Shown: positions 1 to 64,000 of the stretch, in pieces
Numbering within the stretch: position 1 is the stretch's first letter
Layout of the letters: every line of letters starts with the position of its first letter
Assembly: GCF_030013595.1 (NCBI RefSeq)
Contig: NZ_CP122768.1
Source of the DNA: Escherichia coli
GTDB taxonomy: Bacteria; Pseudomonadota; Gammaproteobacteria; Enterobacterales; Enterobacteriaceae
Length of the DNA: 64,000 nt
Direction: 5' to 3' (one strand)
The notes under the pieces: model-generated
The model's database searches: none
Seen by the model: the letters and a program-made list of their open reading frames with translations, nothing else
Told to the model about the DNA's origin: nothing
Position numbers and translations under genes: made by a program

Positions 1-41
1 GAAGGGAGCCCGTCTTCAGGAATGGATGCCTGTCTTTTTCA

Positions 42-82
42 CTGTAAATATCCTGGCATTATTAATGTCAGGATATTTACAG
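42..82. repeat. Large palindrome/hairpin downstream of ykgG (14-bp perfect arms, 13-nt AT-rich spacer)
   Basis: CTGTAAATATCCTG (42-55) and CAGGATATTTACAG (69-82) are exact reverse complements. The spacer GCATTATTAATGT is itself nearly palindromic. Confidence 0.7.
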
Positions 83-186
83 AAGAGCAGCATAACCATG
101 ACGGAACGGGGTTAAGTCAGGTTGTCCTTAGCGCTATTCGCAACCTCGTGCCGCCTTCAGGTTTATGTCCAGACTTCATATCTCTC

Positions 187-882
187 TCAGCAATCCTCAA
201 TAATCAGATACACCGCTTTCACCGGACCATGAACCCCGACGACTTTGATAAGCTCAATATCCGCCGTTGAACTAGGGCCGCTAATGATGTTAATGCAGGA
301 CGGCATTCGTTCACCGGCCTGCGCTTTCTGATGCAATTTTTCTGCGAGTTGCGCTACACGCGGCAGGATTGTGCTTTTACGCAGGATAAAAAGAGAAGAT
401 TCCGGGAGCAGGCTCAATGAACGCCCGCGCTCGGCGGCGGAAAAAAGAACCACGCCTCCCGATTCGGTTAAACCATATTCAGCATACACGACACCCACTT
501 TAGCCTGCTCTGCCTGCGAGATATTCTCGGCACCTTTCGCCAGATCCCAAACAACGGCATTGCATTCCTGCTGCAAACGTTCGCTAATCCCCAATTCCTC
601 CAGCCTCGTGTCACCGCTAATCACGACCGACTGATCTCCCAGCTCTTTACACAGACGTATTGCAGCTTCTGCCGCCTTCGCCTCGCTGGTCAGCTCACAG
701 CGCGTCAACATAACATCGCTGGCAAACTGAATAAACGCGTCACAGCGCTGCTGTTGGTTAAGTGCGGTAAGCCGCTCGTTAGCATAGTTGTTAAGCGGCG
801 CATCTTCTGCTTGCGGTTCAAGTCGCAACGGGCGACCCAGTGCCTGAGCAACGTTATTCAAAAATTCGCTCCGATTATCCAT
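187..882 (-). CDS. ykgG: LutC/YkgG family protein (LUD domain, lactate-utilisation-like)
   Basis: 231-aa product from the ATG at 880-882 (MDNRSEFLNNVAQALGRPL...), which matches my recollection of E. coli YkgG. The 280-aa ORF-track version starts inside ykgF. There is an 8-nt overlap with the ykgF stop. Confidence 0.85.
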   Translation of the reverse strand: MDNRSEFLNNVAQALGRPLRLEPQAEDAPLNNYANERLTALNQQQRCDAFIQFASDVMLTRCELTSEAKAAEAAIRLCKELGDQSVVISGDTRLEELGISERLQQECNAVVWDLAKGAENISQAEQAKVGVVYAEYGLTESGGVVLFSAAERGRSLSLLPESSLFILRKSTILPRVAQLAEKLHQKAQAGERMPSCINIISGPSSTADIELIKVVGVHGPVKAVYLIIEDC

Positions 883-2302
883 TCTTTTTCTCCTGCGCCT
901 GATGTTTCTTAAACCAACTACGGAAACTCTCTCCGTCAGCTTCAGGAAGATCGCGTGCTTCCATCCAGTCGCTAATCGCGCCAAATTTGAGTGGTGTTTT
1001 GCCGCCATTGATAAACCAGCTTGCCGCATGAGCGCCGGCCATCATCCCGACTTTCCACAATCCTGGATGACTATTGGCATAAGCGAACATTTTTATCGCC
1101 CGTTGCTCTGCTTTTGCGGTGATCCCTTTTTCAGCCATCACCCGACGATGACGCAAAATCAGTTTTGACAGCGGAATACGCACCGGACACACGTTGTCAC
1201 AAGCAGTGCATAAAGAGCAGGCGTAGGGTAAATCTTTAAAATCTTTATAGCCGCCAAGTAGCGGAGAAATCACCGCACCAATTGGCCCTGGATAAATAGA
1301 GCCATATCCATGACCGCCAATATGGCGATATGCCGGACAAGTATTCATACAAGCCCCGCAGCGAATACAGCGCAGCACATCCCGAAATTCAGAGGCCAGC
1401 ACCTCAGAACGCCCGTTATCGACAATAACCAGATGAAACTCTTCAGGACCATCAACGTGCCCAGCTTCGCGCGGTCCTGTCAGCCAGGTGTTGTATCCCG
1501 TCAAACGTGCACCAACGGCACTGCGCGCCAGCATGGTGATCAATACATCTACCTCGGCAAACGTGGGAGCAATACGCTCCATTCCCATCACTGCAATATG
1601 CGTTTTAGGCAGCGTGGTACACATTCGCGCATTACCTTCATTGGTCACCAGGCATACCGAACCGGTCTCTGCCACCGCGAAATTACAGCCGGTAATACCT
1701 ATTTCAGCACTGAGGAAATCTTCGCGGATTTTTTGCCGAATGAATAAGGTCATTGCTTCAGGCGTTTCCGGCCCCTCATAGCCCAGACGTTCATGTAGCA
1801 CTCGACGGATCTGATGGCGATCTTTATGAATTGCCGGGACCACAACATGAGAGGGCGGATCTTGATCCAGCTGGAGAATGTATTCACCCAGATCGGTTTC
1901 AATCACCTGAATCCCAGCATCCTGCAACACATGATTGACACCAATCTCTTCGGTCACCATCGATTTAGATTTCACCACCTTCCGGGCATTTTTGCGTTGG
2001 GCAACCTGTAAAATATAGCGGGTGGCGTCTTCTTTGGTTTTTGCAAAATAGACGTGACCGCCGTTTTGCGTCACTTTTTCTGAGAGCTGGTACAGATAAG
2101 CGTCGAGATTACTCAGAACATGATCACGTATCTGGGCGGCCCGATCGCGCCACTCCTCCCAGTGCCCCAATTCATCGACCATTTTTTGCCGATTTGCCCC
2201 AATACGCTGCTGCGCGTTTGCCACCGCTTTGCGCATGATCGGATCTTCAATTTGCTGACGGATGCGTGTCTTAAAATCTGTATTACTGGTTTTGATCGAC
2301 AT
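875..2302 (-). CDS. ykgF: LutB/YkgF iron-sulfur oxidoreductase subunit
   Basis: 475 aa with two ferredoxin-type 4Fe-4S motifs (CIRCGACMNTCP and CSLCTACDNVCP). Sits in the ykgE-F-G operon context. Confidence 0.9.
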   Translation of the reverse strand: MSIKTSNTDFKTRIRQQIEDPIMRKAVANAQQRIGANRQKMVDELGHWEEWRDRAAQIRDHVLSNLDAYLYQLSEKVTQNGGHVYFAKTKEDATRYILQVAQRKNARKVVKSKSMVTEEIGVNHVLQDAGIQVIETDLGEYILQLDQDPPSHVVVPAIHKDRHQIRRVLHERLGYEGPETPEAMTLFIRQKIREDFLSAEIGITGCNFAVAETGSVCLVTNEGNARMCTTLPKTHIAVMGMERIAPTFAEVDVLITMLARSAVGARLTGYNTWLTGPREAGHVDGPEEFHLVIVDNGRSEVLASEFRDVLRCIRCGACMNTCPAYRHIGGHGYGSIYPGPIGAVISPLLGGYKDFKDLPYACSLCTACDNVCPVRIPLSKLILRHRRVMAEKGITAKAEQRAIKMFAYANSHPGLWKVGMMAGAHAASWFINGGKTPLKFGAISDWMEARDLPEADGESFRSWFKKHQAQEKKNG

Positions 2303-2312
2303 CTTTATATCC

Positions 2313-3032
2313 TCAGCGGCTCATCAACACTTCAGCAATATGCATCACTTTGACTTTCTGCCCTTCCCGTTGTAATCGCCCACTGATGTTCAGCAGGCAA
2401 CTCACGTCAGCACCAATTAAATACTCAGGGCGGACTTCCATCAGGTGCGCAACCTTTTCTTTCACCATCTCGCCGGATATTTCGGCCATTTTGACCGAGA
2501 ACGTGCCGCCAAATCCGCAGCAGGTATCCTGTTCAGCAAAGGTCAACAGCTCCAGTCCACGCACATTTTTCAGTAACGTAAGTGGCTCGTCCTTCACCCC
2601 CAGCTTACGGGCCAGGCTACAAGATGGGTGATACACCGCTCTCCCTTGCAAACTGGCACCTACATCGACTACCCCTAATGTATTAACAATAAAAGAGGTG
2701 AGATCCTGCATACGCGCGGCAACCTTTTCGGCACGTGATACCCATTCAGGTTCATCCGCCAGATACGTCGGGTAACTTTTTACGGCATAGGTGCAAGAGC
2801 CAGCCGGTGAAATAATGGGATCGTCGTTATCCTCCAGTGCGGCGATCAGATTTTTCATCCCTGGAATCGCTTCTTTGATATAACCACTATTGATCGCAGG
2901 CTGACCGCAGCATCCCTGTTTCTCCGGGAAATTTACGCGACAGCCGAGTTTTTCCAGTAGCAGCACGGAGTCTCGTGCCATTCTTGATTTCAGGGCGTCA
3001 CCAATACAGGTGACAAAGAAATTGACATTCAC
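2313..3032 (-). CDS. ykgE: LutA/YkgE Cys-rich (CCG-domain) oxidoreductase subunit
   Basis: 239 aa with CCG motifs (GCCGQPA, DTCCGFGG). First gene of the ykgEFG operon. Confidence 0.9.
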   Translation of the reverse strand: MNVNFFVTCIGDALKSRMARDSVLLLEKLGCRVNFPEKQGCCGQPAINSGYIKEAIPGMKNLIAALEDNDDPIISPAGSCTYAVKSYPTYLADEPEWVSRAEKVAARMQDLTSFIVNTLGVVDVGASLQGRAVYHPSCSLARKLGVKDEPLTLLKNVRGLELLTFAEQDTCCGFGGTFSVKMAEISGEMVKEKVAHLMEVRPEYLIGADVSCLLNISGRLQREGQKVKVMHIAEVLMSR

Positions 3033-3560
3033 AACTAATACTCCATTACTTCATGCCCATTTATGCCCGATGGTTCCCCCCTTCCGGGGGATCAATCATC
3101 AATAAATATGGCGTTCTTTTTTAATTGGCTAGCAACATACCACCCCTCATTTGTATGACAAATGATAATCTTTCATCCAAACTTCAAATGCAATAACTAA
3201 TTTTATTTCTTTCGGCATCGCTCACATTTTATAGGGAAATCGACGATCATTTTTGGCATAAGAAATCCATTTAAAAAGGCTACATCCCTTATACCTATTC
3301 AGTGCTACTTATTCAGGGGTTATTGAGATATACACTGATGGTGTACAAACAAAATCACCAACAATAATTACGTATCAAGTAATAATCGGCATTTTATTTA
3401 ATTGAAGCAATTTAGTTTGCATTTTTATTTAAAAACTGAGCTAGAGTCCATCAGAAAAAAAATATATAAAGCCCAAACCACCGTTGGAAATAGAAATAGT
3501 TGAAAGGCTCACAACTCCCGGAATGCGGATTATCTTTGCCCTGATTTCTGGCGGTTTTAT

Positions 3561-4415
3561 TCAGGGTGCAAGCTGTCTGACCCTTTCCCGATATTCTCCC
3601 GGAGTACAACCAAACTCGCGGACAAACGCCTTGTGAAAAGATGATTCACTGGCATAGCCTACTGACTCAGCGATCACCACAACAGGGAGCGTTTCCCGGG
3701 AAAACATCTGGGCCGCTATTTGTAGACGCAACTTTGTTAATACAGCTAGCGGCGTGGTTCCGGAAACATCACGGAAAAGCTGGGCAAAACTTGCCCGGGA
3801 CATGTGGGCGATGCTGGCCAGCGATTCGACGGTCCAGGCATGTCCTGGCATTTCCAGCATTTGCTGTATTACCGCACCAAGACGTGGATGCAGAAGCAAA
3901 CTGAGAATGTTTTTCTCTGTATTAACCTGTGCAATCCACTCACGCACCGCGAGGGTAAAGAATGTAGCGCAGATCTGGCTACACAGAGCATCCACTCCCG
4001 GCATTGCCGATCTGGATTCCTGTTGTAAAAACGGGATCGCCTCCCTCAGCCAGTTATATTCCACGCTATGGTTCACTGGTGCTACAAACAGCGTTTCCGG
4101 CAAAGACGTTAAAAAATAACGCGCCGAATGTTGCAGCCGAAGAGTGCCACAGACAATACAGGTCGATTCATTATCGACATGACTCAGGCGATGAGCTGAA
4201 TTTTGTGGTAGCAGGACCACATTTCCCGGGCGTAATGTAAAAATCTCTCCCGTCGGCATTTCCAGCTTCGCCGCTCCTTGCGTTAACGCATGCCAACGAA
4301 TAACCGACAATTCCCCGGCACCATGTGGAAGTTGCCAGTCACTTCCTAACACGCAATTCTTATCGATCGTTCCTTGTGGAGCGTTAAGCATCAACAAACG
4401 GCTAAGAGCATCCAT
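3561..4415 (-). CDS. rclR: AraC-family reactive-chlorine-responsive activator RclR (YkgD)
   Basis: 284 aa with a C-terminal AraC-type double HTH (..SRASFAQLFRDVSGTTPLAVLTKLRLQIAAQMF..GYASESSFHKAFVREFGCTPGEYR). Divergent from rclA. Confidence 0.9.
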   Translation of the reverse strand: MDALSRLLMLNAPQGTIDKNCVLGSDWQLPHGAGELSVIRWHALTQGAAKLEMPTGEIFTLRPGNVVLLPQNSAHRLSHVDNESTCIVCGTLRLQHSARYFLTSLPETLFVAPVNHSVEYNWLREAIPFLQQESRSAMPGVDALCSQICATFFTLAVREWIAQVNTEKNILSLLLHPRLGAVIQQMLEMPGHAWTVESLASIAHMSRASFAQLFRDVSGTTPLAVLTKLRLQIAAQMFSRETLPVVVIAESVGYASESSFHKAFVREFGCTPGEYRERVRQLAP

Positions 4416-4641
4416 ATCAGACTCCTGAGTAGTTTTTTAATTACAAACACCAACAATCTTAGTCAATAATTAATCTAATACCATCAAATAGTTAATCATG
4501 ATTTTTGTTTTGTGATTCTGATTAAGAAAAAGAAAATACCAGACGATAAGACAAAATATCAAGCGTTGTGAAGAAATGTTATGTGCTCTTTTGCGTCTAT
4601 AGTCATGATGTCAAATGAACGCGTTTCGACAGGAAATCATC

Positions 4642-5862
4642 ATGAATAAATATCAGGCAGTGATTATTGGTTTTGGCAAGGCTGGAAAAACATTAGCCGT
4701 CACGCTGGCAAAAGCAGGTTGGCGTGTGGCTCTCATCGAACAATCAAATGCAATGTATGGCGGGACCTGTATTAATATCGGCTGTATCCCAACCAAAACA
4801 TTGGTTCATGACGCACAGCAGCACACAGATTTTGTCCGTGCCATACAGCGTAAAAATGAAGTGGTTAATTTTTTACGTAATAAGAATTTTCATAATCTTG
4901 CGGATATGCCCAATATCGACGTGATCGACGGCCAGGCGGAGTTTATCAATAATCATAGCCTGCGTGTTCATCGGCCTGAGGGAAATCTGGAGATTCATGG
5001 CGAGAAAATTTTTATTAATACCGGTGCACAAACCGTGGTTCCGCCAATTCCTGGAATTACCACCACGCCTGGTGTATATGACAGCACCGGATTACTTAAT
5101 CTAAAAGAATTGCCTGGGCATTTAGGTATTTTGGGCGGCGGATATATTGGCGTTGAGTTCGCCTCTATGTTCGCTAATTTTGGCAGCAAGGTAACCATTT
5201 TAGAAGCAGCTTCGCTGTTTTTGCCTCGGGAAGATCGGGATATTGCTGATAATATCGCGACGATTTTACGCGATCAGGGCGTCGATATTATCCTCAATGC
5301 CCATGTGGAGCGAATCAGTCACCATGAAAATCAAGTGCAAGTGCATAGCGAGCACGCCCAACTGGCGGTGGATGCACTGTTAATAGCTTCCGGTCGTCAA
5401 CCAGCTACCGCTTCGTTACATCCAGAAAATGCCGGTATCGCAGTAAACGAGCGCGGGGCAATTGTCGTTGACAAGCGATTACATACCACCGCAGACAATA
5501 TTTGGGCGATGGGAGATGTTACCGGCGGGCTGCAATTTACTTACATATCACTAGATGATTACCGCATTGTACGTGATGAGTTACTGGGTGAAGGCAAACG
5601 TAGTACTGATGATCGGAAAAATGTGCCTTATTCCGTATTTATGACACCGCCCCTGTCCAGGGTTGGTATGACAGAAGAACAAGCCAGAGAGAGTGGTGCT
5701 GATATTCAGGTGGTGACATTGCCTGTAGCTGCAATTCCGCGCGCCAGAGTGATGAACGATACCCGTGGGGTATTAAAAGCGATTGTTGATAATAAAACCC
5801 AACGTATATTAGGGGCATCACTGCTGTGTGTTGACACGAGAGTATTCAAAACACGCCAATAA
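4642..5862 (+). pseudogene. rclA: rclA (ykgC) 5' portion, truncated by island insertion; 398 native codons plus 8 foreign codons (TRVFKTRQ*)
   Basis: MNKYQAVIIGFGKAGK (FAD-binding GxGxxG) and the GGTCINIGCIPTK redox-disulfide motif. The native sequence ends at ..GASLLCVD (5834). The remaining 42 codons are found at 16583-16711. Confidence 0.9.
5835..5841. repeat. Left junction direct repeat (attL core candidate) CACGAGA
   Basis: The identical 7-mer recurs at 16583-16589, exactly where the rclA reading frame resumes. A TATTCAA motif lies adjacent (5843-5849). Confidence 0.6.
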
Positions 5863-5903
5863 CCTCTTGATTCAATTGAAGTCGAAAATTTTAAGTCAAA
5901 AAT

Positions 5904-5929
5904 CGTATAGCTTAACGTGTAGCTAAAAA
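5904..5929 (+). repeat. Island-internal arm repeat, left copy (CGTATAGCTTAACGTGTAGCTAAAAA)
   Basis: Near-identical (1 mismatch) direct repeat of 16432-16457. Contains a palindromic TAGCTA hexamer (5920-5925). Confidence 0.7.
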
Positions 5930-5987
5930 TGTTTGCTGCAAAAGTATACAATTTTAACCGTTATGACTCCCTGTTATCCGTTATCAA

Positions 5988-6156
5988 GCTGGTGGATGAT
6001 CATGGATAACCCGTTATGGGAATCCCCATATCGGCATCAGGCCCATGCCATAACAAAAACCCCATATTCGTGGGTTTTCTGTGTTGTGGCTATTCTGCCG
6101 TTGCCGTGCTGGTGGATATTTCCGGTATGTGGCTCACCATATCGGCATCACGCCCA
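5988..6156 (+). repeat. Imperfect ~120-bp tandem duplication upstream of the cos-like site
   Basis: GCTGGTGGAT occurs at 5988-5997 and 6108-6117. CCATATCGGCATCA(G/C)GCCCA occurs at 6026-6045 and 6137-6156 (19/20 identical). Confidence 0.65.
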
Positions 6157-6201
6157 CCAGCGCGACGCATTTTTTTAATTTCGCGGGTGTAAAAATTTGA
6201 C

Positions 6202-6216
6202 GGGGCGGGCGGTCCT
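6202..6216 (+). other. Candidate lambdoid cosN-like site (GGGGCGGGCGGTCCT)
   Basis: TTGACG|GGGGCGGGCGGTCCT resembles the lambda cohesive-end region TTACG|GGGCGGCGACCT (recalled). It is flanked by the repeat A(T)TTTCCG(G)TATGTGGCT at 6118-6134 and 6262-6278, and by a GGGAT-UUCG-ATCCC hairpin at 6234-6247. Confidence 0.45.
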
Positions 6217-6479
6217 ATAAGCAATGGGGGGTAGGGATTTCGATCCCCCCTCCTGAATGCAATTTTCCGTATGTGGCTGTGCGGCAATCATACTCGTCAC
6301 ATGTTTTTGACAATAAAAGGCCCGACCGTGAGACTCACAAACAAAAAAGTTACGGAGAAACAGGGGATCGGGCTCGGTTGCCGCTAAATCTATTCAATTA
6401 AAAGAAGATGTCAATAGGGAAAACGAAAAAAAACAATGCTGATATTGTCATAATTTGAACAAAACCACTATATGTAGTT

Positions 6480-6710
6480 TTAGTTCATGAGGTTAGTCGC
6501 TACCAGATGCGTCAATAGTTTTTTGCTATTAATAATCCCTCTTTTTCCATCGGGAGCTTTGCACTTGTCACTACCTGGTAACTCCTGGTGGCGTTCCTGT
6601 TGCAGCACAACGGAAACAGGCGCTGAACACCTGTTAATTTTGCTTGCAGGTTGTTTGATTTCGGCAATGCTGCGGATCATCTCCAGCATATCGGCTTCGG
6701 TGATGGTCAT
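6480..6710 (-). CDS. Hypothetical 76-aa protein (last gene of the satellite late block)
   Basis: ATG preceded by AAGGTG 7 nt upstream on the minus strand. No family recognised. Confidence 0.5.
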   Translation of the reverse strand: MTITEADMLEMIRSIAEIKQPASKINRCSAPVSVVLQQERHQELPGSDKCKAPDGKRGIINSKKLLTHLVATNLMN

Positions 6711-6717
6711 GATTTAC

Positions 6718-6994
6718 ACCTTAGGAAATCTTAGGGGCTGGTTGACACTTTCCGGCTTAAGACCTTAACAAATCTTAACATCGCAGGTTGACACACTTGA
6801 CACTTTTTCGCGAAAAACCTTATCAAACCTTAGCATTTCTAAGCATGGCAACTTGACACTTTTCGCGATTTTTTCGGCTTTTTGACGTGGTAAATCTGGC
6901 GCAAAGCCAGTAACGGCGGGGTTTACAGCGAGGTTGACACTTTTTCGCGTTCAGAGTGTAAAGTGTCAACCTGGCAAGCTGCTCAACTTGACAC
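6718..6994. repeat. Iteron array: TTGACAC repeats interleaved with paired ACCTTA/ATCTTA half-sites
   Basis: TTGACAC at 6742, 6788, 6797, 6853, 6934 and 6988. Variant TTGACGT at 6882. Inverted copy at 6963-6969. Three A(C/T)CTTA pairs with 10-bp spacing at 6718/6728, 6762/6772 and 6817/6827. Confidence 0.85.
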
Positions 6995-7003
6995 TTTTTG
7001 AGG

Positions 7004-7531
7004 TCATTGATGGCCTGATTTTTCCCACTCAGCCAGGGCGTTTAGTCCGGCTTCACTCCAGTTATCCAGCTCATCGGGACAATCACCTGCAACATAGCAG
7101 AGCTCACAACGCAGCATACGAATTGCCAGCCTGGCATTTTCCCGAAAATCATACTGCTCAAAGTAATATTGCCCAGCATAATCCTCAAGGCAGATAGCAC
7201 CATCATCAAGAAATTGCACTTCACAGCATAGTTCCCCGGCTGCATCCTGTACACGCTGCTGTATGTCATTGTCCGTTACTGGTGCAGGGATTTTACCGTC
7301 TCTGGCCTTAACTGCTTTCCAGAACTCGCCCCACGTCATTTCCAGCGTTCTCTCTGGCCACATTTCAGAAACGGTATCTTTTCCCTGTGCTGGTGGGCTG
7401 TTCCGCTGCTCTGTCGCTTCCACATCGATTTTTTTACCGGACATGACCACTTCGCCTTTCTCGATCCAGTCGTAAACTGTCTGGCGGCTTACGCCTTTGT
7501 GTTTGGCATATTCTGCCTTGCTCATAAACAT
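7004..7531 (-). CDS. Nu1/TerS-like N-terminal HTH protein (candidate small terminase or packaging-redirection factor)
   Basis: The N-terminus MSKAEYAKHKGVSRQTVYDWIEKGEVVMSGKKI parallels the lambda Nu1 winged-HTH (MEVNKKQLADIFGASIRTIQNWQEQGMPV, recalled). GAGGGGA RBS. The gene abuts the TTGACAC array. Confidence 0.5.
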   Translation of the reverse strand: MFMSKAEYAKHKGVSRQTVYDWIEKGEVVMSGKKIDVEATEQRNSPPAQGKDTVSEMWPERTLEMTWGEFWKAVKARDGKIPAPVTDNDIQQRVQDAAGELCCEVQFLDDGAICLEDYAGQYYFEQYDFRENARLAIRMLRCELCYVAGDCPDELDNWSEAGLNALAEWEKSGHQ

Positions 7532-7701
7532 GACACTTCCCCTCAGACTGTATTAATGCGCCGGAAAGCGCGTGTATTTAAATCATCCCAGGAACCGTTG
7601 AGCACCAATTAGTTGCGCGAAGTAATCGGCACCAGCGTTCCGAACAATTTCCAACTTAACGTTCTGATCATTGTTTCCTGCTGCAGGGACAATCCCACGA
7701 T

Positions 7702-8355
7702 TCATAGCCAGCGCCCGGATATTTCTTCCAGTTTTTCCAGAGCTGGCTTGCAGGCCGCATCAATAACTTCACGGACCATTCCGGCGAGCTGTTCTTCTTC
7801 TGTCGGCGTTGTTACTTCCACACCTGATGGTTTCCCGCCCTTATCCCATACGCCCAACGGTACGAGCGCAACGTGATCGATAAGAAATGGCGTACCCTCA
7901 ATGAAAAAATTGTCCTCGCCCATTACATCAGGAACTTCTGCCCCACCGGACGCACCACAAAACACAACCGACGGGCTGGTGGATACCTCCCCCCGTGCTT
8001 TCTGGATGTAATCGATGATTTCCTGCCCGTAAATCCGGCATACGCCCCACACCTCGTCACCGCGAATATACGGCAACATGACGGTGCCAATAATGCGCGA
8101 CCGTTCGCCCACGTCTTCAAGGGTTTTGCTTTCGGGATGGTCGATAATGACGGGTACTCCGGCGCAACGTTCCAGGAACTGCGGATTGAGATAAGTTTGC
8201 GGTGAACGCCAGACAAATTCTTTTTCTTCGGCGCGATAGGCCATTCCGGTTCCTGTGATACGCAGGTTAATCAGCCACATGTTGGAAAACTGATAAGGCG
8301 ACGGTAGCTGACCGTCCCGAATCTGCTTTGCCGCCTCAATTTCTGTTAAAAGCAT
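7702..8355 (-). CDS. Putative prohead protease/scaffold-like protein (GPO / DUF2213-like)
   Basis: 217 aa. Segment order VIIDHPE .. IGTVMLPYIRGDEVWGVCRI .. VSTSPSV .. LIDHVALVPLGVWD parallels P2 gpO (RINLEH .. KWALFAKI .. VYTSMEI .. YLVGLAVTDDPA, recalled). The similarity is weak. Confidence 0.35.
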   Translation of the reverse strand: MLLTEIEAAKQIRDGQLPSPYQFSNMWLINLRITGTGMAYRAEEKEFVWRSPQTYLNPQFLERCAGVPVIIDHPESKTLEDVGERSRIIGTVMLPYIRGDEVWGVCRIYGQEIIDYIQKARGEVSTSPSVVFCGASGGAEVPDVMGEDNFFIEGTPFLIDHVALVPLGVWDKGGKPSGVEVTTPTEEEQLAGMVREVIDAACKPALEKLEEISGRWL

Positions 8356-8419
8356 AATGTCCCCCGGTTATAAGCAATAAGCCCCACCAAATCCGGCAGG
8401 GCTGAAATCAGCACGTTTT

Positions 8420-9004
8420 TCATGCCCCCGCGAGGCTTGCAACGTTAATTTTAACCAGGCGACGGGGAGGGATTTTGAAAGCACTAAGCCAGTTATTCGG
8501 ATCCCCCTGATATTCAGTAATCCGCCGTCCGGCTTCATCCATTCTTACGGTTTTACGCAAATAGCCCGGCGTATTTTCCACAGCCCACTGAACACTGTCT
8601 TTTGCAGCCTGGTAAATCTGATCTTCCAGCACCGCCAGCGTTGCAGAATCTGAAACGGAACGAATATCCACATCACTGAATTTTTTAGCCAGCTTCTGTG
8701 CACCAATTAATGCACGCTTGCGGTAATCCATCGACTTTTCACCAGCAAACGGGGCTGGAGCGCGACGGCCCATATTGCTGTATGCGGAATCCGCTTTAGC
8801 CTGGGCTTCTGCCAGTGAGGATTCATCTTCGACTGACGCGACGATGTTTTTATTCGCGTCATCCTCGTCCGCTTTTGTGAAATCCTGTGCGGGGATCGCA
8901 TTCAGAATTTCGATAATCTCCTGCGGAGTGCTGCCCTGCGACTCTGACAGAGCGTTAACCACCTCCATCAGTTTTAATCGCAAATCTTCTTTGCTTGCTG
9001 GCAT
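8420..9004 (-). CDS. Hypothetical 194-aa protein with acidic/helical N-half (possible scaffold or capsid-size factor)
   Basis: ATG at 9002-9004 with an AGGTGG RBS (the ORF-track GTG start lies 9 nt upstream). Located between the protease-like gene and a small RBS-bearing ORF. No family recognised. Confidence 0.5.
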   Translation of the reverse strand: MPASKEDLRLKLMEVVNALSESQGSTPQEIIEILNAIPAQDFTKADEDDANKNIVASVEDESSLAEAQAKADSAYSNMGRRAPAPFAGEKSMDYRKRALIGAQKLAKKFSDVDIRSVSDSATLAVLEDQIYQAAKDSVQWAVENTPGYLRKTVRMDEAGRRITEYQGDPNNWLSAFKIPPRRLVKINVASLAGA

Positions 9005-9043
9005 TTTTACCACCTCTCTTTTTTCACCAAAAAATCACGACCA

Positions 9044-9223
9044 TCAGGCCGGACGTTCTACGGGATAAAGCGCCCGCTGCATTAAACGCCGGGCGACCTC
9101 ATGAATGCTCGGAGCAATCCCCAGCGGAGAATTGCGGCGTTCCTCGTCCTGGATGCGCTGTAATGCTTCAATCTGATCACGAGCGAGTAAAACGGGTTTC
9201 ACGCTGGCTTTTCTCATAGTCAT
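9044..9223 (-). CDS. Hypothetical 59-aa protein
   Basis: MTMRKASVKPVLLARDQIEALQRIQ... The start at 9221-9223 is preceded by AGGAG 5 nt upstream. First ORF after the bidirectional terminator region. Confidence 0.45.
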   Translation of the reverse strand: MTMRKASVKPVLLARDQIEALQRIQDEERRNSPLGIAPSIHEVARRLMQRALYPVERPA

Positions 9224-9352
9224 ATCTCCTGAACAAAACAATGATTATGATTGCACAAACTGAAATAACGATCTACATCATTGCAATTTATGAAACAATA
9301 ACGCATGATGATCGCGTTCTTCCCATTGACTTCAATCACCTGAAAAACAAAG

Positions 9353-9381
9353 CCCGCAACACTTCTGGCTGCGGGTTTTTT
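9353..9381 (+). terminator. Intrinsic terminator on the + strand with no convincing + strand gene upstream
   Basis: CCCGCA (9353-9358) pairs with TGCGGG (9370-9375), followed by TTTTTT. Confidence 0.5.
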
Positions 9382-9389
9382 ACTGGCAC

Positions 9390-9413
9390 AAAAAAGCCGG
9401 GAAAAATCCCGGC
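9390..9413 (-). terminator. Intrinsic terminator after the PerC-like gene
   Basis: GCCGGGA (9396-9402) pairs with TCCCGGC (9407-9413). On the minus strand the hairpin is followed by a T6 run (A-run at 9390-9395 on +). Confidence 0.65.
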
Positions 9414-9418
9414 CTCCG

Positions 9419-9706
9419 TCACTGACTGCAATTTTTCGATCCAGGGTATTTCCTGAATGCCTTACCATTGGGCTGATGTAATCCCATCCCGGCATGTGCC
9501 CGGCTGATGGTTTCGCGCATTTCCCCGAAATTATCCTGCCTTGCTGGTGGGCGTGCTGCCTTGCGGATACATTCCGCGCGACGTTTTGCCGCCTGTTCCC
9601 GTGCCTTGTCATCATTCGCCAGCATGATGACCTCAGCCCACCGCGCCGCCGCTCTCCGGTACAGACCACGCGCTTCCAGTGCTTCCGCTTTGCTGTCGTG
9701 AATCAT
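9419..9706 (-). CDS. PerC/Pch-like small transcriptional activator
   Basis: 95 aa. The N-terminal motif KAEALEARGLYRRAAARWAEV fits the LE.xG.xRRAA.RW signature I recall for the PerC family. ATGA overlap with the upstream ProQ-like gene. Confidence 0.5.
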   Translation of the reverse strand: MIHDSKAEALEARGLYRRAAARWAEVIMLANDDKAREQAAKRRAECIRKAARPPARQDNFGEMRETISRAHAGMGLHQPNGKAFRKYPGSKNCSQ

Positions 9707-10245
9707 GCGCCTGTTTTCTCCTTTGCTGCCCGGCGCTGACGTTTGCGCTTCTCATTCAGCGCCACCAGCCGCGTTTCTGCGTCCTGTTGTTCCTGTGGTG
9801 TCACCTCGCCGCACGGCTGGCCTTTCAGGTCGTAGCGTACCCCACCAGCCATTAAGGCGCGGTAATAGCGCGGACACTGCGCATAAGATGCCAGCGTCGC
9901 ACGCAATGCCCCTGGACCGAATGCCAGCCCCCTGACGGCGAGATCCTGCATCAGGTCGTCGAATATCCCCACCTTAAGCGGCTTCGGTGCTTCCCGGCTG
10001 AATAATTCAGGCCACAACTCAGTGAGGCGGTTAACGCGCCTGCGGTTTTTGCGCTGGCGTTTGGTCATATGCCGCCACGGTGTCGCCCCTGTGGGCTTCT
10101 GCTGCGCTTTCTGGTTACCGGGCATCACTTTATGCGCCGATGTGGTTTTATCCTGCTCCTGCGCCGCCTGCGTCGTTTTCTGCGGCGTGCCGTAAATGCC
10201 TTTCGGTTTTCTGTTAATGGTCAGCTTAGTCATGCTTTGCCCCAT
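9703..10245 (-). CDS. ProQ/FinO-domain RNA-binding protein
   Basis: LTELWPELFSREAPKPLKVGIFDDLMQDL...ALRATLASYAQCPRYYRALMAGGVRYDLKGQPCGEVTPQE aligns residue-for-residue in pattern with the ProQ N-terminal domain (FPHCFS..RPLKIGIFQDL..LRSALRLYTSSWRYL..RVDLDGNPCGEL, recalled). Confidence 0.75.
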   Translation of the reverse strand: MGQSMTKLTINRKPKGIYGTPQKTTQAAQEQDKTTSAHKVMPGNQKAQQKPTGATPWRHMTKRQRKNRRRVNRLTELWPELFSREAPKPLKVGIFDDLMQDLAVRGLAFGPGALRATLASYAQCPRYYRALMAGGVRYDLKGQPCGEVTPQEQQDAETRLVALNEKRKRQRRAAKEKTGA

Positions 10246-10326
10246 CGTTTTTACTGGTTGCTACGTTGCCCAACGGCACTGACACAACATTCTGTTTTCA
10301 TTTTTAACATTCCTGATTTTTTAATT

Positions 10327-10708
10327 CCTCACCTGCTGCACAGTGAAAATTTATGAAGTTAATAACAATATGATTTTAAATGTATTTTTAAGTACTCACT
10401 TTTTAATCCTTATATATACGCAAAAGTGAGGTAAATAGTTAAGTTTTAGTTAATATCTTGCATGGTGTGTTTTTTAACCTACCTGTTATTTTTATTACCT
10501 CATTTCTATTAACTCACCATTCCTCACTTTTGTTCCTCACTTTTTATTATTCTTGTTCTGCTCCTCAGTCGTTTTCTTTATTGTTGTAATCTGTTGTTTT
10601 GCAATGTGTTTTTAACTCCTCACTTTTTGACCTATATACAGGTGAGAAAGTGAGGAGTGGCGTTGATTTTTTGTTAAATTACCCGCCATCCTCACTTTTG
10701 CTCCTCAC
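10327..10708. repeat. Replication-origin iterons (CCTCAC(T)TTT) in AT-rich DNA directly 3' of the replicase gene
   Basis: CCTCAC at 10327, 10522, 10535, 10618, 10690 and 10703. Inverted GTGAGG at about 10426 and at 10650. Variants ACTCAC (10394) and CCTCAT (~10498). Long T/A tracts lie between them. Confidence 0.8.
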
Positions 10709-10711
10709 TTT

Positions 10712-12127
10712 TTACAGTGGGCGCACATAATCACCGTCAATAGCGATTACGCCGTCGCTTTCCAGCTTGTACAGCCAGCGCCGGAAGTTTTTCATTTCAT
10801 ACCCCAGCTTTTTCATATCATCGCGGAGAAGGGCGATAGTGCACGCCTCCCCGTGTGCTGTTCGCGTTCTGATGCACTGCCATAGCGCAGCGTGATTTTC
10901 CGTCTTGTTCCCGGCCTCCTCGATGCGTTCCAGTTCAACAGGTGGGCGCGGCTTATCCACAACCACCAGCGACGTGATTAACTCCCCGTCAGTGTCGGTA
11001 AAAAGCTCCACCACGCGTAAATCATATGCAGCCTCTTTCAGTTCCTCCGCGTCCTTCATTTTGGTGCAGGAGATAACCAGGGCTTCACTGTCCGCACCTT
11101 CACGGCGAATACGGTATTCAGCGTCCAGAGATGCACGAAATGCACTGGAACCACGCGCCCCTTTTGTTTCATCCTTGCCGGAATGGTGAACCACCAGTAC
11201 CGTGGCCCCTGTGCGTCGTTTCAGTTCGTCACATCCACGGATAAACGCCCCCATATCCCGCGCGTCATTTTCATCATTACCGCCAAAGCAACGCGCCAGC
11301 GTATCCAGAATAATCATGCGTACCGGTTTACCCGTTTCCCGTTCAACCTGACGGGAAGCGATGACCATTTCATCAACATCAAGCGGGACCGCCGGAAAAA
11401 TCGGGCGGTTTACCAGGTACAGATTTTTCACCCGTTCATCATTAACGATTTCCCATGCTTTGATACGACGAGGAACACCGATCCCGCCCTCACCAACGAC
11501 ATACATAACCGCACCATGTACAACCCTGCGACCTCCCCAGTGGCGACCAGTGGCAACATGACACGCCCAGGAACACGCGAGGAACGATTTATAGGAACCG
11601 CTCGCGCCGTATGTGCTGCACAACGAATTAGCCGGAATCACGCCCTTAACGACATAATCAAGCTGTGTGTCGTATCCTGCAGATCCAATACTCATTGGTA
11701 GCGTGGTTTTTCGCTGGCTGTATTGCTCGTCAGTAAGTATTTCCCCGCGCTCTGCCTGTTCGCGGATCCGTTGCAGGTAGTCGTGCCAGTTCTCCAGCTT
11801 CTGGCTGTGCATTCCCTCAGGGTAATAATTCGCATCCCGTACACCTGCCGCCGCCAGTTTTTGCCCGATGGCATTAATATTTGACGGCTTGATGTGGCCT
11901 GCCTTGTACAGCCGGACACAATAGCGACCATCGTCGATAATTTTCAGGTCTGCCAGTTCGTCAAGCTGGCTGTCTCCCAGCCATACAGGCGGAACATTGT
12001 CGCCAGCAAGTCGCCCGTCCTGTTCCTGCCATTGTTTCGCGTGCGCCCAGGCATCACTACCCGCAAAAATAATGACTTCGGTCATTTTGTCGTGTGGCTG
12101 TTTTTTTAAGTTCGGTGCCAGTTTCAT
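10712..12127 (-). CDS. Satellite replicase: RepA/AAA_25-type (RecA-fold) ATPase with N-terminal primase-like region and C-terminal wHTH
   Basis: 471 aa. Walker A YGASGSYKS, Walker B MIILDTLARCFGG, and VLVVHHSGKDETKGARGSSA (DnaB/RepA-like motif). Iterons follow the stop codon. Confidence 0.75.
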   Translation of the reverse strand: MKLAPNLKKQPHDKMTEVIIFAGSDAWAHAKQWQEQDGRLAGDNVPPVWLGDSQLDELADLKIIDDGRYCVRLYKAGHIKPSNINAIGQKLAAAGVRDANYYPEGMHSQKLENWHDYLQRIREQAERGEILTDEQYSQRKTTLPMSIGSAGYDTQLDYVVKGVIPANSLCSTYGASGSYKSFLACSWACHVATGRHWGGRRVVHGAVMYVVGEGGIGVPRRIKAWEIVNDERVKNLYLVNRPIFPAVPLDVDEMVIASRQVERETGKPVRMIILDTLARCFGGNDENDARDMGAFIRGCDELKRRTGATVLVVHHSGKDETKGARGSSAFRASLDAEYRIRREGADSEALVISCTKMKDAEELKEAAYDLRVVELFTDTDGELITSLVVVDKPRPPVELERIEEAGNKTENHAALWQCIRTRTAHGEACTIALLRDDMKKLGYEMKNFRRWLYKLESDGVIAIDGDYVRPL

Positions 12128-12423
12128 TTTGTGCCCCTGAATGCGTTAATCATGTTTTTCATTTTCTGAATATTTGCCCGTGCCTTTGCGTTGCTGGTGG
12201 GCTGTTTGCGTGGTGTGGCCTGTATCAGTGAAAAATCACGCCGGAACTGATAAACAGGCATCACGCAGTCGTAGCTGTACCCATCACGGCGGTAAGTAAC
12301 GCACCGTCCGGCAATACTTTTAATCGTTACCGTGCCGCCGTAGTTATCCCGGAAAATATCGCCGGGGCGGATTTCAGGCCGAGGGAGACCACTGGCAGTA
12401 AAGCCAGAATTTTTCTTTTTCAT
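12124..12423 (-). CDS. Small conserved protein (DUF4222-like)
   Basis: 99 aa. IRPGDIFRDNYGGTVTIKSIAGRCVTYRRDGYSYDCVMPVYQFRRDF resembles DUF4222 proteins of P4-like prophages (recalled). ATGA overlap with the replicase. Confidence 0.45.
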   Translation of the reverse strand: MKKKNSGFTASGLPRPEIRPGDIFRDNYGGTVTIKSIAGRCVTYRRDGYSYDCVMPVYQFRRDFSLIQATPRKQPTSNAKARANIQKMKNMINAFRGTK

Positions 12424-12427
12424 GGTT

Positions 12428-12628
12428 TTATTTTCCTGTCAGCAGTTCCGGTTTTATTTCCGCACGAATACAGAGTTCAGAAAAAAATTCAGGAGAACCA
12501 ACAATCTCATTACTTTTCAGTCGGCATTGTGATTTCACTTTCCCTTTATCCAGGTAAACCAGTATGCGTCCGGTGAAATCATCTGGCACACTCAGGGTAA
12601 TTGTCATTGTTGCTTGCTGATTATCCAT
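12428..12628 (-). CDS. Hypothetical 66-aa protein, one copy of a ~45-aa DxFTG module
   Basis: VPDDFTGRILVYLDKGKVKSQCRLKSNEIVGSPEFFSELCIRAEI. 8-nt overlap with the upstream gene. Confidence 0.55.
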   Translation of the reverse strand: MDNQQATMTITLSVPDDFTGRILVYLDKGKVKSQCRLKSNEIVGSPEFFSELCIRAEIKPELLTGK

Positions 12629-12986
12629 GATTCACCCCCTGAATAACCTGATAACCGCAACTGGTCAGCAATTCGATAAATTCCGGCAGTGTTCCGAAAC
12701 AGCAATCATCTCGCAGCCGTTCTCGGGATACTTCAACGCCGTTTTCGTAGTGACTCACCATGCGTCCGGTAAAATGCAGATCATCATCGTGATGGCTCGT
12801 TAACGGCTTAATCAGTCGCGCACGTTCTGCCAGCTCCAGCAATGCTTCAACGCTTCCGGCAATTGCACCATCCGGCAGGTGATAATTACTTGCCACGCGT
12901 CCATTCTCCACGTTAACCAGTAGCTGCCCGGTGAATTTCTCATCAAACTGAATGCTGTTAAGGTCAGAAATTGACAGGTTAATCAT
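12621..12986 (-). CDS. Hypothetical 121-aa protein, two copies of the same DxFTG module
   Basis: FDEKFTGQLLVNVENGRVASNYHLPDGAIAGSVEALLELAERARL and DDDLHFTGRMVSHYENGVEVSRERLRDDCCFGTLPEFIELLTSCGY. 8-nt overlaps on both sides. Confidence 0.55.
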   Translation of the reverse strand: MINLSISDLNSIQFDEKFTGQLLVNVENGRVASNYHLPDGAIAGSVEALLELAERARLIKPLTSHHDDDLHFTGRMVSHYENGVEVSRERLRDDCCFGTLPEFIELLTSCGYQVIQGVNHG

Positions 12987-13344
12987 GGCGTACCTCCTGG
13001 CGAATACGGGCAGCGAATACCATCACGCAGCCATCAGGAGATTGCTGGCGTGCTTCCTGTTCGCTGGTGGCCACGATGTGAATCACGCGCGGTTGTGCGG
13101 TGCTCAGGGCGATAAAACGCCAGATAAAATTGTTTTCGCATTTCTGAATAAACAGCGTGTTTTCTTCGCGCCCTTTCCATGTTGCCGAGATATAGCCCAT
13201 GCCATTGAGCATCTCGCAGGCATCAACCAGCGTATCAGCGGCTACGTGTACAGTGTTTTTACCGTCAGCTATGCAATCACGGTGCACCGCCAGGAAGGTG
13301 TATATAAATTTAGGGTGAGTTTGGGTATGCTGTGTTCCAGCCAT
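12979..13344 (-). CDS. Icd-like (host cell division inhibitor-like) protein
   Basis: 121 aa from the ATG at 13342-13344 (GAGGT RBS): MAGTQHTQTHPKFIYTFLAVHRD ... NNFIWRFIALSTAQPRVIHIVATSEQEARQQSP..VFAARIRQE. This is the FIW.F.A / SE.EAR signature of Icd-like proteins (recalled). It is the only credible part of the 478-aa ORF. Confidence 0.55.
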   Translation of the reverse strand: MAGTQHTQTHPKFIYTFLAVHRDCIADGKNTVHVAADTLVDACEMLNGMGYISATWKGREENTLFIQKCENNFIWRFIALSTAQPRVIHIVATSEQEARQQSPDGCVMVFAARIRQEVRHD

Positions 13345-13446
13345 AATCGTTACCTCATTTAACGGTTTGGTTAGAAGCCCCGTTACTGCTCCAACAGTGC
13401 GGGGCTTCGTCGTTTCAATTGCTGAATTGCATGTATCAGCCCTTGT

Positions 13447-13499
13447 GGTATTCAGATTACATTTTGGTGAATACCATTTCAAGTCTTTTTTGGTATTCA
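13447..13499. promoter_or_regulatory. Operator-like repeats in the divergent region between the Icd-like operon and the RHH gene
   Basis: GGTATTCA (13447-13454), inverted TGAATACC (13468-13475), and GGTATTCA again (13492-13499). A 9-bp-stem hairpin GAAGCCCCG..CGGGGCTTC lies at about 13373-13407. Confidence 0.45.
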
Positions 13500-13543
13500 C
13501 TTTTGTATTACACTGCATCCCGTTATTAATCGGAGGTGCAAAC

Positions 13544-13849
13544 ATGTCCACGAGTTCTGTTAACAATAAGTCACAGCAACTGAATGCCAGATTTCCACAT
13601 GAAGTAGTGAGTGGCATTGAGGCATCCCTACAGCCAGGGGAAACTAAAGCGAATTTTATAGTTACGGCTGTACGCGGTGAGATCGCCCGCCGCCAGGCAG
13701 AAGGAAGCGGAGAAAACCCCCTGGTTTCTTCGCTCGATGCGCTGGCGCAGGTGGAAAAAATCGGAGTCAAAGCTGCCGAGGAGATCGGGCAGCTCGTCAC
13801 CGTCGCACGTGAAGAACTCCAGCGCCGCAAGGCCAAAGAATCAGAATAA
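13544..13849 (+). CDS. YlcI/YnfO-family (DUF3950, ribbon-helix-helix-like) protein, candidate island regulator
   Basis: 101 aa from the ATG at 13544 (GGAGG RBS 7 nt upstream). KSQQLNARFPHEVVSGIEASL..KANFIVTAVRGEI resembles K-12 YlcI (NIRFPNQMIEQINIAL..GNFSAWVIEAC, recalled). It is one of very few + strand genes in the island. Confidence 0.6.
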   Translation: MSTSSVNNKSQQLNARFPHEVVSGIEASLQPGETKANFIVTAVRGEIARRQAEGSGENPLVSSLDALAQVEKIGVKAAEEIGQLVTVAREELQRRKAKESE

Positions 13850-13906
13850 TAACTATCATCGCCGTGGTGTGAGGAACTCCGGCGCATTGCTTTACAGGTA
13901 CACAGA

Positions 13907-14107
13907 ATGACCAACAAAGAATCAACCAAAACACCATCACCAACCCGGAAGAGACGTCGCAAAAATATGACGCACGAGCATGAATCAGACAGATTCGCGC
14001 CGTGTGCGTTTGTCCTTGAGACGTTCCTTAAAGAGTACAGGCGCACAAAATTAGGGCCACATACCTGGAAAACATCGCGACATAGCGATATTAAAGAGCA
14101 GGAATAG
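13907..14107 (+). CDS. Possible basic 66-aa protein
   Basis: ORF only. Weak RBS, Lys/Arg-rich N-terminus, lies upstream of the + strand terminator. Confidence 0.25.
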   Translation: MTNKESTKTPSPTRKRRRKNMTHEHESDRFAPCAFVLETFLKEYRRTKLGPHTWKTSRHSDIKEQE

Positions 14108-14216
14108 CCCACCAGCAAGTCAGCATATTCACCATAATGACCCTCGGTTAAACCTAGAGTCATTGGTGCAAACCTGACACATTGCCCACCAGCCAGCAAA
14201 TCGCTATGATATTTGG

Positions 14217-14268
14217 GCTTATGTTTAGTGTTTTCCCATTGGCGACCGCCCCCGGTCGCCTTTGTTTT
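14217..14268 (+). ncRNA. Candidate ~50-nt small RNA (promoter plus strong terminator, no ORF)
   Basis: TTGCCC (14182-14187), a 17-nt spacer, then TATGAT (14205-14210). The terminator has GGCGACCG (14241-14248) pairing with CGGTCGCC (14253-14260), a CCCC loop, and TTTGTTTT. Confidence 0.3.
14241..14268 (+). terminator. Strong intrinsic terminator ending + strand transcription before alpA
   Basis: 8-bp GC-rich stem, 4-nt loop, U-tract. Confidence 0.75.
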
Positions 14269-14364
14269 GCCCGTTATCCGGCAATTGTGGCGCTTCGCCA
14301 CACGGTTGATATAATTCCCCTGCACTGATCCATTTTTTTCGCAGCAGGTTAATTGTTCGCAAGG

Positions 14365-14389
14365 GCGCTCCGGCAACGGGGCGCTTTTT
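14365..14389 (+). terminator. Second + strand intrinsic terminator
   Basis: GCGCTCC (14365-14371) pairs with GGGGCGC (14378-14384; one G-U pair), followed by TTTTT. Confidence 0.5.
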
Positions 14390-14419
14390 GTTATGTTCAT
14401 CGCGTTACGCCTCACACCA

Positions 14420-14626
14420 TTACGCAGCCGTTCCGCGCGCTTCTTCCTCGCGCTCTTTCAGCCAGGCCAGCACTTCATCTTCATACCAGCCAACACGACG
14501 CAGACCGATTTTGAAGCCTTTCGGGAATTTTCCGGCGTTGATCATGTCCTGTAGCGAACTGTCTGCCTTGATGCGCAGAATATTTTTTACTTCCTGACGG
14601 GTAAGTATTTTTCTGATTGTTTCCAC
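14420..14626 (-). CDS. alpA: AlpA-family transcriptional regulator / excisionase-like HTH protein
   Basis: 68 aa. ILTRQEVKNILRIKADSSLQDMINAGKFPKGFKIGLRRVGWYEDEVLAWL is the typical AlpA/CP4-57 regulatory motif. Confidence 0.85.
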   Translation of the reverse strand: METIRKILTRQEVKNILRIKADSSLQDMINAGKFPKGFKIGLRRVGWYEDEVLAWLKEREEEARGTAA

Positions 14627-14697
14627 TATGTTTTACCTCGTTAATCCGGCGTATTCCGGTGATAAATACGGTAAAACAGGGCAGGGCGGGAAAAACA

Positions 14698-14731
14698 GTA
14701 CCCACCGTTTTAAAACGGTACCCACTGTTTT
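14698..14731. promoter_or_regulatory. Direct repeats upstream of alpA (GTACCCAC(C/T)GTTTT x2 around a CCGTTTTAAAACGG palindrome)
   Basis: Copies at 14698-14711 and 14718-14731. They lie between the upstream terminator and the alpA start. Confidence 0.45.
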
Positions 14732-14760
14732 TATCTCATTGATTACGCTTTTCTTTCTGC

Positions 14761-14791
14761 AAAAAAATAGCGACCGCAAAGGGCCGCTATT
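14761..14791 (-). terminator. Intrinsic terminator separating the int-orf unit from alpA
   Basis: The minus strand reads AATAGCGGCCCTTTGCGGTCGCTATTTTTTT, a hairpin followed by a T7 run. Confidence 0.6.
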
Positions 14792-14795
14792 GTGA

Positions 14796-15026
14796 TTACC
14801 GTTTCCACTTCTTAGGTCGCCCACCGCATTTAAGGCTGGTGGGCCTCAGCACCTTGTCGATGCTTTCAGCCAGATTTTTCGATGCACCACGCGAGCGCAA
14901 AAAACTGACTACCTCGTGTTTTGTGGGGGCTGTTGATTTGTCTTCCGGATCGTATGTTGACCAGAATTCACGATTTGCCATTAACGCCAGTTGCAGCCCT
15001 TCGCCGTAGGCGGTGGTATTTTGCAT
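14796..15026 (-). CDS. Hypothetical 76-aa protein downstream of int
   Basis: ORF with a basic C-terminus (GGRPKKWKR). No family recognised. Confidence 0.45.
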   Translation of the reverse strand: MQNTTAYGEGLQLALMANREFWSTYDPEDKSTAPTKHEVVSFLRSRGASKNLAESIDKVLRPTSLKCGGRPKKWKR

Positions 15027-15124
15027 AATAGAATTTTCATATACTCCGGCCTTGTCGTTAAATTTGTGGCAATTATACGATGGTTTGGCATGGTTTGCAT
15101 CGCTTTTACTGGCTTTTTGTACAG

Positions 15125-16366
15125 CTACACGGCACGGATACCCCTTTTACCGCTGGCTATGGTCACTCCGGTAGCTGCAGCCTCCACAAATTCACCCCAC
15201 CAGCGCATAAGCACCACGCGCTTTTCCAGGTAGTTACTTCGGTTATATGCCCGCCTTACCTCGTTCGTGTCCACGTGTGCGAGTGCGGCCTCGATTACGT
15301 CCGGTTCGAATCCTTCCTCGTTCGCTGCTGTGCTGAATATGGCGCGTAATCCGTGAGACACCAGCACACCAGCGTAACCCATCCGGCGTAATGCAGCGTT
15401 AGCGGTCTGGCTGCTCATTGGCAGCATCGGATTTTTAAGGCTGGGAAAAACGTGTTCCCTGTGTGCGCTGATTGGCTTCATGGTTTCCAGTACAGCCATA
15501 GCCTGACCGCAAAGGGGGATCACATGGTCACGGCGCATCTTCATGCGTCCGGCTGGAATCGTCCAGGTTTCGGCATCGAGATCTATTTCTTCCCAGCGTG
15601 CGGCGGCTGCTTCGGCTGGGCGTGCTACGGTCAGCAGTTGCCACTCAATCAGCAATCTGGTTTGCCGTTCTATGCTGGCGACCGATAAATCGTGCATTAG
15701 CTGCGGTAGCTGTTCCGGTCGGATGGTTGGCATGTGCTTTTTGGTGGGTGAGGGGAATGCCTTGCGGACGTTCGCGGCGGTGTTGATGTCAATCAGCCCA
15801 CTGTTGGCGGCAAAATCCATCACTTCATTGATGCGCTGCAAAACGCGTTTCAGAGTTTCCAGGTTGCCGCGTGCTTTAATGGGGGTGAGTATCTCAACAA
15901 AGCGGCGAGCGGTGAGGGTATCTATTGGCGTGTTTCCGATGTACGGGAATACGTATTTTTCCAGGGATCGCCAGATATCCTTAATCGTGTTGTAAGCCAG
16001 ATTCTGGCCTTTTTTCATCTCGTACCAGTCCGAGGCAACTTTTTCGAACGTGTTGCCCTTTTTCCGGCTCTCTGCTTCACGTTTCCGGCGTTCATGGTCC
16101 TGTGGGTCAGTTCCCTTTGCTATTAGTGACCTGTATTCATTCCGTCGCTCTCTGGCATCAGACAGGGAAACATCATTCAGCGATCCAAGGCTGATAATAG
16201 TCCGTTTTTTATCTGCCGGGCGGTAGTACGTAAAACGCCATATTTTTGATCCGGAGGGCTTCACCAGAAGAAATAATCCTCCGCCATCCTGCAGGGTGTA
16301 TTCCTTTTCCCCTGGTCGTGCGTTTTTGATCTCCGTAATGGTTAGTGGGGTGGTTTTTCGTGCCAT
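15125..16366 (-). CDS. int: P4-type tyrosine integrase (DUF4102 arm-binding N-domain)
   Basis: 413 aa. N-terminus TEIKNARPGEKEYTLQDGGGLFLLVKPSGSKIWRFTY. Catalytic region ...LTVARPAEAAAARWEEIDL...HGLRAIFSTAANE...ALAHV..NEVRRAYNRSNYLEKR (R..HxxR..Y). Confidence 0.92.
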   Translation of the reverse strand: MARKTTPLTITEIKNARPGEKEYTLQDGGGLFLLVKPSGSKIWRFTYYRPADKKRTIISLGSLNDVSLSDARERRNEYRSLIAKGTDPQDHERRKREAESRKKGNTFEKVASDWYEMKKGQNLAYNTIKDIWRSLEKYVFPYIGNTPIDTLTARRFVEILTPIKARGNLETLKRVLQRINEVMDFAANSGLIDINTAANVRKAFPSPTKKHMPTIRPEQLPQLMHDLSVASIERQTRLLIEWQLLTVARPAEAAAARWEEIDLDAETWTIPAGRMKMRRDHVIPLCGQAMAVLETMKPISAHREHVFPSLKNPMLPMSSQTANAALRRMGYAGVLVSHGLRAIFSTAANEEGFEPDVIEAALAHVDTNEVRRAYNRSNYLEKRVVLMRWWGEFVEAAATGVTIASGKRGIRAV

Positions 16367-16383
16367 GTTTTTTTACCCATCGG

Positions 16384-16457
16384 TAGCTATATGCCTGGTC
16401 GTAGCTATACGGCTTTAGCTACACGCTGGACCGTATAGCTAAACGTGTAGCTAAAAA
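16384..16457. repeat. Integrase-proximal arm-site cluster: five palindromic TAGCTA hexamers plus the right copy of the 26-bp arm repeat
   Basis: TAGCTA at 16384, 16402, 16416, 16436 and 16448. CGTATAGCTAAACGTGTAGCTAAAAA at 16432-16457 matches 5904-5929. Confidence 0.7.
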
Positions 16458-16504
16458 ATCCGGTTATAACCCTATCTTACCGATTCAATCCGGCGACTGA
16501 AAAC

Positions 16505-16540
16505 AACAAAAAAGCCCGTTAATCAGTAAATTAACGGGCT
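16505..16540 (-). terminator. Strong hairpin/terminator just inside the right island end
   Basis: AGCCCGTTAAT (16513-16523) pairs perfectly with ATTAACGGGCT (16530-16540). On the minus strand it is followed by TTTTTTGTTGTTTT. Confidence 0.65.
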
Positions 16541-16582
16541 TTCAATAGGTTACCGATGCTGTCCGATATTCAATTTGGTCGG

Positions 16583-16589
16583 CACGAGA
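16583..16589. repeat. Right junction direct repeat (attR core candidate) CACGAGA
   Basis: Identical to 5835-5841. A TATTCAA motif lies at 16567-16573. Confidence 0.6.
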
Positions 16590-16711
16590 TGATCAATATA
16601 GTGAAAATGGTGATGGATGCCGGGCTGCCTTATAGCATATTACGCGATCAGATATTTACTCATCCGTCGATGAGCGAATCACTCAATGATCTATTTTCAT
16701 TAGTCAAATAA
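16583..16711 (+). pseudogene. rclA: rclA 3' fragment (last 42 codons plus stop)
   Basis: HEMINIVKMVMDAGLPYSILRDQIFTHPSMSESLNDLFSLVK* is the C-terminal interface-domain segment, with the HPxxxE dyad, of the oxidoreductase begun at 4642. Confidence 0.9.
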
Positions 16712-16819
16712 ACTCAAAATCAGACGCCAGAACAAATATTCTGGCGTCTCAGAGAAAAGAATCTTATTAATTCCCTGTTACTTTATAACTTCTTAATCAC
16801 TTCATTGATGGTATTTTAT

Positions 16820-17056
16820 ATGTTTAAAAAACCTGTTTTATTTGCAACACTATTATCTGGCGTTATGGCATTTTCCACCAATGCAGATGATAAAATAATT
16901 CTGAAACATATCAGCGTCTCGTCAGTATCAGCATCACCGACAGTTCTTGAGGATGCCATTGCTGATATGGCCAGAAAATATAATGCTTCATCCTGGAAAG
17001 TTACATCGATGCGAATTGATAATAATTCAACCGCAACAGCAGTATTGTATAAATAA
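16820..17056 (+). CDS. rclB: RclB (YkgI), small periplasmic DUF1471/YhcN-family protein
   Basis: 78 aa from MFKKPVLFATLLSGVMAFSTNA (signal peptide). Position between rclA and rclC. Confidence 0.85.
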   Translation: MFKKPVLFATLLSGVMAFSTNADDKIILKHISVSSVSASPTVLEDAIADMARKYNASSWKVTSMRIDNNSTATAVLYK

Positions 17057-17067
17057 GGATGTTCACA

Positions 17068-17661
17068 ATGGAAAAATACCTGCACCTGTTAAGTCAGGGA
17101 GATAAAATTGGCCTGACATTGATTCGTCTGAGTATTGCGATTGTTTTTATGTGGATTGGGTTATTAAAGTTTGTCCCTTACGAGGCAGACAGCATTACAC
17201 CATTCGTCGCAAACAGTCCACTAATGTCGTTCTTTTATGAACACCCGGAAGACTATAAACAGTATCTGACTCACGAAGGCGAATACAAACCAGAAGCAAG
17301 GGCATGGCAAACGGCCAATAATACCTATGGTTTTTCCAACGGTCTTGGCGTCGTGGAGGTGATTATTGCTCTGCTGGTTTTGGCTAATCCTGTCAATCGC
17401 TGGTTAGGTTTATTGGGAGGGCTGATGGCATTTACCACACCGTTGGTAACACTCTCATTTTTAATCACCACCCCGGAGGCATGGGTACCCGCATTGGGTG
17501 ACGCTCATCATGGTTTCCCTTATTTATCCGGTGCTGGTCGCCTGGTATTGAAAGATACTCTGATGCTGGCAGGTGCTGTCATGATAATGGCAGATTCGGC
17601 GCGGGACATTCTTAAACAACGCAGTAATGAATCCAGTTCAACGTTAAAAACTGAATATTGA
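17068..17661 (+). CDS. rclC: RclC (YkgB), DUF417 inner-membrane protein
   Basis: 197 aa from MEKYLHLLSQGDKIGLTLIRLSIAIVFMWIGLLKF. Multiple TM segments. Confidence 0.85.
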   Translation: MEKYLHLLSQGDKIGLTLIRLSIAIVFMWIGLLKFVPYEADSITPFVANSPLMSFFYEHPEDYKQYLTHEGEYKPEARAWQTANNTYGFSNGLGVVEVIIALLVLANPVNRWLGLLGGLMAFTTPLVTLSFLITTPEAWVPALGDAHHGFPYLSGAGRLVLKDTLMLAGAVMIMADSARDILKQRSNESSSTLKTEY

Positions 17662-17820
17662 TAATCCGAACACTGTCTGTTGTTCACTTTTTCAGGCGTC
17701 AGGCCCCCTTTCTGATGATGAAGCCTGACGCCATATTACCGGAGATATGACAGAGTGAAGATCAATATCACTCCCCTGTTAAAAGATTCTTGTCGTCTCA
17801 GGTAAAATACATGATTAATA

Positions 17821-18705
17821 TCAATCATGTATTTTTACAGCAAGACAACCACGAACAAACTCAGGATTAAAATGTTTTACCGATTCCCCAACATAACCCA
17901 AATCAAGCGAACTAATTTGCGCCATTTCTTTCTCTGTCAGTGAGAAATCCCAAATAGCAAAATTTTCTTCGATACGCTGTTGATGTGTCGATTTCGGAAT
18001 AACGACCACTCCCCGTTGAATATTCCAACGCAGAATGACTTGAGAAATCGATTTTTGATGGGCATCTGCAATACTCTGAAGCAGATTATTTTCAAAGGGT
18101 TTATGTCGTCCACCACCTAACGGAGCCCATGCTTCAGGCTGCACGATATAATACTTCATGGTTGCCAGCGCCTCTGGTTGGGCAAAATAGGGATGCAACT
18201 CGACCTGGTTGACCATCGGTTTAACTCTTACCGTTTCACAAAAGTTCGCCAGAACATGAGGATAGAAATTGGAAACCCCAATCGCTTTTAATTTGCCCTC
18301 TTCATAGGCATCTTCGAGTGCACGCCACGCACTGAAATAATCGCGCATAGCCTGGTGCAATAAATAGAGGTCGAAGTATTCTAGTCCCGATTTTTTTAAT
18401 GACGCTTCAATACCTGCTTTTGCCGTATCCTGATTCAACATATCCTGCACCCACAATTTAGACGTTATAAATAACTCTTCTCGGGTACATAAACCTTCAG
18501 ATATGGCTTCACGAACGGCTTCACCGACGGCATCTTCATTACCGTATACCGCTGCAGTGTCGATGAGTCGATAACCCGTGCGGATAGCATTCAGCACTGA
18601 CTGTTTGCACACGTCTTTATCGGTAACCTGAAAAACACCAAATCCCATCATCGGCATTTTCAGATTGTTACTTAATACGGAAAATTCCACTGTCAGTCCC
18701 TCCAT
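17821..18705 (-). CDS. Aldo-keto reductase family protein
   Basis: 294 aa. MPMMGFGVFQV.., [22 protein letters not shown], and IPKSTHQQRIEENF AKR signatures. Confidence 0.85.
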   Translation of the reverse strand: MEGLTVEFSVLSNNLKMPMMGFGVFQVTDKDVCKQSVLNAIRTGYRLIDTAAVYGNEDAVGEAVREAISEGLCTREELFITSKLWVQDMLNQDTAKAGIEASLKKSGLEYFDLYLLHQAMRDYFSAWRALEDAYEEGKLKAIGVSNFYPHVLANFCETVRVKPMVNQVELHPYFAQPEALATMKYYIVQPEAWAPLGGGRHKPFENNLLQSIADAHQKSISQVILRWNIQRGVVVIPKSTHQQRIEENFAIWDFSLTEKEMAQISSLDLGYVGESVKHFNPEFVRGCLAVKIHD

Positions 18706-18904
18706 TAGGCATGAACAATGAGTCTACGTTAAAACGTAACCTCAAATTAGTATGTGGATTTTGATATCACTTATGCAAAAAATTCATTAATAATGTAGGA
18801 CTGAAACCTCTCTATTTTTGGGGCAATGAAGCAGACGCTATCAGTGCTTTTGCCTTGGGCCTTGCTGTTTTTGATACACTTAGGGCCCAGGGCATAACGA
18901 AAAT

Positions 18905-19795
18905 GTGCGATATGACAAAGAATTAATGGAGAATGTGATGATCAGGCAGAAGATTCTACAGCAGCTCCTGGAGTGGATTGAGTGCAATCTCGAGCACCCT
19001 ATTTCAATCGAAGATATCGCACAGAAATCTGGCTACAGCAGACGCAACATCCAGCTTCTTTTCCGAAATTTCATGCATGTGCCTTTGGGAGAATACATTC
19101 GCAAACGAAGGCTTTGTCGTGCCGCCATTCTTGTCCGGCTCACCGCGAAATCTATGCTTGATATTGCACTCTCTTTGCATTTTGATTCACAGCAGTCATT
19201 CAGCCGCGAATTTAAAAAGTTATTCGGCTGCTCTCCCCGTGAATACCGCCACCGTGATTATTGGGATCTCGCAAATATCTTCCCTTCTTTTTTAATACGT
19301 CAACAGCAAAAGACGGAGTGTAAATTAGTCAACTTTCCTGAGACACCTATTTTTGGCGATTCATTTAAATATGACATTGAAGTGTCGAATAAATCACCGG
19401 ATGAAGAAGTCAAACTGCGACGTCATCATTTAGCCAGATGTATGAAGAGTTTTAAGACGGATATCTATTTCGTCTCCACATTCGAACCGTCAACAAAATC
19501 GGTCGATTTGCTCACAGTTGAAACTTTTGCCGGTACGGTATGTAAACAAACCGATTCAGAGATGCCGAAAGAGTGGATAATTAACCGAGGACTGTATGCC
19601 TCTTTCCGCTATGAAGGTGAGTGGGAGCACTACTCTGAATGGGTGCGAAACCTCTATCTGATGGAATTACCTGCCAGGGGGTTAGCCAGAGTGAACGGCA
19701 GTGATATTGAGCGGTTTTATTACAATGAAAACTTCGTCGAAATCGATAGCAATAACATTGTTTGCGAAATTTTTATCCCCGTTCGTCCGGTTTAG
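18905..19795 (+). CDS. ykgA: AraC-family regulator with C-terminal GyrI-like effector domain (YkgA)
   Basis: HTH region ISIEDIAQKSGYSRRNIQLLFRNF...SLHFDSQQSFSREFKKLFGCSPREYR, plus a ~150-aa C-terminal domain. The start may be one of the internal Met codons in the first ~12 residues. Confidence 0.75.
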   Translation: MRYDKELMENVMIRQKILQQLLEWIECNLEHPISIEDIAQKSGYSRRNIQLLFRNFMHVPLGEYIRKRRLCRAAILVRLTAKSMLDIALSLHFDSQQSFSREFKKLFGCSPREYRHRDYWDLANIFPSFLIRQQQKTECKLVNFPETPIFGDSFKYDIEVSNKSPDEEVKLRRHHLARCMKSFKTDIYFVSTFEPSTKSVDLLTVETFAGTVCKQTDSEMPKEWIINRGLYASFRYEGEWEHYSEWVRNLYLMELPARGLARVNGSDIERFYYNENFVEIDSNNIVCEIFIPVRPV

Positions 19796-19915
19796 CTGTA
19801 GCGATGTTTACATGAATTTATAACGAGACTACTGTCAGGCAATTCAATAAATAATGGCGTTGAAGATGTCAACGCCATTATTGTTTATTAGAATGTTACT
19901 TTCATATTCTCAATA

Positions 19916-22900
19916 TTATTTCATCGCCTCCTCGCCCTTTGCCGTATCGGCATCCACCGCGGTAATGGTCACCGTCACTGGCTTCATTTCGTACCCGCCA
20001 TACGTCAGGGCGTTAAATGTAAACGTATAGACACCTGGCTTGTTGGTACTAAATGTACGCGTGATTTTTCCGCTCACGAAATGGTCATTTTTCGACGGCA
20101 GGAATTGATAATCCTTCTCCGTCACTCCTTCCGGCGTCTGAATGTCGACCCACACATTCCCCCCAACAGGGTTATTTGCCGAGAACAGGGTCACCTCCAG
20201 CTTCGCAGTCGATTTCCCATCCGCCACCAGCGATTGCACATCAGATGATGCGGTGAGCTCCGCGTTTTTATCATCCGCGACGAATTTAGATTCGGCAGTT
20301 TTCGTTGATACCTGACCGTTGGTCTGACTCACTTGCGCCTTGAGTGTGTATGTCGCCGCAACAGTAGTGGTAGCGGTGAAAATAGCCTGCCCTTGCTCAT
20401 TCGTTGTCGCAGTGCCATTCGGTTCCAGGTTTAACGAAGCCGGGCTGGCAGTCAGCGTCACTTCGCTATCTTTCACCAAATTCTTATTGGCATCAGTCAC
20501 CGTAACTTTATACGTTTGTTTGGCTTTGCCGTCCGCCAGTGCATAGTTGCCAATCACCTCAATACCGGAGACGGTTGCGGTAGCCTTATCGGCTACAAAC
20601 GTTATAGTCTGCGTATTCGAAGGCTGGCTATTCCCTGCCGATGCCGTGATCTCATACGTTCCGGCAGTCACTGAAACCACCTGCAACTCTGCTTTCCCCT
20701 CATCGTTGGCTTTCACCCAGACATTATCGCCTGTAAGCGGCTTGACACCCCGAGGCAGATTAAAGGTCACCAGAGTTCCTGGAACAGGGTTACCGTTTTT
20801 ATCCTCAACGGTCGCCGTCAGCGTAAAGGCATCTTTGCCGTTTGCCACTTTTTGAACGGCGGTGTCTACCTGCAGGTTTGCCTGACCGGTGCTGGCATCC
20901 GCGTTGAATTTCACCGTGACCGTCTTCTGAGAGTTTTTCACCGCGGCCGCGATTTCAAGTTCCCCTGCAACGGTTGATATCAATTCAATATCCGCTTTAC
21001 CTGCCGCATTGGTTGTTACTGTATTCCCCGTCTTGCTAGTCACACCCTGCGGTAAAGTCAGCGTAACTTCTTGCCCCTGCAACGGGTTACCATAGCTGTC
21101 CACGACGGTCAGGGTTACCTGGTTAGCAGACTGTCCATTTGCCAGTTGGTTATTCACCTTCACCGCCATATCACTGATCACTGCCCGGGAAGCGTCGCCT
21201 GCAACATTCAGCACCAGTGGCTGAGCAACGGCATTTTGGCCGTTCACTCGCGGCATCACAGACAACTGACCCGCGGCAGATCCCAGCGTTAAGGTCGCCA
21301 CGTAGACCCCATTACCTTTCTCTGTCCAGTTTCCTGCTGAAGGACGCTCACTCCCCGTGCTGGCGGCACCGCTAAACACTGGTGCATCTGGCTTCAGCCC
21401 GGTGACCGGGTTCCCGTACGCATCCTTCACGGTGAAGGTGAGTTCCGTCGTCGTTTTAACCGTTGGAGTCTTATTGTCCGCAACAAGCGTAGAGTTCGCT
21501 GATGACATCTCCCCGGCGATGACCGTCAACTGCGCGGCTTCGGTGGCTGCTGGCTGGCCGTTGAAGAGAGGCATGACACGAAGCTCGCCCGTCTTTCCGC
21601 CTGTGGTCAACGTAGCAACATAGGAACCGTCACCTTTTTCGGTCCAACTGGAAATAGTCGCCCCTTCAGAGGCGGTCCCCGTCAAACTTGCCGACAACGA
21701 AAGACCACTGATAGCGTTGCCATGCGCATCTTTCGCCACCAGCGTCACGGTTGTGCTTTCGCCGGCTTTTACGCGATCTGCGGCTACAGACACTGTCGAC
21801 TGGCCTGAAGATAACGCATCAGCCACCACGGTTACTTTTGCCGCGTTTGCTGCCGCATCCTGTCCATTTAGCTTCGGCATAACTTCTAATTCACCCGCCG
21901 TAGAGCCGAGAGTAATCTGCGCAGTCCACGTCCCATCACCATTATTTGTCCAGCCAGATGCCGTAGAACCTACAGCAGCGGCACCCGCTAATGACGGCGC
22001 TTCCGGCGTGAGGCTGGTCACAGGGTTGTCATTGGCATCTTTTGTCGACCAGATTGCCGTAAGCGTACCGCCGACCACCGGTTTATCAGGATTCAGTGTG
22101 ATGGACGAATGTGCTGCATCAAGCGGCCCGGCAACAAACTTCAGCGTTTGTTGTAATGTGCCCAGCTGATACTGCTCGCTGAAGGCACGCACAACAACGT
22201 TTCCGGCACGGGTCGAAGAAACCGTGGCGCTGTAAACCCCTAGTTTTATTTCCGAAATGGCACCAACGGTTACACCATTAGTGTCTTGCGGAACAAGTCG
22301 CAGGCGGCTGGCTTCTCCCGTCACCGGATTACCCTCGGAGTCCACCGCTGTCAGTGTCAGCGTGTAGGCTTGCTGACCATCAGCAACCACATCACCTGAC
22401 TGCTCGTTAGCGCTCAGGGTGGAGTTTGCCACATCCATCATCGTGGCCCGCAGTTCTGCAGTGACAGTTTTGCTCATGTCATCAACGCTAACAGTAATCG
22501 TTGCCTCACCTGACTGCGTTCCGGTAGTAAAGACAGACTGATACACCCCTGCTTCAGTTTCGGTGAACTCACCCAGTGTTGGCTTTGCCTGTGATTTAGT
22601 GGCCTTCAGGGTACGAGTCACAATATTTCCAGCCGGTTTGAAGGTTAGTTCAGTCTTGATCTGATCTTTCATGCCCGTGACTGGCTGGCCCTCGGCGTCG
22701 CGCAGAGACAGCACCAGCGGCTTTTGCTCATTACCGTTAGCAAGCATTTGAATACGGCTCTGACCGTCAAGCGTTAACACCGTACGATCGGCGCTCATAC
22801 CAGCTCCGCTAATAACCACTTCTGTCTGCACACGTTTCGAGGCATTGCCTTTGTTATCGTAGGCAATCGCTGAAATCGCATAATAATTGTCTTTGCCTGC

Positions 22901-24169
22901 CTGATAAGCCGGGAGCGTCACTTGCCACTGATTGCCCTGTCCCGTAATTTTTCCGCCTGCGGCCAGCAAAGACGGCGCTTCCCATTGCACATTTTTCAGA
23001 CCGTGTGTTGCTTTGCTGACCACAAGCCCCAGGGAAACCGTCTGACCGCCCTTACCTTCAATCCGCTCAGGCAGAGCAATACGGATCACTTCAGATTTGC
23101 GGTACTCAAGAACGATGTTGTTATTACGCTCAACCAGGTCATAGCGGCTGCCTGCCAGCATTCGACGCTCGCGAATGCGGTCTGTATCGAGTTGTTTTTC
23201 CAGAGGTTCGCCAATCCGATAATTAACTTCCAGGCCAAAGCGAGTGTCATTCTCACCACTCTTGCCCTGCTTATGCCCGGCACTCAGGGTCAGAAGAGGC
23301 ACTGGCGTGTAATTCACTTCAGCGGTAATCGCATGTGGATCTTTCTGGCGTTTATCTTTACCAAACAGCCCGACTTCATCGCCATAATACTGTTCATACA
23401 TCAGGCTTGCGCCAAGCTGCGGCCAGGCAGGTAAATAGCCCTCAGCACGAATATCCCAGCCATTCGCCGGGCGTTCCTGATAATCCTCAACATCCGGCGA
23501 TTTTTTCCAGCCAGAAGCCCGGATATAACCATTGGCGCTCAATTTCAAATAATCACGCCAGTATTCCGCACCAACACCAATGCGGGTATGACTACGGGAT
23601 AAATCATGATCGATAAAAGTATTCACCCCCGCCATCCAGTCATTTCCTGAAAAATGACGCCAGCCAAAACCAATATTTGACTGAGTACGATCGTCGGTAC
23701 GATGTATTGCTCCCTGAGTGAACAACATATTTGTCGGCGTATCATAAATCGGATAAAGCATTTCCAGCGAAGAATCCTTCAGCGAGAAATCTTTATCGAC
23801 ATTCAGTTTGACGCGCGCAGTACCATATTTCCCGAGCCACTCCTGTATTTCCTGGTTAGCTTTAGCGGTGGCCATTCCGGTAATAAAGTTACGTGTCGCA
23901 TCGCTATCTGGCTGACTGCTTAAAAATGTCCCGGCATTTGCGGCAAACGACGCGACATTTTGCTCCACGTTATTATCAGCAGTTACCGTAGTATTTCCCA
24001 TGCTCAACCGTGGCTGAACCGCATGCTGCGCATGTGCCGCCATTACTGGGGTAAAGGTGACAGCGAGTGGGAAAAGAACCTGAACAGAGATATTTGCCCA
24101 CGCCACGCAGCGGGCCAGAACTGAATAACGAAATCGTGGTTGTTTATGACCTGTTTTATAACGTGACAT
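19916..24169 (-). CDS. eaeH: Full-length intimin/invasin-family inverse autotransporter adhesin EaeH/FdeC
   Basis: 1417 aa. N-terminal signal/anchor, a beta-barrel region (..GFGWRHF..YLPAWPQLGASLMYEQYYG..), then a long array of Big (Ig-like) repeats. Confidence 0.9.
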   Translation of the reverse strand: MSRYKTGHKQPRFRYSVLARCVAWANISVQVLFPLAVTFTPVMAAHAQHAVQPRLSMGNTTVTADNNVEQNVASFAANAGTFLSSQPDSDATRNFITGMATAKANQEIQEWLGKYGTARVKLNVDKDFSLKDSSLEMLYPIYDTPTNMLFTQGAIHRTDDRTQSNIGFGWRHFSGNDWMAGVNTFIDHDLSRSHTRIGVGAEYWRDYLKLSANGYIRASGWKKSPDVEDYQERPANGWDIRAEGYLPAWPQLGASLMYEQYYGDEVGLFGKDKRQKDPHAITAEVNYTPVPLLTLSAGHKQGKSGENDTRFGLEVNYRIGEPLEKQLDTDRIRERRMLAGSRYDLVERNNNIVLEYRKSEVIRIALPERIEGKGGQTVSLGLVVSKATHGLKNVQWEAPSLLAAGGKITGQGNQWQVTLPAYQAGKDNYYAISAIAYDNKGNASKRVQTEVVISGAGMSADRTVLTLDGQSRIQMLANGNEQKPLVLSLRDAEGQPVTGMKDQIKTELTFKPAGNIVTRTLKATKSQAKPTLGEFTETEAGVYQSVFTTGTQSGEATITVSVDDMSKTVTAELRATMMDVANSTLSANEQSGDVVADGQQAYTLTLTAVDSEGNPVTGEASRLRLVPQDTNGVTVGAISEIKLGVYSATVSSTRAGNVVVRAFSEQYQLGTLQQTLKFVAGPLDAAHSSITLNPDKPVVGGTLTAIWSTKDANDNPVTSLTPEAPSLAGAAAVGSTASGWTNNGDGTWTAQITLGSTAGELEVMPKLNGQDAAANAAKVTVVADALSSGQSTVSVAADRVKAGESTTVTLVAKDAHGNAISGLSLSASLTGTASEGATISSWTEKGDGSYVATLTTGGKTGELRVMPLFNGQPAATEAAQLTVIAGEMSSANSTLVADNKTPTVKTTTELTFTVKDAYGNPVTGLKPDAPVFSGAASTGSERPSAGNWTEKGNGVYVATLTLGSAAGQLSVMPRVNGQNAVAQPLVLNVAGDASRAVISDMAVKVNNQLANGQSANQVTLTVVDSYGNPLQGQEVTLTLPQGVTSKTGNTVTTNAAGKADIELISTVAGELEIAAAVKNSQKTVTVKFNADASTGQANLQVDTAVQKVANGKDAFTLTATVEDKNGNPVPGTLVTFNLPRGVKPLTGDNVWVKANDEGKAELQVVSVTAGTYEITASAGNSQPSNTQTITFVADKATATVSGIEVIGNYALADGKAKQTYKVTVTDANKNLVKDSEVTLTASPASLNLEPNGTATTNEQGQAIFTATTTVAATYTLKAQVSQTNGQVSTKTAESKFVADDKNAELTASSDVQSLVADGKSTAKLEVTLFSANNPVGGNVWVDIQTPEGVTEKDYQFLPSKNDHFVSGKITRTFSTNKPGVYTFTFNALTYGGYEMKPVTVTITAVDADTAKGEEAMK

Positions 24170-24720
24170 TGAGATAATTTCCTGATGAACGAATTAACGA
24201 ACATAGGCAGACACAAATAGTGGCGTCTGCTTGTCAGAAAAACCGGGGATTTCCCGGTTTCCTTTTCCGCAGAAAAGGAAATACCTTTATGTAAGAAAGT
24301 ACACCGCCACCTAATATATCCAGTGTCTGTAGCCACTCATCAGGTGGTTGGGCGCGGGATTATATTTTTATTTATGGGTTAAAAATTTAGCTTTTTGTGC
24401 AAGTTATTAAATAGATACTTAAGTTATATTTCTTACTCTGCGGGCAGTGAATAATTCATTATTAAGAGTGAATAATAATGACCTGTCTTTAATTAATCGC
24501 TATTGGGAATACGTCGAAGTAGGTATATACACCAGGATAAACCAATATATTTTTTATGGATATTCATTTTCCTTCATCAGACTGTGAATTGCAGGGATAT
24601 CGAACTTGCACGACTCATCGCAACACTTAAGCAGATTTATGAATTTCGTTCATAACCCCTGACAAATCCTGCCGTCTAATCGAGCTTTTCCCTTTACGTT
24701 ATGCTTCTCATGAACGATAA

Positions 24721-27644
<2,924 letters not shown>

Positions 27645-27887
27645 CTAAACTTTCAGGAGATTTATTATGAATAAACGTATCCTCACGATTGCGCCATTCT
27701 TCTTACCGATATTCTGACACACATCATTAACTTTCTATTTTTACTCTTTTCTCCACCATAAATTCAATAAAAGCACTAACAGTAATTATAAATAAAAACA
27801 AAGCCAAAAATCCTGGTTCCAAAGCTGGTAACAACTAACCAGTTAAAATATACGCATCAAAATCAGATAAACATTTGAGGTATTGTC

Positions 27888-28131
27888 ATGACAAATAAAC
27901 ACCTATCACTGTTTTCTCCTTTTATGCTGACAGAAAAAAAATAAAGCCATGTAATCGTATCGTTATGGCTCCTATGACGACCTGGTCAGCTAATCCTGAT
28001 GGAACCATCTCTGAGCAAGAACTCGAATATTATAAACGTCGCTCACAAAATATTGGTTTAGTAATTACAGGATATACCTATGTCACGCCAAGGAAATTCA
28101 GGCATCGAAAGGAACTGGCTGGTTTCCGTTA
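27888..28131 (+). pseudogene. Remnant of an Old-Yellow-Enzyme-type NADH:flavin oxidoreductase (frameshifted, 5' part only)
   Basis: MTNKHLSLFSPFMLTEKK* then, at +1, KIKPCNRIVMAPMTTWSANPDGTISEQELEYYKRRSQNIGLVITGYTYVTP... The frameshift is in an A8 run. The homology ends at about 28100. Confidence 0.6.
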
Positions 28132-28611
28132 ATGGATTAAATATCTATTACTCTCCCGAGTGTAAAACTATCAAACCAATGAGTAACCGATACAGCCTCG
28201 CAAATTCTTTCAGATAATTAACCCGTCACTGCGGCACGTTCTCTCATAAGGCGTGCCTGCTGTGTAATCCAGTATGGATCCAGCATAGTTGACGGCTTAA
28301 TAGACTCAATTCCTTTCCCAGGTTACCAACAACGATATCTTGTATAACACCCCAGAAGATACGACATTATGATGAGATGAGGTATGCTCCTCAGCGCCAA
28401 TCAACGCCAGGGCTGGGCCAGTTTTGAGATCAGACTCATTCCCGGACTGACTTCAGGCGACATATATCAATGACGTTGGGGCAATAAAAGATAGCCGATG
28501 TAATACATCTATTCAAATTTGTGATACATGTCAAAAAATTGGTTGACCAAACTCGTTATTTATATAAGGGCACTTACGAAGTGCACTCTTTTTTAAAGCG
28601 AGGAAGTACCA

Positions 28612-28713
28612 ATGAAAGAGAATAAAGTACAACAAATCAGTCATAAACTGATTAATATCGTTGTTTTTGTCGCAATTGTAGAATACGCCTATTTATTTCT
28701 CCATTTCTATTAA
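28612..28713 (+). CDS. ykgR: Small membrane protein YkgR (33 aa)
   Basis: MKENKVQQISHKLINIVVFVAIVEYAYLFLHFY*, with GAGGAAG RBS. Below the ORF-track size cutoff. Confidence 0.7.
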   Translation: MKENKVQQISHKLINIVVFVAIVEYAYLFLHFY

Positions 28714-29042
28714 TAACGGCAATAAACTGTTCACTTCAGTGATATTAAAAAATATGCATCCTCTCCCTTTTTTGTAAGTAATTATTATATCCGTGGGAGA
28801 GGAATACACGCTGTCCGGCAATCAATCAAACTGCGATAAATCATCGGCCAGTAAAATGGAGATAGCCTCCATTCTCGAAAAATTCATACTCTCAGCGAAA
28901 CCATCACTCATCAAGGCGTTTATGGGAGCGTCGCCAATGGCTGCTAACAATGCCAGACTTCCCCGTTGCCGAAATTCCACATACCACAAATGGTCACAGG
29001 GATTGGGTGTTGAAATGATCCGGATGAGCATGTATCTTTATG

Positions 29043-29060
29043 GTTATGTTATAACATAAC
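29043..29060. promoter_or_regulatory. Zur box (perfect 18-bp palindrome) in the ykgM promoter
   Basis: GTTATGTTATAACATAAC is its own reverse complement, 9 nt upstream of the ykgM ATG. It matches the Zur operator core TGTTATAACA-type consensus (recalled). Confidence 0.8.
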
Positions 29061-29068
29061 AGGTAAAA

Positions 29069-29335
29069 ATGATGAAGCCCAATATCCATCCTGAGTATCG
29101 TACTGTGGTGTTCCACGACACCAGTGTTGATGAGTACTTTAAAATCGGCTCGACTATCAAAACAGACCGTGAGATTGAGCTGGATGGCGTAACGTATCCG
29201 TACGTGACAATTGATGTCTCCTCTAAATCGCACCCGTTCTATACAGGGAAGCTGAGAACAGTGGCATCAGAAGGAAATGTTGCACGATTCACCCAACGTT
29301 TTGGTCGTTTTGTTAGCACGAAAAAGGGGGCATGA
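29069..29335 (+). CDS. ykgM: Zinc-independent ribosomal protein L31 paralog (type B)
   Basis: M(M)[28 protein letters not shown].. lacks the CxxC zinc ribbon. The second ATG at 29072 gives the 87-aa form. Confidence 0.9.
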
Positions 29336-29475
29336 TGAAAGTCCTTAACTCTCTGCGTACCGCAAAAGAACGCCATCCAGACTGTCAGATTGTGAAGCGA
29401 AAAGGACGGCTATATGTGATTTGTAAATCTAATCCACGTTTTAAGGCCGTTCAGGGTCGTAAGAAAAAACGTTGA
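29335..29475 (+). CDS. ykgO: Zinc-independent ribosomal protein L36 paralog (type B)
   Basis: [46 protein letters not shown] (46 aa). The ATG overlaps the ykgM TGA (ATGATG). Below the ORF-track cutoff. Confidence 0.9.
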
Positions 29476-29525
29476 TTCAAAATTCGACGAATTAACGATA
29501 TTTGTCTGATTAATAATCAGACCGG

Positions 29526-29564
29526 ATTAATGTTGGTGTATTTATTACACCAGCATTAATTTTC
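29526..29564 (+). terminator. ykgMO intrinsic terminator
   Basis: ATTAATGTTGGTGTA / TACACCAGCATTAAT is a 15-bp stem (one G-U pair) followed by TTTT. It is preceded by the palindrome GTCTGATTAATAATCAGAC (29504-29522). Confidence 0.7.
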
Positions 29565-29881
29565 CTGAGGATGTATCTTCCTGTTCATTTAAGGTCAACT
29601 GCCTGACGTTTCTCTCCGAATATTCCATTATATTAATGTTGACTTGTTGACCAGGTGCGCCCTGTATGCTGGCATCAACTCTCTTTTAGACTGAACACGC
29701 CACTCAGTTTCCTCCCTTTGCGACGCAGCCTGCATTTACACTCAAACGGTTAAGATGATAAATGTGGTAAATCTGTTGGTACTGACATAAAAACGTTTAC
29801 GCCACAGGAACGGCCTGATCCACCGGTAACCCCATCGCCGACGTTCGAGTGCCAGTTAGAGTAACGCGCACAGATGACTGA

Positions 29882-30106
29882 ATGCAGTGCCCTGGCAAAG
29901 AGGCCATCGTTCCTGTGACAACTGGCAGTCTTCGTTTAACTTCACTTAATTTGGCTCTTAGGGGGCTTACCGGACAGATGACGTACTTACACCTGTTTAA
30001 TTTTTCATCACTTATTGGGATGAACACCCATAACCATTTTGTGCGGCATGTTAATCCATTAAAACACCTTACTGATTGGCAAATCATCTTTAATTATGAC
30101 TCATGA
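29882..30106 (+). CDS. ykgL: Small uncharacterised protein at the ykgL position
   Basis: 74-aa ORF between ykgO and ecpR, where K-12 annotates ykgL. Identity is not verifiable here. Confidence 0.35.
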   Translation: MQCPGKEAIVPVTTGSLRLTSLNLALRGLTGQMTYLHLFNFSSLIGMNTHNHFVRHVNPLKHLTDWQIIFNYDS

Positions 30107-30489
30107 TAGTTTTATATTCTATTTCTTATCATTTAAACTTGTTTTTTTACTAGTCCATTACACAACACATTAAGACTATTCCTAACACCTCAGGGCAAAG
30201 TTCCTGGCTAATATAAAATGCAAGTAAGAATTGAACGTTATATTGCCAATAACCTTATGAAACTGAATGTCTTTTTCTTCTTATCAAAAAAGCAATATTT
30301 TCATTTTTTGTAAATATTGACTTAACCATGGAATTCCTTTTCTGTTCACATATTGACACTCATCAGGAAAAAAACATAAATTTAAACCTAATCGAAATAA
30401 TTAAAACTTAATCTCGTTTAACCTATATTGATATGTGCTACGTATCTTATTTACTTCCGATTTACTAAAGAAACTGAATGTACCTGTAA

Positions 30490-31101
<612 letters not shown>

Positions 31102-31175
31102 ACTCCAGGCAAGTTAGTTTTAAAAAATGACTCACAGGGACATCACGTCCTCAATTCAACTCGGGAAGAAAAGCA

Positions 31176-31763
31176 ATGAAAAAAAAGGTTCTGGCAATAG
31201 CTCTGGTAACGGTGTTTACCGGCATGGGTGTGGCGCAGGCTGCTGACGTAACAGCTCAGGCTGTAGCGACCTGGTCAGCAACAGCCAAAAAAGACACCAC
31301 CAGTAAGCTGGTTGTGACGCCACTCGGTAGCCTGGCGTTCCAGTATGCCGAAGGCATTAAAGGTTTTAACTCACAGAAAGGTCTATTTGACGTAGCTATC
31401 GAGGGTGACTCAACGGCTACCGCCTTTAAACTGACCTCACGTCTTATCACCAACACCTTAACCCAGTTGGATACCTCAGGTTCCACACTGAATGTGGGCG
31501 TTGATTATAACGGCGCGGCAGTCGAAAAAACTGGCGATACCGTGATGATCGATACCGCCAACGGCGTACTGGGCGGCAACCTTAGCCCACTGGCTAACGG
31601 TTACAATGCCAGCAATCGTACCACCGCACAGGATGGTTTCACTTTCTCCATCATCAGCGGCACCACCAATGGTACCACCGCAGTAACCGATTACAGCACT
31701 CTACCGGAAGGCATCTGGAGCGGCGACGTTAGCGTACAGTTCGACGCTACCTGGACCAGTTAA
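31176..31763 (+). CDS. ecpA: Common pilus major subunit EcpA (MatB)
   Basis: 195 aa. Signal peptide [22 protein letters not shown]. Thr/Ser/Gly-rich pilin. Confidence 0.9.
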
Positions 31764-31818
31764 TCTCTCTGATGTACCAGCAGGGGTCCCCCCTGCTTTA
31801 TTCCTGGACGGAATTGTT

Positions 31819-32487
31819 ATGAAAAAGCACCTTCTGCCTCTCGCTCTGCTGTTTTCCGGAATATCTCCGGCCCAGGCGCTGGATGTCGGCGATATATCAT
31901 CGTTTATGAACAGTGACAGCAGCACGCTGAGCAAAACGATCCAAAACAGTACCGACAGTGGCCGCCTCATCAATATCCGTCTCGAACGGCTCTCTTCACC
32001 GCTTGACGACGGGCAGGTTATCGCAATGGACAAGCCGGATGAGTTGCTACTCACTCCCGCCAGCTTGCTGCTACCCGCCCAAGCCAGCGAAGTGATCCGC
32101 TTCTTCTATAAGGGACCAGCAGATGAAAAAGAGCGCTACTACCGCATTGTCTGGTTTGATCAGGCCCTCAGTGATGCGCAGCGCGATAATGCCAACCGTA
32201 GCGCTGTGGCCACTGCTTCCGCCCGCATCGGCACCATTCTGGTCGTCGCCCCCCGCCAGGCGAACTACCACTTTCAGTACGCCAACGGCTCCCTGACAAA
32301 TACAGGAAATGCGACGCTGCGGATCCTCGCCTACGGCCCCTGCCTGAAAGCCGCCAATGGTAAAGAGTGTAAAGAGAATTACTACCTGATGCCGGGCAAG
32401 TCGCGTCGTTTTACCCGCGTGGACACGGCGGATAACAAAGGACGGGTTGCACTTTGGCAGGGTGATAAGTTCATTCCCGTGAAATAG
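31819..32487 (+). CDS. ecpB: EcpB periplasmic chaperone
   Basis: 222 aa with signal peptide. Paralogous to EcpE (shared motifs ..[10 protein letters not shown] / [10 protein letters not shown]). Confidence 0.88.
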
Positions 32488-32512
32488 ATAGCTGTGCAGA
32501 TGGATAATGACA

Positions 32513-35038
32513 ATGCCTTTACGACGGTTCTCCCCAGGACTGAAAGCCCAGTTTGCCTTCGGCATGGTCTTTTTGTTCGTTCAGCCCGATGCCAGCGCTG
32601 CTGACATAAGTGCGCAGCAAATAGGTGGGGTGATTATTCCGCAGGCCTTCAGTCAGGCGCTTCAGGACGGCATGAGCGTCCCACTTTATATTCATCTCGC
32701 CGGTAGCCAGGGGCGCCAGGACGATCAGCGAATCGGCAGCGCTTTTATCTGGCTGGATGATGGACAGCTACGCATCCGGAAAATACAGCTGGAAGAGAGT
32801 GAAGATAACGCCAGTGTCAGCGAACAAACTCGACAGCAGCTGATGGCTCTGGCGAACGCCCCGTTCAATGAGGCCCTTACCATCCCCCTGACTGACAACG
32901 CGCAGCTGGATCTCAGCTTGCGCCAACTGCTGCTGCAGCTAGTGGTCAAGCGCGAAGCGCTGGGCACCGTACTACGCTCACGTAGCGAAGACATCGGGCA
33001 GTCCAGTGTTAACACCCTCAGCAGTAATCTGAGCTATAACTTCGGCGTCTATAACAACCAGTTGCGTAACGGCGGGAGCAACACATCCAGCTATCTGTCG
33101 CTGAATAACGTTACTGCACTGCGCGAACATCACGTGGTGCTCGACGGCTCGCTGTACGGGATCGGTAGCGGTCAACAGGACAGTGAATTATATAAAGCGA
33201 TGTATGAACGCGATTTTGCCGGTCACCGATTTGCCGGTGGAATGCTCGATACCTGGAACTTGCAGTCCTTAGGGCCGATGACCGCCATTTCAGCAGGGAA
33301 GATTTACGGCCTTTCCTGGGGAAACCAGGCCAGCTCCACCATCTTCGACAGCAGCCAGTCAGCCACGCCAGTGATCGCCTTTTTACCGGCGGCGGGCGAA
33401 GTACATCTCACCCGTGATGGGCGGCTACTAAGCGTTCAGAACTTCACCATGGGCAATCATGAAGTGGATACCCGGGGTCTACCGTACGGTATTTACGATG
33501 TGGAAGTTGAGGTAATCGTTAACGGTCGCGTGATCAGCAAACGCACTCAACGGGTCAATAAGCTGTTTAGCCGGGGGCGCGGCGTCGGTGCACCACTGGC
33601 GTGGCAGATATGGGGCGGTAGCTTTCATATGGATCGCTGGTCGGAAAACGGGAAAAAGACGCGACCAGCTAAAGAGAGTTGGCTGGCAGGTGCCTCGACC
33701 TCCGGCTCACTGAGTACGCTTAGCTGGGCGGCAACGGGATATGGATACGATAATCAGGCGGTGGGCGAAACCCGTCTGACGCTGCCGCTTGGGGGGGCGA
33801 TCAACGTTAACCTGCAAAATATGCTGGCCAGTGACAGCTCATGGAGCAACATCGCCAGCATCAGCGCCACTCTACCGGGAGGCTTTAGTTCGCTGTGGGT
33901 TAATCAGGAAAAAACCCGCATTGGCAATCAATTGCGACGTAGCGATGCCGACAACCGTGCAATCGGCGGCACACTCAACCTGAACTCACTGTGGTCGAAG
34001 CTGGGCACATTCAGCATCAGCTACAATGATGACCGCCGTTACAACAGCCATTATTACACGGCAGATTACTATCAAAATGTCTACAGCGGTCCCTTTGGTT
34101 CGCTTGGCCTGCGGGCCGGTATTCAGCGCTATAACAACGGCGACAGCAACGCCAATACAGGGAAATATATCGCTCTCGATCTCTCGCTACCACTGGGCAA
34201 CTGGTTTAGCGCAGGGATGACCCATCAAAACGGCTACACCATGGCAAACCTGTCAGCACGCAAACAGTTTGATGAAGGAACCATTCGCACTGTTGGTGCC
34301 AATCTGTCACGAGCCATCTCCGGCGATACCGGTGATGACAAAACCCTCAGCGGTGGGGCGTATGCACAGTTCGACGCTCGTTACGCCAGCGGAACGCTGA
34401 ACGTTAATAGCGCGGCGGACGGCTACATCAATACCAATTTGACCGCCAACGGCAGCGTCGGCTGGCAGGGTAAAAACATCGCTGCCAGCGGGCGGACCGA
34501 TGGCAACGCTGGGGTGATATTCGACACTGGCCTGGAGAACGATGGTCAGATCAGCGCCAAAATCAACGGGCGGATTTTCCCGCTTAACGGCAAGCGTAAC
34601 TATCTCCCGCTCTCTCCCTATGGAAGATATGAGGTGGAGTTGCAGAACAGCAAAAACTCACTCGACAGTTACGATATCGTCAGCGGTCGCAAAAGTCATC
34701 TGACTCTCTATCCAGGCAATGTCGCTGTCATTGAGCCAGAGGTGAAGCAGATGGTTACCGTCTCCGGTCGTATCCGTGCGGAAGACGGCACACTGCTGGC
34801 TAACGCACGGATTAACAACCATATCGGCCGAACCCGAACCGATGAAAACGGCGAGTTTGTCATGGACGTGGATAAGAAATACCCCACTATCGATTTTCGC
34901 TACAGTGGCAATAAAACCTGCGAAGTGGCACTGGAACTCAACCAGGCGCGCGGTGCCGTCTGGGTCGGTGATGTGGTCTGCAGCGGCCTCTCATCGTGGG
35001 CGGCGGTGACGCAGACAGGAGAAGAGAATGAGAGTTAA
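32513..35038 (+). CDS. ecpC: EcpC outer-membrane usher
   Basis: 841 aa from [29 protein letters not shown]. Large beta-rich protein between the chaperone and tip-adhesin genes. Confidence 0.88.
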
Positions 35039-36671
35039 CCTACTGATAGCGATGATAATCTTTGCGCTAATCTGGCCTGCAACCGCGCTCAGAGCGGCAG
35101 TGAGCAAAACAACCTGGGCGGATGCTCCGGCACGCGAGTTTGTGTTTGTCGAAAACAACTCAGACGACAACTTTTTCGTCACGCCTGGCGGGGCGCTGGA
35201 TCCGCGCCTGACCGGTGCCAACCGCTGGACCGGTTTAAAATACACTGGCTCAGGAACCATCTATCAGCAAAGCCTCGGCTACATTGATAACGGTTACAAC
35301 ACCGGCCTTTATACCAACTGGAAGTTTGATATGTGGCTGGAAAATTCACCAGTTTCATCTCCTTTAACTGGCTTGCGCTGCATCAACTGGTACGCAGGGT
35401 GTAATATGACCACCAGTCTTATCCTGCCGCAAACCACCGACGCCAGTGGATTTTATGGCGCGACGGTGACCAGCGGCGGCGCGAAGTGGATGCACGGCAT
35501 GTTGTCAGACGCGTTTTACCAGTATCTGCAACAAATGCCCGTCGGCAGCAGCTTTACAATGACCATCAATGCCTGCCAGACCTCTGTGAACTATGACGCC
35601 AGTAGCGGCGCACGCTGTAAGGATCAGGCCTCCGGCAACTGGTATGTTCGCAACGTCACCCATACGAAAGCAGCAAATCTGCGGTTGATAAATACCCACT
35701 CGCTGGCGGAAGTATTTATCAACAGCGACGGAGTACCGACTCTGGGCGAAGGGAACGCCGACTGCCGGACGCAAACCATCGGCAGCCGTTCAGGATTAAG
35801 TTGTAAGATGGTTAACTATACCCTGCAAACAAACGGACTCAGCAACACCTCAATCCATATCTTCCCGGCGATCGCCAACTCGTCGTTAGCCTCGGCCGTC
35901 GGGGCGTACGATATGCAGTTCAGTCTGAATGGCAGTTCATGGAAACCGGTGAGCAATACTGCCTATTACTACACCTTCAACGAGATGAAGAGCGCAGACT
36001 CGATCTATGTTTTCTTCTCGAGCAACTTCTTTAAGCAGATGGTGAACCTCGGGATCAGCGATATCAACACCAAAGATCTATTCAACTTTCGCTTTCAGAA
36101 CACCACATCACCGGAGTCTGGCTGGTATGAATTTTCTACCTCCAACACGCTGATTATCAAACCCCGTGATTTCAGCATCAGTATTATCTCCGATGAATAT
36201 ACTCAGACACCGTCGCGGGAGGGATATGTTGGCAGCGGCGAGTCGGCACTCGATTTCGGCTATATCGTAACCACCAGCGGTAAAACAGCTGCCGACGAAG
36301 TGCTGATCAAGGTGACCGGACCCGCGCAGGTGATTGGCGGGCGCTCCTATTGTGTCTTCAGCTCCGATGACGGTAAGGCGAAAGTACCGTTCCCGGCGAC
36401 ACTTTCCTTTATTACCCGCAACGGAGCTACAAAAACCTACGATGCCGGGTGCGATGATAGCTGGCGGGATATGACCGATGCGCTGTGGTTGACCACACCG
36501 TGGACTGATATCTCTGGCGAAGTGGGGCAGATGGATAAGACCACAGTCAAATTTTCGATTCCAATGGATAACGCCATTTCGCTGCGTACGGTAGATGATA
36601 ACGGCTGGTTTGGCGAAGTCAGCGCTTCAGGAGAAATTCATGTTCAGGCGACGTGGCGTAACATTAACTAA
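35028..36671 (+). CDS. ecpD: EcpD tip adhesin / polymerised minor pilin
   Basis: 547 aa with signal peptide [23 protein letters not shown]. Overlaps the ecpC end by 11 nt. Confidence 0.88.
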
Positions 36672-37350
36672 GGCCCTGCTGACAGCGGTCTGTATGCTGG
36701 CGGCACCTTTGACACAGGCGATTTCGGTCGGCAATCTGACATTTTCGCTGCCGTCCGAGACTGACTTTGTCAGCAAACGTGTAGTGAATAACAACAAAAG
36801 CGCACGGATATACCGTATTGCCATCAGTGCTATCGATAGCCCGGGCAGCAGTGAATTGCGCACCCGACCGGTGGATGGTGAACTGCTTTTCGCCCCCCGC
36901 CAGCTGGCGTTGCAGGCTGGTGAGAGCGAGTATTTTAAATTTTACTATCATGGTCCACGGGATAACCGCGAGCGCTACTACCGGGTCTCATTTCGCGAGG
37001 TCCCCACTCGCAACCAGACAAGACGCAGCCCAACCGGCGGCGAGGTCAGCACGGAGCCGGTGGTGGTGATGGATACCATTCTGGTAGTACGACCTCGTCA
37101 GGTTCAGTTTAAATGGTCCTTCGACAAGGTGACAGGAACGGTAAGTAACACTGGCAACACGTGGTTTAAGCTACTGATTAAGCCAGGATGTGATTCGACC
37201 GAAGAGGAAGGCGATGCCTGGTATCTACGTCCGGGAGACGTAGTTCATCAGCCTGAGTTACGTCAGCCGGGGAATCATTATCTGGTCTATAACGACAAAT
37301 TCATTAAGATTAGCGATTCCTGTCCTGCTAAGCCCCCTTCGGCGGACTAA
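36640..37350 (+). CDS. ecpE: EcpE second chaperone
   Basis: 236 aa from [27 protein letters not shown]. The ORF-track start at 36595 lies inside ecpD. Confidence 0.85.
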
Positions 37351-37663
37351 GACTTATCCATCGGACGAGGGAAGAACTCCACCTCAGAGACTCAAATAAT
37401 CGTTTAAATGATGTGGAAGCGATCGTCAATGTCACCTGTAATGATGGGCTTTCTCATATGTACACCATAGTGTTCAGGAGACACGGAAAGGTACCAGGCA
37501 GCCTGCTAACGAGTGGTTTATTCACGAATTAGTACGTAAAATCGGTAACGGCTGGAAATCATTCAATACTCACACTATCGAAAGTACACCAGCCAACCGC
37601 GGTACGTTCTTACATACGATGTACCGCTGTTCTCTTTACGATTTATAGCTGTACTGGTGAATT

Positions 37664-37993
37664 ATGAGCAATCTGAATCCATGCATGACGTGTGGTGCCT
37701 GTTGTGCATTTTTCCGCGTCTCTTTTTACTGGGCCGAAGCCGACGATGCTGGCGGTACCATTCCCGCCAGGCTCACTGAACAAATATCCCCTTTTCACCG
37801 ATGCATGAGCGGTACCAATCAGAAAAACCCCCGATGTATTGCCCTTGCAGGAACACCGGGCAAAAATGCCTGCTGCACGATATATAAAAATCGATCGTCC
37901 ACGTGCAGAGAATTCGCCATGTCTGGTGAGAACGGAGTCGTCAATGAGGCTTGCAATCGTGCAAGAGCTAAATACGGGCTGACACCGTTATAA
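37664..37993 (+). CDS. ykgJ: YkgJ-family zinc/iron-chelating (CxxCxxCC) protein
   Basis: 109 aa. N-terminus [15 protein letters not shown]. Confidence 0.85.
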
Positions 37994-38014
37994 ATATGCA
38001 ATAATTAATTGCAC

Positions 38015-38048
38015 TGCCCCGCCAGCTATAATCGCGGGGCTTCGTTTT
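38015..38048 (+). terminator. ykgJ intrinsic terminator
   Basis: GCCCCGC (38015-38021) pairs with GCGGGGC (38033-38039), followed by TTCGTTTTT. Confidence 0.7.
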
Positions 38049-38199
38049 TCAGGGATAACAAAACCCGAAACTTCTTCCATCTGCCAGCAACAATGCCTCT
38101 TCCTCTATAGTGTTCTCCGGATCTACAGCATCCTGAAGTAGCGCGATGTACTCATTGGCTATCTGCATCAGAAAGTTAAAAACAATGTTTTTAACCTAT

Positions 38200-38229
38200 A
38201 AAAATGGCGCTTTATTTGCGCCATTTTTA
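38200..38229. terminator. Bidirectional hairpin terminator downstream of yagU
   Basis: AATGGCGC tttattt GCGCCATT, flanked by A-runs and T-runs. Confidence 0.7.
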
Positions 38230-38241
38230 TCATTCAATGCA

Positions 38242-38856
38242 TTATCTGTTTGAGCCTAAAGGGATCTCAGGGTCTGGCTCATGAGTAATTCTGTTTCGTA
38301 AATCTCTGCGAATAATTTCAATGGACCAGAACCAGACTAAATGTCCAAAAATTTCAGAAACATTCTCATACCAAGGGAGATCAAACAGAGGTGGCGTCAG
38401 TCCCATGAGAGGGAATGAAATCATATGAACAAAAAGTTGGGCTAAAGCACCTGCCAGTAAGCCCTGCCAGAGTTTAATTTTTGGAAATACTTCAGCGACC
38501 ACACAATAACCGACAGCAAACACTATCGAAAAGATAATGTGCGTAACACCAACCCAGTTAAAGACATGCCCGGCAAAGGTATAAACAGCCGCATTGGGAT
38601 CTGTCAGCCCCAACCAGTCTCGAAGAAAAATATACGGAGGATTGAGAAAATTACGGGAGCAATCAATTTGCCCAGCAGCCCTGATTAATGATTCCGGGCC
38701 ACACGCTGCATTAAACATATCCACCGGGCTACGTGGCGGCAATGGAACTTCAGCCCCCCACTTCACAAATGCGGAAACAACGCCAGCAATCAGCCCAATG
38801 AATGCAGCAAGACCATAACGTCTGCGGTTCGGTGGAGTTTGTTCAAATATATTCAT
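38242..38856 (-). CDS. yagU: DUF1440 inner-membrane protein YagU
   Basis: 204 aa with several TM helices. Matches my recollection of YagU. Confidence 0.85.
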
Positions 38857-39261
38857 ATCTACCCTGCTTGTACCATTATGTTATACACCTCTTCAGGAGT
38901 ATTCATAAAACAAGACAAATGTAAAGAACCGTATTGTTTTGTATAATGCAATGGTGCCTAATCGCCAATTAATATAAGCACCATCATTTCTCCCTATTTT
39001 TATATTAGAAGTGACAACGATTTGCAGGGTAATGCAGAGCTGACAATCACAGGTTTCCTTATCGGTTTTTGCATCGCACAACTAAAGCAATAAACTAGCT
39101 CCCGTCATCGGCGAATATGAATTAATTAGCCGGGCTCATAGCTGCATTCGCGTTTTAAGAATAATCCTCCTGCTCTCACCGACTATGCTTAACGTTTAAA
39201 AAAGCATCAGCACTCTCGCAACGCACTCTTATTTTCCCCTTTAGAATACCGGAGGCCTGGT

Positions 39262-39951
39262 ATGAGCAACCAAGGCGAATACCCCGAAGATAATCGGGTT
39301 GGGAAGCACGAGCCGCACGATTTTAGTTTGACCCGTCGCGATCTGATTAAAGTCAGCGCCGCAACGGCGGCGACCGCCGTGGTTTATCCTCATTCTACGC
39401 TTGCAGCAAGCGTTCCGGCAGCTACACCCGCGCCAGAGATAATGCCCCTGACACTTAAGGTGAGCGGCAAAACCGAGCAGCTTGAGGTGGATACCCGAAC
39501 CACGCTACTGGACGCTTTGCGTGAAAATCTGCATCTGATCGGTACCAAGAAAGGTTGCGATCACGGGCAGTGCGGAGCCTGTACCGTGCTGGTCAATGGT
39601 CGCAGGCTTAATGCCTGCCTGACGCTTGCAGTCATGCATCAGGGGGCCGAGATCACCACCATTGAAGGCCTGGGTTCACCAGATAATCTTCACCCCATGC
39701 AGGCGGCCTTTATCAAGCATGATGGCTTCCAGTGCGGCTACTGCACCTCCGGGCAAATTTGCTCATCAGTAGCGGTGCTAAAAGAGATTCAGGACGGCAT
39801 TCCCAGTCACGTCACGGTCGATTTGGTTTCCGCTCCAGAAACAACTGCCGATGAGATCCGTGAACGTATGAGCGGCAACATCTGTCGCTGTGGTGCATAC
39901 GCTAACATCCTTGCCGCCATTGAAGATGCTGCGGGGGAGATAAAATCATGA
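39262..39951 (+). CDS. paoA: Periplasmic aldehyde oxidoreductase 2Fe-2S subunit PaoA (YagT)
   Basis: Tat signal ([19 protein letters not shown]). Cluster motifs [11 protein letters not shown] and [14 protein letters not shown]. Confidence 0.92.
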
Positions 39952-40904
39952 AGGCGTTTACCTATGAACGAGTGAACACCCCGGCCGAGGCGGCACTTAG
40001 CGCTCAGCGCGTACCCGGCGCAAAATTTATCGCTGGCGGGACCAATCTGCTGGACCTGATGAAGCTGGAAATTGAAACGCCAACCCACCTTATCGATGTG
40101 AACGGGCTCGGGCTCGATAAGATTGAAGTGACCGACGCGGGTGGGCTGCGCATCGGCGCACTGGTACGGAACACCGACCTGGCAGCTCACGAGCGCGTGC
40201 GTCGTGATTATGCGGTACTCTCCCGCGCCCTGCTCGCTGGCGCGTCTGGTCAGTTACGCAATCAGGCAACCACCGCAGGTAATCTGCTCCAGCGCACGCG
40301 CTGCCCCTATTTTTACGACACCAATCAGCCCTGCAATAAGCGCCTGCCCGGAAGCGGCTGCGCGGCACTTGAAGGCTTTAGCCGTCAGCACGCGGTGGTA
40401 GGCGTAAGCGAAGCCTGCATTGCCACCCATCCGAGCGATATGGCGGTCGCAATGCGGTTGCTGGATGCGGTGGTGGAAACCATCACGCCGGAGGGAAAGA
40501 CTCGCAGTATCACACTGGCTGATTTTTATCACCCTCCGGGAAAAACGCCGCACATTGAAACCGCCCTGCTTCCCGGTGAGCTTATCGTTGCGGTGACGTT
40601 ACCTCCGCCGCTCGGCGGAAAACATATCTACCGCAAGGTGCGCGATCGCGCCTCCTACGCCTTTGCCCTTGTATCGGTCGCGGCGATTATTAAGCCTGAC
40701 GGCAGCGGGCGCGTCGCGCTGGGCGGAGTAGCACATAAGCCCTGGCGCATTGAGGCTGCGGATGCTCAGCTATCCCAGGGGGCGCAGGCCGTGTATGACG
40801 CGCTGTTCGCCAGCGCCCATCCCACCGCTGAAAATACCTTTAAACTCCTGTTGGCGAAGCGAACGCTTGCCTCCGTACTGGCTGAAGCGAGGGCACTGGC
40901 ATGA
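39948..40904 (+). CDS. paoB: PaoB (YagS) FAD-binding subunit
   Basis: 318 aa. [17 protein letters not shown]_binding_5 motif. ATGA coupling to paoA and paoC. Confidence 0.92.
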
Positions 40905-43099
40905 AATTTGATAAACCCGCAGGGGAAAACCCGATCGATCAGCTGAAGGTTGTCGGTCGTCCCCATGACCGCATCGACGGACCGCTGAAAACTACCGGCA
41001 CGGCACGCTACGCCTACGAATGGTATGAAGAAGCTCCCAACGCCGCCTATGGTTATATCGTCGGTTCCGCCATTGCCAAAGGATGCCTCACCGCCCTCGA
41101 TACGGACGCCGCGCAAAAAGCGCCGGGCGTACTGGCTGTCATTACCGCCAGTAACGCCGGGGCACTCGGCAAAGGCGACAAAAACACCGCCAGGCTGTTA
41201 GGCGGCCCGACTATTGAGCACTATCATCAGGCCATTGCGCTGGTAGTGGCCGAGACCTTCGAACAGGCGCGAGCGGCGGCCTCGCTGGTGCAGGCGCACT
41301 ATCGCCGTAATAAAGGAGCTTACTCCCTGGCGGACGAGAAACAGGCCGTCAGTCAGCCGCCGGAAGACACGCCCGATAAAAATGTTGGTGACTTTGACGG
41401 GGCTTTCACCTCCGCTGCGGTGAAGATTGATGCTACCTACACGACCCCGGACCAGAGCCATATGGCGATGGAGCCGCATGCCTCGATGGCCGTCTGGGAT
41501 GGGAATAAGCTTACCCTCTGGACCTCAAATCAGATGATTGACTGGTGCCGCACCGATCTGGCAAAAACGCTGAAAGTGCCCGTGGAGAATGTGCGTATTA
41601 TCTCCCCGTATATCGGTGGAGGGTTTGGCGGCAAGCTGTTCCTGAGAAGCGATGCGCTGCTGGCGGCCCTCGCCGCCCGTGCGGTGAAACGTCCGGTTAA
41701 AGTGATGCTCCCCCGCCCCACTATTCCCAATAACACAACGCACCGCCCCGCCACCCTTCAGCACCTGCGTATCGGTGCCGACCAGAGCGGGAAAATCACT
41801 GCTATCTCACATGAAAGCTGGTCCGGAAACCTGCCCGGCGGCACGCCGGAAACGGCGGTACAGCAAAGCGAATTTCTTTACGCAGGGGCGAATCGTCATA
41901 CCGGCCTGCGGCTCGCCACGCTTGATTTGCCGGAAGGGAACGCCATGCGTGCGCCCGGCGAAGCCCCCGGTCTGATGGCGCTCGAAATCGCGATCGATGA
42001 ACTGGCGGAAAAAGCAGGCATCGATCCCGTCGAGTTTCGCATCCTGAATGACACTCAGGTTGACCCCGCCGACCCGACGCGCCGCTTCTCTCGCCGTCAG
42101 CTTATTGAGTGCTTGCGCACCGGAGCGGATAAATTTGGCTGGAAGCAGCGCAACGCCACACCCGGACAGGTACGCGACGGGGAGTGGCTAGTCGGCCACG
42201 GTGTTGCGGCGGGCTTTCGCAATAATCTGCTGGAAAAATCGGGTGCTCGGGTTCACCTAGAACAAAACGGCACCGTTACCGTGGAAACGGACATGACCGA
42301 TATTGGCACCGGCAGCTACACAATTCTGGCTCAGACGGCAGCGGAAATGCTTGGCGTACCGCTGGAGCAGGTTGCGGTTCACCTCGGCGATTCCAGTTTC
42401 CCGGTTTCTGCGGGTTCTGGTGGACAATGGGGCGCGAATACCTCCACCTCCGGCGTTTACGCCGCCTGTGTGAAACTTCGCGAAATGATTGCCTCGGCAG
42501 TCGGGTTTGATCCTGGGCAGTCGCAGTTTGCCGACGGCAAGATTACCAACGGTACCCGAAGCGCCACGCTACATGAGGCCACCGCAGGCGGCAGGCTGAC
42601 AGCGGAAGAGAGCATTGAATTCGGAACACTGAGCAAGGAGTACCAGCAATCGACCTTTGCCGGGCATTTTGTGGAGGTCGGCGTGCATAGCGCGACGGGA
42701 GAAGTTCGGGTCCGGCGTATGCTCGCTGTGTGTGCTGCAGGACGCATCCTGAATCCGAAAACCGCACGCAGCCAGGTCATTGGCGCAATGACTATGGGCA
42801 TGGGCGCGGCACTGATGGAGGAGCTGGCGGTGGATGACCGTTTGGGCTACTTCGTTAATCACGATATGGCGGGGTATGAGGTGCCGGTTCATGCGGATAT
42901 CCCAAAACAGGAGGTGATTTTCCTGGATGATACCGACCCCATATCCTCCCCGATGAAGGCCAAAGGTGTCGGTGAGCTGGGCCTGTGCGGCGTGAGCGCG
43001 GCTATCGCCAACGCGGTGTATAACGCCACCGGTATTCGGGTACGGGATTATCCCATCACTCTGGATAAGCTGCTCGATAAGCTGCCGGATGTGGTTTAA
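40901..43099 (+). CDS. paoC: PaoC (YagR) molybdopterin-binding catalytic subunit
   Basis: 732 aa xanthine-dehydrogenase-family Mo subunit (..GGGFGGK.., ..[10 protein letters not shown]..). Confidence 0.92.
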
Positions 43100-43108
43100 G
43101 GAGGAACA

Positions 43109-44062
43109 ATGTCATACCCACTTTTTGACAAAGACGAGCACTGGCATAAGCCAGAGCAGGCGTTTCTCACCGATGACCACCGGACCATTCTGCGCTTCGC
43201 CGTAGAGGCGCTAATGTCCGGTAAAGGAGCGGTGCTGGTGACGCTGGTGGAAATACGCGGCGGCGCGGCGCGCCCGCTCGGGGCTCAGATGGTGGTGCGC
43301 GAAGATGGTCGTTACTGCGGTTTTGTCTCTGGCGGCTGCGTGGAGGCCGCTGCCGCTTTTGAAGCGCTGGAGATGATGGGCTCAGGCCGCGATCGCGAAA
43401 TTCGCTATGGCGAAGGTTCGCCGTGGTTTGACATCGTTCTGCCCTGCGGCGGTGGGATCACGCTGACGCTCCATAAACTACGCTCGGCACAGCCTCTGCT
43501 CGCCGTGCTGAACCGCCTGGAACAGAGAAAACCGGCGGGTCTGCGCTACGATCCGCAAGCACAATCGCTGGTGTGCCTGCCCACGCAAACCCGGACAGGC
43601 TGGAATCTCAATGGCTTTGAGGTGGGGTTCAGGCCATGCGTCAGGCTGATGATTTACGGACGTTCTCTTGAGGCGCAGGCAACCGCGAGTCTTGCAGCAG
43701 CCACAGGCTATGACAGCCATATCTTCGATCTTTTTCCGGCCTCAGCCAGCGCTCAGATCGATACCGATACGGCGGTCATTTTGCTGTGCCATGATCTCAA
43801 CCGGGAGCTGCCAGTGTTGCAGGCCGCGCGAGAAGCAAAACCCTTTTATCTCGGCGCATTGGGCAGCTATCGAACCCACACTTTACGTCTGCAAAAGCTC
43901 CACGAGCTGGGATGGTCCAGGGAGGAGACAGCGCAAATCCGGGCACCCGTCGGGATATTCCCCAAAGCCCGGGATGCGCATACTCTGGCACTCTCCGTGC
44001 TGGCAGAAGTCGCCGCTGTACGTCTCCGTCAGGAGGATTCATGCCTGCCCCCATCGTCCTGA
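43109..44062 (+). CDS. paoD: PaoD (YagQ) XdhC/CoxI-family molybdenum-cofactor insertion chaperone
   Basis: 317 aa. VTLVEIRGGAARPLGAQMVV and GFVSGGCVE motifs. Confidence 0.88.
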   Translation: MSYPLFDKDEHWHKPEQAFLTDDHRTILRFAVEALMSGKGAVLVTLVEIRGGAARPLGAQMVVREDGRYCGFVSGGCVEAAAAFEALEMMGSGRDREIRYGEGSPWFDIVLPCGGGITLTLHKLRSAQPLLAVLNRLEQRKPAGLRYDPQAQSLVCLPTQTRTGWNLNGFEVGFRPCVRLMIYGRSLEAQATASLAAATGYDSHIFDLFPASASAQIDTDTAVILLCHDLNRELPVLQAAREAKPFYLGALGSYRTHTLRLQKLHELGWSREETAQIRAPVGIFPKARDAHTLALSVLAEVAAVRLRQEDSCLPPSS

Positions 44063-44148
44063 TCCTCGCGGCGGGGCGTGGGGAGCGCTTCCTCACCTCC
44101 GGGGGAAATACCCATAAATTAAGAGAAAAATCTGCAGTAGCCGTTTAA
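44041..44148 (+). pseudogene. 5' stub of a MobA/MocA-like nucleotidyltransferase (35 codons)
   Basis: MPAPIVLILAAGRGERFLTSGGNTHKL.. is the LAAGxGxR NTP-transferase N-terminus. The start overlaps the paoD end by 22 nt. The frame ends at 44146-44148. Confidence 0.5.
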
Positions 44149-44167
44149 GAAAATCACCTAAATCGTT

Positions 44168-44197
44168 TAAAAGAGCGCCCAACCCATAGTGGGCGCT
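44168..44197 (-). terminator. Intrinsic terminator of the MFS gene
   Basis: AGCGCCCA (44174-44181) pairs with TGGGCGCT (44190-44197). On the minus strand it is followed by CTTTT. Confidence 0.55.
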
Positions 44198-44240
44198 TAT
44201 CGCCTTGTGTAACTTATTCAGCAACGCGCGCCTCGCCGGA

Positions 44241-45434
44241 CTAAAGCGCACCGGCCTTCTGGCGTGCGGTAACAAAGGTCAGTACGCCAGCGCAAAGGAG
44301 CAGCACGCTACTCATAGCAAACGTGCTCTGCCAGCCAAGGCGGTCAAACACAATGCCTCCTGCCGTTGATCCAAGGGCGATGGCGAGCTGAATCACCGCG
44401 ACCATGAGCCCGCCTCCGGCTTCGGCGTTGTCAGGCAACGTACGCGCAATCCATGTCCACCATCCGGTTGGCGCGGCGGTGGCCAGCATGCCCCAGAGTC
44501 CTAACAGCAGCGAGACCGTCCAGACGTGATGCCCGGTAAGCATCAGACCGATGGCAATGACGGCCATCAGTCCGGGTATGGCCATCAGCGTGGGGTAGAA
44601 TTTTCTGTTGAGAAATGCCGAAACAACCAGCGTGCCAATAAAACCGGCCACGCCGATAATCAGCAAAATCGACGACAAGCCTAAGGAATTAACCCGTGTC
44701 ACCGACTCCAGAAACGGGCGCACATAGGTGAATAGCGCAAACTGCCCCATGAAAAACAGGCCACAAGCTATCATGCCGACCACAACCATGCGGCGGCTAA
44801 ATAAGCGGAATACCGCGCCACATGAAGTGTGGCTTTTATTCGCATCCATGCTTGGCAGGCTGATGCACTGCCAGATAAAGGCGACAACCGCGATGGGCAC
44901 CAGGCACAAGAAAGCGCCTCGCCATCCGACCGTAGCCCCCAGATAGCTTCCCAGCGGTGCGGCCACGACCGTCGCCAGCGCATTACCGGCGTTGAAAATT
45001 GCCAGCGCACGCGTGACCTGATGCTGCGGCACCAGACGAATCGCCGTTGCCGCTGACATCGACCAGAATCCGCCAATAGCCACACCAATCATCGCACGAC
45101 CGACCATATACATCAGATAACTGGAAGCCAGCGCAATAATAAGCCCCGATACGGCCATCAGAACCGTCATCCCCAGCAGCAGGAACTTACGATTCATCTT
45201 TCCAGCTAGCGTTGAAAGCGTCAGGCTGGTCAGAACCGCCAGCGCGCCGGAGATAGCAATCCCCTGCCCTGCCAGCCCCTCCGTCACGCCTAAATCGCGG
45301 GTAATCGGCGTGAGCAGGCTGACGGGCATAAATTCAGAAGCAATCAGCACAAACACGCACAGGGTCATGGCAAAAATACCGCCCCAGTATGCGCGCTGAT
45401 GATGAGGTGATAGTGTTTGGCTTAGTGTCGACAT
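44241..45434 (-). CDS. MFS transporter (12-TM, drug/sugar efflux-like)
   Basis: 397 aa, highly hydrophobic, with the typical MFS loop motif (..LAGKMNRKF..). Confidence 0.8.
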   Translation of the reverse strand: MSTLSQTLSPHHQRAYWGGIFAMTLCVFVLIASEFMPVSLLTPITRDLGVTEGLAGQGIAISGALAVLTSLTLSTLAGKMNRKFLLLGMTVLMAVSGLIIALASSYLMYMVGRAMIGVAIGGFWSMSAATAIRLVPQHQVTRALAIFNAGNALATVVAAPLGSYLGATVGWRGAFLCLVPIAVVAFIWQCISLPSMDANKSHTSCGAVFRLFSRRMVVVGMIACGLFFMGQFALFTYVRPFLESVTRVNSLGLSSILLIIGVAGFIGTLVVSAFLNRKFYPTLMAIPGLMAVIAIGLMLTGHHVWTVSLLLGLWGMLATAAPTGWWTWIARTLPDNAEAGGGLMVAVIQLAIALGSTAGGIVFDRLGWQSTFAMSSVLLLCAGVLTFVTARQKAGAL

Positions 45435-45509
45435 AGTGAAATTTCACAAAGATCAGGATAAAAGCCACCAGCCTATGGCCGATGGCTTTGCATCAATTCA
45501 GGAGAGGTT

Positions 45510-46646
45510 TTATTTCAGTTTGGTCTGGAAAAATTGTTCGAACTTCGCGAAAGGTATTTTTCCGGCCACGTTATCGTACAGGTCCACGTGATTTGCCCCT
45601 GGTACCACCACCAACTCTTTGTCGTTACTGCCAACCGCCTTGTAAGCATCTTCAGCAAAATAACGTGAATGCGCTTTCTCACCGGTCACAATCAGCGTCG
45701 GAATGGTGATTTCACTGGCGTAGCTCAACAGCGGCATATTCATAAATGACAGCGGCATCGTTGCCGTCCACGCCCCGGTAGAGTTAACGGAACGTTCGTG
45801 GAAGCCGCGCGGCATGCGATAGTAGTCAAAGAACTCTTTCAGTACCGGATGAGGATTTGCCGGCAGCGTTTCTGGCAGAATGCGCTCGCCCGCACTGACC
45901 TTGCCGTTGCTGTCGACATTAATATCATGACCACCGTGAGCGAACGTTCCGCTCTTCGCATCCTTCCAGCGCTGTTCATTCAGATATTGCAGAACAGCAC
46001 GACGGTCGGCGGTAGAATAACGGTCTTTGCCATCCCCCACACCATGACCCATCGCCCGGCTCATGTCATACATCACGCTGGTAGCTACCGCTTTAACGCG
46101 GGTATCCATCGCTACGTCGTTCAGCGCCATGCCGCCCCAGCCACAAATACCGAGCAGCCCGATACGGTTGCGATCTACCTCTTTTTGCAGCCCTAAGAAA
46201 TCCACCGCCGCGCTGAAATCTTCAGTGTTGATATCCGGTGAGGCGACGTTTCGCGGATAGCCGCCGCTTTCCCCGGTGTAAGAAGGATCGAACGCCAAGG
46301 TAACAAACCCTCGTTCCGCCAGCGTCTGCGCATACAGGCCGCTGGATTGCTCTTTCACCGCGCCAAATGGCCCACTGACCGCAATCGCCGCCAGCTTGCG
46401 ATCGCCACGGTCTTTAGGCAGGTAAAGATCGCCCACTAAGGTGATGCCATATCGGTTCGGGAACGAGACTTTACGGTGATCGACTTTCTGGCTCTCGGCG
46501 AACGTTTTATCCCATTTATCTGTCATGGACACAGGGGCATTAGGATTGGTTGAATCAGCATAACTCATTGTCGTGACTCCACTTAATGATGCGAAAAGCA
46601 GCATGGTCGGCATCGCGGTTTTTAGCGTGCGGGTGAAGGCTTTCAT
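45510..46646 (-). CDS. Secreted alpha/beta hydrolase-fold protein
   Basis: 378 aa from MKAFTRTLKTAMPTMLLFASLSGVTTMSYA (signal peptide). Nucleophile-elbow-like GICGWGG. Confidence 0.7.
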   Translation of the reverse strand: MKAFTRTLKTAMPTMLLFASLSGVTTMSYADSTNPNAPVSMTDKWDKTFAESQKVDHRKVSFPNRYGITLVGDLYLPKDRGDRKLAAIAVSGPFGAVKEQSSGLYAQTLAERGFVTLAFDPSYTGESGGYPRNVASPDINTEDFSAAVDFLGLQKEVDRNRIGLLGICGWGGMALNDVAMDTRVKAVATSVMYDMSRAMGHGVGDGKDRYSTADRRAVLQYLNEQRWKDAKSGTFAHGGHDINVDSNGKVSAGERILPETLPANPHPVLKEFFDYYRMPRGFHERSVNSTGAWTATMPLSFMNMPLLSYASEITIPTLIVTGEKAHSRYFAEDAYKAVGSNDKELVVVPGANHVDLYDNVAGKIPFAKFEQFFQTKLK

Positions 46647-46832
46647 AAAAATCCCCATAAAAAACAACAGAGAGATACAGGTTTCCGACGGACAACGCTG
46701 CGGTGCTTTGCTTTGATGGGGTCATTATAGTGAGCAGAATTAGTGCTGATTAGGGGGCGATTAATGCTAAGATTAATACCATATTGTTATAAATTAATGT
46801 GGAGATTGCCGGCATGAAGGGGGGATGTTTCA

Positions 46833-47717
46833 ATGGCGAAAAGGGAGAACTACAACGAGCTGTACCTGTTTATGCAGGTGGTGCGAGAAGGCAGCTTTAC
46901 CGCAGCGGCTCAGCGGCTGGGTCTTGCTCAGTCAGGAGTCAGCCGTTCTGTTCGCGAGCTTGAAGAAAGGCTGGGCGTCCAGCTGCTAGTGCGCACCACG
47001 CGTAAACTGTCGCTGACACAAGCAGGCGAGCAGCTCTACCAGAAGACGGCATCTGGATTTGAAATGTTAGATCTTGGGCTTGCCACGCTGGCGCACTATC
47101 GAGAGACGCCCTCCGGCACGGTGCGTATCAATGCCAGCCAGCACGCGATTGATAAATGCCTGCTGCCAAAGCTGGCGGTATTTAAACAGAGATATCCTGA
47201 TATCCGGCTTGAACTGATAAATGAGAGCCGGTTCGTCGATATCATCGAGGAAAGATTCGATGCAGGTGTCCGCCTGGGGCCTGAAGTCGGCCAGGGTATG
47301 GTCGCGGTACGCATCACGCCCGATATGGAGATGGCAATTGTGGGGACTCCGGAACATTTTCGTCGCTATGGTTTTCCGCAAACCCCGGCGGATTTAAAGG
47401 CGCATCCCTGTATCGCCTATCAGTTTGCCGACGGCAGCGTATACCAGTGGGAACTCAATCAGGATGATAAAAAAATCACTCATCGCCCTGAAGGGCAATG
47501 GGCCCTATCCGACAGCTATATGGAAGCAGAAGCCGCCCGGCTGGGCCTCGGATTGGCCTATGTTCCTGTTGAACTGGTCGCGGATGATTTAGAACACGGT
47601 AAGCTTATCAGGGTGTTGCAGCGTTACAGCCTGCGAATGGAGGGATTGTTTCTCTATTACCCTCATCGCAACGTCTCCCCCGCCCTGCGGATGGTCATTG
47701 ATACATTGAAAATCTGA
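46833..47717 (+). CDS. LysR-family transcriptional regulator
   Basis: 294 aa. HTH FTAAAQRLGLAQSGVSRSVRELEERL. Divergent from the hydrolase/MFS pair. Confidence 0.85.
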   Translation: MAKRENYNELYLFMQVVREGSFTAAAQRLGLAQSGVSRSVRELEERLGVQLLVRTTRKLSLTQAGEQLYQKTASGFEMLDLGLATLAHYRETPSGTVRINASQHAIDKCLLPKLAVFKQRYPDIRLELINESRFVDIIEERFDAGVRLGPEVGQGMVAVRITPDMEMAIVGTPEHFRRYGFPQTPADLKAHPCIAYQFADGSVYQWELNQDDKKITHRPEGQWALSDSYMEAEAARLGLGLAYVPVELVADDLEHGKLIRVLQRYSLRMEGLFLYYPHRNVSPALRMVIDTLKI

Positions 47718-47940
47718 ACGTTAACAACGACCGACTCTTCACTGTGCAAAATTGTGTCAGGTAGTCCCTCTGCGTTCAATTCCAGGGTCTGTACAGTCTG
47801 CTTTGAGCGAGAAAGAGGGGACTATCCAGCAATGGAGATCACCCAAAAGAAAAAACCACCTGGCTCCCTCGACAACCTTCATCCAGGCATTTAGCCTCAA
47901 TCAACATTTTTATATCTGTCAGGTTACTTCATGATGAAAA

Positions 47941-48205
47941 CTGATCATTATCGTTGTTTTTGTTGCAATAGTAGAATACGCGTATTTATTCCTCCATCTC
48001 TATTAATAACGGCAATAAACTGTTCACTTCACTGATATTTAAAATATGTATCCTTTTCAAGCTGTTCAGCGGCGTAAGAAAAAGTATTAATTATGAATTC
48101 GATGATTTAACCATATCTGTCTGATTGGTAATCATCCGTGATTAATGCTGGTCTATTGATTACGCCAGCATTAACCGCTTAGGGATGTATTCTTCCTGTT
48201 CATAT
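47941..48205 (+). repeat. Decayed second copy of the ykgR...ykgO locus (internal ~0.68-kb deletion)
   Basis: 47941-48054 aligns with 28648-28762 (ykgR 3' half plus downstream). 48055-48205 aligns with 29439-29590 (the last ~10 ykgO codons, read here as ..AVQRRKKKY*, plus the terminator region). Confidence 0.8.
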
Positions 48206-48283
48206 AGCCCTCGAAAAAGAGAGAAAATAAAACTGTGTCCAATATTAATTTACCACTCCAGACCGAAGCATCGGTGGGATTAG

Positions 48284-48517
48284 CAGAATGATCTGCGTCT
48301 GATGTTGAGGCTGGCTCTTGCCGGCGCAGGCATAACAATTGCCACTCAGGAAACTTTCAGGCCATATATTGAAAGCGGTAAGCTTGTATCGCTGCTTGAT
48401 GACTTTCTTCCACAATTTCCGGGCTTCTATCTGTATTTCCCACAGCGTCGCAATATTGCACCAAAGCTCCGCGCCCTGATTGACCACGTCAAGGAATGGC
48501 GGCAGCAATTGGCTTAA
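48284..48517 (+). pseudogene. yagP: C-terminal remnant of a LysR-family regulator (yagP-like)
   Basis: ..DLRLMLRLALAGAGITIATQETFRPYIESGKLVSLLDDFLPQFPGFYLYFPQRRNIAPKLRALIDHV.. is the LysR effector-domain C-terminus only. An in-frame stop lies at 48281. Confidence 0.7.
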
Positions 48518-48644
48518 ATGTCTGCACCTGCACTGCCTGATGTCAGAACAGTATTTTGATGAATTGCCAGGGTTACAATGGCACAAATACGGCACAGGAG
48601 GAAAATGTGGTGTAATTGAATGTGAGGTAACTACTTGATTTAAA

Positions 48645-48690
48645 TGGTGCCGATAAGAGGAGTCGAACCTCCGACCTTCGCATTACGAAT
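48645..48690 (-). pseudogene. ptwF: Pseudo-tRNA-Thr: 3' 46 nt of a thrW-like tRNA (ptwF-like att remnant)
   Basis: The minus strand reads ATTCGTAATGCGAAGGTCGGAGGTTCGACTCCTCTTATCGGCACCA, i.e. anticodon-loop half (CGT), T-arm, 3' acceptor strand and CCA. No 5' half is present. Confidence 0.8.
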
Positions 48691-48855
48691 TAGCGAGACC
48701 AGTGATTCAAGATGTTCACATCCGTTTCAGCATACAATAAAAAATATATAAAAATCAACAAAATAGACATAAATGCAGTATCAAGATGTTTCGCCTTGTT
48801 TCTGATGATATCATGTTAAATGTGTACCCCACTGTGTACCCAAAAGGCTGAAGAT

Positions 48856-50175
48856 ATGACTTTTACTATTACACAAGACAGACAATTGGCTTCATTGACC
48901 GTTACTAAAGAAGAAAAAGAAATCTTATTTGCTGTAAAATCTAAAGCTGGGGGAGGACTCTTTATACGCGTTCGTTATGGTAGCGACAATAAAAGCTGGA
49001 TTTATCGTTATCGAATAGCTCAAAAGCCAGCTAAATTAACACTAGGTAGTTACCCTGCCATGGGATTAGCTCAAGCTCGTAAAGCTCATGCGGATGCAAT
49101 TGAATTAGTAAGAAAAGGTATAGATCCTCGTCATATTAGAAAAAATGAAAAACAAAAAAATGAACAAATGATTATTTACTCTGAATTATGGAAAGATTGG
49201 ATAGAATTCAGAAAGACAAGTAAACCAATTAGCACCAGACCCCTTGCAGATTATGAAGGGACTTATCACCGCCACCTTGAAAAAGCATTAGGAAACCTTC
49301 GCATTGACGAACTTACCAAAAGCGTTATTTTTGAACATCTCAGTAATGTAAGAAAAACCAGTTCTGAAGCAGTTCGTAAAGGATTAATTATTCTAAATAT
49401 GACTCTTGATCATGCCAACTTACAGGGTATGCTTGAGCATAACCCAGCACGACTGCTCAAACCAGCAATGTTTGGTGCATCGATGAATAAACCTCGCGAG
49501 CGATGGCTTCCTGAGAATGAACTCCGGATGCTATGGAAGGCTTTGGATGATGCTACTGTTGGAGGAGGCTCCATTGCATCTGGTGGCTATGGAATTTCCT
49601 CTAGTGTGGTATTATCTCATTCTGTCGCAAATGCACTCCGTTTGATTATTTTCACAGGAGTGCGCCGCTCTGAAGCGGCACAAATGCGCTGGGATCAAAT
49701 TAATGGAGAGCGTTGGACCATACCAGCCACTAAAAATGGGAAAAGCCATATTGTTACTTTACATCCGTATATGCTTTCTTTAATAAAAACACAACGTGAA
49801 TTCACTGAAGGTGCATATGTTTTTGGTTCTACTAGCAAACCTGGCTTTCCCATCACAAATGACGCTCTGACTCGCGCGTTAGAAAGGGTTCGCTCTAAGT
49901 ATCTAGCCGAACTTACTCCATTTTCTCCTCATGATCTGCGTAGAAGTGTTGCGACTGGATGCGCTGAATACCTTGATGCTCCAGAGCGCCTAATAGAGTT
50001 ACTGTTAAATCATGTACCCAAAGACCGTTTAATACGAACATATCAAGTCGGACAACAAGCTGAAAAATTAAAAAATTTATTTATAGAATGGGGGAATTTT
50101 ATTATGAATAACGTCATTACTGTGCAGCAGAATGCTCCGGATAATGTTATTCATATAAAATTTGGGAACAGATGA
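48856..50175 (+). CDS. intF: Tyrosine integrase (IntF/CP4-6-type), AT-rich
   Basis: 439 aa from MTFTITQDRQLASL. DUF4102-like N-terminus (GGLFIRVRYGSDNKSWIYRYR). C-terminal ..FTGVRRSEAAQMRW.., ..HDLRRSVATG.., ..LLNHV..IRTY. Confidence 0.85.
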   Translation: MTFTITQDRQLASLTVTKEEKEILFAVKSKAGGGLFIRVRYGSDNKSWIYRYRIAQKPAKLTLGSYPAMGLAQARKAHADAIELVRKGIDPRHIRKNEKQKNEQMIIYSELWKDWIEFRKTSKPISTRPLADYEGTYHRHLEKALGNLRIDELTKSVIFEHLSNVRKTSSEAVRKGLIILNMTLDHANLQGMLEHNPARLLKPAMFGASMNKPRERWLPENELRMLWKALDDATVGGGSIASGGYGISSSVVLSHSVANALRLIIFTGVRRSEAAQMRWDQINGERWTIPATKNGKSHIVTLHPYMLSLIKTQREFTEGAYVFGSTSKPGFPITNDALTRALERVRSKYLAELTPFSPHDLRRSVATGCAEYLDAPERLIELLLNHVPKDRLIRTYQVGQQAEKLKNLFIEWGNFIMNNVITVQQNAPDNVIHIKFGNR

Positions 50176-50267
50176 TAAAAATACATGCATGGTCTGAGAT
50201 ACCCTGTCTACTCGACCATGCAGTATGGTTCAACTAAATCAGTCACAACAAGAAATGATTAGTTTTA

Positions 50268-51116
50268 TTAGATATTGTATGGGATTATTTCTGGATAATA
50301 CTTCGCAATGATGTCATTTAGCCGATCAACCAGTTCTGGTTTTCTGAACGTGATATGCGCGGAGCCCTTCTTAAAGTATCTGATGCTGAACATCTCATCT
50401 TCATAGCAGGCTTTGCCCTGAACGGAGCGGATGTGATCATCCAGCCGAATAATGATATTTTCCCGGCTGTCGGGGATCGGTTTGCCGCTGAACAGGTGCA
50501 GCATTCTTTCCAGGTCGGCAAGTCGATCTGCCTGTTGCCCGGTGATAAGATGCAATCCCCACCGGTCCCACCTCACCAGATTGTTGACGATAATTTTACT
50601 GCCAAATTTACAGGGGCAATTGGTTTTGTAATCCCAGCTCAGTCCCCTGAAGACGTTGATGCCCCCACGCTCAAACACTTCATCCTTATTCTGGTGTAGT
50701 TGCTCAAACGTACTCAGTATATTCTCTTCACTGATTTCCGGAAAATTATCGTACTCCAGTGACCGGTACCATGTATCACGGGCCTGTGCATCCATTAAGG
50801 AAAGCATCCCTGAACGTTGCATCAGGTCACGCCAGATTTCACGGTCAAGGTTGCGGGTGATGGCTTTCATTGCCGTTTCAGGTTTCTCCATCAGCCAGCA
50901 ACCGCAGCGAAAATCCTGTTTCATGGCCCAGTCCGGAGCAGTTTTACCTCCAATACTTTCTGTCATTGCTGATATTTCAGCCAGTTGCCGGATAAGTGTG
51001 TCGATTTGCAGCAGTGTGCTCTTTCGTACAGCCAAAATGTGGCGGATACTGGTTGAGCAGATAACGTCCGTATGCCCGTTGACCACTTCCGGACGGGAGA
51101 TTGTGATGTCTGACAT
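50268..51116 (-). CDS. DUF4942-domain protein
   Basis: 282 aa. The position after yeeW/cbtA is typical of CP4-type islands. Family assignment from recollection. Confidence 0.55.
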   Translation of the reverse strand: MSDITISRPEVVNGHTDVICSTSIRHILAVRKSTLLQIDTLIRQLAEISAMTESIGGKTAPDWAMKQDFRCGCWLMEKPETAMKAITRNLDREIWRDLMQRSGMLSLMDAQARDTWYRSLEYDNFPEISEENILSTFEQLHQNKDEVFERGGINVFRGLSWDYKTNCPCKFGSKIIVNNLVRWDRWGLHLITGQQADRLADLERMLHLFSGKPIPDSRENIIIRLDDHIRSVQGKACYEDEMFSIRYFKKGSAHITFRKPELVDRLNDIIAKYYPEIIPYNI

Positions 51117-51200
51117 TATCGGTTTCCCTTTTGGTTTATAAACGAAAACGCCAGCCCTGTTCAGGCTGACGTCAGTGGAATGAAGTATGGTGAGTGATAT

Positions 51201-51623
51201 TTACCGCTTCTGGTGCAGAAGCTGCAGATGACGAAGAGTACGGACATCCTCCCGGGCCTGTTCGATACAGGGCAACAGTGCTACCGAATCCGTTTTATCC
51301 TCATCGTTGTCAAAGATAATTCCCGATTCGCAGTCGATATTGTCCTGCAGCCACGCAATGAGGATATCCAGCGCTGTTTCAGTGGTTAATGGCATCACGC
51401 TCTGTATCACTGTATTGTCTTCCGGCAACTGATGAGGGCTGGCAGAAGTCGCCGGTGTTTCGGTAGCGTCACGTTCATTCACCACGCGGAGTGAATAACC
51501 GTTTTCAGCGACTTTGTTAATCAGTTCAGCGAGCTCAATACCATCGACGTCAACGACAATGCGCCCCATGTTCAGCGCCTGCGCATTAATGCTGTCGGCT
51601 TCCAGCGTCAGGGCCAGTTTCAT
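51201..51623 (-). CDS. yeeW: YeeW-like protein (full length)
   Basis: MKLALTLEADSINAQALNMGRIVVDVDGIELAELINKVAENGYSLRVV.. matches the YeeW N-terminus (recalled). ATGA overlap with the cbtA-like gene. Confidence 0.6.
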   Translation of the reverse strand: MKLALTLEADSINAQALNMGRIVVDVDGIELAELINKVAENGYSLRVVNERDATETPATSASPHQLPEDNTVIQSVMPLTTETALDILIAWLQDNIDCESGIIFDNDEDKTDSVALLPCIEQAREDVRTLRHLQLLHQKR

Positions 51624-51997
51624 TGTTTCGCCCCCGGATGTTTACCCAGGGTAATGTTATTTACCGTTCTGTAGTTGTCGCGTGTCATCAGGCCGGTTGC
51701 CCGGCGTGCCCGGAGGATATCAATACTGTTTATTAACTGAGAACGGGTACAGGCGCTGAATCCCGGCTGGTCGGTACGTACCAGTGCGTATTTTTCAACG
51801 AGAAAGTTCACCGCATCGCACAGTGAAATGCCTGCCTCAATATGCTGCTCAATCACACGTTCATCAGCGAACGGTGTGTCATTCAGCGTAAGGCCGTAGT
51901 GCTGATCCAGCAGTCGGGTGAGCAGTGTCTGCCAGATTTCAACCGGAGACGGGCGTGAACTGGCCGCCTGCCCGGGTAATACAGGTAATGTTTTCAT
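51620..51997 (-). CDS. cbtA: CbtA/YkfI/YpjF-family type IV toxin (cytoskeleton-binding)
   Basis: 125 aa from MKTLPVLPGQAASSRPSPVEIWQTLLTRLLDQHYGLTLNDTPF.. The ORF-track 172-aa form overlaps the antitoxin gene. Confidence 0.85.
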   Translation of the reverse strand: MKTLPVLPGQAASSRPSPVEIWQTLLTRLLDQHYGLTLNDTPFADERVIEQHIEAGISLCDAVNFLVEKYALVRTDQPGFSACTRSQLINSIDILRARRATGLMTRDNYRTVNNITLGKHPGAKQ

Positions 51998-52086
51998 ACT
52001 GAAGATTTTCCTGAAATGCAGAGATGAAAAATGGAAAAGTGGCGTGGTGAAAGCACCAGGCCGGAGCAGAAGGTTATTCTGGAGAG

Positions 52087-52455
52087 TTACTTTTTCGTTT
52101 CGGGCGTCGGATAAACAGCCATATAAACGTAGCCACAACTGCCGAGGGTGTCGGCTTCGCAGGTCAGCCCTTTTGCATACAGCGTGACGGTATGCTGATG
52201 GCGGGGATTCAGTTCACCGCTGGTGAGCATGAGCTCCAGTTGTTTCATCAGCAGCGGAAAGGCCTGGTCTAGGTGGTACGAATCCGCGTCGCTGAACCGC
52301 CCTCTGATACCGGCGCGGTCGGCAAGGTAATGCAACCGGTTGCCTTCCTGTACCAGACGGGCACCAAAACAGGGCGTCACGGTGCAGGGCAGTCCCCACC
52401 AGGTGCGGTCGTTATTGTCGTCGGGAAGCGTTGTCCCGGGGAGTGTGTCTGACAC
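52087..52455 (-). CDS. cbeA: CbeA/YafW/YfjZ-family type IV antitoxin
   Basis: 122 aa. GTG start with GAGGA RBS. MSDTLPGTTLPDDNNDRTWWGLPCTVTPCFGARLVQEGNRLHYLADRAG.. Confidence 0.85.
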   Translation of the reverse strand: MSDTLPGTTLPDDNNDRTWWGLPCTVTPCFGARLVQEGNRLHYLADRAGIRGRFSDADSYHLDQAFPLLMKQLELMLTSGELNPRHQHTVTLYAKGLTCEADTLGSCGYVYMAVYPTPETKK

Positions 52456-52534
52456 GATAAAATCCTCACAGAAAATTGGTTAAGAATGGTCCGGTGGTGG
52501 CGATAATTCTGCTCTTCTGAATGCCCTTCCAGAC

Positions 52535-52756
52535 TCAGTTCAGGGTGACGCTCATCAGCCGGACATACGGACCAAAACTGTCCTTCCGGCGTTCTGCAAA
52601 CACAGCCAGCACACCGGGAATATCCTGTACTTCACGGCCGGTATATGTATCCGTGCTACCGTGCCAGCGGTATTTACCGGTACAGAACGGAAAAAGACGG
52701 GATGCAGGATGCTGACGGTGAATACGCATGGCTTCACCACGGGTGATGATTTTCAT
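52535..52756 (-). CDS. yeeT: DUF987 protein (YeeT/YkfH-like)
   Basis: 73 aa. MKIITRGEAMRIHRQHPASRLFPFCTGKYRWHGS.. Confidence 0.75.
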   Translation of the reverse strand: MKIITRGEAMRIHRQHPASRLFPFCTGKYRWHGSTDTYTGREVQDIPGVLAVFAERRKDSFGPYVRLMSVTLN

Positions 52757-52842
52757 GAGAATAGTCCTCCTGAATGTGAAAGTAAGAAACAGCTGAGAAA
52801 GAGAAACTGAAGTGATATGAAGGTGATTGTGACGGTGACGGG

Positions 52843-53319
52843 TTAAAGCAGACCGTGTTCCGCAAAGGAGAAAACCTGGCTGCCACCGATTATCAGATGG
52901 TCCGGTACCCGGATATCCACCAGGGCCAGTGCCTGTACCAGACGCTCAGTGATAAGGCGGTCTGCCTTGCTGGGGGTGACTTCACCGGACGGGTGATTGT
53001 GCGCCAGCACCACGGCAGCGGCATTGTGGTACAGGGCGCGTTTAATCACCTCCCGGGGATGGACTTCTGTGCGGTTGATGGTGCCAGTGAAGAGGGTTTC
53101 ACCGGCAATCAGCTGATTCTGGTTGTTCAGATACAGCACCCGGAACTCTTCCCGCTCCAGTCCCGCCATGTTCAGTATCAGCCATTCCCGTGCCGCATGC
53201 GTGGAGGTGAAGGCCACGCCGGGTTCATGAAGATGGCGGTCCAGGGTTTTCAGGGCCCGTTGAATGAGGCTGCGCTCGCCGGGCGTCATCTCTCCGGGCA
53301 GAAAGGAAAGCTGTTGCAT
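52843..53319 (-). CDS. yeeS: RadC-like JAB/MPN-domain protein (YeeS/YkfG-like)
   Basis: 158 aa from MQQLSFLPGEMTPGER. JAMM motif VLAHNHPSGEVTPSKADRLIT. Confidence 0.8.
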   Translation of the reverse strand: MQQLSFLPGEMTPGERSLIQRALKTLDRHLHEPGVAFTSTHAAREWLILNMAGLEREEFRVLYLNNQNQLIAGETLFTGTINRTEVHPREVIKRALYHNAAAVVLAHNHPSGEVTPSKADRLITERLVQALALVDIRVPDHLIIGGSQVFSFAEHGLL

Positions 53320-53334
53320 TGTGCTTCTCTCCAT

Positions 53335-53820
53335 TCAGTCGATGATGCGCATAATGGCGCTGCATTCCGGATGCTGCAGGGCGTAATCCCGCAGCCGGTA
53401 ATAATGGACCGTCATGGCATAACACTCCGTACGACAGGCATGATGACTGTACGTCATCAGACAGGCAGCAATGCCGGCGGCTTCCGGGCTCATTTCAGCG
53501 CGGTTGCCGTTCATGACATTGAACAGTACCCATATTTCGTCATCATCGTCATCCGGTTCGGGTGCCATAAATGCCCCGCCGTTGTTCAGAGTGTACAGAT
53601 TCCAGATACCACCGCAGTAGTCTTCGCTCAGACGGTCCATCCAGCCGAAAACACGGGGCTCCAGGGTCACCCACTGTGGAATGAGACCAAAGTGCTGCGG
53701 CCAGAAGCTGATGCGCTGTTCATCAGGGACTATGGTGGCAACCAGCTGAGGCTGGTCATTCCCTGATGCAGCGGTTACGGAAACAGAAGGAGTGGTGGAA
53801 TTATGCGAGACGGTTGTCAT
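53335..53820 (-). CDS. Antirestriction-family protein (YafX/YfjX-like, KlcA/ArdB-type)
   Basis: 161 aa. ..ISFWPQHFGLIPQWVTLEPRVFGWMDRLSEDYCGGIWNLYTLNNGGAFMAP.. Confidence 0.7.
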   Translation of the reverse strand: MTTVSHNSTTPSVSVTAASGNDQPQLVATIVPDEQRISFWPQHFGLIPQWVTLEPRVFGWMDRLSEDYCGGIWNLYTLNNGGAFMAPEPDDDDDEIWVLFNVMNGNRAEMSPEAAGIAACLMTYSHHACRTECYAMTVHYYRLRDYALQHPECSAIMRIID

Positions 53821-53911
53821 GAGATTATTCCTTATAAAAAGTAAATGAATGGAAGAAACCCCGGGGGAAGGGACAAACGTGAGTCAGAACTGCGCTTTCA
53901 GGGAAAAGGCA

Positions 53912-54730
53912 TCAGCACATGCTCTCCAGCAGCGTTTCAGCCATTACCCACAATGCGCGATTGAGCTTAATGTCGGTGTCGATGCTGTGAATGGCACGGG
54001 TATGGATACGTTTCCCTCTGGCACTGCGACCGGAAATTCCGCCTTTCAGCATATTCTCCTGAATGGTCTGATAAGCACTCCACAGGTCCTTACCGTAATC
54101 CTCCCGGCGTCGTGGTGTCAGAATGTCGGCGGTGGTGACGGGCTGATGTTCGTCACCATAACGGTAAGTCAGTGCCGCCTGTGCCAGCGCCTGGCGTGCC
54201 GGTGGCGGCAGAATCAGCGACTGCATGGCATCACGCTTTTCCTCAATCCGCTCAAACACGCCCACCACCTCGTAAGCCCCTTCAATAACTTTCTCCACCA
54301 CATTTCCCCGGTGTGGAACACGCAATTCTCCCAGAGACTGACCGCAGACCAGTCCATTGGTACAAATGGCACGAAAATATCCGGGTAACATCTGGTAGCT
54401 GGATGAACCGTCATGGGAGTTGAGCAGAATAATTTCAGGGACATGCTGACCGGTTATCTGCCCGGCCCGCCGCAGACGCAGCATGTGTTTTGTGTATTCC
54501 CGGCGGCTCTGGTCGCGCACGCGGGTCTGGCAGGCAAAGAACGGCTGAAAGCCTTCCTGCTGCAGATTTTCCAGGACGGTGATAGTGGGAATGTACGCAT
54601 AGTGTTCACTTCGGGAGGTATGTCGGTTTTCCCCAAAAATACTCGGTACATGGCGCATCAGTTCTTCGTGTGTCAGCGGACGGTCACGGCGTATCTGGTT
54701 TACATGACCAAAACGACTCGCTAATCGCAT
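53912..54730 (-). CDS. DUF932 protein (YafZ-like)
   Basis: 272 aa. MRLASRFGHVNQIRRDRPLTHEELMRHVPSIFGE.. Confidence 0.7.
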   Translation of the reverse strand: MRLASRFGHVNQIRRDRPLTHEELMRHVPSIFGENRHTSRSEHYAYIPTITVLENLQQEGFQPFFACQTRVRDQSRREYTKHMLRLRRAGQITGQHVPEIILLNSHDGSSSYQMLPGYFRAICTNGLVCGQSLGELRVPHRGNVVEKVIEGAYEVVGVFERIEEKRDAMQSLILPPPARQALAQAALTYRYGDEHQPVTTADILTPRRREDYGKDLWSAYQTIQENMLKGGISGRSARGKRIHTRAIHSIDTDIKLNRALWVMAETLLESMC

Positions 54731-54769
54731 TATTTGCTCCTTATGAATGAGTTAGCGGTATAAATGAAT

Positions 54770-55472
54770 AAATATCCTCCGGCATAGCCGGAGGTTTTTC
54801 AAATGCGCCTGTAAGGCTCTGTTACCAGCCGCGCCCTAACAGGCGCATACGATCTGACATTTGCATTCAACTTCGTTACTTACGGCCCGTAAACGGGCTG
54901 CCCGGATATGGAATCGATAACTGCTCCCCCATTTTATCCTCTTCAAGCTGGTGCTTTATGTAGTCCTGTATCTTCGCCGTGTTCTTACCCACCGTATCGA
55001 CATAGTACCCTCGGCACCAGAACTCCCTGTTTCTGTATTTGAATTTCAAATCCCCAAACTGCTCGTAAAGCATCAGACTGCTTTTCCCTTTCAGATATCC
55101 CATAAAGCCGGATACGCTCATTTTGGGTGGGATTTCCACAAGCATATGGATATGATCTGCGCAGCACTCTGCTTCCAGAATCCGTACGCTTTTCCACTCA
55201 CACAGCTTTCTCAAAATACTGCCTATCGCCCTACGCTTCTCTCCGTAAAACGCCAGTCTTCGGTATTTCGGCGCAAAAACTATGTGATATTTACAGTTCC
55301 AGCGGGTGTGCGCTAAGCTCTTTTCGTCCCCCATTGGGACCCCCTTTTGATTTCTTGTTTGACACTTGCAGTTGCCAGACCGCAAGGTGTTTTAACAAAT
55401 CAAAAGGGGTTTTAATAACTGGCTCAAAGCTGAAAGCTTTCCGGAACCCCCAGCCTAGCTGGGGGTTTTCTG
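54770..55472 (-). mobile_element. IS200 (IS200/IS605 family); boundaries approximate
   Basis: Contains tnpA. The upstream end has the hairpin ACCCCCAGCCTAGCTGGGGGT (55446-55466). The downstream end has the inverted repeat ATGCGCCTGT..ACAGGCGCAT (~54813-54860). Size is about 0.7 kb as expected. Confidence 0.7.
54876..55334 (-). CDS. tnpA: IS200 Y1 (HUH) transposase TnpA
   Basis: 152 aa from MGDEKSLAHTRWNCKYHIVFAPKYRR. HUH motif CCADHIHMLV. Confidence 0.92.
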   Translation of the reverse strand: MGDEKSLAHTRWNCKYHIVFAPKYRRLAFYGEKRRAIGSILRKLCEWKSVRILEAECCADHIHMLVEIPPKMSVSGFMGYLKGKSSLMLYEQFGDLKFKYRNREFWCRGYYVDTVGKNTAKIQDYIKHQLEEDKMGEQLSIPYPGSPFTGRK

Positions 55473-55477
55473 TGCAC

Positions 55478-55508
55478 AAAAAGCCGCGTCTCCCGGAGAA
55501 GACGCGGC
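55478..55508 (-). terminator. Intrinsic terminator after the DUF905 gene
   Basis: GCCGCGTCT (55483-55491) pairs with AGACGCGGC (55500-55508). On the minus strand it is followed by TTTTT. Confidence 0.7.
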
Positions 55509-55530
55509 CTGATGGGTGAAATGAAGACGT

Positions 55531-55764
55531 TTATTGCCTGAGAATTCCCTCACTGGCGAGATACGGATTTAGCTGTTTTCCGGCATCAGGTTCAAAATTC
55601 CAGTACCGCCAGCGCAACTGACCTTCAGCATTACGGATAACCAGCCGGAAATGCGTTCCCTGGTCATCTTCAATAAGCACATTGCGGTAAGCTGTTGTGA
55701 CGGCAACCGCCTGTTCGCGTGAGAAAGGGCCTTCGGGTAATAAACGTGATGTACAACCCGGCAT
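55531..55764 (-). CDS. DUF905 protein (YkfF/YfjR-neighbour type)
   Basis: 77 aa from [52 protein letters not shown].. AGGGAG RBS. Confidence 0.7.
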
Positions 55765-55834
55765 ATCTGTTGCTCCCTGAAAGTAAAAGGCCCCGGTCAT
55801 GATGACCGGGGCCTGAAGGGGAGTGACCTGATTA

Positions 55835-58681
55835 TCAGAAAGTCACATTCAGCGTGGCCTGACCGTTATAACCTTCAGCGCTGCTGCCGCTGACGCTGTG
55901 GGCATAACCGGCCTGAACGCCCAGGGTGATATTTTCCCGGACACGGGCTTCCAGTCCGGCCTGCAGGTCCAGTGACGTGCCATTCTGGGATGGTGAGAAC
56001 GTCATGTTACTGCCGGCTGCGGCTGTACCCATGCTCATGTCACCCCGGGAGCTGAAGGTGCGGATAACAGAAGGCTGTACCCACCAGTTCACCGGCAGTT
56101 CACGCACACTGTGTTTTGCACTGTCGCGCAGGGTGTCACGGGATGAGGTGCCTTCACCAAAGGTCATATCGTTGTGGCTGCCCAGACGGAAACCGGCACG
56201 CACATGTTGTGCACTGCCATGCCCGAACTTCACATAACCGGCGTTATCCTGGCCGTCATCCAGGGAAAGTCCCTGCCAGGTATACTGCAGTTGTGGCTCC
56301 AGCATCAGGTTGTCAGTGATACTGAAGGGCAGACCGGTTTCCAGTGAGCCCAGCCAGCCCCAGCCCCGGGCGCGGAAGTCGTTATTGTCCGATGACGCTT
56401 TCATGCTGTGGCGGGTTCCCTGTGCCACAATGTCAGCCCACAGGCCGGAGGACGTGTGTGTCAGATTCAGGTATCCGCCCAGGCTGCCGGCATCATCCCG
56501 GACCGTGCCGGCACGGGAGCCGTCATCATCCTTAACATCAACGGAAGAATGGCCTGCAGCGCCATATACCCCCGTGGTCACAGACATACCGGCAACCTCT
56601 GTTCTCAGCAGGTCACCCTCCAGACGGACGAAGCCATAGCTGCCGCTGCTTTCCGGCGTGGCCCCACGGGCAATACCGCCGTTGTTATCGTGACCGAGAT
56701 GACCGCCCTGAATGCTGAGACGGACGCTGTTATTTTCACCGTTTACACCGGTCTGATGGCTGCGGGAGCCTGCCAGAATCCGGTCATAGTCCATTGCCTG
56801 TGTCAGCATGGAGGCATACAGGGGGACTTCAGCACGATAAGCATTTTCACTGCGCAGGTACCAGTCTTCATCGCTGTCACGGTTCAGGGTGTAGTTAAAG
56901 ACACCGGCCTGAAGCGGGCGACTCAGGGCAAACGCACCTTCTTCTGTGGTGGCACCATTCTGTGCATCCACAACCCGGATACCCTGTCCGGAGGTTGCCA
57001 CCCCGAGGTTACTGTTTCCGACATTTGTGAACGCAAGCCAGGTTTTGCCGGTTGCCTGACCACCATTAATCACCAGCTGGTCAGGGGCATTGCTGCCATC
57101 AAGGCGAACACGCATATTGATGGTGCCACCCTGACCGGTGAGGTTACTGGTGGTCAGTTTATGGAACGTTACCGGGGCGTCGCCTTTTGCAACAGCACGG
57201 CTCAGGACGGCATCCTGTGTCGTCTGATTATCAAAGCGAATCTCCCCTGCGTTAACAATATCGCCGGTACTGACCACATCACCATTCAGTACCATGCTGG
57301 CGCCTTTACTGAGCTGTGTTCTGCCACTCAGACTTCCCCCGGCAGCCAGCATCAGTGTCCCACGATGTCCGACAGTGGTGTTGCTGGCCTGTCCCCCGGC
57401 ATTAACCGTAAAGCTACCGCCATTTTCCAGCAGCAGGCCGCTGGCCTGACCGGATATACCATCAATACTGAACTTACCGCTGGCATTGGTCCCCTCAACA
57501 GTGGCACCACTGTCTGCAATCAGGGCACCACCGGATGTCATGGTGACACCTGTTGCCTTACCACCGGCAGACACTGCCAGGGTACCGCCGTCATCCACCC
57601 GTGTTTTCTGCGCTGAATGGCCCTCCAGTACATCCAGGCGACCGCCGGACTCCAGAACAAGGCCGTCAGCCTTACCGTTTTCCACCGTGAAATTGCCCAG
57701 ACGGTTGCTGCCGGTGACGGTTGCCGCCGTACTGGTGACCAGTGCGCCCCCCTGCTTCAGGGTGACATTCGTGGCTGTACCACCGGCGTTCACCTGCAGC
57801 TTGCCTTTCTGGTTAACGGTGGTGAAATCCGCCAGACCACCTTCCTTGATAATCTGCCAGCCGTCACTGTTTACAACAGTGCCAGACGCCGTACCGCCGT
57901 TGTGCACATACTGGTACCCCCCATTCAGCGTGGTATCCAGTGCGTGACCATGTACAGTCTGGTCGCCGCCGGCATAAACCACAGTGGTATTTACCGTTCC
58001 TTCAGCAGCCACAATCTGACGACCATTTTTATTGATGGTGGTGCGTACGGCATCTCCGTAGACGGTCTGCCCGGTATCACCATTTTCTGCATCCGGTCCC
58101 CCTTCCGCGCCGGTATTCACAACCGTGTCGGTTGCCACTGCGCCGGATTTGACGGCCTGCCAGCCCTTCTCATTAATGACAGTACCCGTTGCAATCCCGC
58201 CTTCATGTACCCACTGCTCACCGCCGTTCAGAGTGGTGTTCACTGCCTGCCCCTGAAGGCTCTGTCCGCCTCCGGCACTGATAACCGTGTCTGAAACGCT
58301 TCCTCCGGCATTCACTCTCTGAAGACCACCACCGGTGACAGTAGTGTTGTTGGCGATACCGCCATTTTGTATCCATTGTCCGCCGGTATTGGCCTCGTTA
58401 TCCGGCCCATACTCCAGACCGGTACTGATGGTCATTCCGTTGGCCGTACCGAAGACAATCTGGTTGTCATGATTTTCCAGTGTTCCGCCGCTCACGGTTT
58501 CTCCCGTCTGTACAACCGTGTCAGCAGCCAGTGCCGGGACTGATGTGACAGCAGCAAGAGACAGCGCAACCGCCACACCGGCGCGTTTTCCCCGTGAGCG
58601 GGCCAGTTCGGAGGTCACCACCAGGGTGCCCGTAATGTGATTCCATACCAGCCTGTAGCTGGTGTTCAGATGTCGTTTCAT
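55835..58681 (-). CDS. flu: Antigen 43-family self-associating autotransporter adhesin
   Basis: 948 aa from [35 protein letters not shown] (extended signal peptide). Repetitive beta-helix passenger (..GG.A..T.V..GG.Q.V..). C-terminal beta-barrel ending ..GQATLNVTF. Confidence 0.9.
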
Positions 58682-58898
58682 CAGCTTTTCCTTACAGAGG
58701 GTGAATAAAAAAGCCGGTACCCACAAATATGGGTACCGGCAGGTACAAAACAGCATGGTCAGATAAAGTGGTTTTTCCCGGACATAAATGCTTCTCCTCT
58801 CTCATCCGCCAGAGAAGTATCAGTCCGTTGTGTGCAATTCCGTTCTGCATGATGAAGAGATTCAGCTGCCTTTTCGCAGACCATTAACCACTATAAAC

Positions 58899-58934
58899 GA
58901 TCGATGGTAACGATCGATACATGTTTTATCGATC
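58899..58934. promoter_or_regulatory. Three clustered GATC sites: the Dam/OxyR phase-variation switch of agn43
   Basis: GATC at 58899, 58912 and 58931, each within CGATCG, about 220-250 nt upstream of the flu start, as in K-12 agn43 (recalled). Confidence 0.7.
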
Positions 58935-59052
58935 GTTTTATTCTATTAACAGCAAGGCAGTCACGCAAGAGAAAGAGGTGGGTATGAGGTGTTTGTGTCA
59001 TGTTTTCAGTTGGTTAACGCAATGTAATCAGGCATTTCCCCTGGCAGAGTGT

Positions 59053-59925
59053 TCAGAAGAAAATCCAGTTCCATACAGCGCGGGCAACAGAGACCACCGT
59101 GTCACGGACGACACGCAGAACCGTACGAGCCACAGAGGCAATACAGACGCTCTCCGCCGTGTCAAATATCCGGTCCACCGCACCGGTAAACTGTTCACGG
59201 GCCTGCCCCCGGACAGATTCCGTGCACAACTCGTCCTGCAGGCGGGTCATCAGGGGACTGGCGGCATGGTCGGGAAGTGCTGTCATGAGCGCACTGACCA
59301 GCGTATCCAGTTCCCAGCCGGTGCGGGCCGATACGGCCACAACCGGATGTACGGGCCGGAACAGCCGGAATACCGCATCTGTTTTCTCACGAATGTTCTG
59401 TTCCTGTGCGGGAGAAGGCTGAATACCTGCCATATCCCATTCATGGCAGGGCTCCGTTTTGTCGGCCTGCGTCACCACAAACAGCACCTGCTGATGTCCC
59501 CGGTGCAGGATGTGTCGCCAGAAATACTCATCCACAGACAGGGCACGGTCATCGGCTTTAATCAGCCACAGTACCAGGTCAAGTTCAGGCAGAATGTCAC
59601 GGTACAGGGCTTCATACTCTGCATCCCTGTCCCGGCTCTCGCCCACCCCGGGTAGGTCAGTGATAACCATGCTGTGACCATGGCCACTCAGACGGAAGCG
59701 CTGCGCTTCCCGGGTGCCGGCGTGAACATCACTGACCGGGGTGACCTCCCCCTGAAACAGTGCATTACAGAGTGAGGATTTACCGGCCCCGCTTTTCCCC
59801 ATAATGCCAATCACGGGTTCGTGGCTGGTGAGTTTGCGCAGATGTTCCAGGATGTGACGGGAAAGTGAGTAAGGAAGAGAAGAAAGTGGTTTTTCAATTG
59901 CCTCAATGGCATCAGACGGATTCAT
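59053..59925 (-). CDS. yeeP: YeeP/YkfA-like GTPase (50S ribosome-binding GTPase family)
   Basis: 290 aa from MNPSDAIEAIEKPL. P-loop GIMGKSGAGKSSL, then DLPGVGE. Confidence 0.8.
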   Translation of the reverse strand: MNPSDAIEAIEKPLSSLPYSLSRHILEHLRKLTSHEPVIGIMGKSGAGKSSLCNALFQGEVTPVSDVHAGTREAQRFRLSGHGHSMVITDLPGVGESRDRDAEYEALYRDILPELDLVLWLIKADDRALSVDEYFWRHILHRGHQQVLFVVTQADKTEPCHEWDMAGIQPSPAQEQNIREKTDAVFRLFRPVHPVVAVSARTGWELDTLVSALMTALPDHAASPLMTRLQDELCTESVRGQAREQFTGAVDRIFDTAESVCIASVARTVLRVVRDTVVSVARAVWNWIFF

Positions 59926-60255
59926 ACATGTATTCCCGGTGAAAAAAGACAAAACCCCGCGCACCGGAAAGGTGGCGGGGGATTCACGGAGATAATATCT
60001 GTCTGAAATTATTTAGGATGCAGGTATCTTCAGATAATCGCACCCCCAGAATTTTATTCTTAATAGTTGAATAGTGGTATTTGGTTTCCCTGAGAGAATA
60101 TAAAGATGAATCATGCTGTATTGAGTTTGATTCTATTTGTACTGAGACAGGTATCTTCATGATTATAATCAAAAGCCGGGTGGATTGGTCTGGCGCTAAT
60201 TATTTTCTCGAATAAACTCACTAATTATTGTAACCATCCCAAAGGAGATGATTTT

Positions 60256-62400
60256 ATGTATAATTGTGGTGAATCATATTCAGAATACGACATATCATTA
60301 TCTGACGATGAAAACTATAACGATGACTATTATCGTGAGCGCCCGTGCCCGGGAGAAGTTTTCGGCTATGATAATGATGTACCACGGTTTAGTAAGATTG
60401 CACGGTCTTATTTGCTCCACGTGGGTAGCCTTGACTGGACCAAGATAAATCCGGATATCTTTGGCTCCATGATTCAGGCAATTGCCGAAGATGAAGAGCG
60501 CGGAGAGCTGGGTATGCATTACACCAGCGTACCCAACATCTTAAAAGTTTTGAATCCACTATTTCTTGACGACCTGCGTGCACAGCTGGACGAGGCTGGT
60601 GACAATCCACGTATGTTGCTGAACCTGCGCAAACGCATTTCCCACATTCGTGTGTTCGACCCAGCGTGCGGTTCTGGGAACTTTTTGGTTATCGCGTATA
60701 AGGAAATGCGTGCCATTGAGGCCGAAATCAACAAGAGGCGCAGTGAGCCGGATCGTGCCTCGGATATTCCACTTACCAACTTTCGCGGGATTGAACTACG
60801 AGATTTCCCGGCAGAAATCGCCCGCCTTGCGCTTGTTATCGCTGAGTACCAATGTGATGTGCTGTACCGTGGGCTGCGGCTGGCCTTGGCTGAGCTTCTT
60901 CCTTTACGCAACGAAAATTGGATTACTTGTGGCAATGCACTGCGGCTCGACTGGTTAAGAATTTGTCCGCCAACGGGAACCAGTGTGAAATTACATGGTG
61001 ACGACTTGTTTGGATCACCGCTTGATCAGGCAGAGATTGACTTTGAAAATGAAGGAGGAGAGACATATATTTGTGGAAATCCTCCATACAAGGGTAGCCA
61101 AACCCAAACTGATGACCAAAAAAATGATCTAAAAGCCATATTCGAGAAACGCACAACTAATTGGAAGTCATTGGATTATGTTGCAGGTTGGTTTATGAAG
61201 GCTGTCGACTACGGTAGTCAAACTAACTCGTCTGCTGCGTTCGTCTCAACTAATTCCATTTGTCAAGGTAGACAGGTCGAAACCCTTTGGTCGTTGATTT
61301 TTGCAGCCAAGCATGAAATATCCTTTGCTTATACGTCCTTCAAATGGGCAAATCTTGCTAGCCACAATGCGGGAGTGAGTGTCATTGTTGTGGGAATTTC
61401 TAATCATGTTAAGGGCCCCCGGAAAATATTTTCCACAACTGAGGATTTGGGGACCATCATAAAAGAAGTAGACAACATCAATGCGTATCTTGTCGCGGGT
61501 AAAAGCACAATTGTTGCACAGCGAAGTTTTCCTTTATCCGAAGTAAGTGTAATGGATTTTGGTTCAATGGCGAACGATGGTGGTGGCCTTCTTTTTGACA
61601 GTTCAGAATCAAGTCGTGCAGTTAATGATTATGGTGCTGATATTTGTTATTTTCGAAAGGCTTGGGGAGCTAAGGAGTTTATTTCTGGAACTCCTAGAGC
61701 TTGCCTGTGGTTAAATAAAGACAGTGCTAAAAAAGCAATTCTGAACTCTTGGATTTCAGACCGAATTGAGATCACACGTAAGGCCAGAGCAAATAGTCCT
61801 CGGGCAGCGACAAAAAAACTAGCAGATATTGCTTACAGATTTGGTGAAGTGAGGCAAGACGGCAGCGAGCGAATCATTATTGTTCCCAGTGTCAGTTCTG
61901 AACGTAGGGAGTATCTTCCATGTGGTTATCTCGATGTTGGTTCAATCGTTATCGCTCCGAATCTTGCTTTCTATGATTCCCCGCTTTGGAATATGGCGCT
62001 TATTGCTTCTAGGTTGCATTTGGTATGGGTGGCGACAGTCTGCGGGCGTATCAAAACTGACTATCGCTACTCTAATACCCTTGGCTGGAATACTTTCCCT
62101 GTCCCACCACTCACTGAGAAAAACAAGGCCGACCTTACGCGTTGCGCAGAGGATATCCTACTGGCGCGGGAACACCACTTCCCTGCGACTATTGCGGATT
62201 TGTATGATCCCGCGAACATGCCCCCTGACCTGCGTGCTGCCCATGAACGAAACGACGAAGTGCTGGAACGCATCTATATAGGGCGACGATTCAAGAACGA
62301 CACTGAGCGGCTGGAAAAGTTGTTCGACCTCTACACGAAAATGATTGCTTCGACTGCACCGGTCAAAGGTAAGAAGCGCAAAGCAGGAAATAACGAATGA
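60256..62400 (+). CDS. MmeI/PglX/YeeA-family gamma-class N6-adenine DNA methyltransferase (apparently lacking the usual N-terminal domain)
   Basis: 714 aa. INPDIFGSMIQ..GMHYTS helical-spacer motif, motif I VFDPACGSGNFLV, motif IV CGNPPYKG, and a long C-terminal TRD-like region. Confidence 0.8.
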   Translation: MYNCGESYSEYDISLSDDENYNDDYYRERPCPGEVFGYDNDVPRFSKIARSYLLHVGSLDWTKINPDIFGSMIQAIAEDEERGELGMHYTSVPNILKVLNPLFLDDLRAQLDEAGDNPRMLLNLRKRISHIRVFDPACGSGNFLVIAYKEMRAIEAEINKRRSEPDRASDIPLTNFRGIELRDFPAEIARLALVIAEYQCDVLYRGLRLALAELLPLRNENWITCGNALRLDWLRICPPTGTSVKLHGDDLFGSPLDQAEIDFENEGGETYICGNPPYKGSQTQTDDQKNDLKAIFEKRTTNWKSLDYVAGWFMKAVDYGSQTNSSAAFVSTNSICQGRQVETLWSLIFAAKHEISFAYTSFKWANLASHNAGVSVIVVGISNHVKGPRKIFSTTEDLGTIIKEVDNINAYLVAGKSTIVAQRSFPLSEVSVMDFGSMANDGGGLLFDSSESSRAVNDYGADICYFRKAWGAKEFISGTPRACLWLNKDSAKKAILNSWISDRIEITRKARANSPRAATKKLADIAYRFGEVRQDGSERIIIVPSVSSERREYLPCGYLDVGSIVIAPNLAFYDSPLWNMALIASRLHLVWVATVCGRIKTDYRYSNTLGWNTFPVPPLTEKNKADLTRCAEDILLAREHHFPATIADLYDPANMPPDLRAAHERNDEVLERIYIGRRFKNDTERLEKLFDLYTKMIASTAPVKGKKRKAGNNE

Positions 62401-64000
62401 ACAATAAAATCAAGAATGTACCTTCCGTTTCCGTTACTTATGCACGTAATGGCGCATCAACCAAAGCTAATGTGCTTGGGATGCGTCCTATGCAGGAGAG
62501 AGCTTATGAAAAGCGCGGCGAGCAGTACTTGCTTATCAAATCACCACCGGCATCAGGTAAAAGCCGCGCACTGATGTTCATAGCACTCGACAAACTCGAA
62601 AACCAAGGGATTAAACAGGCAATCATCGTTGTGCCGGAAAAATCTATCGGCGCGAGTTTCAACGATGAACCGCTATCGCAGTTTGGATTCTGGGCTGATT
62701 GGCATGTCGAACCTAAGTGGAACCTATGCAACGCGCCCGGTAACGACAACGGGGGCAAGGTAAGATCTTTTGGCTCTTTTCTTGAAAGTAGCGACAAGGT
62801 GCTTGTTTGCACACACGCAACCTTTCGCTTCGCGGTCGATGCCTATGGCGTAGAAGCGTTTGACGATCGCCTGATCGCCGTCGATGAATTCCACCATGTG
62901 TCAGCTAACCCGGATAACAAGCTTGGTCAGCATCTGGGGCAGTTCATCGCGCGTGATAAGACACACATCGTTGCCATGACCGGCTCCTACTTCCGTGGTG
63001 ATGCGGAGGCCGTTTTGGCTCCTCAGGATGAGTCCAGGTTCGATACCGTCACCTATACCTACTACGAACAACTCAACGGTTACGAATACCTCAAGCAACT
63101 CGATATCGGCTACTTCTTTTACAGTGGCTCCTACGTCGATGACATCCTTAATGTCCTCGATCCTGACAAAAAGACCATTATCCATATACCCAACGTCAAT
63201 TCGCGCGAGAGCACGAAGGATAAAATCAAGGAAGTGGAGCATATTCTTAGCGAGCTTGGCGATTGGCAAGGTGCGGATCCTGCGACTGGTTTCCAGCTAG
63301 TCAAATGCCTCGATGGCCGAATGTTGCGTATAGCTGATCTGGTGGACCCAACTAGTCAAGGCAAGATTCAGGAAAGCCTTCGTGCTGCAGAAATGAAGAC
63401 AGACCGTGACTATGTAGACATCATTATTGCACTTGGTATGGCGAAGGAAGGTTTTGACTGGATTTGGTGCGAACATGCGCTGACCGTTGGCTACCGTGCC
63501 AGCCTGACTGAGATCGTGCAGATTATCGGTCGCGCTACTCGCGACGCGCCGGGTAAAAACCGCGCAAGGTTTACTAACCTGATCGCCGAGCCGGATGCTG
63601 TTGAGGGGGCTGTCACCGAGGCAGTCAACGATACCTTGAAAGCCATCGCGGCAAGCCTGCTGATGGAGCAAGTATTAGCTCCGCGCTTCGAGTTCAAGCC
63701 TAAGAACCCAGAAAGTGGTCCGGCCCCAGGCTTTGATTATGGTGATGGTGGATATGACCCGGATAGCTGTAATTTTGGTGTTAATGAGCAGACAGGGACG
63801 TATCAAATCGAGATTAAGGGACTTGCCGAGCCCAGGAGCAAAGAGGCGGCACGCATCTGCCAGGAAGATTTAAACGAAGTGATCGCGGCCTTTGTGCAGG
63901 ATAAGCCCGCCATCGAACGAGGCCTGTTCGATGAAGAGCTGATTCCTGAAGAGTTAACTCAGGTTCGTATGGGTAAGATCATCAAAGAAAAGTATCCTGA
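62397..64000 (+). CDS. SF2 (ResIII/DEAD-like) helicase-ATPase, partial (open at window end)
   Basis: The ATG at 62397 overlaps the methyltransferase TGA (ATGA). Read by hand, with no stop through 64000 (>534 codons). Motif I KSPPASGKS, motif II VDEFHHV, motif VI QIIGRATR. Absent from the ORF track because it has no stop. Confidence 0.8.
   Translation, partial: MNNKIKNVPSVSVTYARNGASTKANVLGMRPMQERAYEKRGEQYLLIKSPPASGKSRALMFIALDKLENQGIKQAIIVVPEKSIGASFNDEPLSQFGFWADWHVEPKWNLCNAPGNDNGGKVRSFGSFLESSDKVLVCTHATFRFAVDAYGVEAFDDRLIAVDEFHHVSANPDNKLGQHLGQFIARDKTHIVAMTGSYFRGDAEAVLAPQDESRFDTVTYTYYEQLNGYEYLKQLDIGYFFYSGSYVDDILNVLDPDKKTIIHIPNVNSRESTKDKIKEVEHILSELGDWQGADPATGFQLVKCLDGRMLRIADLVDPTSQGKIQESLRAAEMKTDRDYVDIIIALGMAKEGFDWIWCEHALTVGYRASLTEIVQIIGRATRDAPGKNRARFTNLIAEPDAVEGAVTEAVNDTLKAIAASLLMEQVLAPRFEFKPKNPESGPAPGFDYGDGGYDPDSCNFGVNEQTGTYQIEIKGLAEPRSKEAARICQEDLNEVIAAFVQDKPAIERGLFDEELIPEELTQVRMGKIIKEKYP

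Follow-up and report, generated by a model that had tools for sequence, protein, structure and literature searches.

The window analysed here is a 64,000-nucleotide stretch of Escherichia coli DNA (contig NZ_CP122768.1) that contains a phage satellite of about 10.5 kb, its ends bounded by 26-nt direct repeats at 5904 and 16432. At the gene level the island has the attributes of a PICI of the EcCICFT073 type: int, alpA and primase/helicase genes arranged unidirectionally, a size in the range of about 10-15 kb, and att direct repeats. The gene order in EcCICFT073 is the order found in the window, and this model PICI holds the exact module described below. Every element named in a preliminary description of the region (ORFs, Icd-like gene, terminators, repeats and hairpin) was found in its place (Table 1). 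The comparison took in about 30 related islands, EcCICFT073 among them, whose hosts range from E. coli to Xenorhabdus. The succession of int-alpA on the minus strand, ylcI on the plus strand and the replication operon on the minus strand was found again in 28 loci of other Enterobacterales genera, with integrases that are only 24-44% identical; Icd-like matches occur in 12 of these 28 genome-scan loci, and DUF4222 and RepA/primase matches in fewer. The geometry noted at the outset (alpA and the ylcI unit convergent, ylcI and the icd/replication operon divergent) is kept across the Enterobacterales, EcCICFT073 included. Of 5426 complete E. coli genomes, 1472 have matches to parts of the 1.8-kb region.

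Table 1. Features of the island's switch region and neighbouring genes (window positions)
Feature	Position	Strand	Details
RepA (AAA_25)	10712-12127		Replication module
Icd-like (P4 Kil-type) gene	12979-13344	minus	Last 121 codons of the long ORF; heads the leftward replication operon
Long eta-like ORF	12979-14415	minus	478 aa; GTG at 14415, or ATG at 14400 with GAGG before it
-10 box of proposed antisense-RNA promoter	13326-13331	plus	TATGCT; T5, A6 and T10 invariant in 29 loci
Putative cis-antisense RNA	13338-13418	plus	~80 nt, ends estimated; complements Icd-like start codon, SD and leader
SL1 of putative antisense RNA	13347-13364	plus	Anti-SD CCUC in loop
Hairpin / terminator stem	13374-13408	plus	Arms 13374-13382 and 13400-13408, 9 bp, 100% complementary, then T-rich tail
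Operator slot O1	13446-13454		TGGTATTCA; covers start site of predicted leftward promoter P_L
P_L, predicted icd/replication promoter	13454-13482	minus	-35 TTGAAA 13482-13477, 17-bp spacer, -10 TAATCT 13459-13454
Operator slot O2	13468-13476		TGAATACCA, reverse complement of TGGTATTCA; inside P_L spacer
Operator slot O3	13491-13499		TGGTATTCA; upstream of P_R -10 box
P_R -10 box, predicted ylcI promoter	13509-13514	plus	TACACT; family consensus TGTGTATACT
Operator slot O4	13514-13522		Degenerate TGCATCCCG, 6/9 matches; at P_R start site
ylcI-like gene	13544-13849	plus	101 aa; NF041551 YlcI_YnfO_N; candidate operator-binding repressor
orf66	13907-14107	plus	66 aa, probable small protein, probably co-transcribed with ylcI; phrog_21027, E 6.8e-31
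Conserved 95-bp module with terminator T1 at end	14174-14268	plus	Stem 14241-14260, T-tract to 14268
Terminator T2	14361-14396	plus	Scan stem site 14361-14388, 12 pairs then TTTTTGTT
alpA	14420-14626	minus	Pfam Phage_AlpA, E 4.5e-8; activator/excisionase family
int	15125-16366		Part of the int, alpA, replication order

AlpA activates PICI genes as a DNA-binding protein (PMC6092414). In EcCICFT073 and EcCIMP1 it is induced by the helper and needed for downstream expression (PMC6092414, PMC11773190), and in EcCICFT073 an ORF3 reporter fusion downstream of alpA was AlpA-dependent. These islands are portrayed as unidirectional, with no role given to an opposite-strand YlcI gene, to repeats or to an antisense RNA (PMC6092414, PMC11773190, PMC10111431).

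The plus-strand YlcI gene, proposed from the sequence at the outset together with its ribosome-binding site, is real and conserved. The product matches NF041551 over residues 9-50 (60.3 bits, E 1.3e-16; the curated cutoff of 30 bits is exceeded), the clusters of its homologues number 128 at E<=0.001, and PGAP calls the same gene in an E. coli locus that is 97.6% identical. GGAGG lies 7 nt 5' of the ATG, and the substitution rate is 0.49 at third positions versus 0.16 and 0.115 at the others. The RHH-like hint in the protein is a sequence pattern alone (alternating LNARF, P, helix, G-E-T, helix), and the match to PF07704 (E 0.013) falls under that family's cutoff. The N-terminal LNARFPHEV resembles Arc FNLRWPREV; hhalign gives a probability of 11% against Arc, and its comparisons with Arc and Mnt are too weak for use. 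The AlphaFold (AF2) monomer is all-helical with pLDDT of 57-62 at residues 1-20, and nothing significant for the fold was returned by Foldseek against the PDB, by PDB sequence searches with the profile or the N-terminal domain, or by Pfam. An HhH-like reading of the C-terminal half, prompted by a weak Hef match (E 0.008), was dropped; the model has one long helix there. A search of the literature on YlcI/YnfO/DUF3950, on RHH proteins in satellites and on Icd-like antisense RNA did not find a functional description.

Four repeat slots lie between ylcI and the Icd-like gene. Exact copies of TGGTATTCA occur only three times in the 64 kb, at O1, O2 (inverted) and O3, and slot O4, degenerate here, holds a perfect repeat in many other loci. 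In an ungapped alignment the slots stand at about -98, -76, -53 and -30 from the ylcI start codon, with a spacing of 22-23 bp, and they are variable between conserved TTGAC, TAnnnT and TGTGTATACT blocks, so that they flank the -10 boxes of two predicted promoters placed back to back. The same four slots are filled in about 30 related loci, which is above chance, and as the preliminary description had suggested, the repeats appear to behave as operators in this comparison. Each locus carries the same 9-12-mer in its slots, and the sequence varies from locus to locus: a locus's own motif reaches a summed slot match of 30.1 of 36, where foreign motifs reach 21.2 and shuffled regions give 25.9.

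Which protein would read these operators? The YlcI N-terminus SKQISIRI pairs with TGAATCACA in both E. coli and Yersinia, and SQKMSARV pairs with ACTGGCACCCA in both Xenorhabdus and Proteus. The operator type of the related locus L002 is TGAATCACA and that of the window TGAATACCA; where the window shares the N-terminus SQQLNARF with Proteus and Morganella, the operators differ at 2 of 9 positions (TGAATACCA vs TGAATCGCA). That AlpA, as a DNA-binding PICI activator (PMC6092414), might itself occupy the repeats is highly improbable: the window and locus L004 have 100% identical AlpA proteins, YlcI proteins that are 35% identical and different operators, diverged AlpA proteins go with the same repeats where YlcI N-termini agree, and alpA has a direct-repeat pair of its own upstream, distinct from the operator repeats. 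In their variation the repeats follow the YlcI N-terminus rather than AlpA, and therefore they are very likely YlcI operators, to judge from this comparison; part of the apparent covariation is owed to co-inheritance, because ylcI and the operators lie less than 100 bp apart.

The repeats might nevertheless serve ylcI alone, with YlcI an autoregulated accessory regulator, for example of helper-phage functions, and without a role at the replication operon. The family carries the label 'unknown function' in PHROGs, and in K-12 ylcI and ynfO reside in lambdoid prophages, where ylcI adjoins nohD instead of lying in a satellite. We consider this reading rather improbable, for O1 and O2 cover the -10 box and spacer of the leftward promoter and not the ylcI promoter, the module is always directly upstream of the replication operon, and in the sister island L042 another small protein sits in the ylcI position. 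The leftward promoter P_L is itself a prediction from conservation. Nearly all of the 29 loci have a -35 of the TTGA(C/A) type, every -10 hexamer read fits TAnnnT, and the TTGAC-17-TAnnnT arrangement within the long ORF ahead of the nested Icd-like gene is kept in 29 loci. In the window the P_L -10 box fits the consensus at just 3 of 6 positions, a recognisable -35 for P_R was not found, and a simple sigma-70 scan flagged neither P_L, P_R nor the proposed antisense-RNA promoter.

The hairpin with a 9-bp stem was confirmed, and its role as a terminator in a probable antisense RNA had been overlooked. The -10 box proposed for this RNA lies 36-37 nt from the TGGTTAGA motif in all loci inspected. 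The overlapping minus-strand codon is always NNT though it encodes His, Ser, Tyr, Cys or Phe, and the A of the invariant TAnnnT box is at a synonymous site of that codon. RNAalifold predicted 22 pairs in the antisense-RNA region, 16 of them with compensatory changes; 97.2% of alignment cells are paired, and this covariation was not reached in any of 500 shuffles. At the sequence level the putative RNA has the features of a cis-antisense RNA of the sar/OOP-like class: a predicted promoter of its own on the opposite strand, overlap with the ribosome-binding site of the target, an intrinsic terminator and a structure that is conserved. The hairpin and its flanks could instead act in the leader of the minus-strand mRNA, as a processing site, stabiliser or translational structure, with no plus-strand RNA made, given that the element lies within the predicted P_L leader and the complementary SL1 has the Icd-like SD in its loop. 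This is quite improbable: pairing is 97.2% in the plus orientation vs 86.0% in the minus, the plus strand is indicated because G·U cells far exceed A·C mismatches (75 vs 4), the T-tract 3' of the stem (mean 5.4 T in 10 nt) is on the plus strand only, and the invariant TAnnnT box is a plus-strand element at a synonymous position. On comparative grounds, then, the hairpin probably terminates a plus-strand RNA that is complementary to the start codon and ribosome-binding site of the Icd-like gene. A P4-like same-strand seqA/seqB role for the TCTAACCA motif was dropped because a same-strand complement is absent nearby, and blastn of the leader against phage records did not find P4 similarity. An Rfam search of window positions 8000-17000 at E<=1 returned neither RF01695, RF01394 nor RF03163, nor any other credible family; as a positive control all three were found in P4 (74.9 bits).

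Downstream of ylcI, the possible 66-aa ORF exists: it has a substitution bias toward third positions (0.249 vs 0.109 and 0.09), and homologues are annotated in the related loci L002 and L003 and in EcCICFT073. Pfam gave nothing significant for YlcI, orf66 or the long ORF. The two plus-strand terminators expected before alpA were found by the scan, each with a T-tract after it, and are predicted to be terminator-like on the plus strand only; for T2 a minus-strand U-tract was not found. In compact islands the minus strand of the T1 module carries the SD and ATG of the long ORF. The scan did not find a strong minus-strand terminator between alpA and the operon, so that the read-through from alpA toward the operon envisaged in the preliminary description is plausible.

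The long minus-strand ORF crosses T2, T1, orf66, ylcI, the operators and the antisense-RNA region in antisense, and then enters the Icd-like gene in frame. Its composition and nested end had been described correctly. The Icd-like gene matches NF033153 phage_ICD_like (E 5.7e-23) and has its own GAGG 8 nt 5' of the ATG at 13344, and the first 357 aa are Cys/Ser/Arg-rich (Cys 5.9%, Ser 10.4%, Arg 7.6%) compared with long chromosomal ORFs of the same window (Cys 1.0%, Ser 7.0%, Arg 5.2%). The ORF had been dismissed as spurious. It might be a meaningless antisense shadow, the switch consisting purely of convergent alpA and ylcI transcription with translation irrelevant: the first 357 aa are without a match in Pfam, NCBIfam or PHROG, substitutions lack 3-base periodicity in the long ORF where a plus-strand gene is absent, and the third positions it shares with ylcI favour shadow ORFs. 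The coincidence of third codon positions also means that dN/dS is unable to separate ylcI from the long ORF.

The history of stop codons in this frame argues differently, and makes the shadow explanation unlikely. Across the 200-bp promoter/leader of 32 loci, the long-ORF frame has 12 stops in 2112 codons vs 186 and 198 in the other minus frames, a depletion of about 16-fold across an AT-rich, non-coding promoter region. The frame is open across the promoter region and the entire antisense ylcI in 27 of 29 loci, and is interrupted in the promoter/leader in five loci (L006, L008, L010, L014 and L016). In six of eight annotated E. coli loci the Icd-phase minus frame reaches without interruption to the stop codon of alpA or ant, whichever lies upstream, bridging gaps of 513-1165 nt; it falls short of that gene in L003 and L036. 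An SD and start codon adjoin the upstream stop in the window, L002, L034 and L035, strong SD and ATG in the latter three; in the window the alpA TAA (14422-14420) is followed by GTG at 14415 and then GAGG-N9-ATG at 14400. There is, moreover, a precedent in P4. The island L042 has the antisense-RNA region, and the long open frame is absent from it. Judged by comparison across loci, the protein sequence of the long ORF is unconstrained, yet its frame is kept open, and the ORF is not simply spurious.

According to the account of the P4 immunity region (vis, eta/kil, P_LE, CI RNA) in PMC10111431 (citing Forti 1999), translation of the long eta ORF carries late transcription through this region, so that expression from the upstream promoter escapes immunity. 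The resemblance to the island extends over several features. In both, a long ORF comes after an alpA/vis-family gene and begins at or adjoining its stop (in P4, ATGATGATG over the vis TGA); the ORF contains an internal promoter, in the island a predicted one; its end is an Icd-like/Kil domain that may also be translated by itself, for which the window has a separate SD and ATG; and the primase operon begins with it. The C terminus of the P4 eta ORF matches NF033153 (E 1.4e-20), the same domain as the C terminus of the window ORF. The two systems differ in what the ORF crosses: P4 immunity is a same-strand C4/CI RNA with seqA/seqC targets, whereas the interior of the island ORF carries an opposite-strand protein gene with predicted operators and a putative cis-antisense RNA. 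The predicted layout matches the P4 eta/kil pass-through, with the CI RNA replaced by a candidate protein repressor plus the putative cis-antisense RNA.

In the immI region of phage P22 the small repressors Arc and Mnt act on back-to-back divergent promoters, and the sar antisense RNA lies over a ribosome-binding site. The island shares the small repressor (a candidate here), the back-to-back divergent promoters and the short antisense RNA over a ribosome-binding site; in contrast, homology is not detectable by hhalign, P22 has no enclosing pass-through ORF, and P22 is a phage and not a satellite. In the Stl/Rpr master-repressor systems of Gram-positive PICIs (SaPIs) a repressor gene diverges from the excision/replication operon and holds the island silent (PMC6092414). 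Stl has the same orientation as int and loses its activity when it binds a helper protein; the candidate repressor of the window's island converges on int-alpA, and in the proposed scheme read-through would bypass it and not inactivate it. EcCICFT073 and EcCIMP1 belong to the same island class.

How might these elements act together? On the sequence evidence, we estimate a probability of about 0.5 that this region serves an EcCICFT073-type Gram-negative PICI as its switch for immunity and induction, working as follows. In quiescence, P_R would transcribe ylcI rightward and T1/T2 would end the transcript short of alpA. The YlcI-like protein on O1-O4 would shut P_L, and with it the Icd-like gene and replication operon, and would autoregulate P_R, while a constitutive plus-strand RNA of about 80 nt would pair with the Icd-like leader, SD and start codon and block any leaky P_L transcript. 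For induction, a helper phage would turn on alpA, a step demonstrated experimentally in related PICIs. By analogy with P4, RNA polymerase would then run beyond the alpA stop and ribosomes would restart on the long ORF beside it. Translation would pass over ylcI in antisense, then over the operators and the target of the antisense RNA, and enter the Icd-like domain in frame, and so the long ORF would matter for being translated and not for the protein it encodes. The replication genes would thereby be expressed without the need for P_L or the Icd-like ribosome-binding site, from RNA shielded from Rho, and head-on transcription would also reduce ylcI expression.

A more specific proposal is put forward tentatively: that the YlcI-like protein, the four phased operators and the cis-antisense RNA would together form the silencing system of EcCICFT073-type PICIs, antisense-overprinted in an eta-like ORF selected only for its translatability, and that AlpA-driven coupled transcription and translation would overrun all of it in one pass. 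If true, this silencing system would be the long-sought switch of these Gram-negative PICIs. The candidate is concrete and testable, with exact operator, promoter and small-RNA coordinates, and it is found in the model island EcCICFT073. Gram-negative PICIs are widespread and mobilise virulence and defence genes. The reading would also account for the long 'nonsense' ORFs that annotation pipelines repeatedly call, or flag as pseudogenes, in this position, and the locus may be a natural example of a frame kept open for the act of translation, with the real protein on the opposite strand.

The island spans about 10.5 kb between 26-nt direct repeats, CGTATAGCT(T/A)AACGTGTAGCTAAAAA, which are 96% identical, lie 10,528 bp apart and are probably the att sites that bound it. 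Its gene order is that of the Gram-negative phage-inducible chromosomal islands (PICIs), and in an E. coli ETEC4077 locus that is 97.6% identical, PGAP annotates this gene set again, a "YlcI/YnfO family protein" on the plus strand among them; the ETEC4077 copy of the Icd-like gene is flagged as a pseudogene. All of the features listed in the preliminary description were located. The window Icd-like protein carries an N-terminal motif twice, KFIYTFLAV (residues 12-20) and NFIWRFIAL (72-80), and its NCBIfam domain spans residues 73-116 only. Five copies of the iteron TTTnnnTCCTCACTTTTT directly downstream of the RepA helicase gene are likely the island's replication origin, and three to four TTGACACTTTTT(CGCG) motifs lie within 230 bp towards the island's far end. 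Upstream of alpA, the direct repeats GTACCCAC(C/T)GTTTT, the sole two in 64 kb, could be where AlpA binds to activate its own gene, or where a helper activator binds, and a strong minus-strand terminator insulates the alpA promoter from int.

Features of the island and of its regulatory module (positions in the window)
Feature	Position	Strand	Remarks
Direct repeats (probable att)	5904-5929, 16432-16457		
Integrase	15125-16366	minus	
76-aa ORF		minus	between integrase and alpA
Terminator, int/alpA	14791-14766	minus	
GTACCCAC(C/T)GTTTT repeats	14698-14711, 14718-14731		
alpA	14420-14626	minus	Pfam Phage_AlpA, E 4.5e-8
Long ORF	12979-14415	minus	478 aa
Start of open frame	14400 (ATG) or 14415 (GTG)	minus	GAGG-N9 in front of the ATG
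T2, terminator-like hairpin with T-tract	14361-14388	plus	
T1, terminator-like hairpin with T-tract	14241-14260	plus	
orf66	13907-14107	plus	66 codons; phrog_21027, E 6.8e-31
ylcI	13544-13849	plus	NF041551, E 1.3e-16; GGAGG ribosome-binding site in front
ylcI, C-terminal segment	13700-13846	plus	residues 55-101
Predicted P_R -10	13509-13514	plus	TACACT
Exact TGGTATTCA/complement copies	13446, 13468, 13491		no further exact copy in 64 kb
Predicted P_L -35	13482-13477	minus	TTGAAA
Predicted P_L -10	13459-13454	minus	TAATCT
9-bp hairpin	13374-13408		
Putative antisense RNA	about 13338-13418	plus	
TAnnnT box	13326-13331	plus	TATGCT
Icd-like gene	12979-13344	minus	NF033153, E 5.7e-23; nested in long ORF
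Two small ORFs, then DUF4222		minus	between Icd-like gene and RepA-type helicase
RepA-type helicase	10712-12127	minus	
ProQ/FinO		minus	after RepA-type helicase
TTTnnnTCCTCACTTTTT iterons	10387-10714		
TTGACACTTTTT(CGCG) motifs	6770-7003		

Is the long ORF, which contains the Icd-like gene in frame at its 3' end, spurious, as first proposed? Its first 357 residues are rich in Cys, Ser and Arg (5.9, 10.4 and 7.6%, compared with 1.0, 7.0 and 5.2% in the chromosomal ORFs of the window) and have no family match. However, in 27 of 29 loci the Icd-like gene's own frame on the minus strand stays open over the promoter region and all of antisense ylcI, and in six of eight annotated E. coli loci it is open up to the stop of the upstream minus-strand gene, over gaps that measure 513-1165 nt. 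In O157:H7 it is the stop codon of alpA itself that ends the frame upstream, and 19 of the 29 loci have a minus-strand ORF whose end is no more than 60 nt from the open frame's upstream limit. Stops are depleted, with 12 in 2112 codons of the 200-bp promoter/leader of 32 loci (186 and 198 in the other two minus-strand frames) and one antisense to ylcI (109 and 171 in the others). No 3-base substitution periodicity is present in the promoter/leader or in 14108-14419; it is present in ylcI (0.49 versus 0.16 and 0.115) and orf66 (0.249 versus 0.109 and 0.09). Since stops are rare and periodicity is absent, we infer that the frame is kept open and that the encoded protein sequence is not conserved. 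To call the long ORF spurious is therefore too simple. Where the upstream gene stops, the open frame has a ribosome-binding site followed by its ATG, as in the window and in comparison loci L034 (TAG-GGGGAACAT-ATG), L035 (AGGGGGAGTAT-ATG) and L002 (GGAGG-N9-ATG, overlapping the ant stop). A 16.5-kb sequence deposited as a phage ("Escherichia phage vB_KppS-Ant", LR881103.1) looks like a capsid-forming PICI, with int, regulator, primase, capsid, portal and terminase. Over its ylcI region the annotation has a minus-strand CDS of 975 bp and nothing on the plus strand; this CDS is the same long ORF, treated there as a gene.

Aligned without gaps, the 130 bp that precede the ylcI start codons reveal a fixed scaffold of predicted divergent promoters, leftward a TTGAC-type -35 box separated by 17 bp from a TAnnnT -10 box (P_L), and rightward a TGTGTATACT-type -10 box (P_R). 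Each -10 box is bracketed by two of four variable slots (O1-O4), at about -98, -76, -53 and -30 from the start codon. The slots of any one locus share a 9-12-mer and the motif varies from locus to locus, with a mean summed match, out of 36, of 30.1 for the own motif, 21.2 for foreign motifs and 25.9 for shuffled regions. The same YlcI N-terminal segment in different genera goes with the same motif, although co-inheritance adds to this pattern because gene and operators are tightly linked, and one N-terminal class, SQQLNARF, pairs with either of two motifs, which are unlike each other at 2 of 9 positions. On this pattern the repeats behave as YlcI operators. AlpA was excluded as the protein reading them because the window and locus L004 have identical AlpA and different operators, their YlcI proteins being 35% identical.

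The YlcI-like protein has 128 homologue clusters (E<=0.001) across Enterobacterales. A genome scan gave 28 loci, in genera including Enterobacter, Xenorhabdus, Photorhabdus, Serratia, Proteus, Morganella, Cedecea, Pantoea and Yersinia, in which ylcI is opposite in strand to int and alpA and lies between these and the replication genes, Icd-like, DUF4222 and RepA matches each being detectable in a subset only. The integrases are merely 24-44% identical and the layout is kept nonetheless; it is old and widespread. The namesake ylcI of E. coli K-12 (580251-580445) is in the lambdoid prophage DLP12, not a satellite, on the opposite strand upstream of the terminase small-subunit homologue nohD, so the family is not confined to a single genomic context. 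In its pattern LNARFPHEVV...GETKANFIV, YlcI is reminiscent of ribbon-helix-helix proteins of the Arc/Mnt/CopG type. Because Pfam, a PDB sequence search, hhalign against Arc, an AlphaFold monomer and Foldseek gave nothing significant for the fold, we claim an operator-binding repressor from the anatomy and keep ribbon-helix-helix as a lead only. Long forms (~101 aa) add a C-terminal segment, absent from short forms (59-61 aa), that is modelled as a single long helix, with pLDDT reaching 94. In sequence this segment matches Hef weakly, in an HhH-like manner (E 0.008), and it may be an oligomerisation domain.

A further element lies over the start of the Icd-like gene. In the plus-strand alignment of 29 loci from 13322 to 13426, a T-A-n-n-n-T box is invariant (TGGTATAAT in L004) and is spaced 36-37 nt from a conserved TGGTTAGA motif in each locus inspected. 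The A of the box is the third base of an overlapping minus-strand codon, which by locus is His, Ser, Tyr, Cys or Phe, always NNT and never NNC. RNAalifold predicts two hairpins, one with an anti-Shine-Dalgarno CCUC in the loop, with compensatory changes in 16 of 22 pairs; 97.2% of cells pair (37-43% in slid controls), and none of 500 shuffles reached the observed covariation. The plus orientation has 75 G·U versus 4 A·C cells, so the minus-strand RNA would be just 86.0% paired, and on the plus strand a mean of 5.4 T occurs in the 10 nt 3' of the stem. The simplest reading is a putative plus-strand RNA of ~80 nt, complementary over its entire length to the part of the Icd-like transcript that comprises leader, ribosome-binding site and start codon, with the 9-bp hairpin as its probable terminator; Rfam holds no family for it. 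The element is retained in a sister island (NZ_CP102488.1, 2800-3250) that shares the Icd-like gene and the antisense-RNA region with the window and has beside them a different plus-strand protein of 59 aa (PFQFRLDPELRELMEQ...) with its own palindromic repeats. There, a TIR-domain gene separates this protein from alpA, and no long minus-strand frame is open (24 codons).

The architecture is shared with P4, whose 214-codon eta ORF overlaps the stop of vis, an alpA homologue, and likewise has the Icd-like domain at its end (NF033153, E 1.4e-20). Passages of PMC10111431 citing Forti et al. describe Kil as a truncated nested form of Eta, and Eta translation from the late promoter as preventing immunity-specific termination. 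Unlike P4, in which Rfam finds the C4/CI RNA and its targets (74.9 bits), the window lacks both, giving no Rfam match to them. PICI genes are described as unidirectional, with RNA immunity alone mentioned for this zone (PMC10111431); in Gram-negative PICIs the global repressor is stated to be unclear, AlpA is a helper-induced activator, and an "ORF3" fusion downstream of alpA needs AlpA (PMC6092414). The model island EcCICFT073 (NC_004431, 1377930-1388654) is arranged as in the window: alpA, opposite-strand 57-aa orf66 homologue and 59-aa YlcI/YnfO, then the Icd-like gene (NC_004431.1, 1379525-1381052). There the frame in phase with the Icd-like gene runs for 367 open codons and reaches 35 nt beyond the stop codon of alpA, and the N-terminal part of this ORF retains a weak Bro-N remnant (E 0.053).

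From this anatomy we infer how the switch would function. At rest, YlcI on O1-O4 would close the leftward replication promoter and limit its own, the antisense RNA would block leaky translation of the Icd-like gene, and T1 and T2 would end ylcI transcription ahead of alpA. Upon induction, leftward transcription from alpA, on whose path beyond alpA the scan found no strong minus-strand terminator, would run on, and ribosomes would resume at the long ORF and carry translation across the entire module as far as the Icd-like domain, which would free replication-gene expression from the repressed promoter and the masked ribosome-binding site. Such translation should also shield the RNA from Rho, and pass-through should collide with ylcI transcription. 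On this model the earlier idea that the programmes exclude each other is right in the main, but the long ORF it dismissed is probably the device by which the induction programme wins. The parts are each of known kinds, namely a repressor with operators, a cis-antisense RNA and an eta/kil pass-through ORF. Their combination, of which no description was found in the literature searched, has the candidate repressor gene overprinted in antisense within an ORF that is obligatorily open; it would replace the RNA immunity of P4 and is present in the model PICI too.

Follow-up and report, generated by a model that had tools for sequence, protein, structure and literature searches.

A YeeABC-type module of Escherichia coli with a deletion-chimeric and probably restriction-impaired methylase allele

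Organization of the locus

The window, i.e., the whole stretch of 64,000 nucleotides of E. coli DNA that was analyzed, ends within a pair of overlapping genes. The ORF at 60256-62400 (plus strand) codes for a 714-aa MmeI-family methyltransferase/target-recognition domain (TRD) subunit of the YeeA/DnmA type. Its stop codon overlaps the start codon of a helicase gene (ATGA at 62397-62400), the frame of which runs from 62397 on the plus strand through 534 codons without a stop up to position 64000. The features of the locus are:

60142-60169, plus strand: sigma-70-like promoter candidate (CTGAGA-16-TATAAT), the sole match upstream of the chimeric ORF
60241-60258, plus strand: Shine-Dalgarno sequence AAGGAG and ATG of a small hypothetical ORF (WP_000282126-type), now serving the fusion, CAAAGGAGATGATTTTATG
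60256-60372, plus strand: fusion codons 1-39, from an unrelated 60-aa hypothetical ORF and not from the methylase gene (flank match)
60372-60375, no strand: deletion junction with TAAT microhomology (flank comparison with strain H8)
60256-62400, plus strand: chimeric 714-aa methyltransferase/TRD subunit, with the N-terminal domain and the larger part of the helical spacer missing
60586-61431, plus strand: MmeI_Mtase domain (Pfam)
61498-62112, plus strand: MmeI_TRD, target-recognition domain (Pfam)
62116-62346, plus strand: MmeI_C, C-terminal helical bundle (Pfam)
62397-64000, plus strand: YeeB-type SF2 DExH ATPase/helicase, codons 1-534 of 681, running past the window end

Since one promoter site was found where 1.8 are expected by chance, this match is weak evidence and its function is inferred; it is tentatively assigned to the small ORF (60 aa, annotated in strain H8), whose 5′ end has become the start of the methylase. 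Through the ATGA overlap, the helicase is translationally coupled to the methylase. The ORF, the methylase motifs, the overlap, the helicase motifs and the 534 open codons were all found as given in a preliminary description of this DNA. Its gamma-class methyltransferase with a TRD-like C-terminal region is recovered in the three Pfam matches, and its picture of a coupled SF2 ATPase in a system left incomplete at the window edge agrees with 534 of the 681 helicase codons lying inside.

Neighboring genes in the window encode an integrase, the toxin-antitoxin pair CbtA/CbeA, an antirestriction protein, Ag43, and a GTPase. The island that had been proposed is borne out by these genes, but the attribute "tRNA-associated" has to be dropped, as no tRNA gene was found in the entire window using ARAGORN. 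The locus is surrounded by IS debris.

The methylase gene is a deletion chimera

Rather than a native gene, the 714-aa ORF is an in-frame microhomology deletion chimera. The full-length ancestral methylase comprises 928 aa, of which the window protein lacks residues 1-253. Relative to strain H8, a deletion of 2,295 bp removed IS66 remnants and methylase codons 1-253, so that 39 codons of the small ORF now continue in frame with codon 254 of the 928-aa gene; correspondingly, residue 40 of the chimera aligns with residue 254 of the full-length protein. Both flanks of the deletion are 100% identical to the reference and overlap by 4 bp at the junction, the left one being positions 59000-60375 of the window and 11001-12376 of the intact locus L001. 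In this way, the conserved N-terminal domain was lost together with the helical spacer except for about its last 35 residues, as judged by alignment to MmeI, and the helicase and nuclease genes stayed intact.

Among 5,426 complete E. coli genomes, none contains the junction. Draft contigs, 17-19 in number and from several independent NCBI assemblies, encode exactly this 714-aa fusion protein, and one of them is a 3.4-Mb contig. The 100% identity of the flanks marks the deletion as recent, so that little can be concluded on function from its persistence. The "714-aa methyltransferase" deposited at NCBI merits a flag as fusion/truncation.

Domains of the methylase and its relation to MmeI

The catalytic core of the methylase was readily identified, with motif X (HYTS, 60517-60528) just upstream of the MmeI_Mtase domain, motif I (DPACGSGNFL, 60658-60687) and motif IV (NPPY, 61078-61089). 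The Pfam E-values are 5.8e-116 for MmeI_Mtase, 3.1e-73 for MmeI_TRD and 3.9e-18 for MmeI_C. These are the only domains of the window protein, whereas the full-length protein comprises MmeI_N, MmeI_hel, Mtase, TRD and C; the window methylase covers positions 260-910 of the 912 in the PADLOC profile. Motifs X, I, and IV as well as the TRD are all intact in the chimera, and m6A activity is predicted from them. M.TaqI, which has neither an N-terminal domain nor a spacer, is an active gamma-class methylase (PMC4833311). The TRD of H8-type strains is identical to that of the chimeric allele.

The 928-aa ancestral protein shares homology with MmeI (E = 4e-132) that starts at residue 88 and extends to the C-terminus. 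Residues 1-87 did not align to MmeI using phmmer, and the N-terminal 160 aa alone gave only chance matches against the PDB. In an alignment, the D-X9-ExK motif is present in standalone homologs (Deinococcus, Staphylococcus) and absent from four helicase-linked proteins; the N-terminal domain of the full-length form has lost the PD-ExK nuclease site. Domain searches found no nuclease in the methylase or in the helicase part within the window, as had been stated before; the nuclease is encoded by the third gene, past the window end.

The helicase and the GIY-YIG nuclease

The helicase carries the motifs KSPPASGKS (62538-62564), VDEFHHV (62880-62900), and QIIGRATR (63519-63542), and weak Pfam matches to DEAD and ResIII. 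Its continuation was read from strain H8 and from a draft contig 99.985% identical to the window (L003), both of which contain the methylase gene (928 or 714 aa), the helicase gene and a 392-aa GIY-YIG gene, all three joined by overlapping stops and starts. In L001 and L003, the helicase has a full length of 681 aa and its stop overlaps the third gene, coding for the protein with T5orf172 and MUG113 domains; the extension proposed in the preliminary description thus yielded a downstream partner. The nuclease gene starts about 0.44 kb beyond the window end (read from the 99.985%-identical contig), and from E. coli to Ligilactobacillus no variation is seen in its motifs G-x-[IV]-Y-V-L, K-[IV]-G-x-T, E-x-R-I, and P-x-E-W-F. 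In the chimeric locus, helicase and GIY-YIG nuclease are identical to those of intact loci.

Sequence and profile searches of the PDB with the helicase and the nuclease gave no informative match, the best being DHX58 (E = 0.007 over 60 residues), and none of the solved Type I, III or ISP enzymes was recovered as a relative with the helicase profile. PADLOC returned only a weak PbeA match for the helicase and has no model for the nuclease, and none of the three proteins has a family model in NCBIfam. AlphaFold2 models, built from alignments limited to homologs of at least 80% identity, reached a mean pLDDT of 44.6 for the helicase and 51.0 for the GIY-YIG protein, both too low for interpretation. 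Among unusually long helicase relatives, no fusion to a nuclease or methylase was found; one carries LRR repeats instead.

Conservation, synteny, and distribution

Conservation and synteny were counted among the best 80 relatives in a genome scan with the helicase, to which B. subtilis yeeABC does not belong. The helicase gene is preceded by a full-length methylase gene in 62 of 65 loci and followed by a GIY-YIG gene in 74 of 75. The gene order is kept across phyla, being shared by plasmids of Ligilactobacillus and Vibrio and by an element of P. aeruginosa, and the helicase is 73-91% identical across phyla among the matches listed.

The TRD is the only hypervariable segment of the module. Its median identity over the 80 loci is 42.5%, compared to 70-88% in the other methylase segments (75% in the N-terminal domain, 87% in the linker and 88% in the C-terminal bundle), and it is only 44-47% identical between E. 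coli alleles whose helicases share 97%. The N-terminal domain is under selection, given its median identity of 75% and its presence in 62 of 65 loci.

Relatives of the helicase were found by the scan in at least 578 species-representative genomes, and two homolog searches gave at least 8,000 clusters each. Members of the module also occur in Salmonella, Klebsiella, and Enterobacter, and in about 1.8% of complete E. coli genomes. The methylase has been independently disrupted beside an intact helicase and nuclease in E. coli DSM 103246 (by ISKpn26) and in Herbaspirillum. That methylase loss is tolerated in this setting fits a restriction which depends on the methylase.

Identity of the module and proposed mechanism

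An MmeI homolog over most of its length without PD-ExK (the 928-aa ancestral protein), directly followed by a DEAD-like SF2 helicase gene and then, outside the window, by a GIY-YIG (T5orf172) gene, is the trio described in Morgan 2009 (PMC2731913), where a Type I-like restriction was proposed for it. The window genes are therefore read, with a probability of about 0.72, as the first two of a three-gene DnmA/YeeA-YeeB-YeeC module, a Type I-like or split Type-ISP-like restriction-modification system, in a truncated and restriction-impaired allele. The resemblance to B. subtilis YeeA/YeeB noted earlier was supported and extended by the YeeC-type nuclease gene on the 99.985%-identical contig. That the pair could not be assigned to a characterised system was a fair statement for the mechanism, but the type is a known one. 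In the literature, complex formation, translocation or cutting has been demonstrated biochemically for no family member, and no newer name or mechanism for the module family was found.

In the proposed mechanism, the methylase/TRD subunit would read an asymmetric site and methylate one adenine on one strand of the host DNA. At unmodified sites it would recruit or license the ATPase for DNA translocation and the GIY-YIG subunit for cutting, so that restriction would depend on the methylase subunit. The chimera keeps the catalytic core and the TRD and may still methylate. As the proposed coupling domain is lost, the locus is most likely restriction-impaired (predicted r-minus, possibly m-plus). 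That the N-terminal domain serves for docking is speculative, and the linker or the C-terminal bundle, both retained in the chimera, could be the real interface.

A farther-reaching proposal, against which the odds seem to stand somewhat, is that YeeABC modules form a distinct ATP-dependent restriction-modification class ("split Type ISP" with GIY-YIG), of which the E. coli allele would be a natural separation-of-function mutant, methylating and non-restricting. In this view, restriction would be lost because it is the nuclease-less N-terminal domain that docks or licenses the helicase and nuclease.

A truncated methylase which still works with its partners, the N-terminal domain being dispensable or regulatory and the locus a fully active defence, is considered unlikely. 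Helicase and GIY-YIG proteins identical to those of intact loci, an in-frame fusion with a good Shine-Dalgarno sequence, the retention of the best-conserved methylase segments (linker and C-terminal bundle) and the persistence on 17-19 contigs speak for it, but the conservation of the N-terminal domain in sequence and occurrence, the absence of the allele from all complete genomes and the recent origin of the deletion, which makes persistence hardly informative, argue against it. A similarly small chance is given to an inert relic of the kind suggested for B. subtilis, in which even the full-length form would not restrict and the methylase would be at most an orphan or epigenetic enzyme. The IS debris around the locus, the recurrent methylase disruptions and B. 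subtilis dnmA-yeeB-yeeC, for which neither a restriction nor an anti-phage phenotype was seen (PMC9973331, PMC7261158), are consistent with such a relic; strict synteny, invariant catalytic motifs, the 73-91% identity across phyla among the matches listed and a diversification confined to the TRD, as expected under selection for new specificities, are not, and a Vibrio yeeAB knockout lost phage resistance (bioRxiv 10.1101/2021.05.05.442762).

That the locus belongs as a variant to BREX, DISARM, Hma, or one of the classical Type I, III or ISP systems is very unlikely, a view which could draw on short motif-level matches to PglX and DrmMI models and on ResIII. The PglX affinity suggested at first did not go beyond such motifs, with 20-28 bits where the NCBIfam cut-offs lie at 400-900, and the DrmMI match is partial (74 bits, TRD and C region). 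The suggested likeness to Hma was not upheld either: none of the three proteins matched a Hma model (PADLOC-DB v2), and the third gene encodes a GIY-YIG nuclease and not an ATPase. Downstream of the nuclease gene in L003, only IS fragments and primase-like genes were found, and no PglZ, BrxC, DrmA/B/C, HsdS or Mod. The BREX, DISARM and Type I/III identities that the preliminary description had left as a way to overturn its candidate were thus not recovered. Types I, III and ISP are further disfavored by the helicase having no sequence relative among their solved enzymes, even by profile search. Finally, an assembly artefact has a negligible chance: the junction occurs in no complete E. coli genome, but the exact fusion is found in several independent assemblies, including the 3.4-Mb contig, and the junction is a clean 4-bp microhomology.

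The module type is already known and widespread, and the window contains no novel kind of system. Although its members are very common, the family has no PADLOC helicase or nuclease model, solved structure or biochemical mechanism, and its two tested members behave oppositely, the Vibrio copy protecting against some phages and the B. subtilis copy showing no phenotype. A natural N-terminal truncation beside intact partner genes is a way to probe the role of the nuclease-less N-terminal domain. If the split-Type-ISP proposal is true, comparing the chimera with the otherwise identical full-length H8 operon would directly test the coupling hypothesis of Morgan 2009.

Comparison with known systems

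MmeI (Type IIL, PDB 5HR4; PMC4833311) has the same order of spacer, MTase, TRD, and C-terminal bundle, and single-strand modification is expected for both. In contrast, the module methylase lacks the D70/E80/K82 nuclease site and needs separate helicase and nuclease genes, and the window copy additionally lacks the whole N-terminal domain and most of the spacer. Membership in the MmeI family proper was rejected on the missing PD-ExK triad and because the gene does not stand alone, its partners being conserved in the 62 of 65 and 74 of 75 loci.

The Type ISP enzymes LlaGI and LlaBIII (PMC3553950) combine the same functions, i.e., nuclease, SF2 ATPase, gamma-class adenine methylase and TRD, and translocation-coupled cleavage is plausible for both. 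They consist of one polypeptide with an Mrr (PD-ExK) nuclease, whereas the module consists of three with GIY-YIG. Type ISP was rejected for these three separate ORFs and for the helicase, which has no detectable similarity to Type ISP, its profile finding no such chain in the PDB.

Type I systems (EcoKI, EcoR124I) likewise have separate modification and motor/nuclease subunits and diversify specificity by TRD exchange, and in both, restriction should depend on the methylase/specificity subunit. They differ in that the module has no HsdS, its TRD being fused to the methylase, and in that its nuclease is a separate GIY-YIG protein and not a domain of HsdR. Since the module methylase has a single TRD, an asymmetric site and hemimethylation are expected. 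With a weak MTase_I match, no HsdS or HsdR and the fused TRD, Type I was rejected.

The closest described counterpart is DnmA(YeeA)-YeeB-YeeC of B. subtilis, with the common gene order, a gamma-class methylase with fused TRD (PMC2731913, PMC7261158, PMC9973331) and a likewise horizontally acquired island with toxin-antitoxin genes; the window methylase differs in being 5′-truncated and chimeric. This likeness rests on described features, the nearest Bacillota ortholog compared being that of Ligilactobacillus (methylase 38%, helicase 45% and nuclease 30% identical, each over its full length). DnmA makes m6A at GACGAG and its deletion causes no growth defect (PMC7261158); deletion of yeeB or yeeC left phage sensitivity and transformation unchanged (PMC9973331, PMC7261158). 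The yeeAB genes of Vibrio crassostreae, of the same named methylase-helicase type, mediate resistance to some phage clades only (bioRxiv 10.1101/2021.05.05.442762) and for no other member has an anti-phage phenotype been demonstrated. Their likeness by sequence was taken from the V. parahaemolyticus plasmid ortholog, whose methylase and helicase are 37 and 46% identical to those of the E. coli module.

Methylase and Helicase Genes

Two genes previously described as a methyltransferase and an SF2 helicase lie at the end of the window, and the ORFs, their motifs and their overlap were all confirmed by ORF, motif and Pfam checks. The methylase gene and the motifs found by motif search in its 714-aa ORF are:

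60256-62400, plus strand, methylase of 714 aa (ORF call)
60517-60528, plus strand, motif X (HYTS)
60658-60687, plus strand, motif I (DPACGSGNFL)
61078-61089, plus strand, motif IV (NPPY)

The motif order X, I, IV is that of a gamma-class methylase, and the protein matches the Pfam families MmeI_Mtase (5.8e-116), MmeI_TRD (3.1e-73) and MmeI_C (3.9e-18). The helicase ATG at 62397 overlaps the methylase TGA. Its frame runs for 534 codons without a stop up to the window end, contains the motifs KSPPASGKS, VDEFHHV, MTGSY and QIIGRATR and gives weak Pfam matches to DEAD and ResIII.

Genes Beyond the Window End

The downstream genes were read by megablast against complete E. coli genomes and from the annotation of strain H8. 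The H8 operon consists of three genes. The first encodes a protein of 928 aa annotated as "class I SAM-dependent DNA methyltransferase", the second a DEAD/DEAH helicase of 681 aa and the third a GIY-YIG nuclease-family protein of 392 aa. Stop and start overlap as ATGA between the first and second gene and as ATGAATAA between the second and third. By exact-protein look-up, the 714-aa protein was found on about 19 contigs (17 in the NCBI listing, where it is an E. coli protein), one of which, 3.4 Mb long, is 99.985% identical to window 50256-64000. Every such contig continues with an intact 681-aa helicase gene and then the 392-aa GIY-YIG gene (T5orf172 and MUG113 domains), and neither protein differs from its H8 counterpart. 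Assembly GCA_900448395.1 is among the carriers of the chimeric allele. According to the gene coordinates of L003, a draft contig extending past the window end, the GIY-YIG gene starts about 0.44 kb beyond position 64000. The nuclease that the preliminary description could not find is therefore a GIY-YIG enzyme encoded after the helicase.

Deletion Chimera

The 714-aa protein is a 5′-truncated deletion chimera. Window 59000-60375 is identical (100%) to positions 11001-12376 of the H8 locus and window 60372-64000 to positions 14668-18296 (100%), the two flanks sharing 4 bp, TAAT, at the junction. The 2,295 bp absent from the window comprise the 3′ end of a 60-aa hypothetical ORF, IS66 remnants and methylase codons 1-253. 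The deletion preserves the reading frame. The small ORF contributes residues 1-39 of the chimera as well as its AAGGAG Shine-Dalgarno sequence and ATG, and from residue 40 on the chimera equals the 928-aa protein from residue 254 on, so that its TRD is identical to that of H8. The donor is:

H8 locus (L001) 12257-12439, 60-aa acidic hypothetical protein (WP_000282126), 5′ part equal to window 60256-60372

This protein has no Pfam match. Sequence from the junction region has matches in about 855 complete genomes of E. coli.

The domains MmeI_N (residues 1-159) and MmeI_hel (170-250) of the 928-aa protein are lost, which is why the match to the PADLOC Type IIG model begins at profile position 260 of 912, whereas the full-length protein covers 7-910. 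In the alignment the chimera begins near MmeI residue 266. With MmeI domain limits of 1-155 for the nuclease, 156-300 for the helical spacer and 301-620 for the MTase (PMC4833311), only about the last third of the spacer is therefore retained. None of the 5,426 complete E. coli genomes contains the deletion junction; this is a genuine allele, though a rare and recent one.

Conservation and Distribution

Helicase relatives occur in at least 578 genomes (pattern scan, one genome per species). The best 80 of these share 73-91% identity with the E. coli helicase and come from Alpha-, Beta-, Gamma- and Deltaproteobacteria, Acidobacteriota, Bacillota, Cyanobacteria, Nitrospira, and Verrucomicrobiota. 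Among these 80, a full-length methylase is located directly upstream of the helicase at 62 of the 65 assessable loci and a GIY-YIG gene downstream at 74 of 75. An exhaustive HMMER search yielded 476 representatives (E ≤ 1e-30, 50% clustering). Compared with its counterpart on a Ligilactobacillus plasmid, the E. coli helicase shows 45% identity along the full length and the nuclease 30%, with the nuclease motifs G-x-[IV]-Y-V-L, K-[IV]-G-x-T, E-x-R-I, and P-x-E-W-F invariant.

Median identity to the E. coli proteins at the loci of the best 80 relatives

Methylase N-terminal domain: 75%
Methylase helical spacer: 70%
Methylase linker: 87%
Methylase MTase domain: 70%
Methylase target-recognition domain (TRD): 42.5%
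Methylase C-terminal bundle: 88%
Helicase: 79.5%
Nuclease: 58-68%

In other E. coli alleles the TRDs are 44-47% identical and the adjoining helicases and nucleases 96-97%. Such diversification confined to the TRD is consistent with selection that favours new specificities. Of 5,426 complete E. coli genomes, 99 carry the operon, and its helicase is abundant in Salmonella, Klebsiella, Enterobacter, and Cronobacter as well.

In a cyanobacterial locus (L092, 5001-11369) the order is helicase, GIY-YIG, methylase instead of the usual methylase first. An unusual fusion occurs in the YeeB-like helicase relative P0294 (1181 aa), which carries BspA-type leucine-rich repeats at its C-terminus. Deinococcus radiophilus has a standalone MmeI-family gene with the PD-ExK motif whose stop is overlapped by a TIR-domain gene (L017, 7511-7960).

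Island Context

The surroundings are those of an E. coli CP4-type island, with genes for an integrase, DUF4942, CbtA/CbeA, RadC, antirestriction, DUF932, an IS200 transposase, Ag43, and a GTPase resembling YeeP. An island with anti-restriction and toxin-antitoxin genes had been proposed, which the antirestriction gene and CbtA/CbeA bear out; its supposed association with a tRNA found no support, as ARAGORN detected no tRNA or tmRNA gene in window 1-64000. Features of the island and its surroundings are:

46833-47717, LysR-family gene adjoining the integrase
48820-50175, integrase at the left end
54876-55385, minus strand, IS200-type Y1 transposase between the DUF932 and DUF905 genes
L003 18404-22145, AEP-type primase (AEP-TOTE/DNA_primase_S) and DUF3987 genes, downstream of the operon past IS fragments

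PaoD-like genes also adjoin the integrase. The Y1 transposase is shared with L003 and absent at this place in H8 and DSM 103246 (L002). The primase and DUF3987 genes suggest that a second mobile element adjoins the island. In two E. coli loci with other TRD alleles (L099 and L100) the operon is located outside the Ag43/YeeP island, and its downstream neighbours are a gene with a BRO-N domain and one of the inovirus Gp2 family (7612-8409).

Proposed Mechanism and State of the Window Allele

In B. subtilis, DnmA (YeeA) is necessary and sufficient for m6A at the non-palindromic GACGAG, and its deletion leaves growth unaffected (PMC7261158). Deletion of yeeB or yeeC gave no phage or transformation phenotype there (PMC9973331); inactivation of yeeAB in Vibrio crassostreae abolished resistance to one phage group (bioRxiv 10.1101/2021.05.05.442762). 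The methylase/TRD subunit would read an asymmetric site and hemimethylate it, and at an unmodified site the methylase would license translocation by the SF2 ATPase and cutting by the GIY-YIG nuclease, in a Type I-like or split Type-ISP-like scheme. The nuclease-less N-terminal domain would serve for partner contact in place of the MmeI cleavage domain, as already speculated by Morgan et al. (2009; PMC2731913). No fusion proteins supporting a complex were found among unusually long relatives, and no helicase or nuclease relatives among solved structures, profile search included.

The methylase was knocked out independently, with helicase and nuclease intact, in the window lineage, in E. coli DSM 103246 and in Herbaspirillum. 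The latter two disruptions are:

L002 16062-17042, ISKpn26 insertion in the methylase, DSM 103246
L013 5526-5957, 143-aa TRD and C-terminal methylase remnant, Herbaspirillum

Two metagenome-assembled genomes (L080, L088) also show insertions in the methylase beside an intact helicase and GIY-YIG gene. These cases suggest that methylase loss is tolerated while helicase and GIY-YIG are kept, and the repeated disruption is consistent with methylase-dependent cleavage.

The chimera keeps the catalytic core, the TRD and the C-terminal bundle, and the gamma-class M.TaqI is active without N-terminal domain or spacer (PMC4833311), so that methylation may persist. The coupling to restriction is predicted to be lost. 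Alternatively, the highly conserved linker or C-terminal bundle could form the partner interface, and the chimeric system would still restrict.

Family Assignment

MmeI homologs fall into two groups (Morgan et al., 2009; PMC2731913). Group 1, the true Type IIL enzymes, carries the PD-ExK site D70/E80/K82 and has no conserved neighbours. In group 2 this motif is missing and the first ~100 residues diverge; its members "invariably" have a YeeB-like helicase of the DEAD family and a YeeC-like GIY-YIG protein as neighbours. The ancestral 928-aa protein matches MmeI (PDB 5HR4) with 4e-132, aligning only from residue 88, and its first 160 residues searched alone gave no match. In an alignment of four helicase-linked proteins (E. 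coli, P. aeruginosa, Ligilactobacillus, V. parahaemolyticus) and two standalone plasmid homologs (Deinococcus, Staphylococcus), the standalone ones keep the PD-ExK motif (IDLLWPGLFMAEHK and ...IEQK), whereas the four helicase-linked proteins show no conserved acidic/lysine triad at this position.

Affinities to BREX, DISARM and Hma are excluded: PglX models scored 21-28 bits against cut-offs of 400-900, the Hma model matched none of the proteins, and no partner genes of BREX, DISARM or Hma are present downstream. The comparison with YeeA/YeeB, in turn, proved correct. No newer literature naming or dissecting the YeeABC-type system was found. The locus is not a new kind of system but a further, 5′-truncated E. 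coli member of a known family. It differs from MmeI Type IIL enzymes in lacking the PD-ExK triad and in having helicase and GIY-YIG partner genes, and it resembles B. subtilis YeeABC in its gene set, which is that of the second MmeI group of Morgan et al. (2009), with the Ligilactobacillus trio as the nearest one compared from Bacillota.
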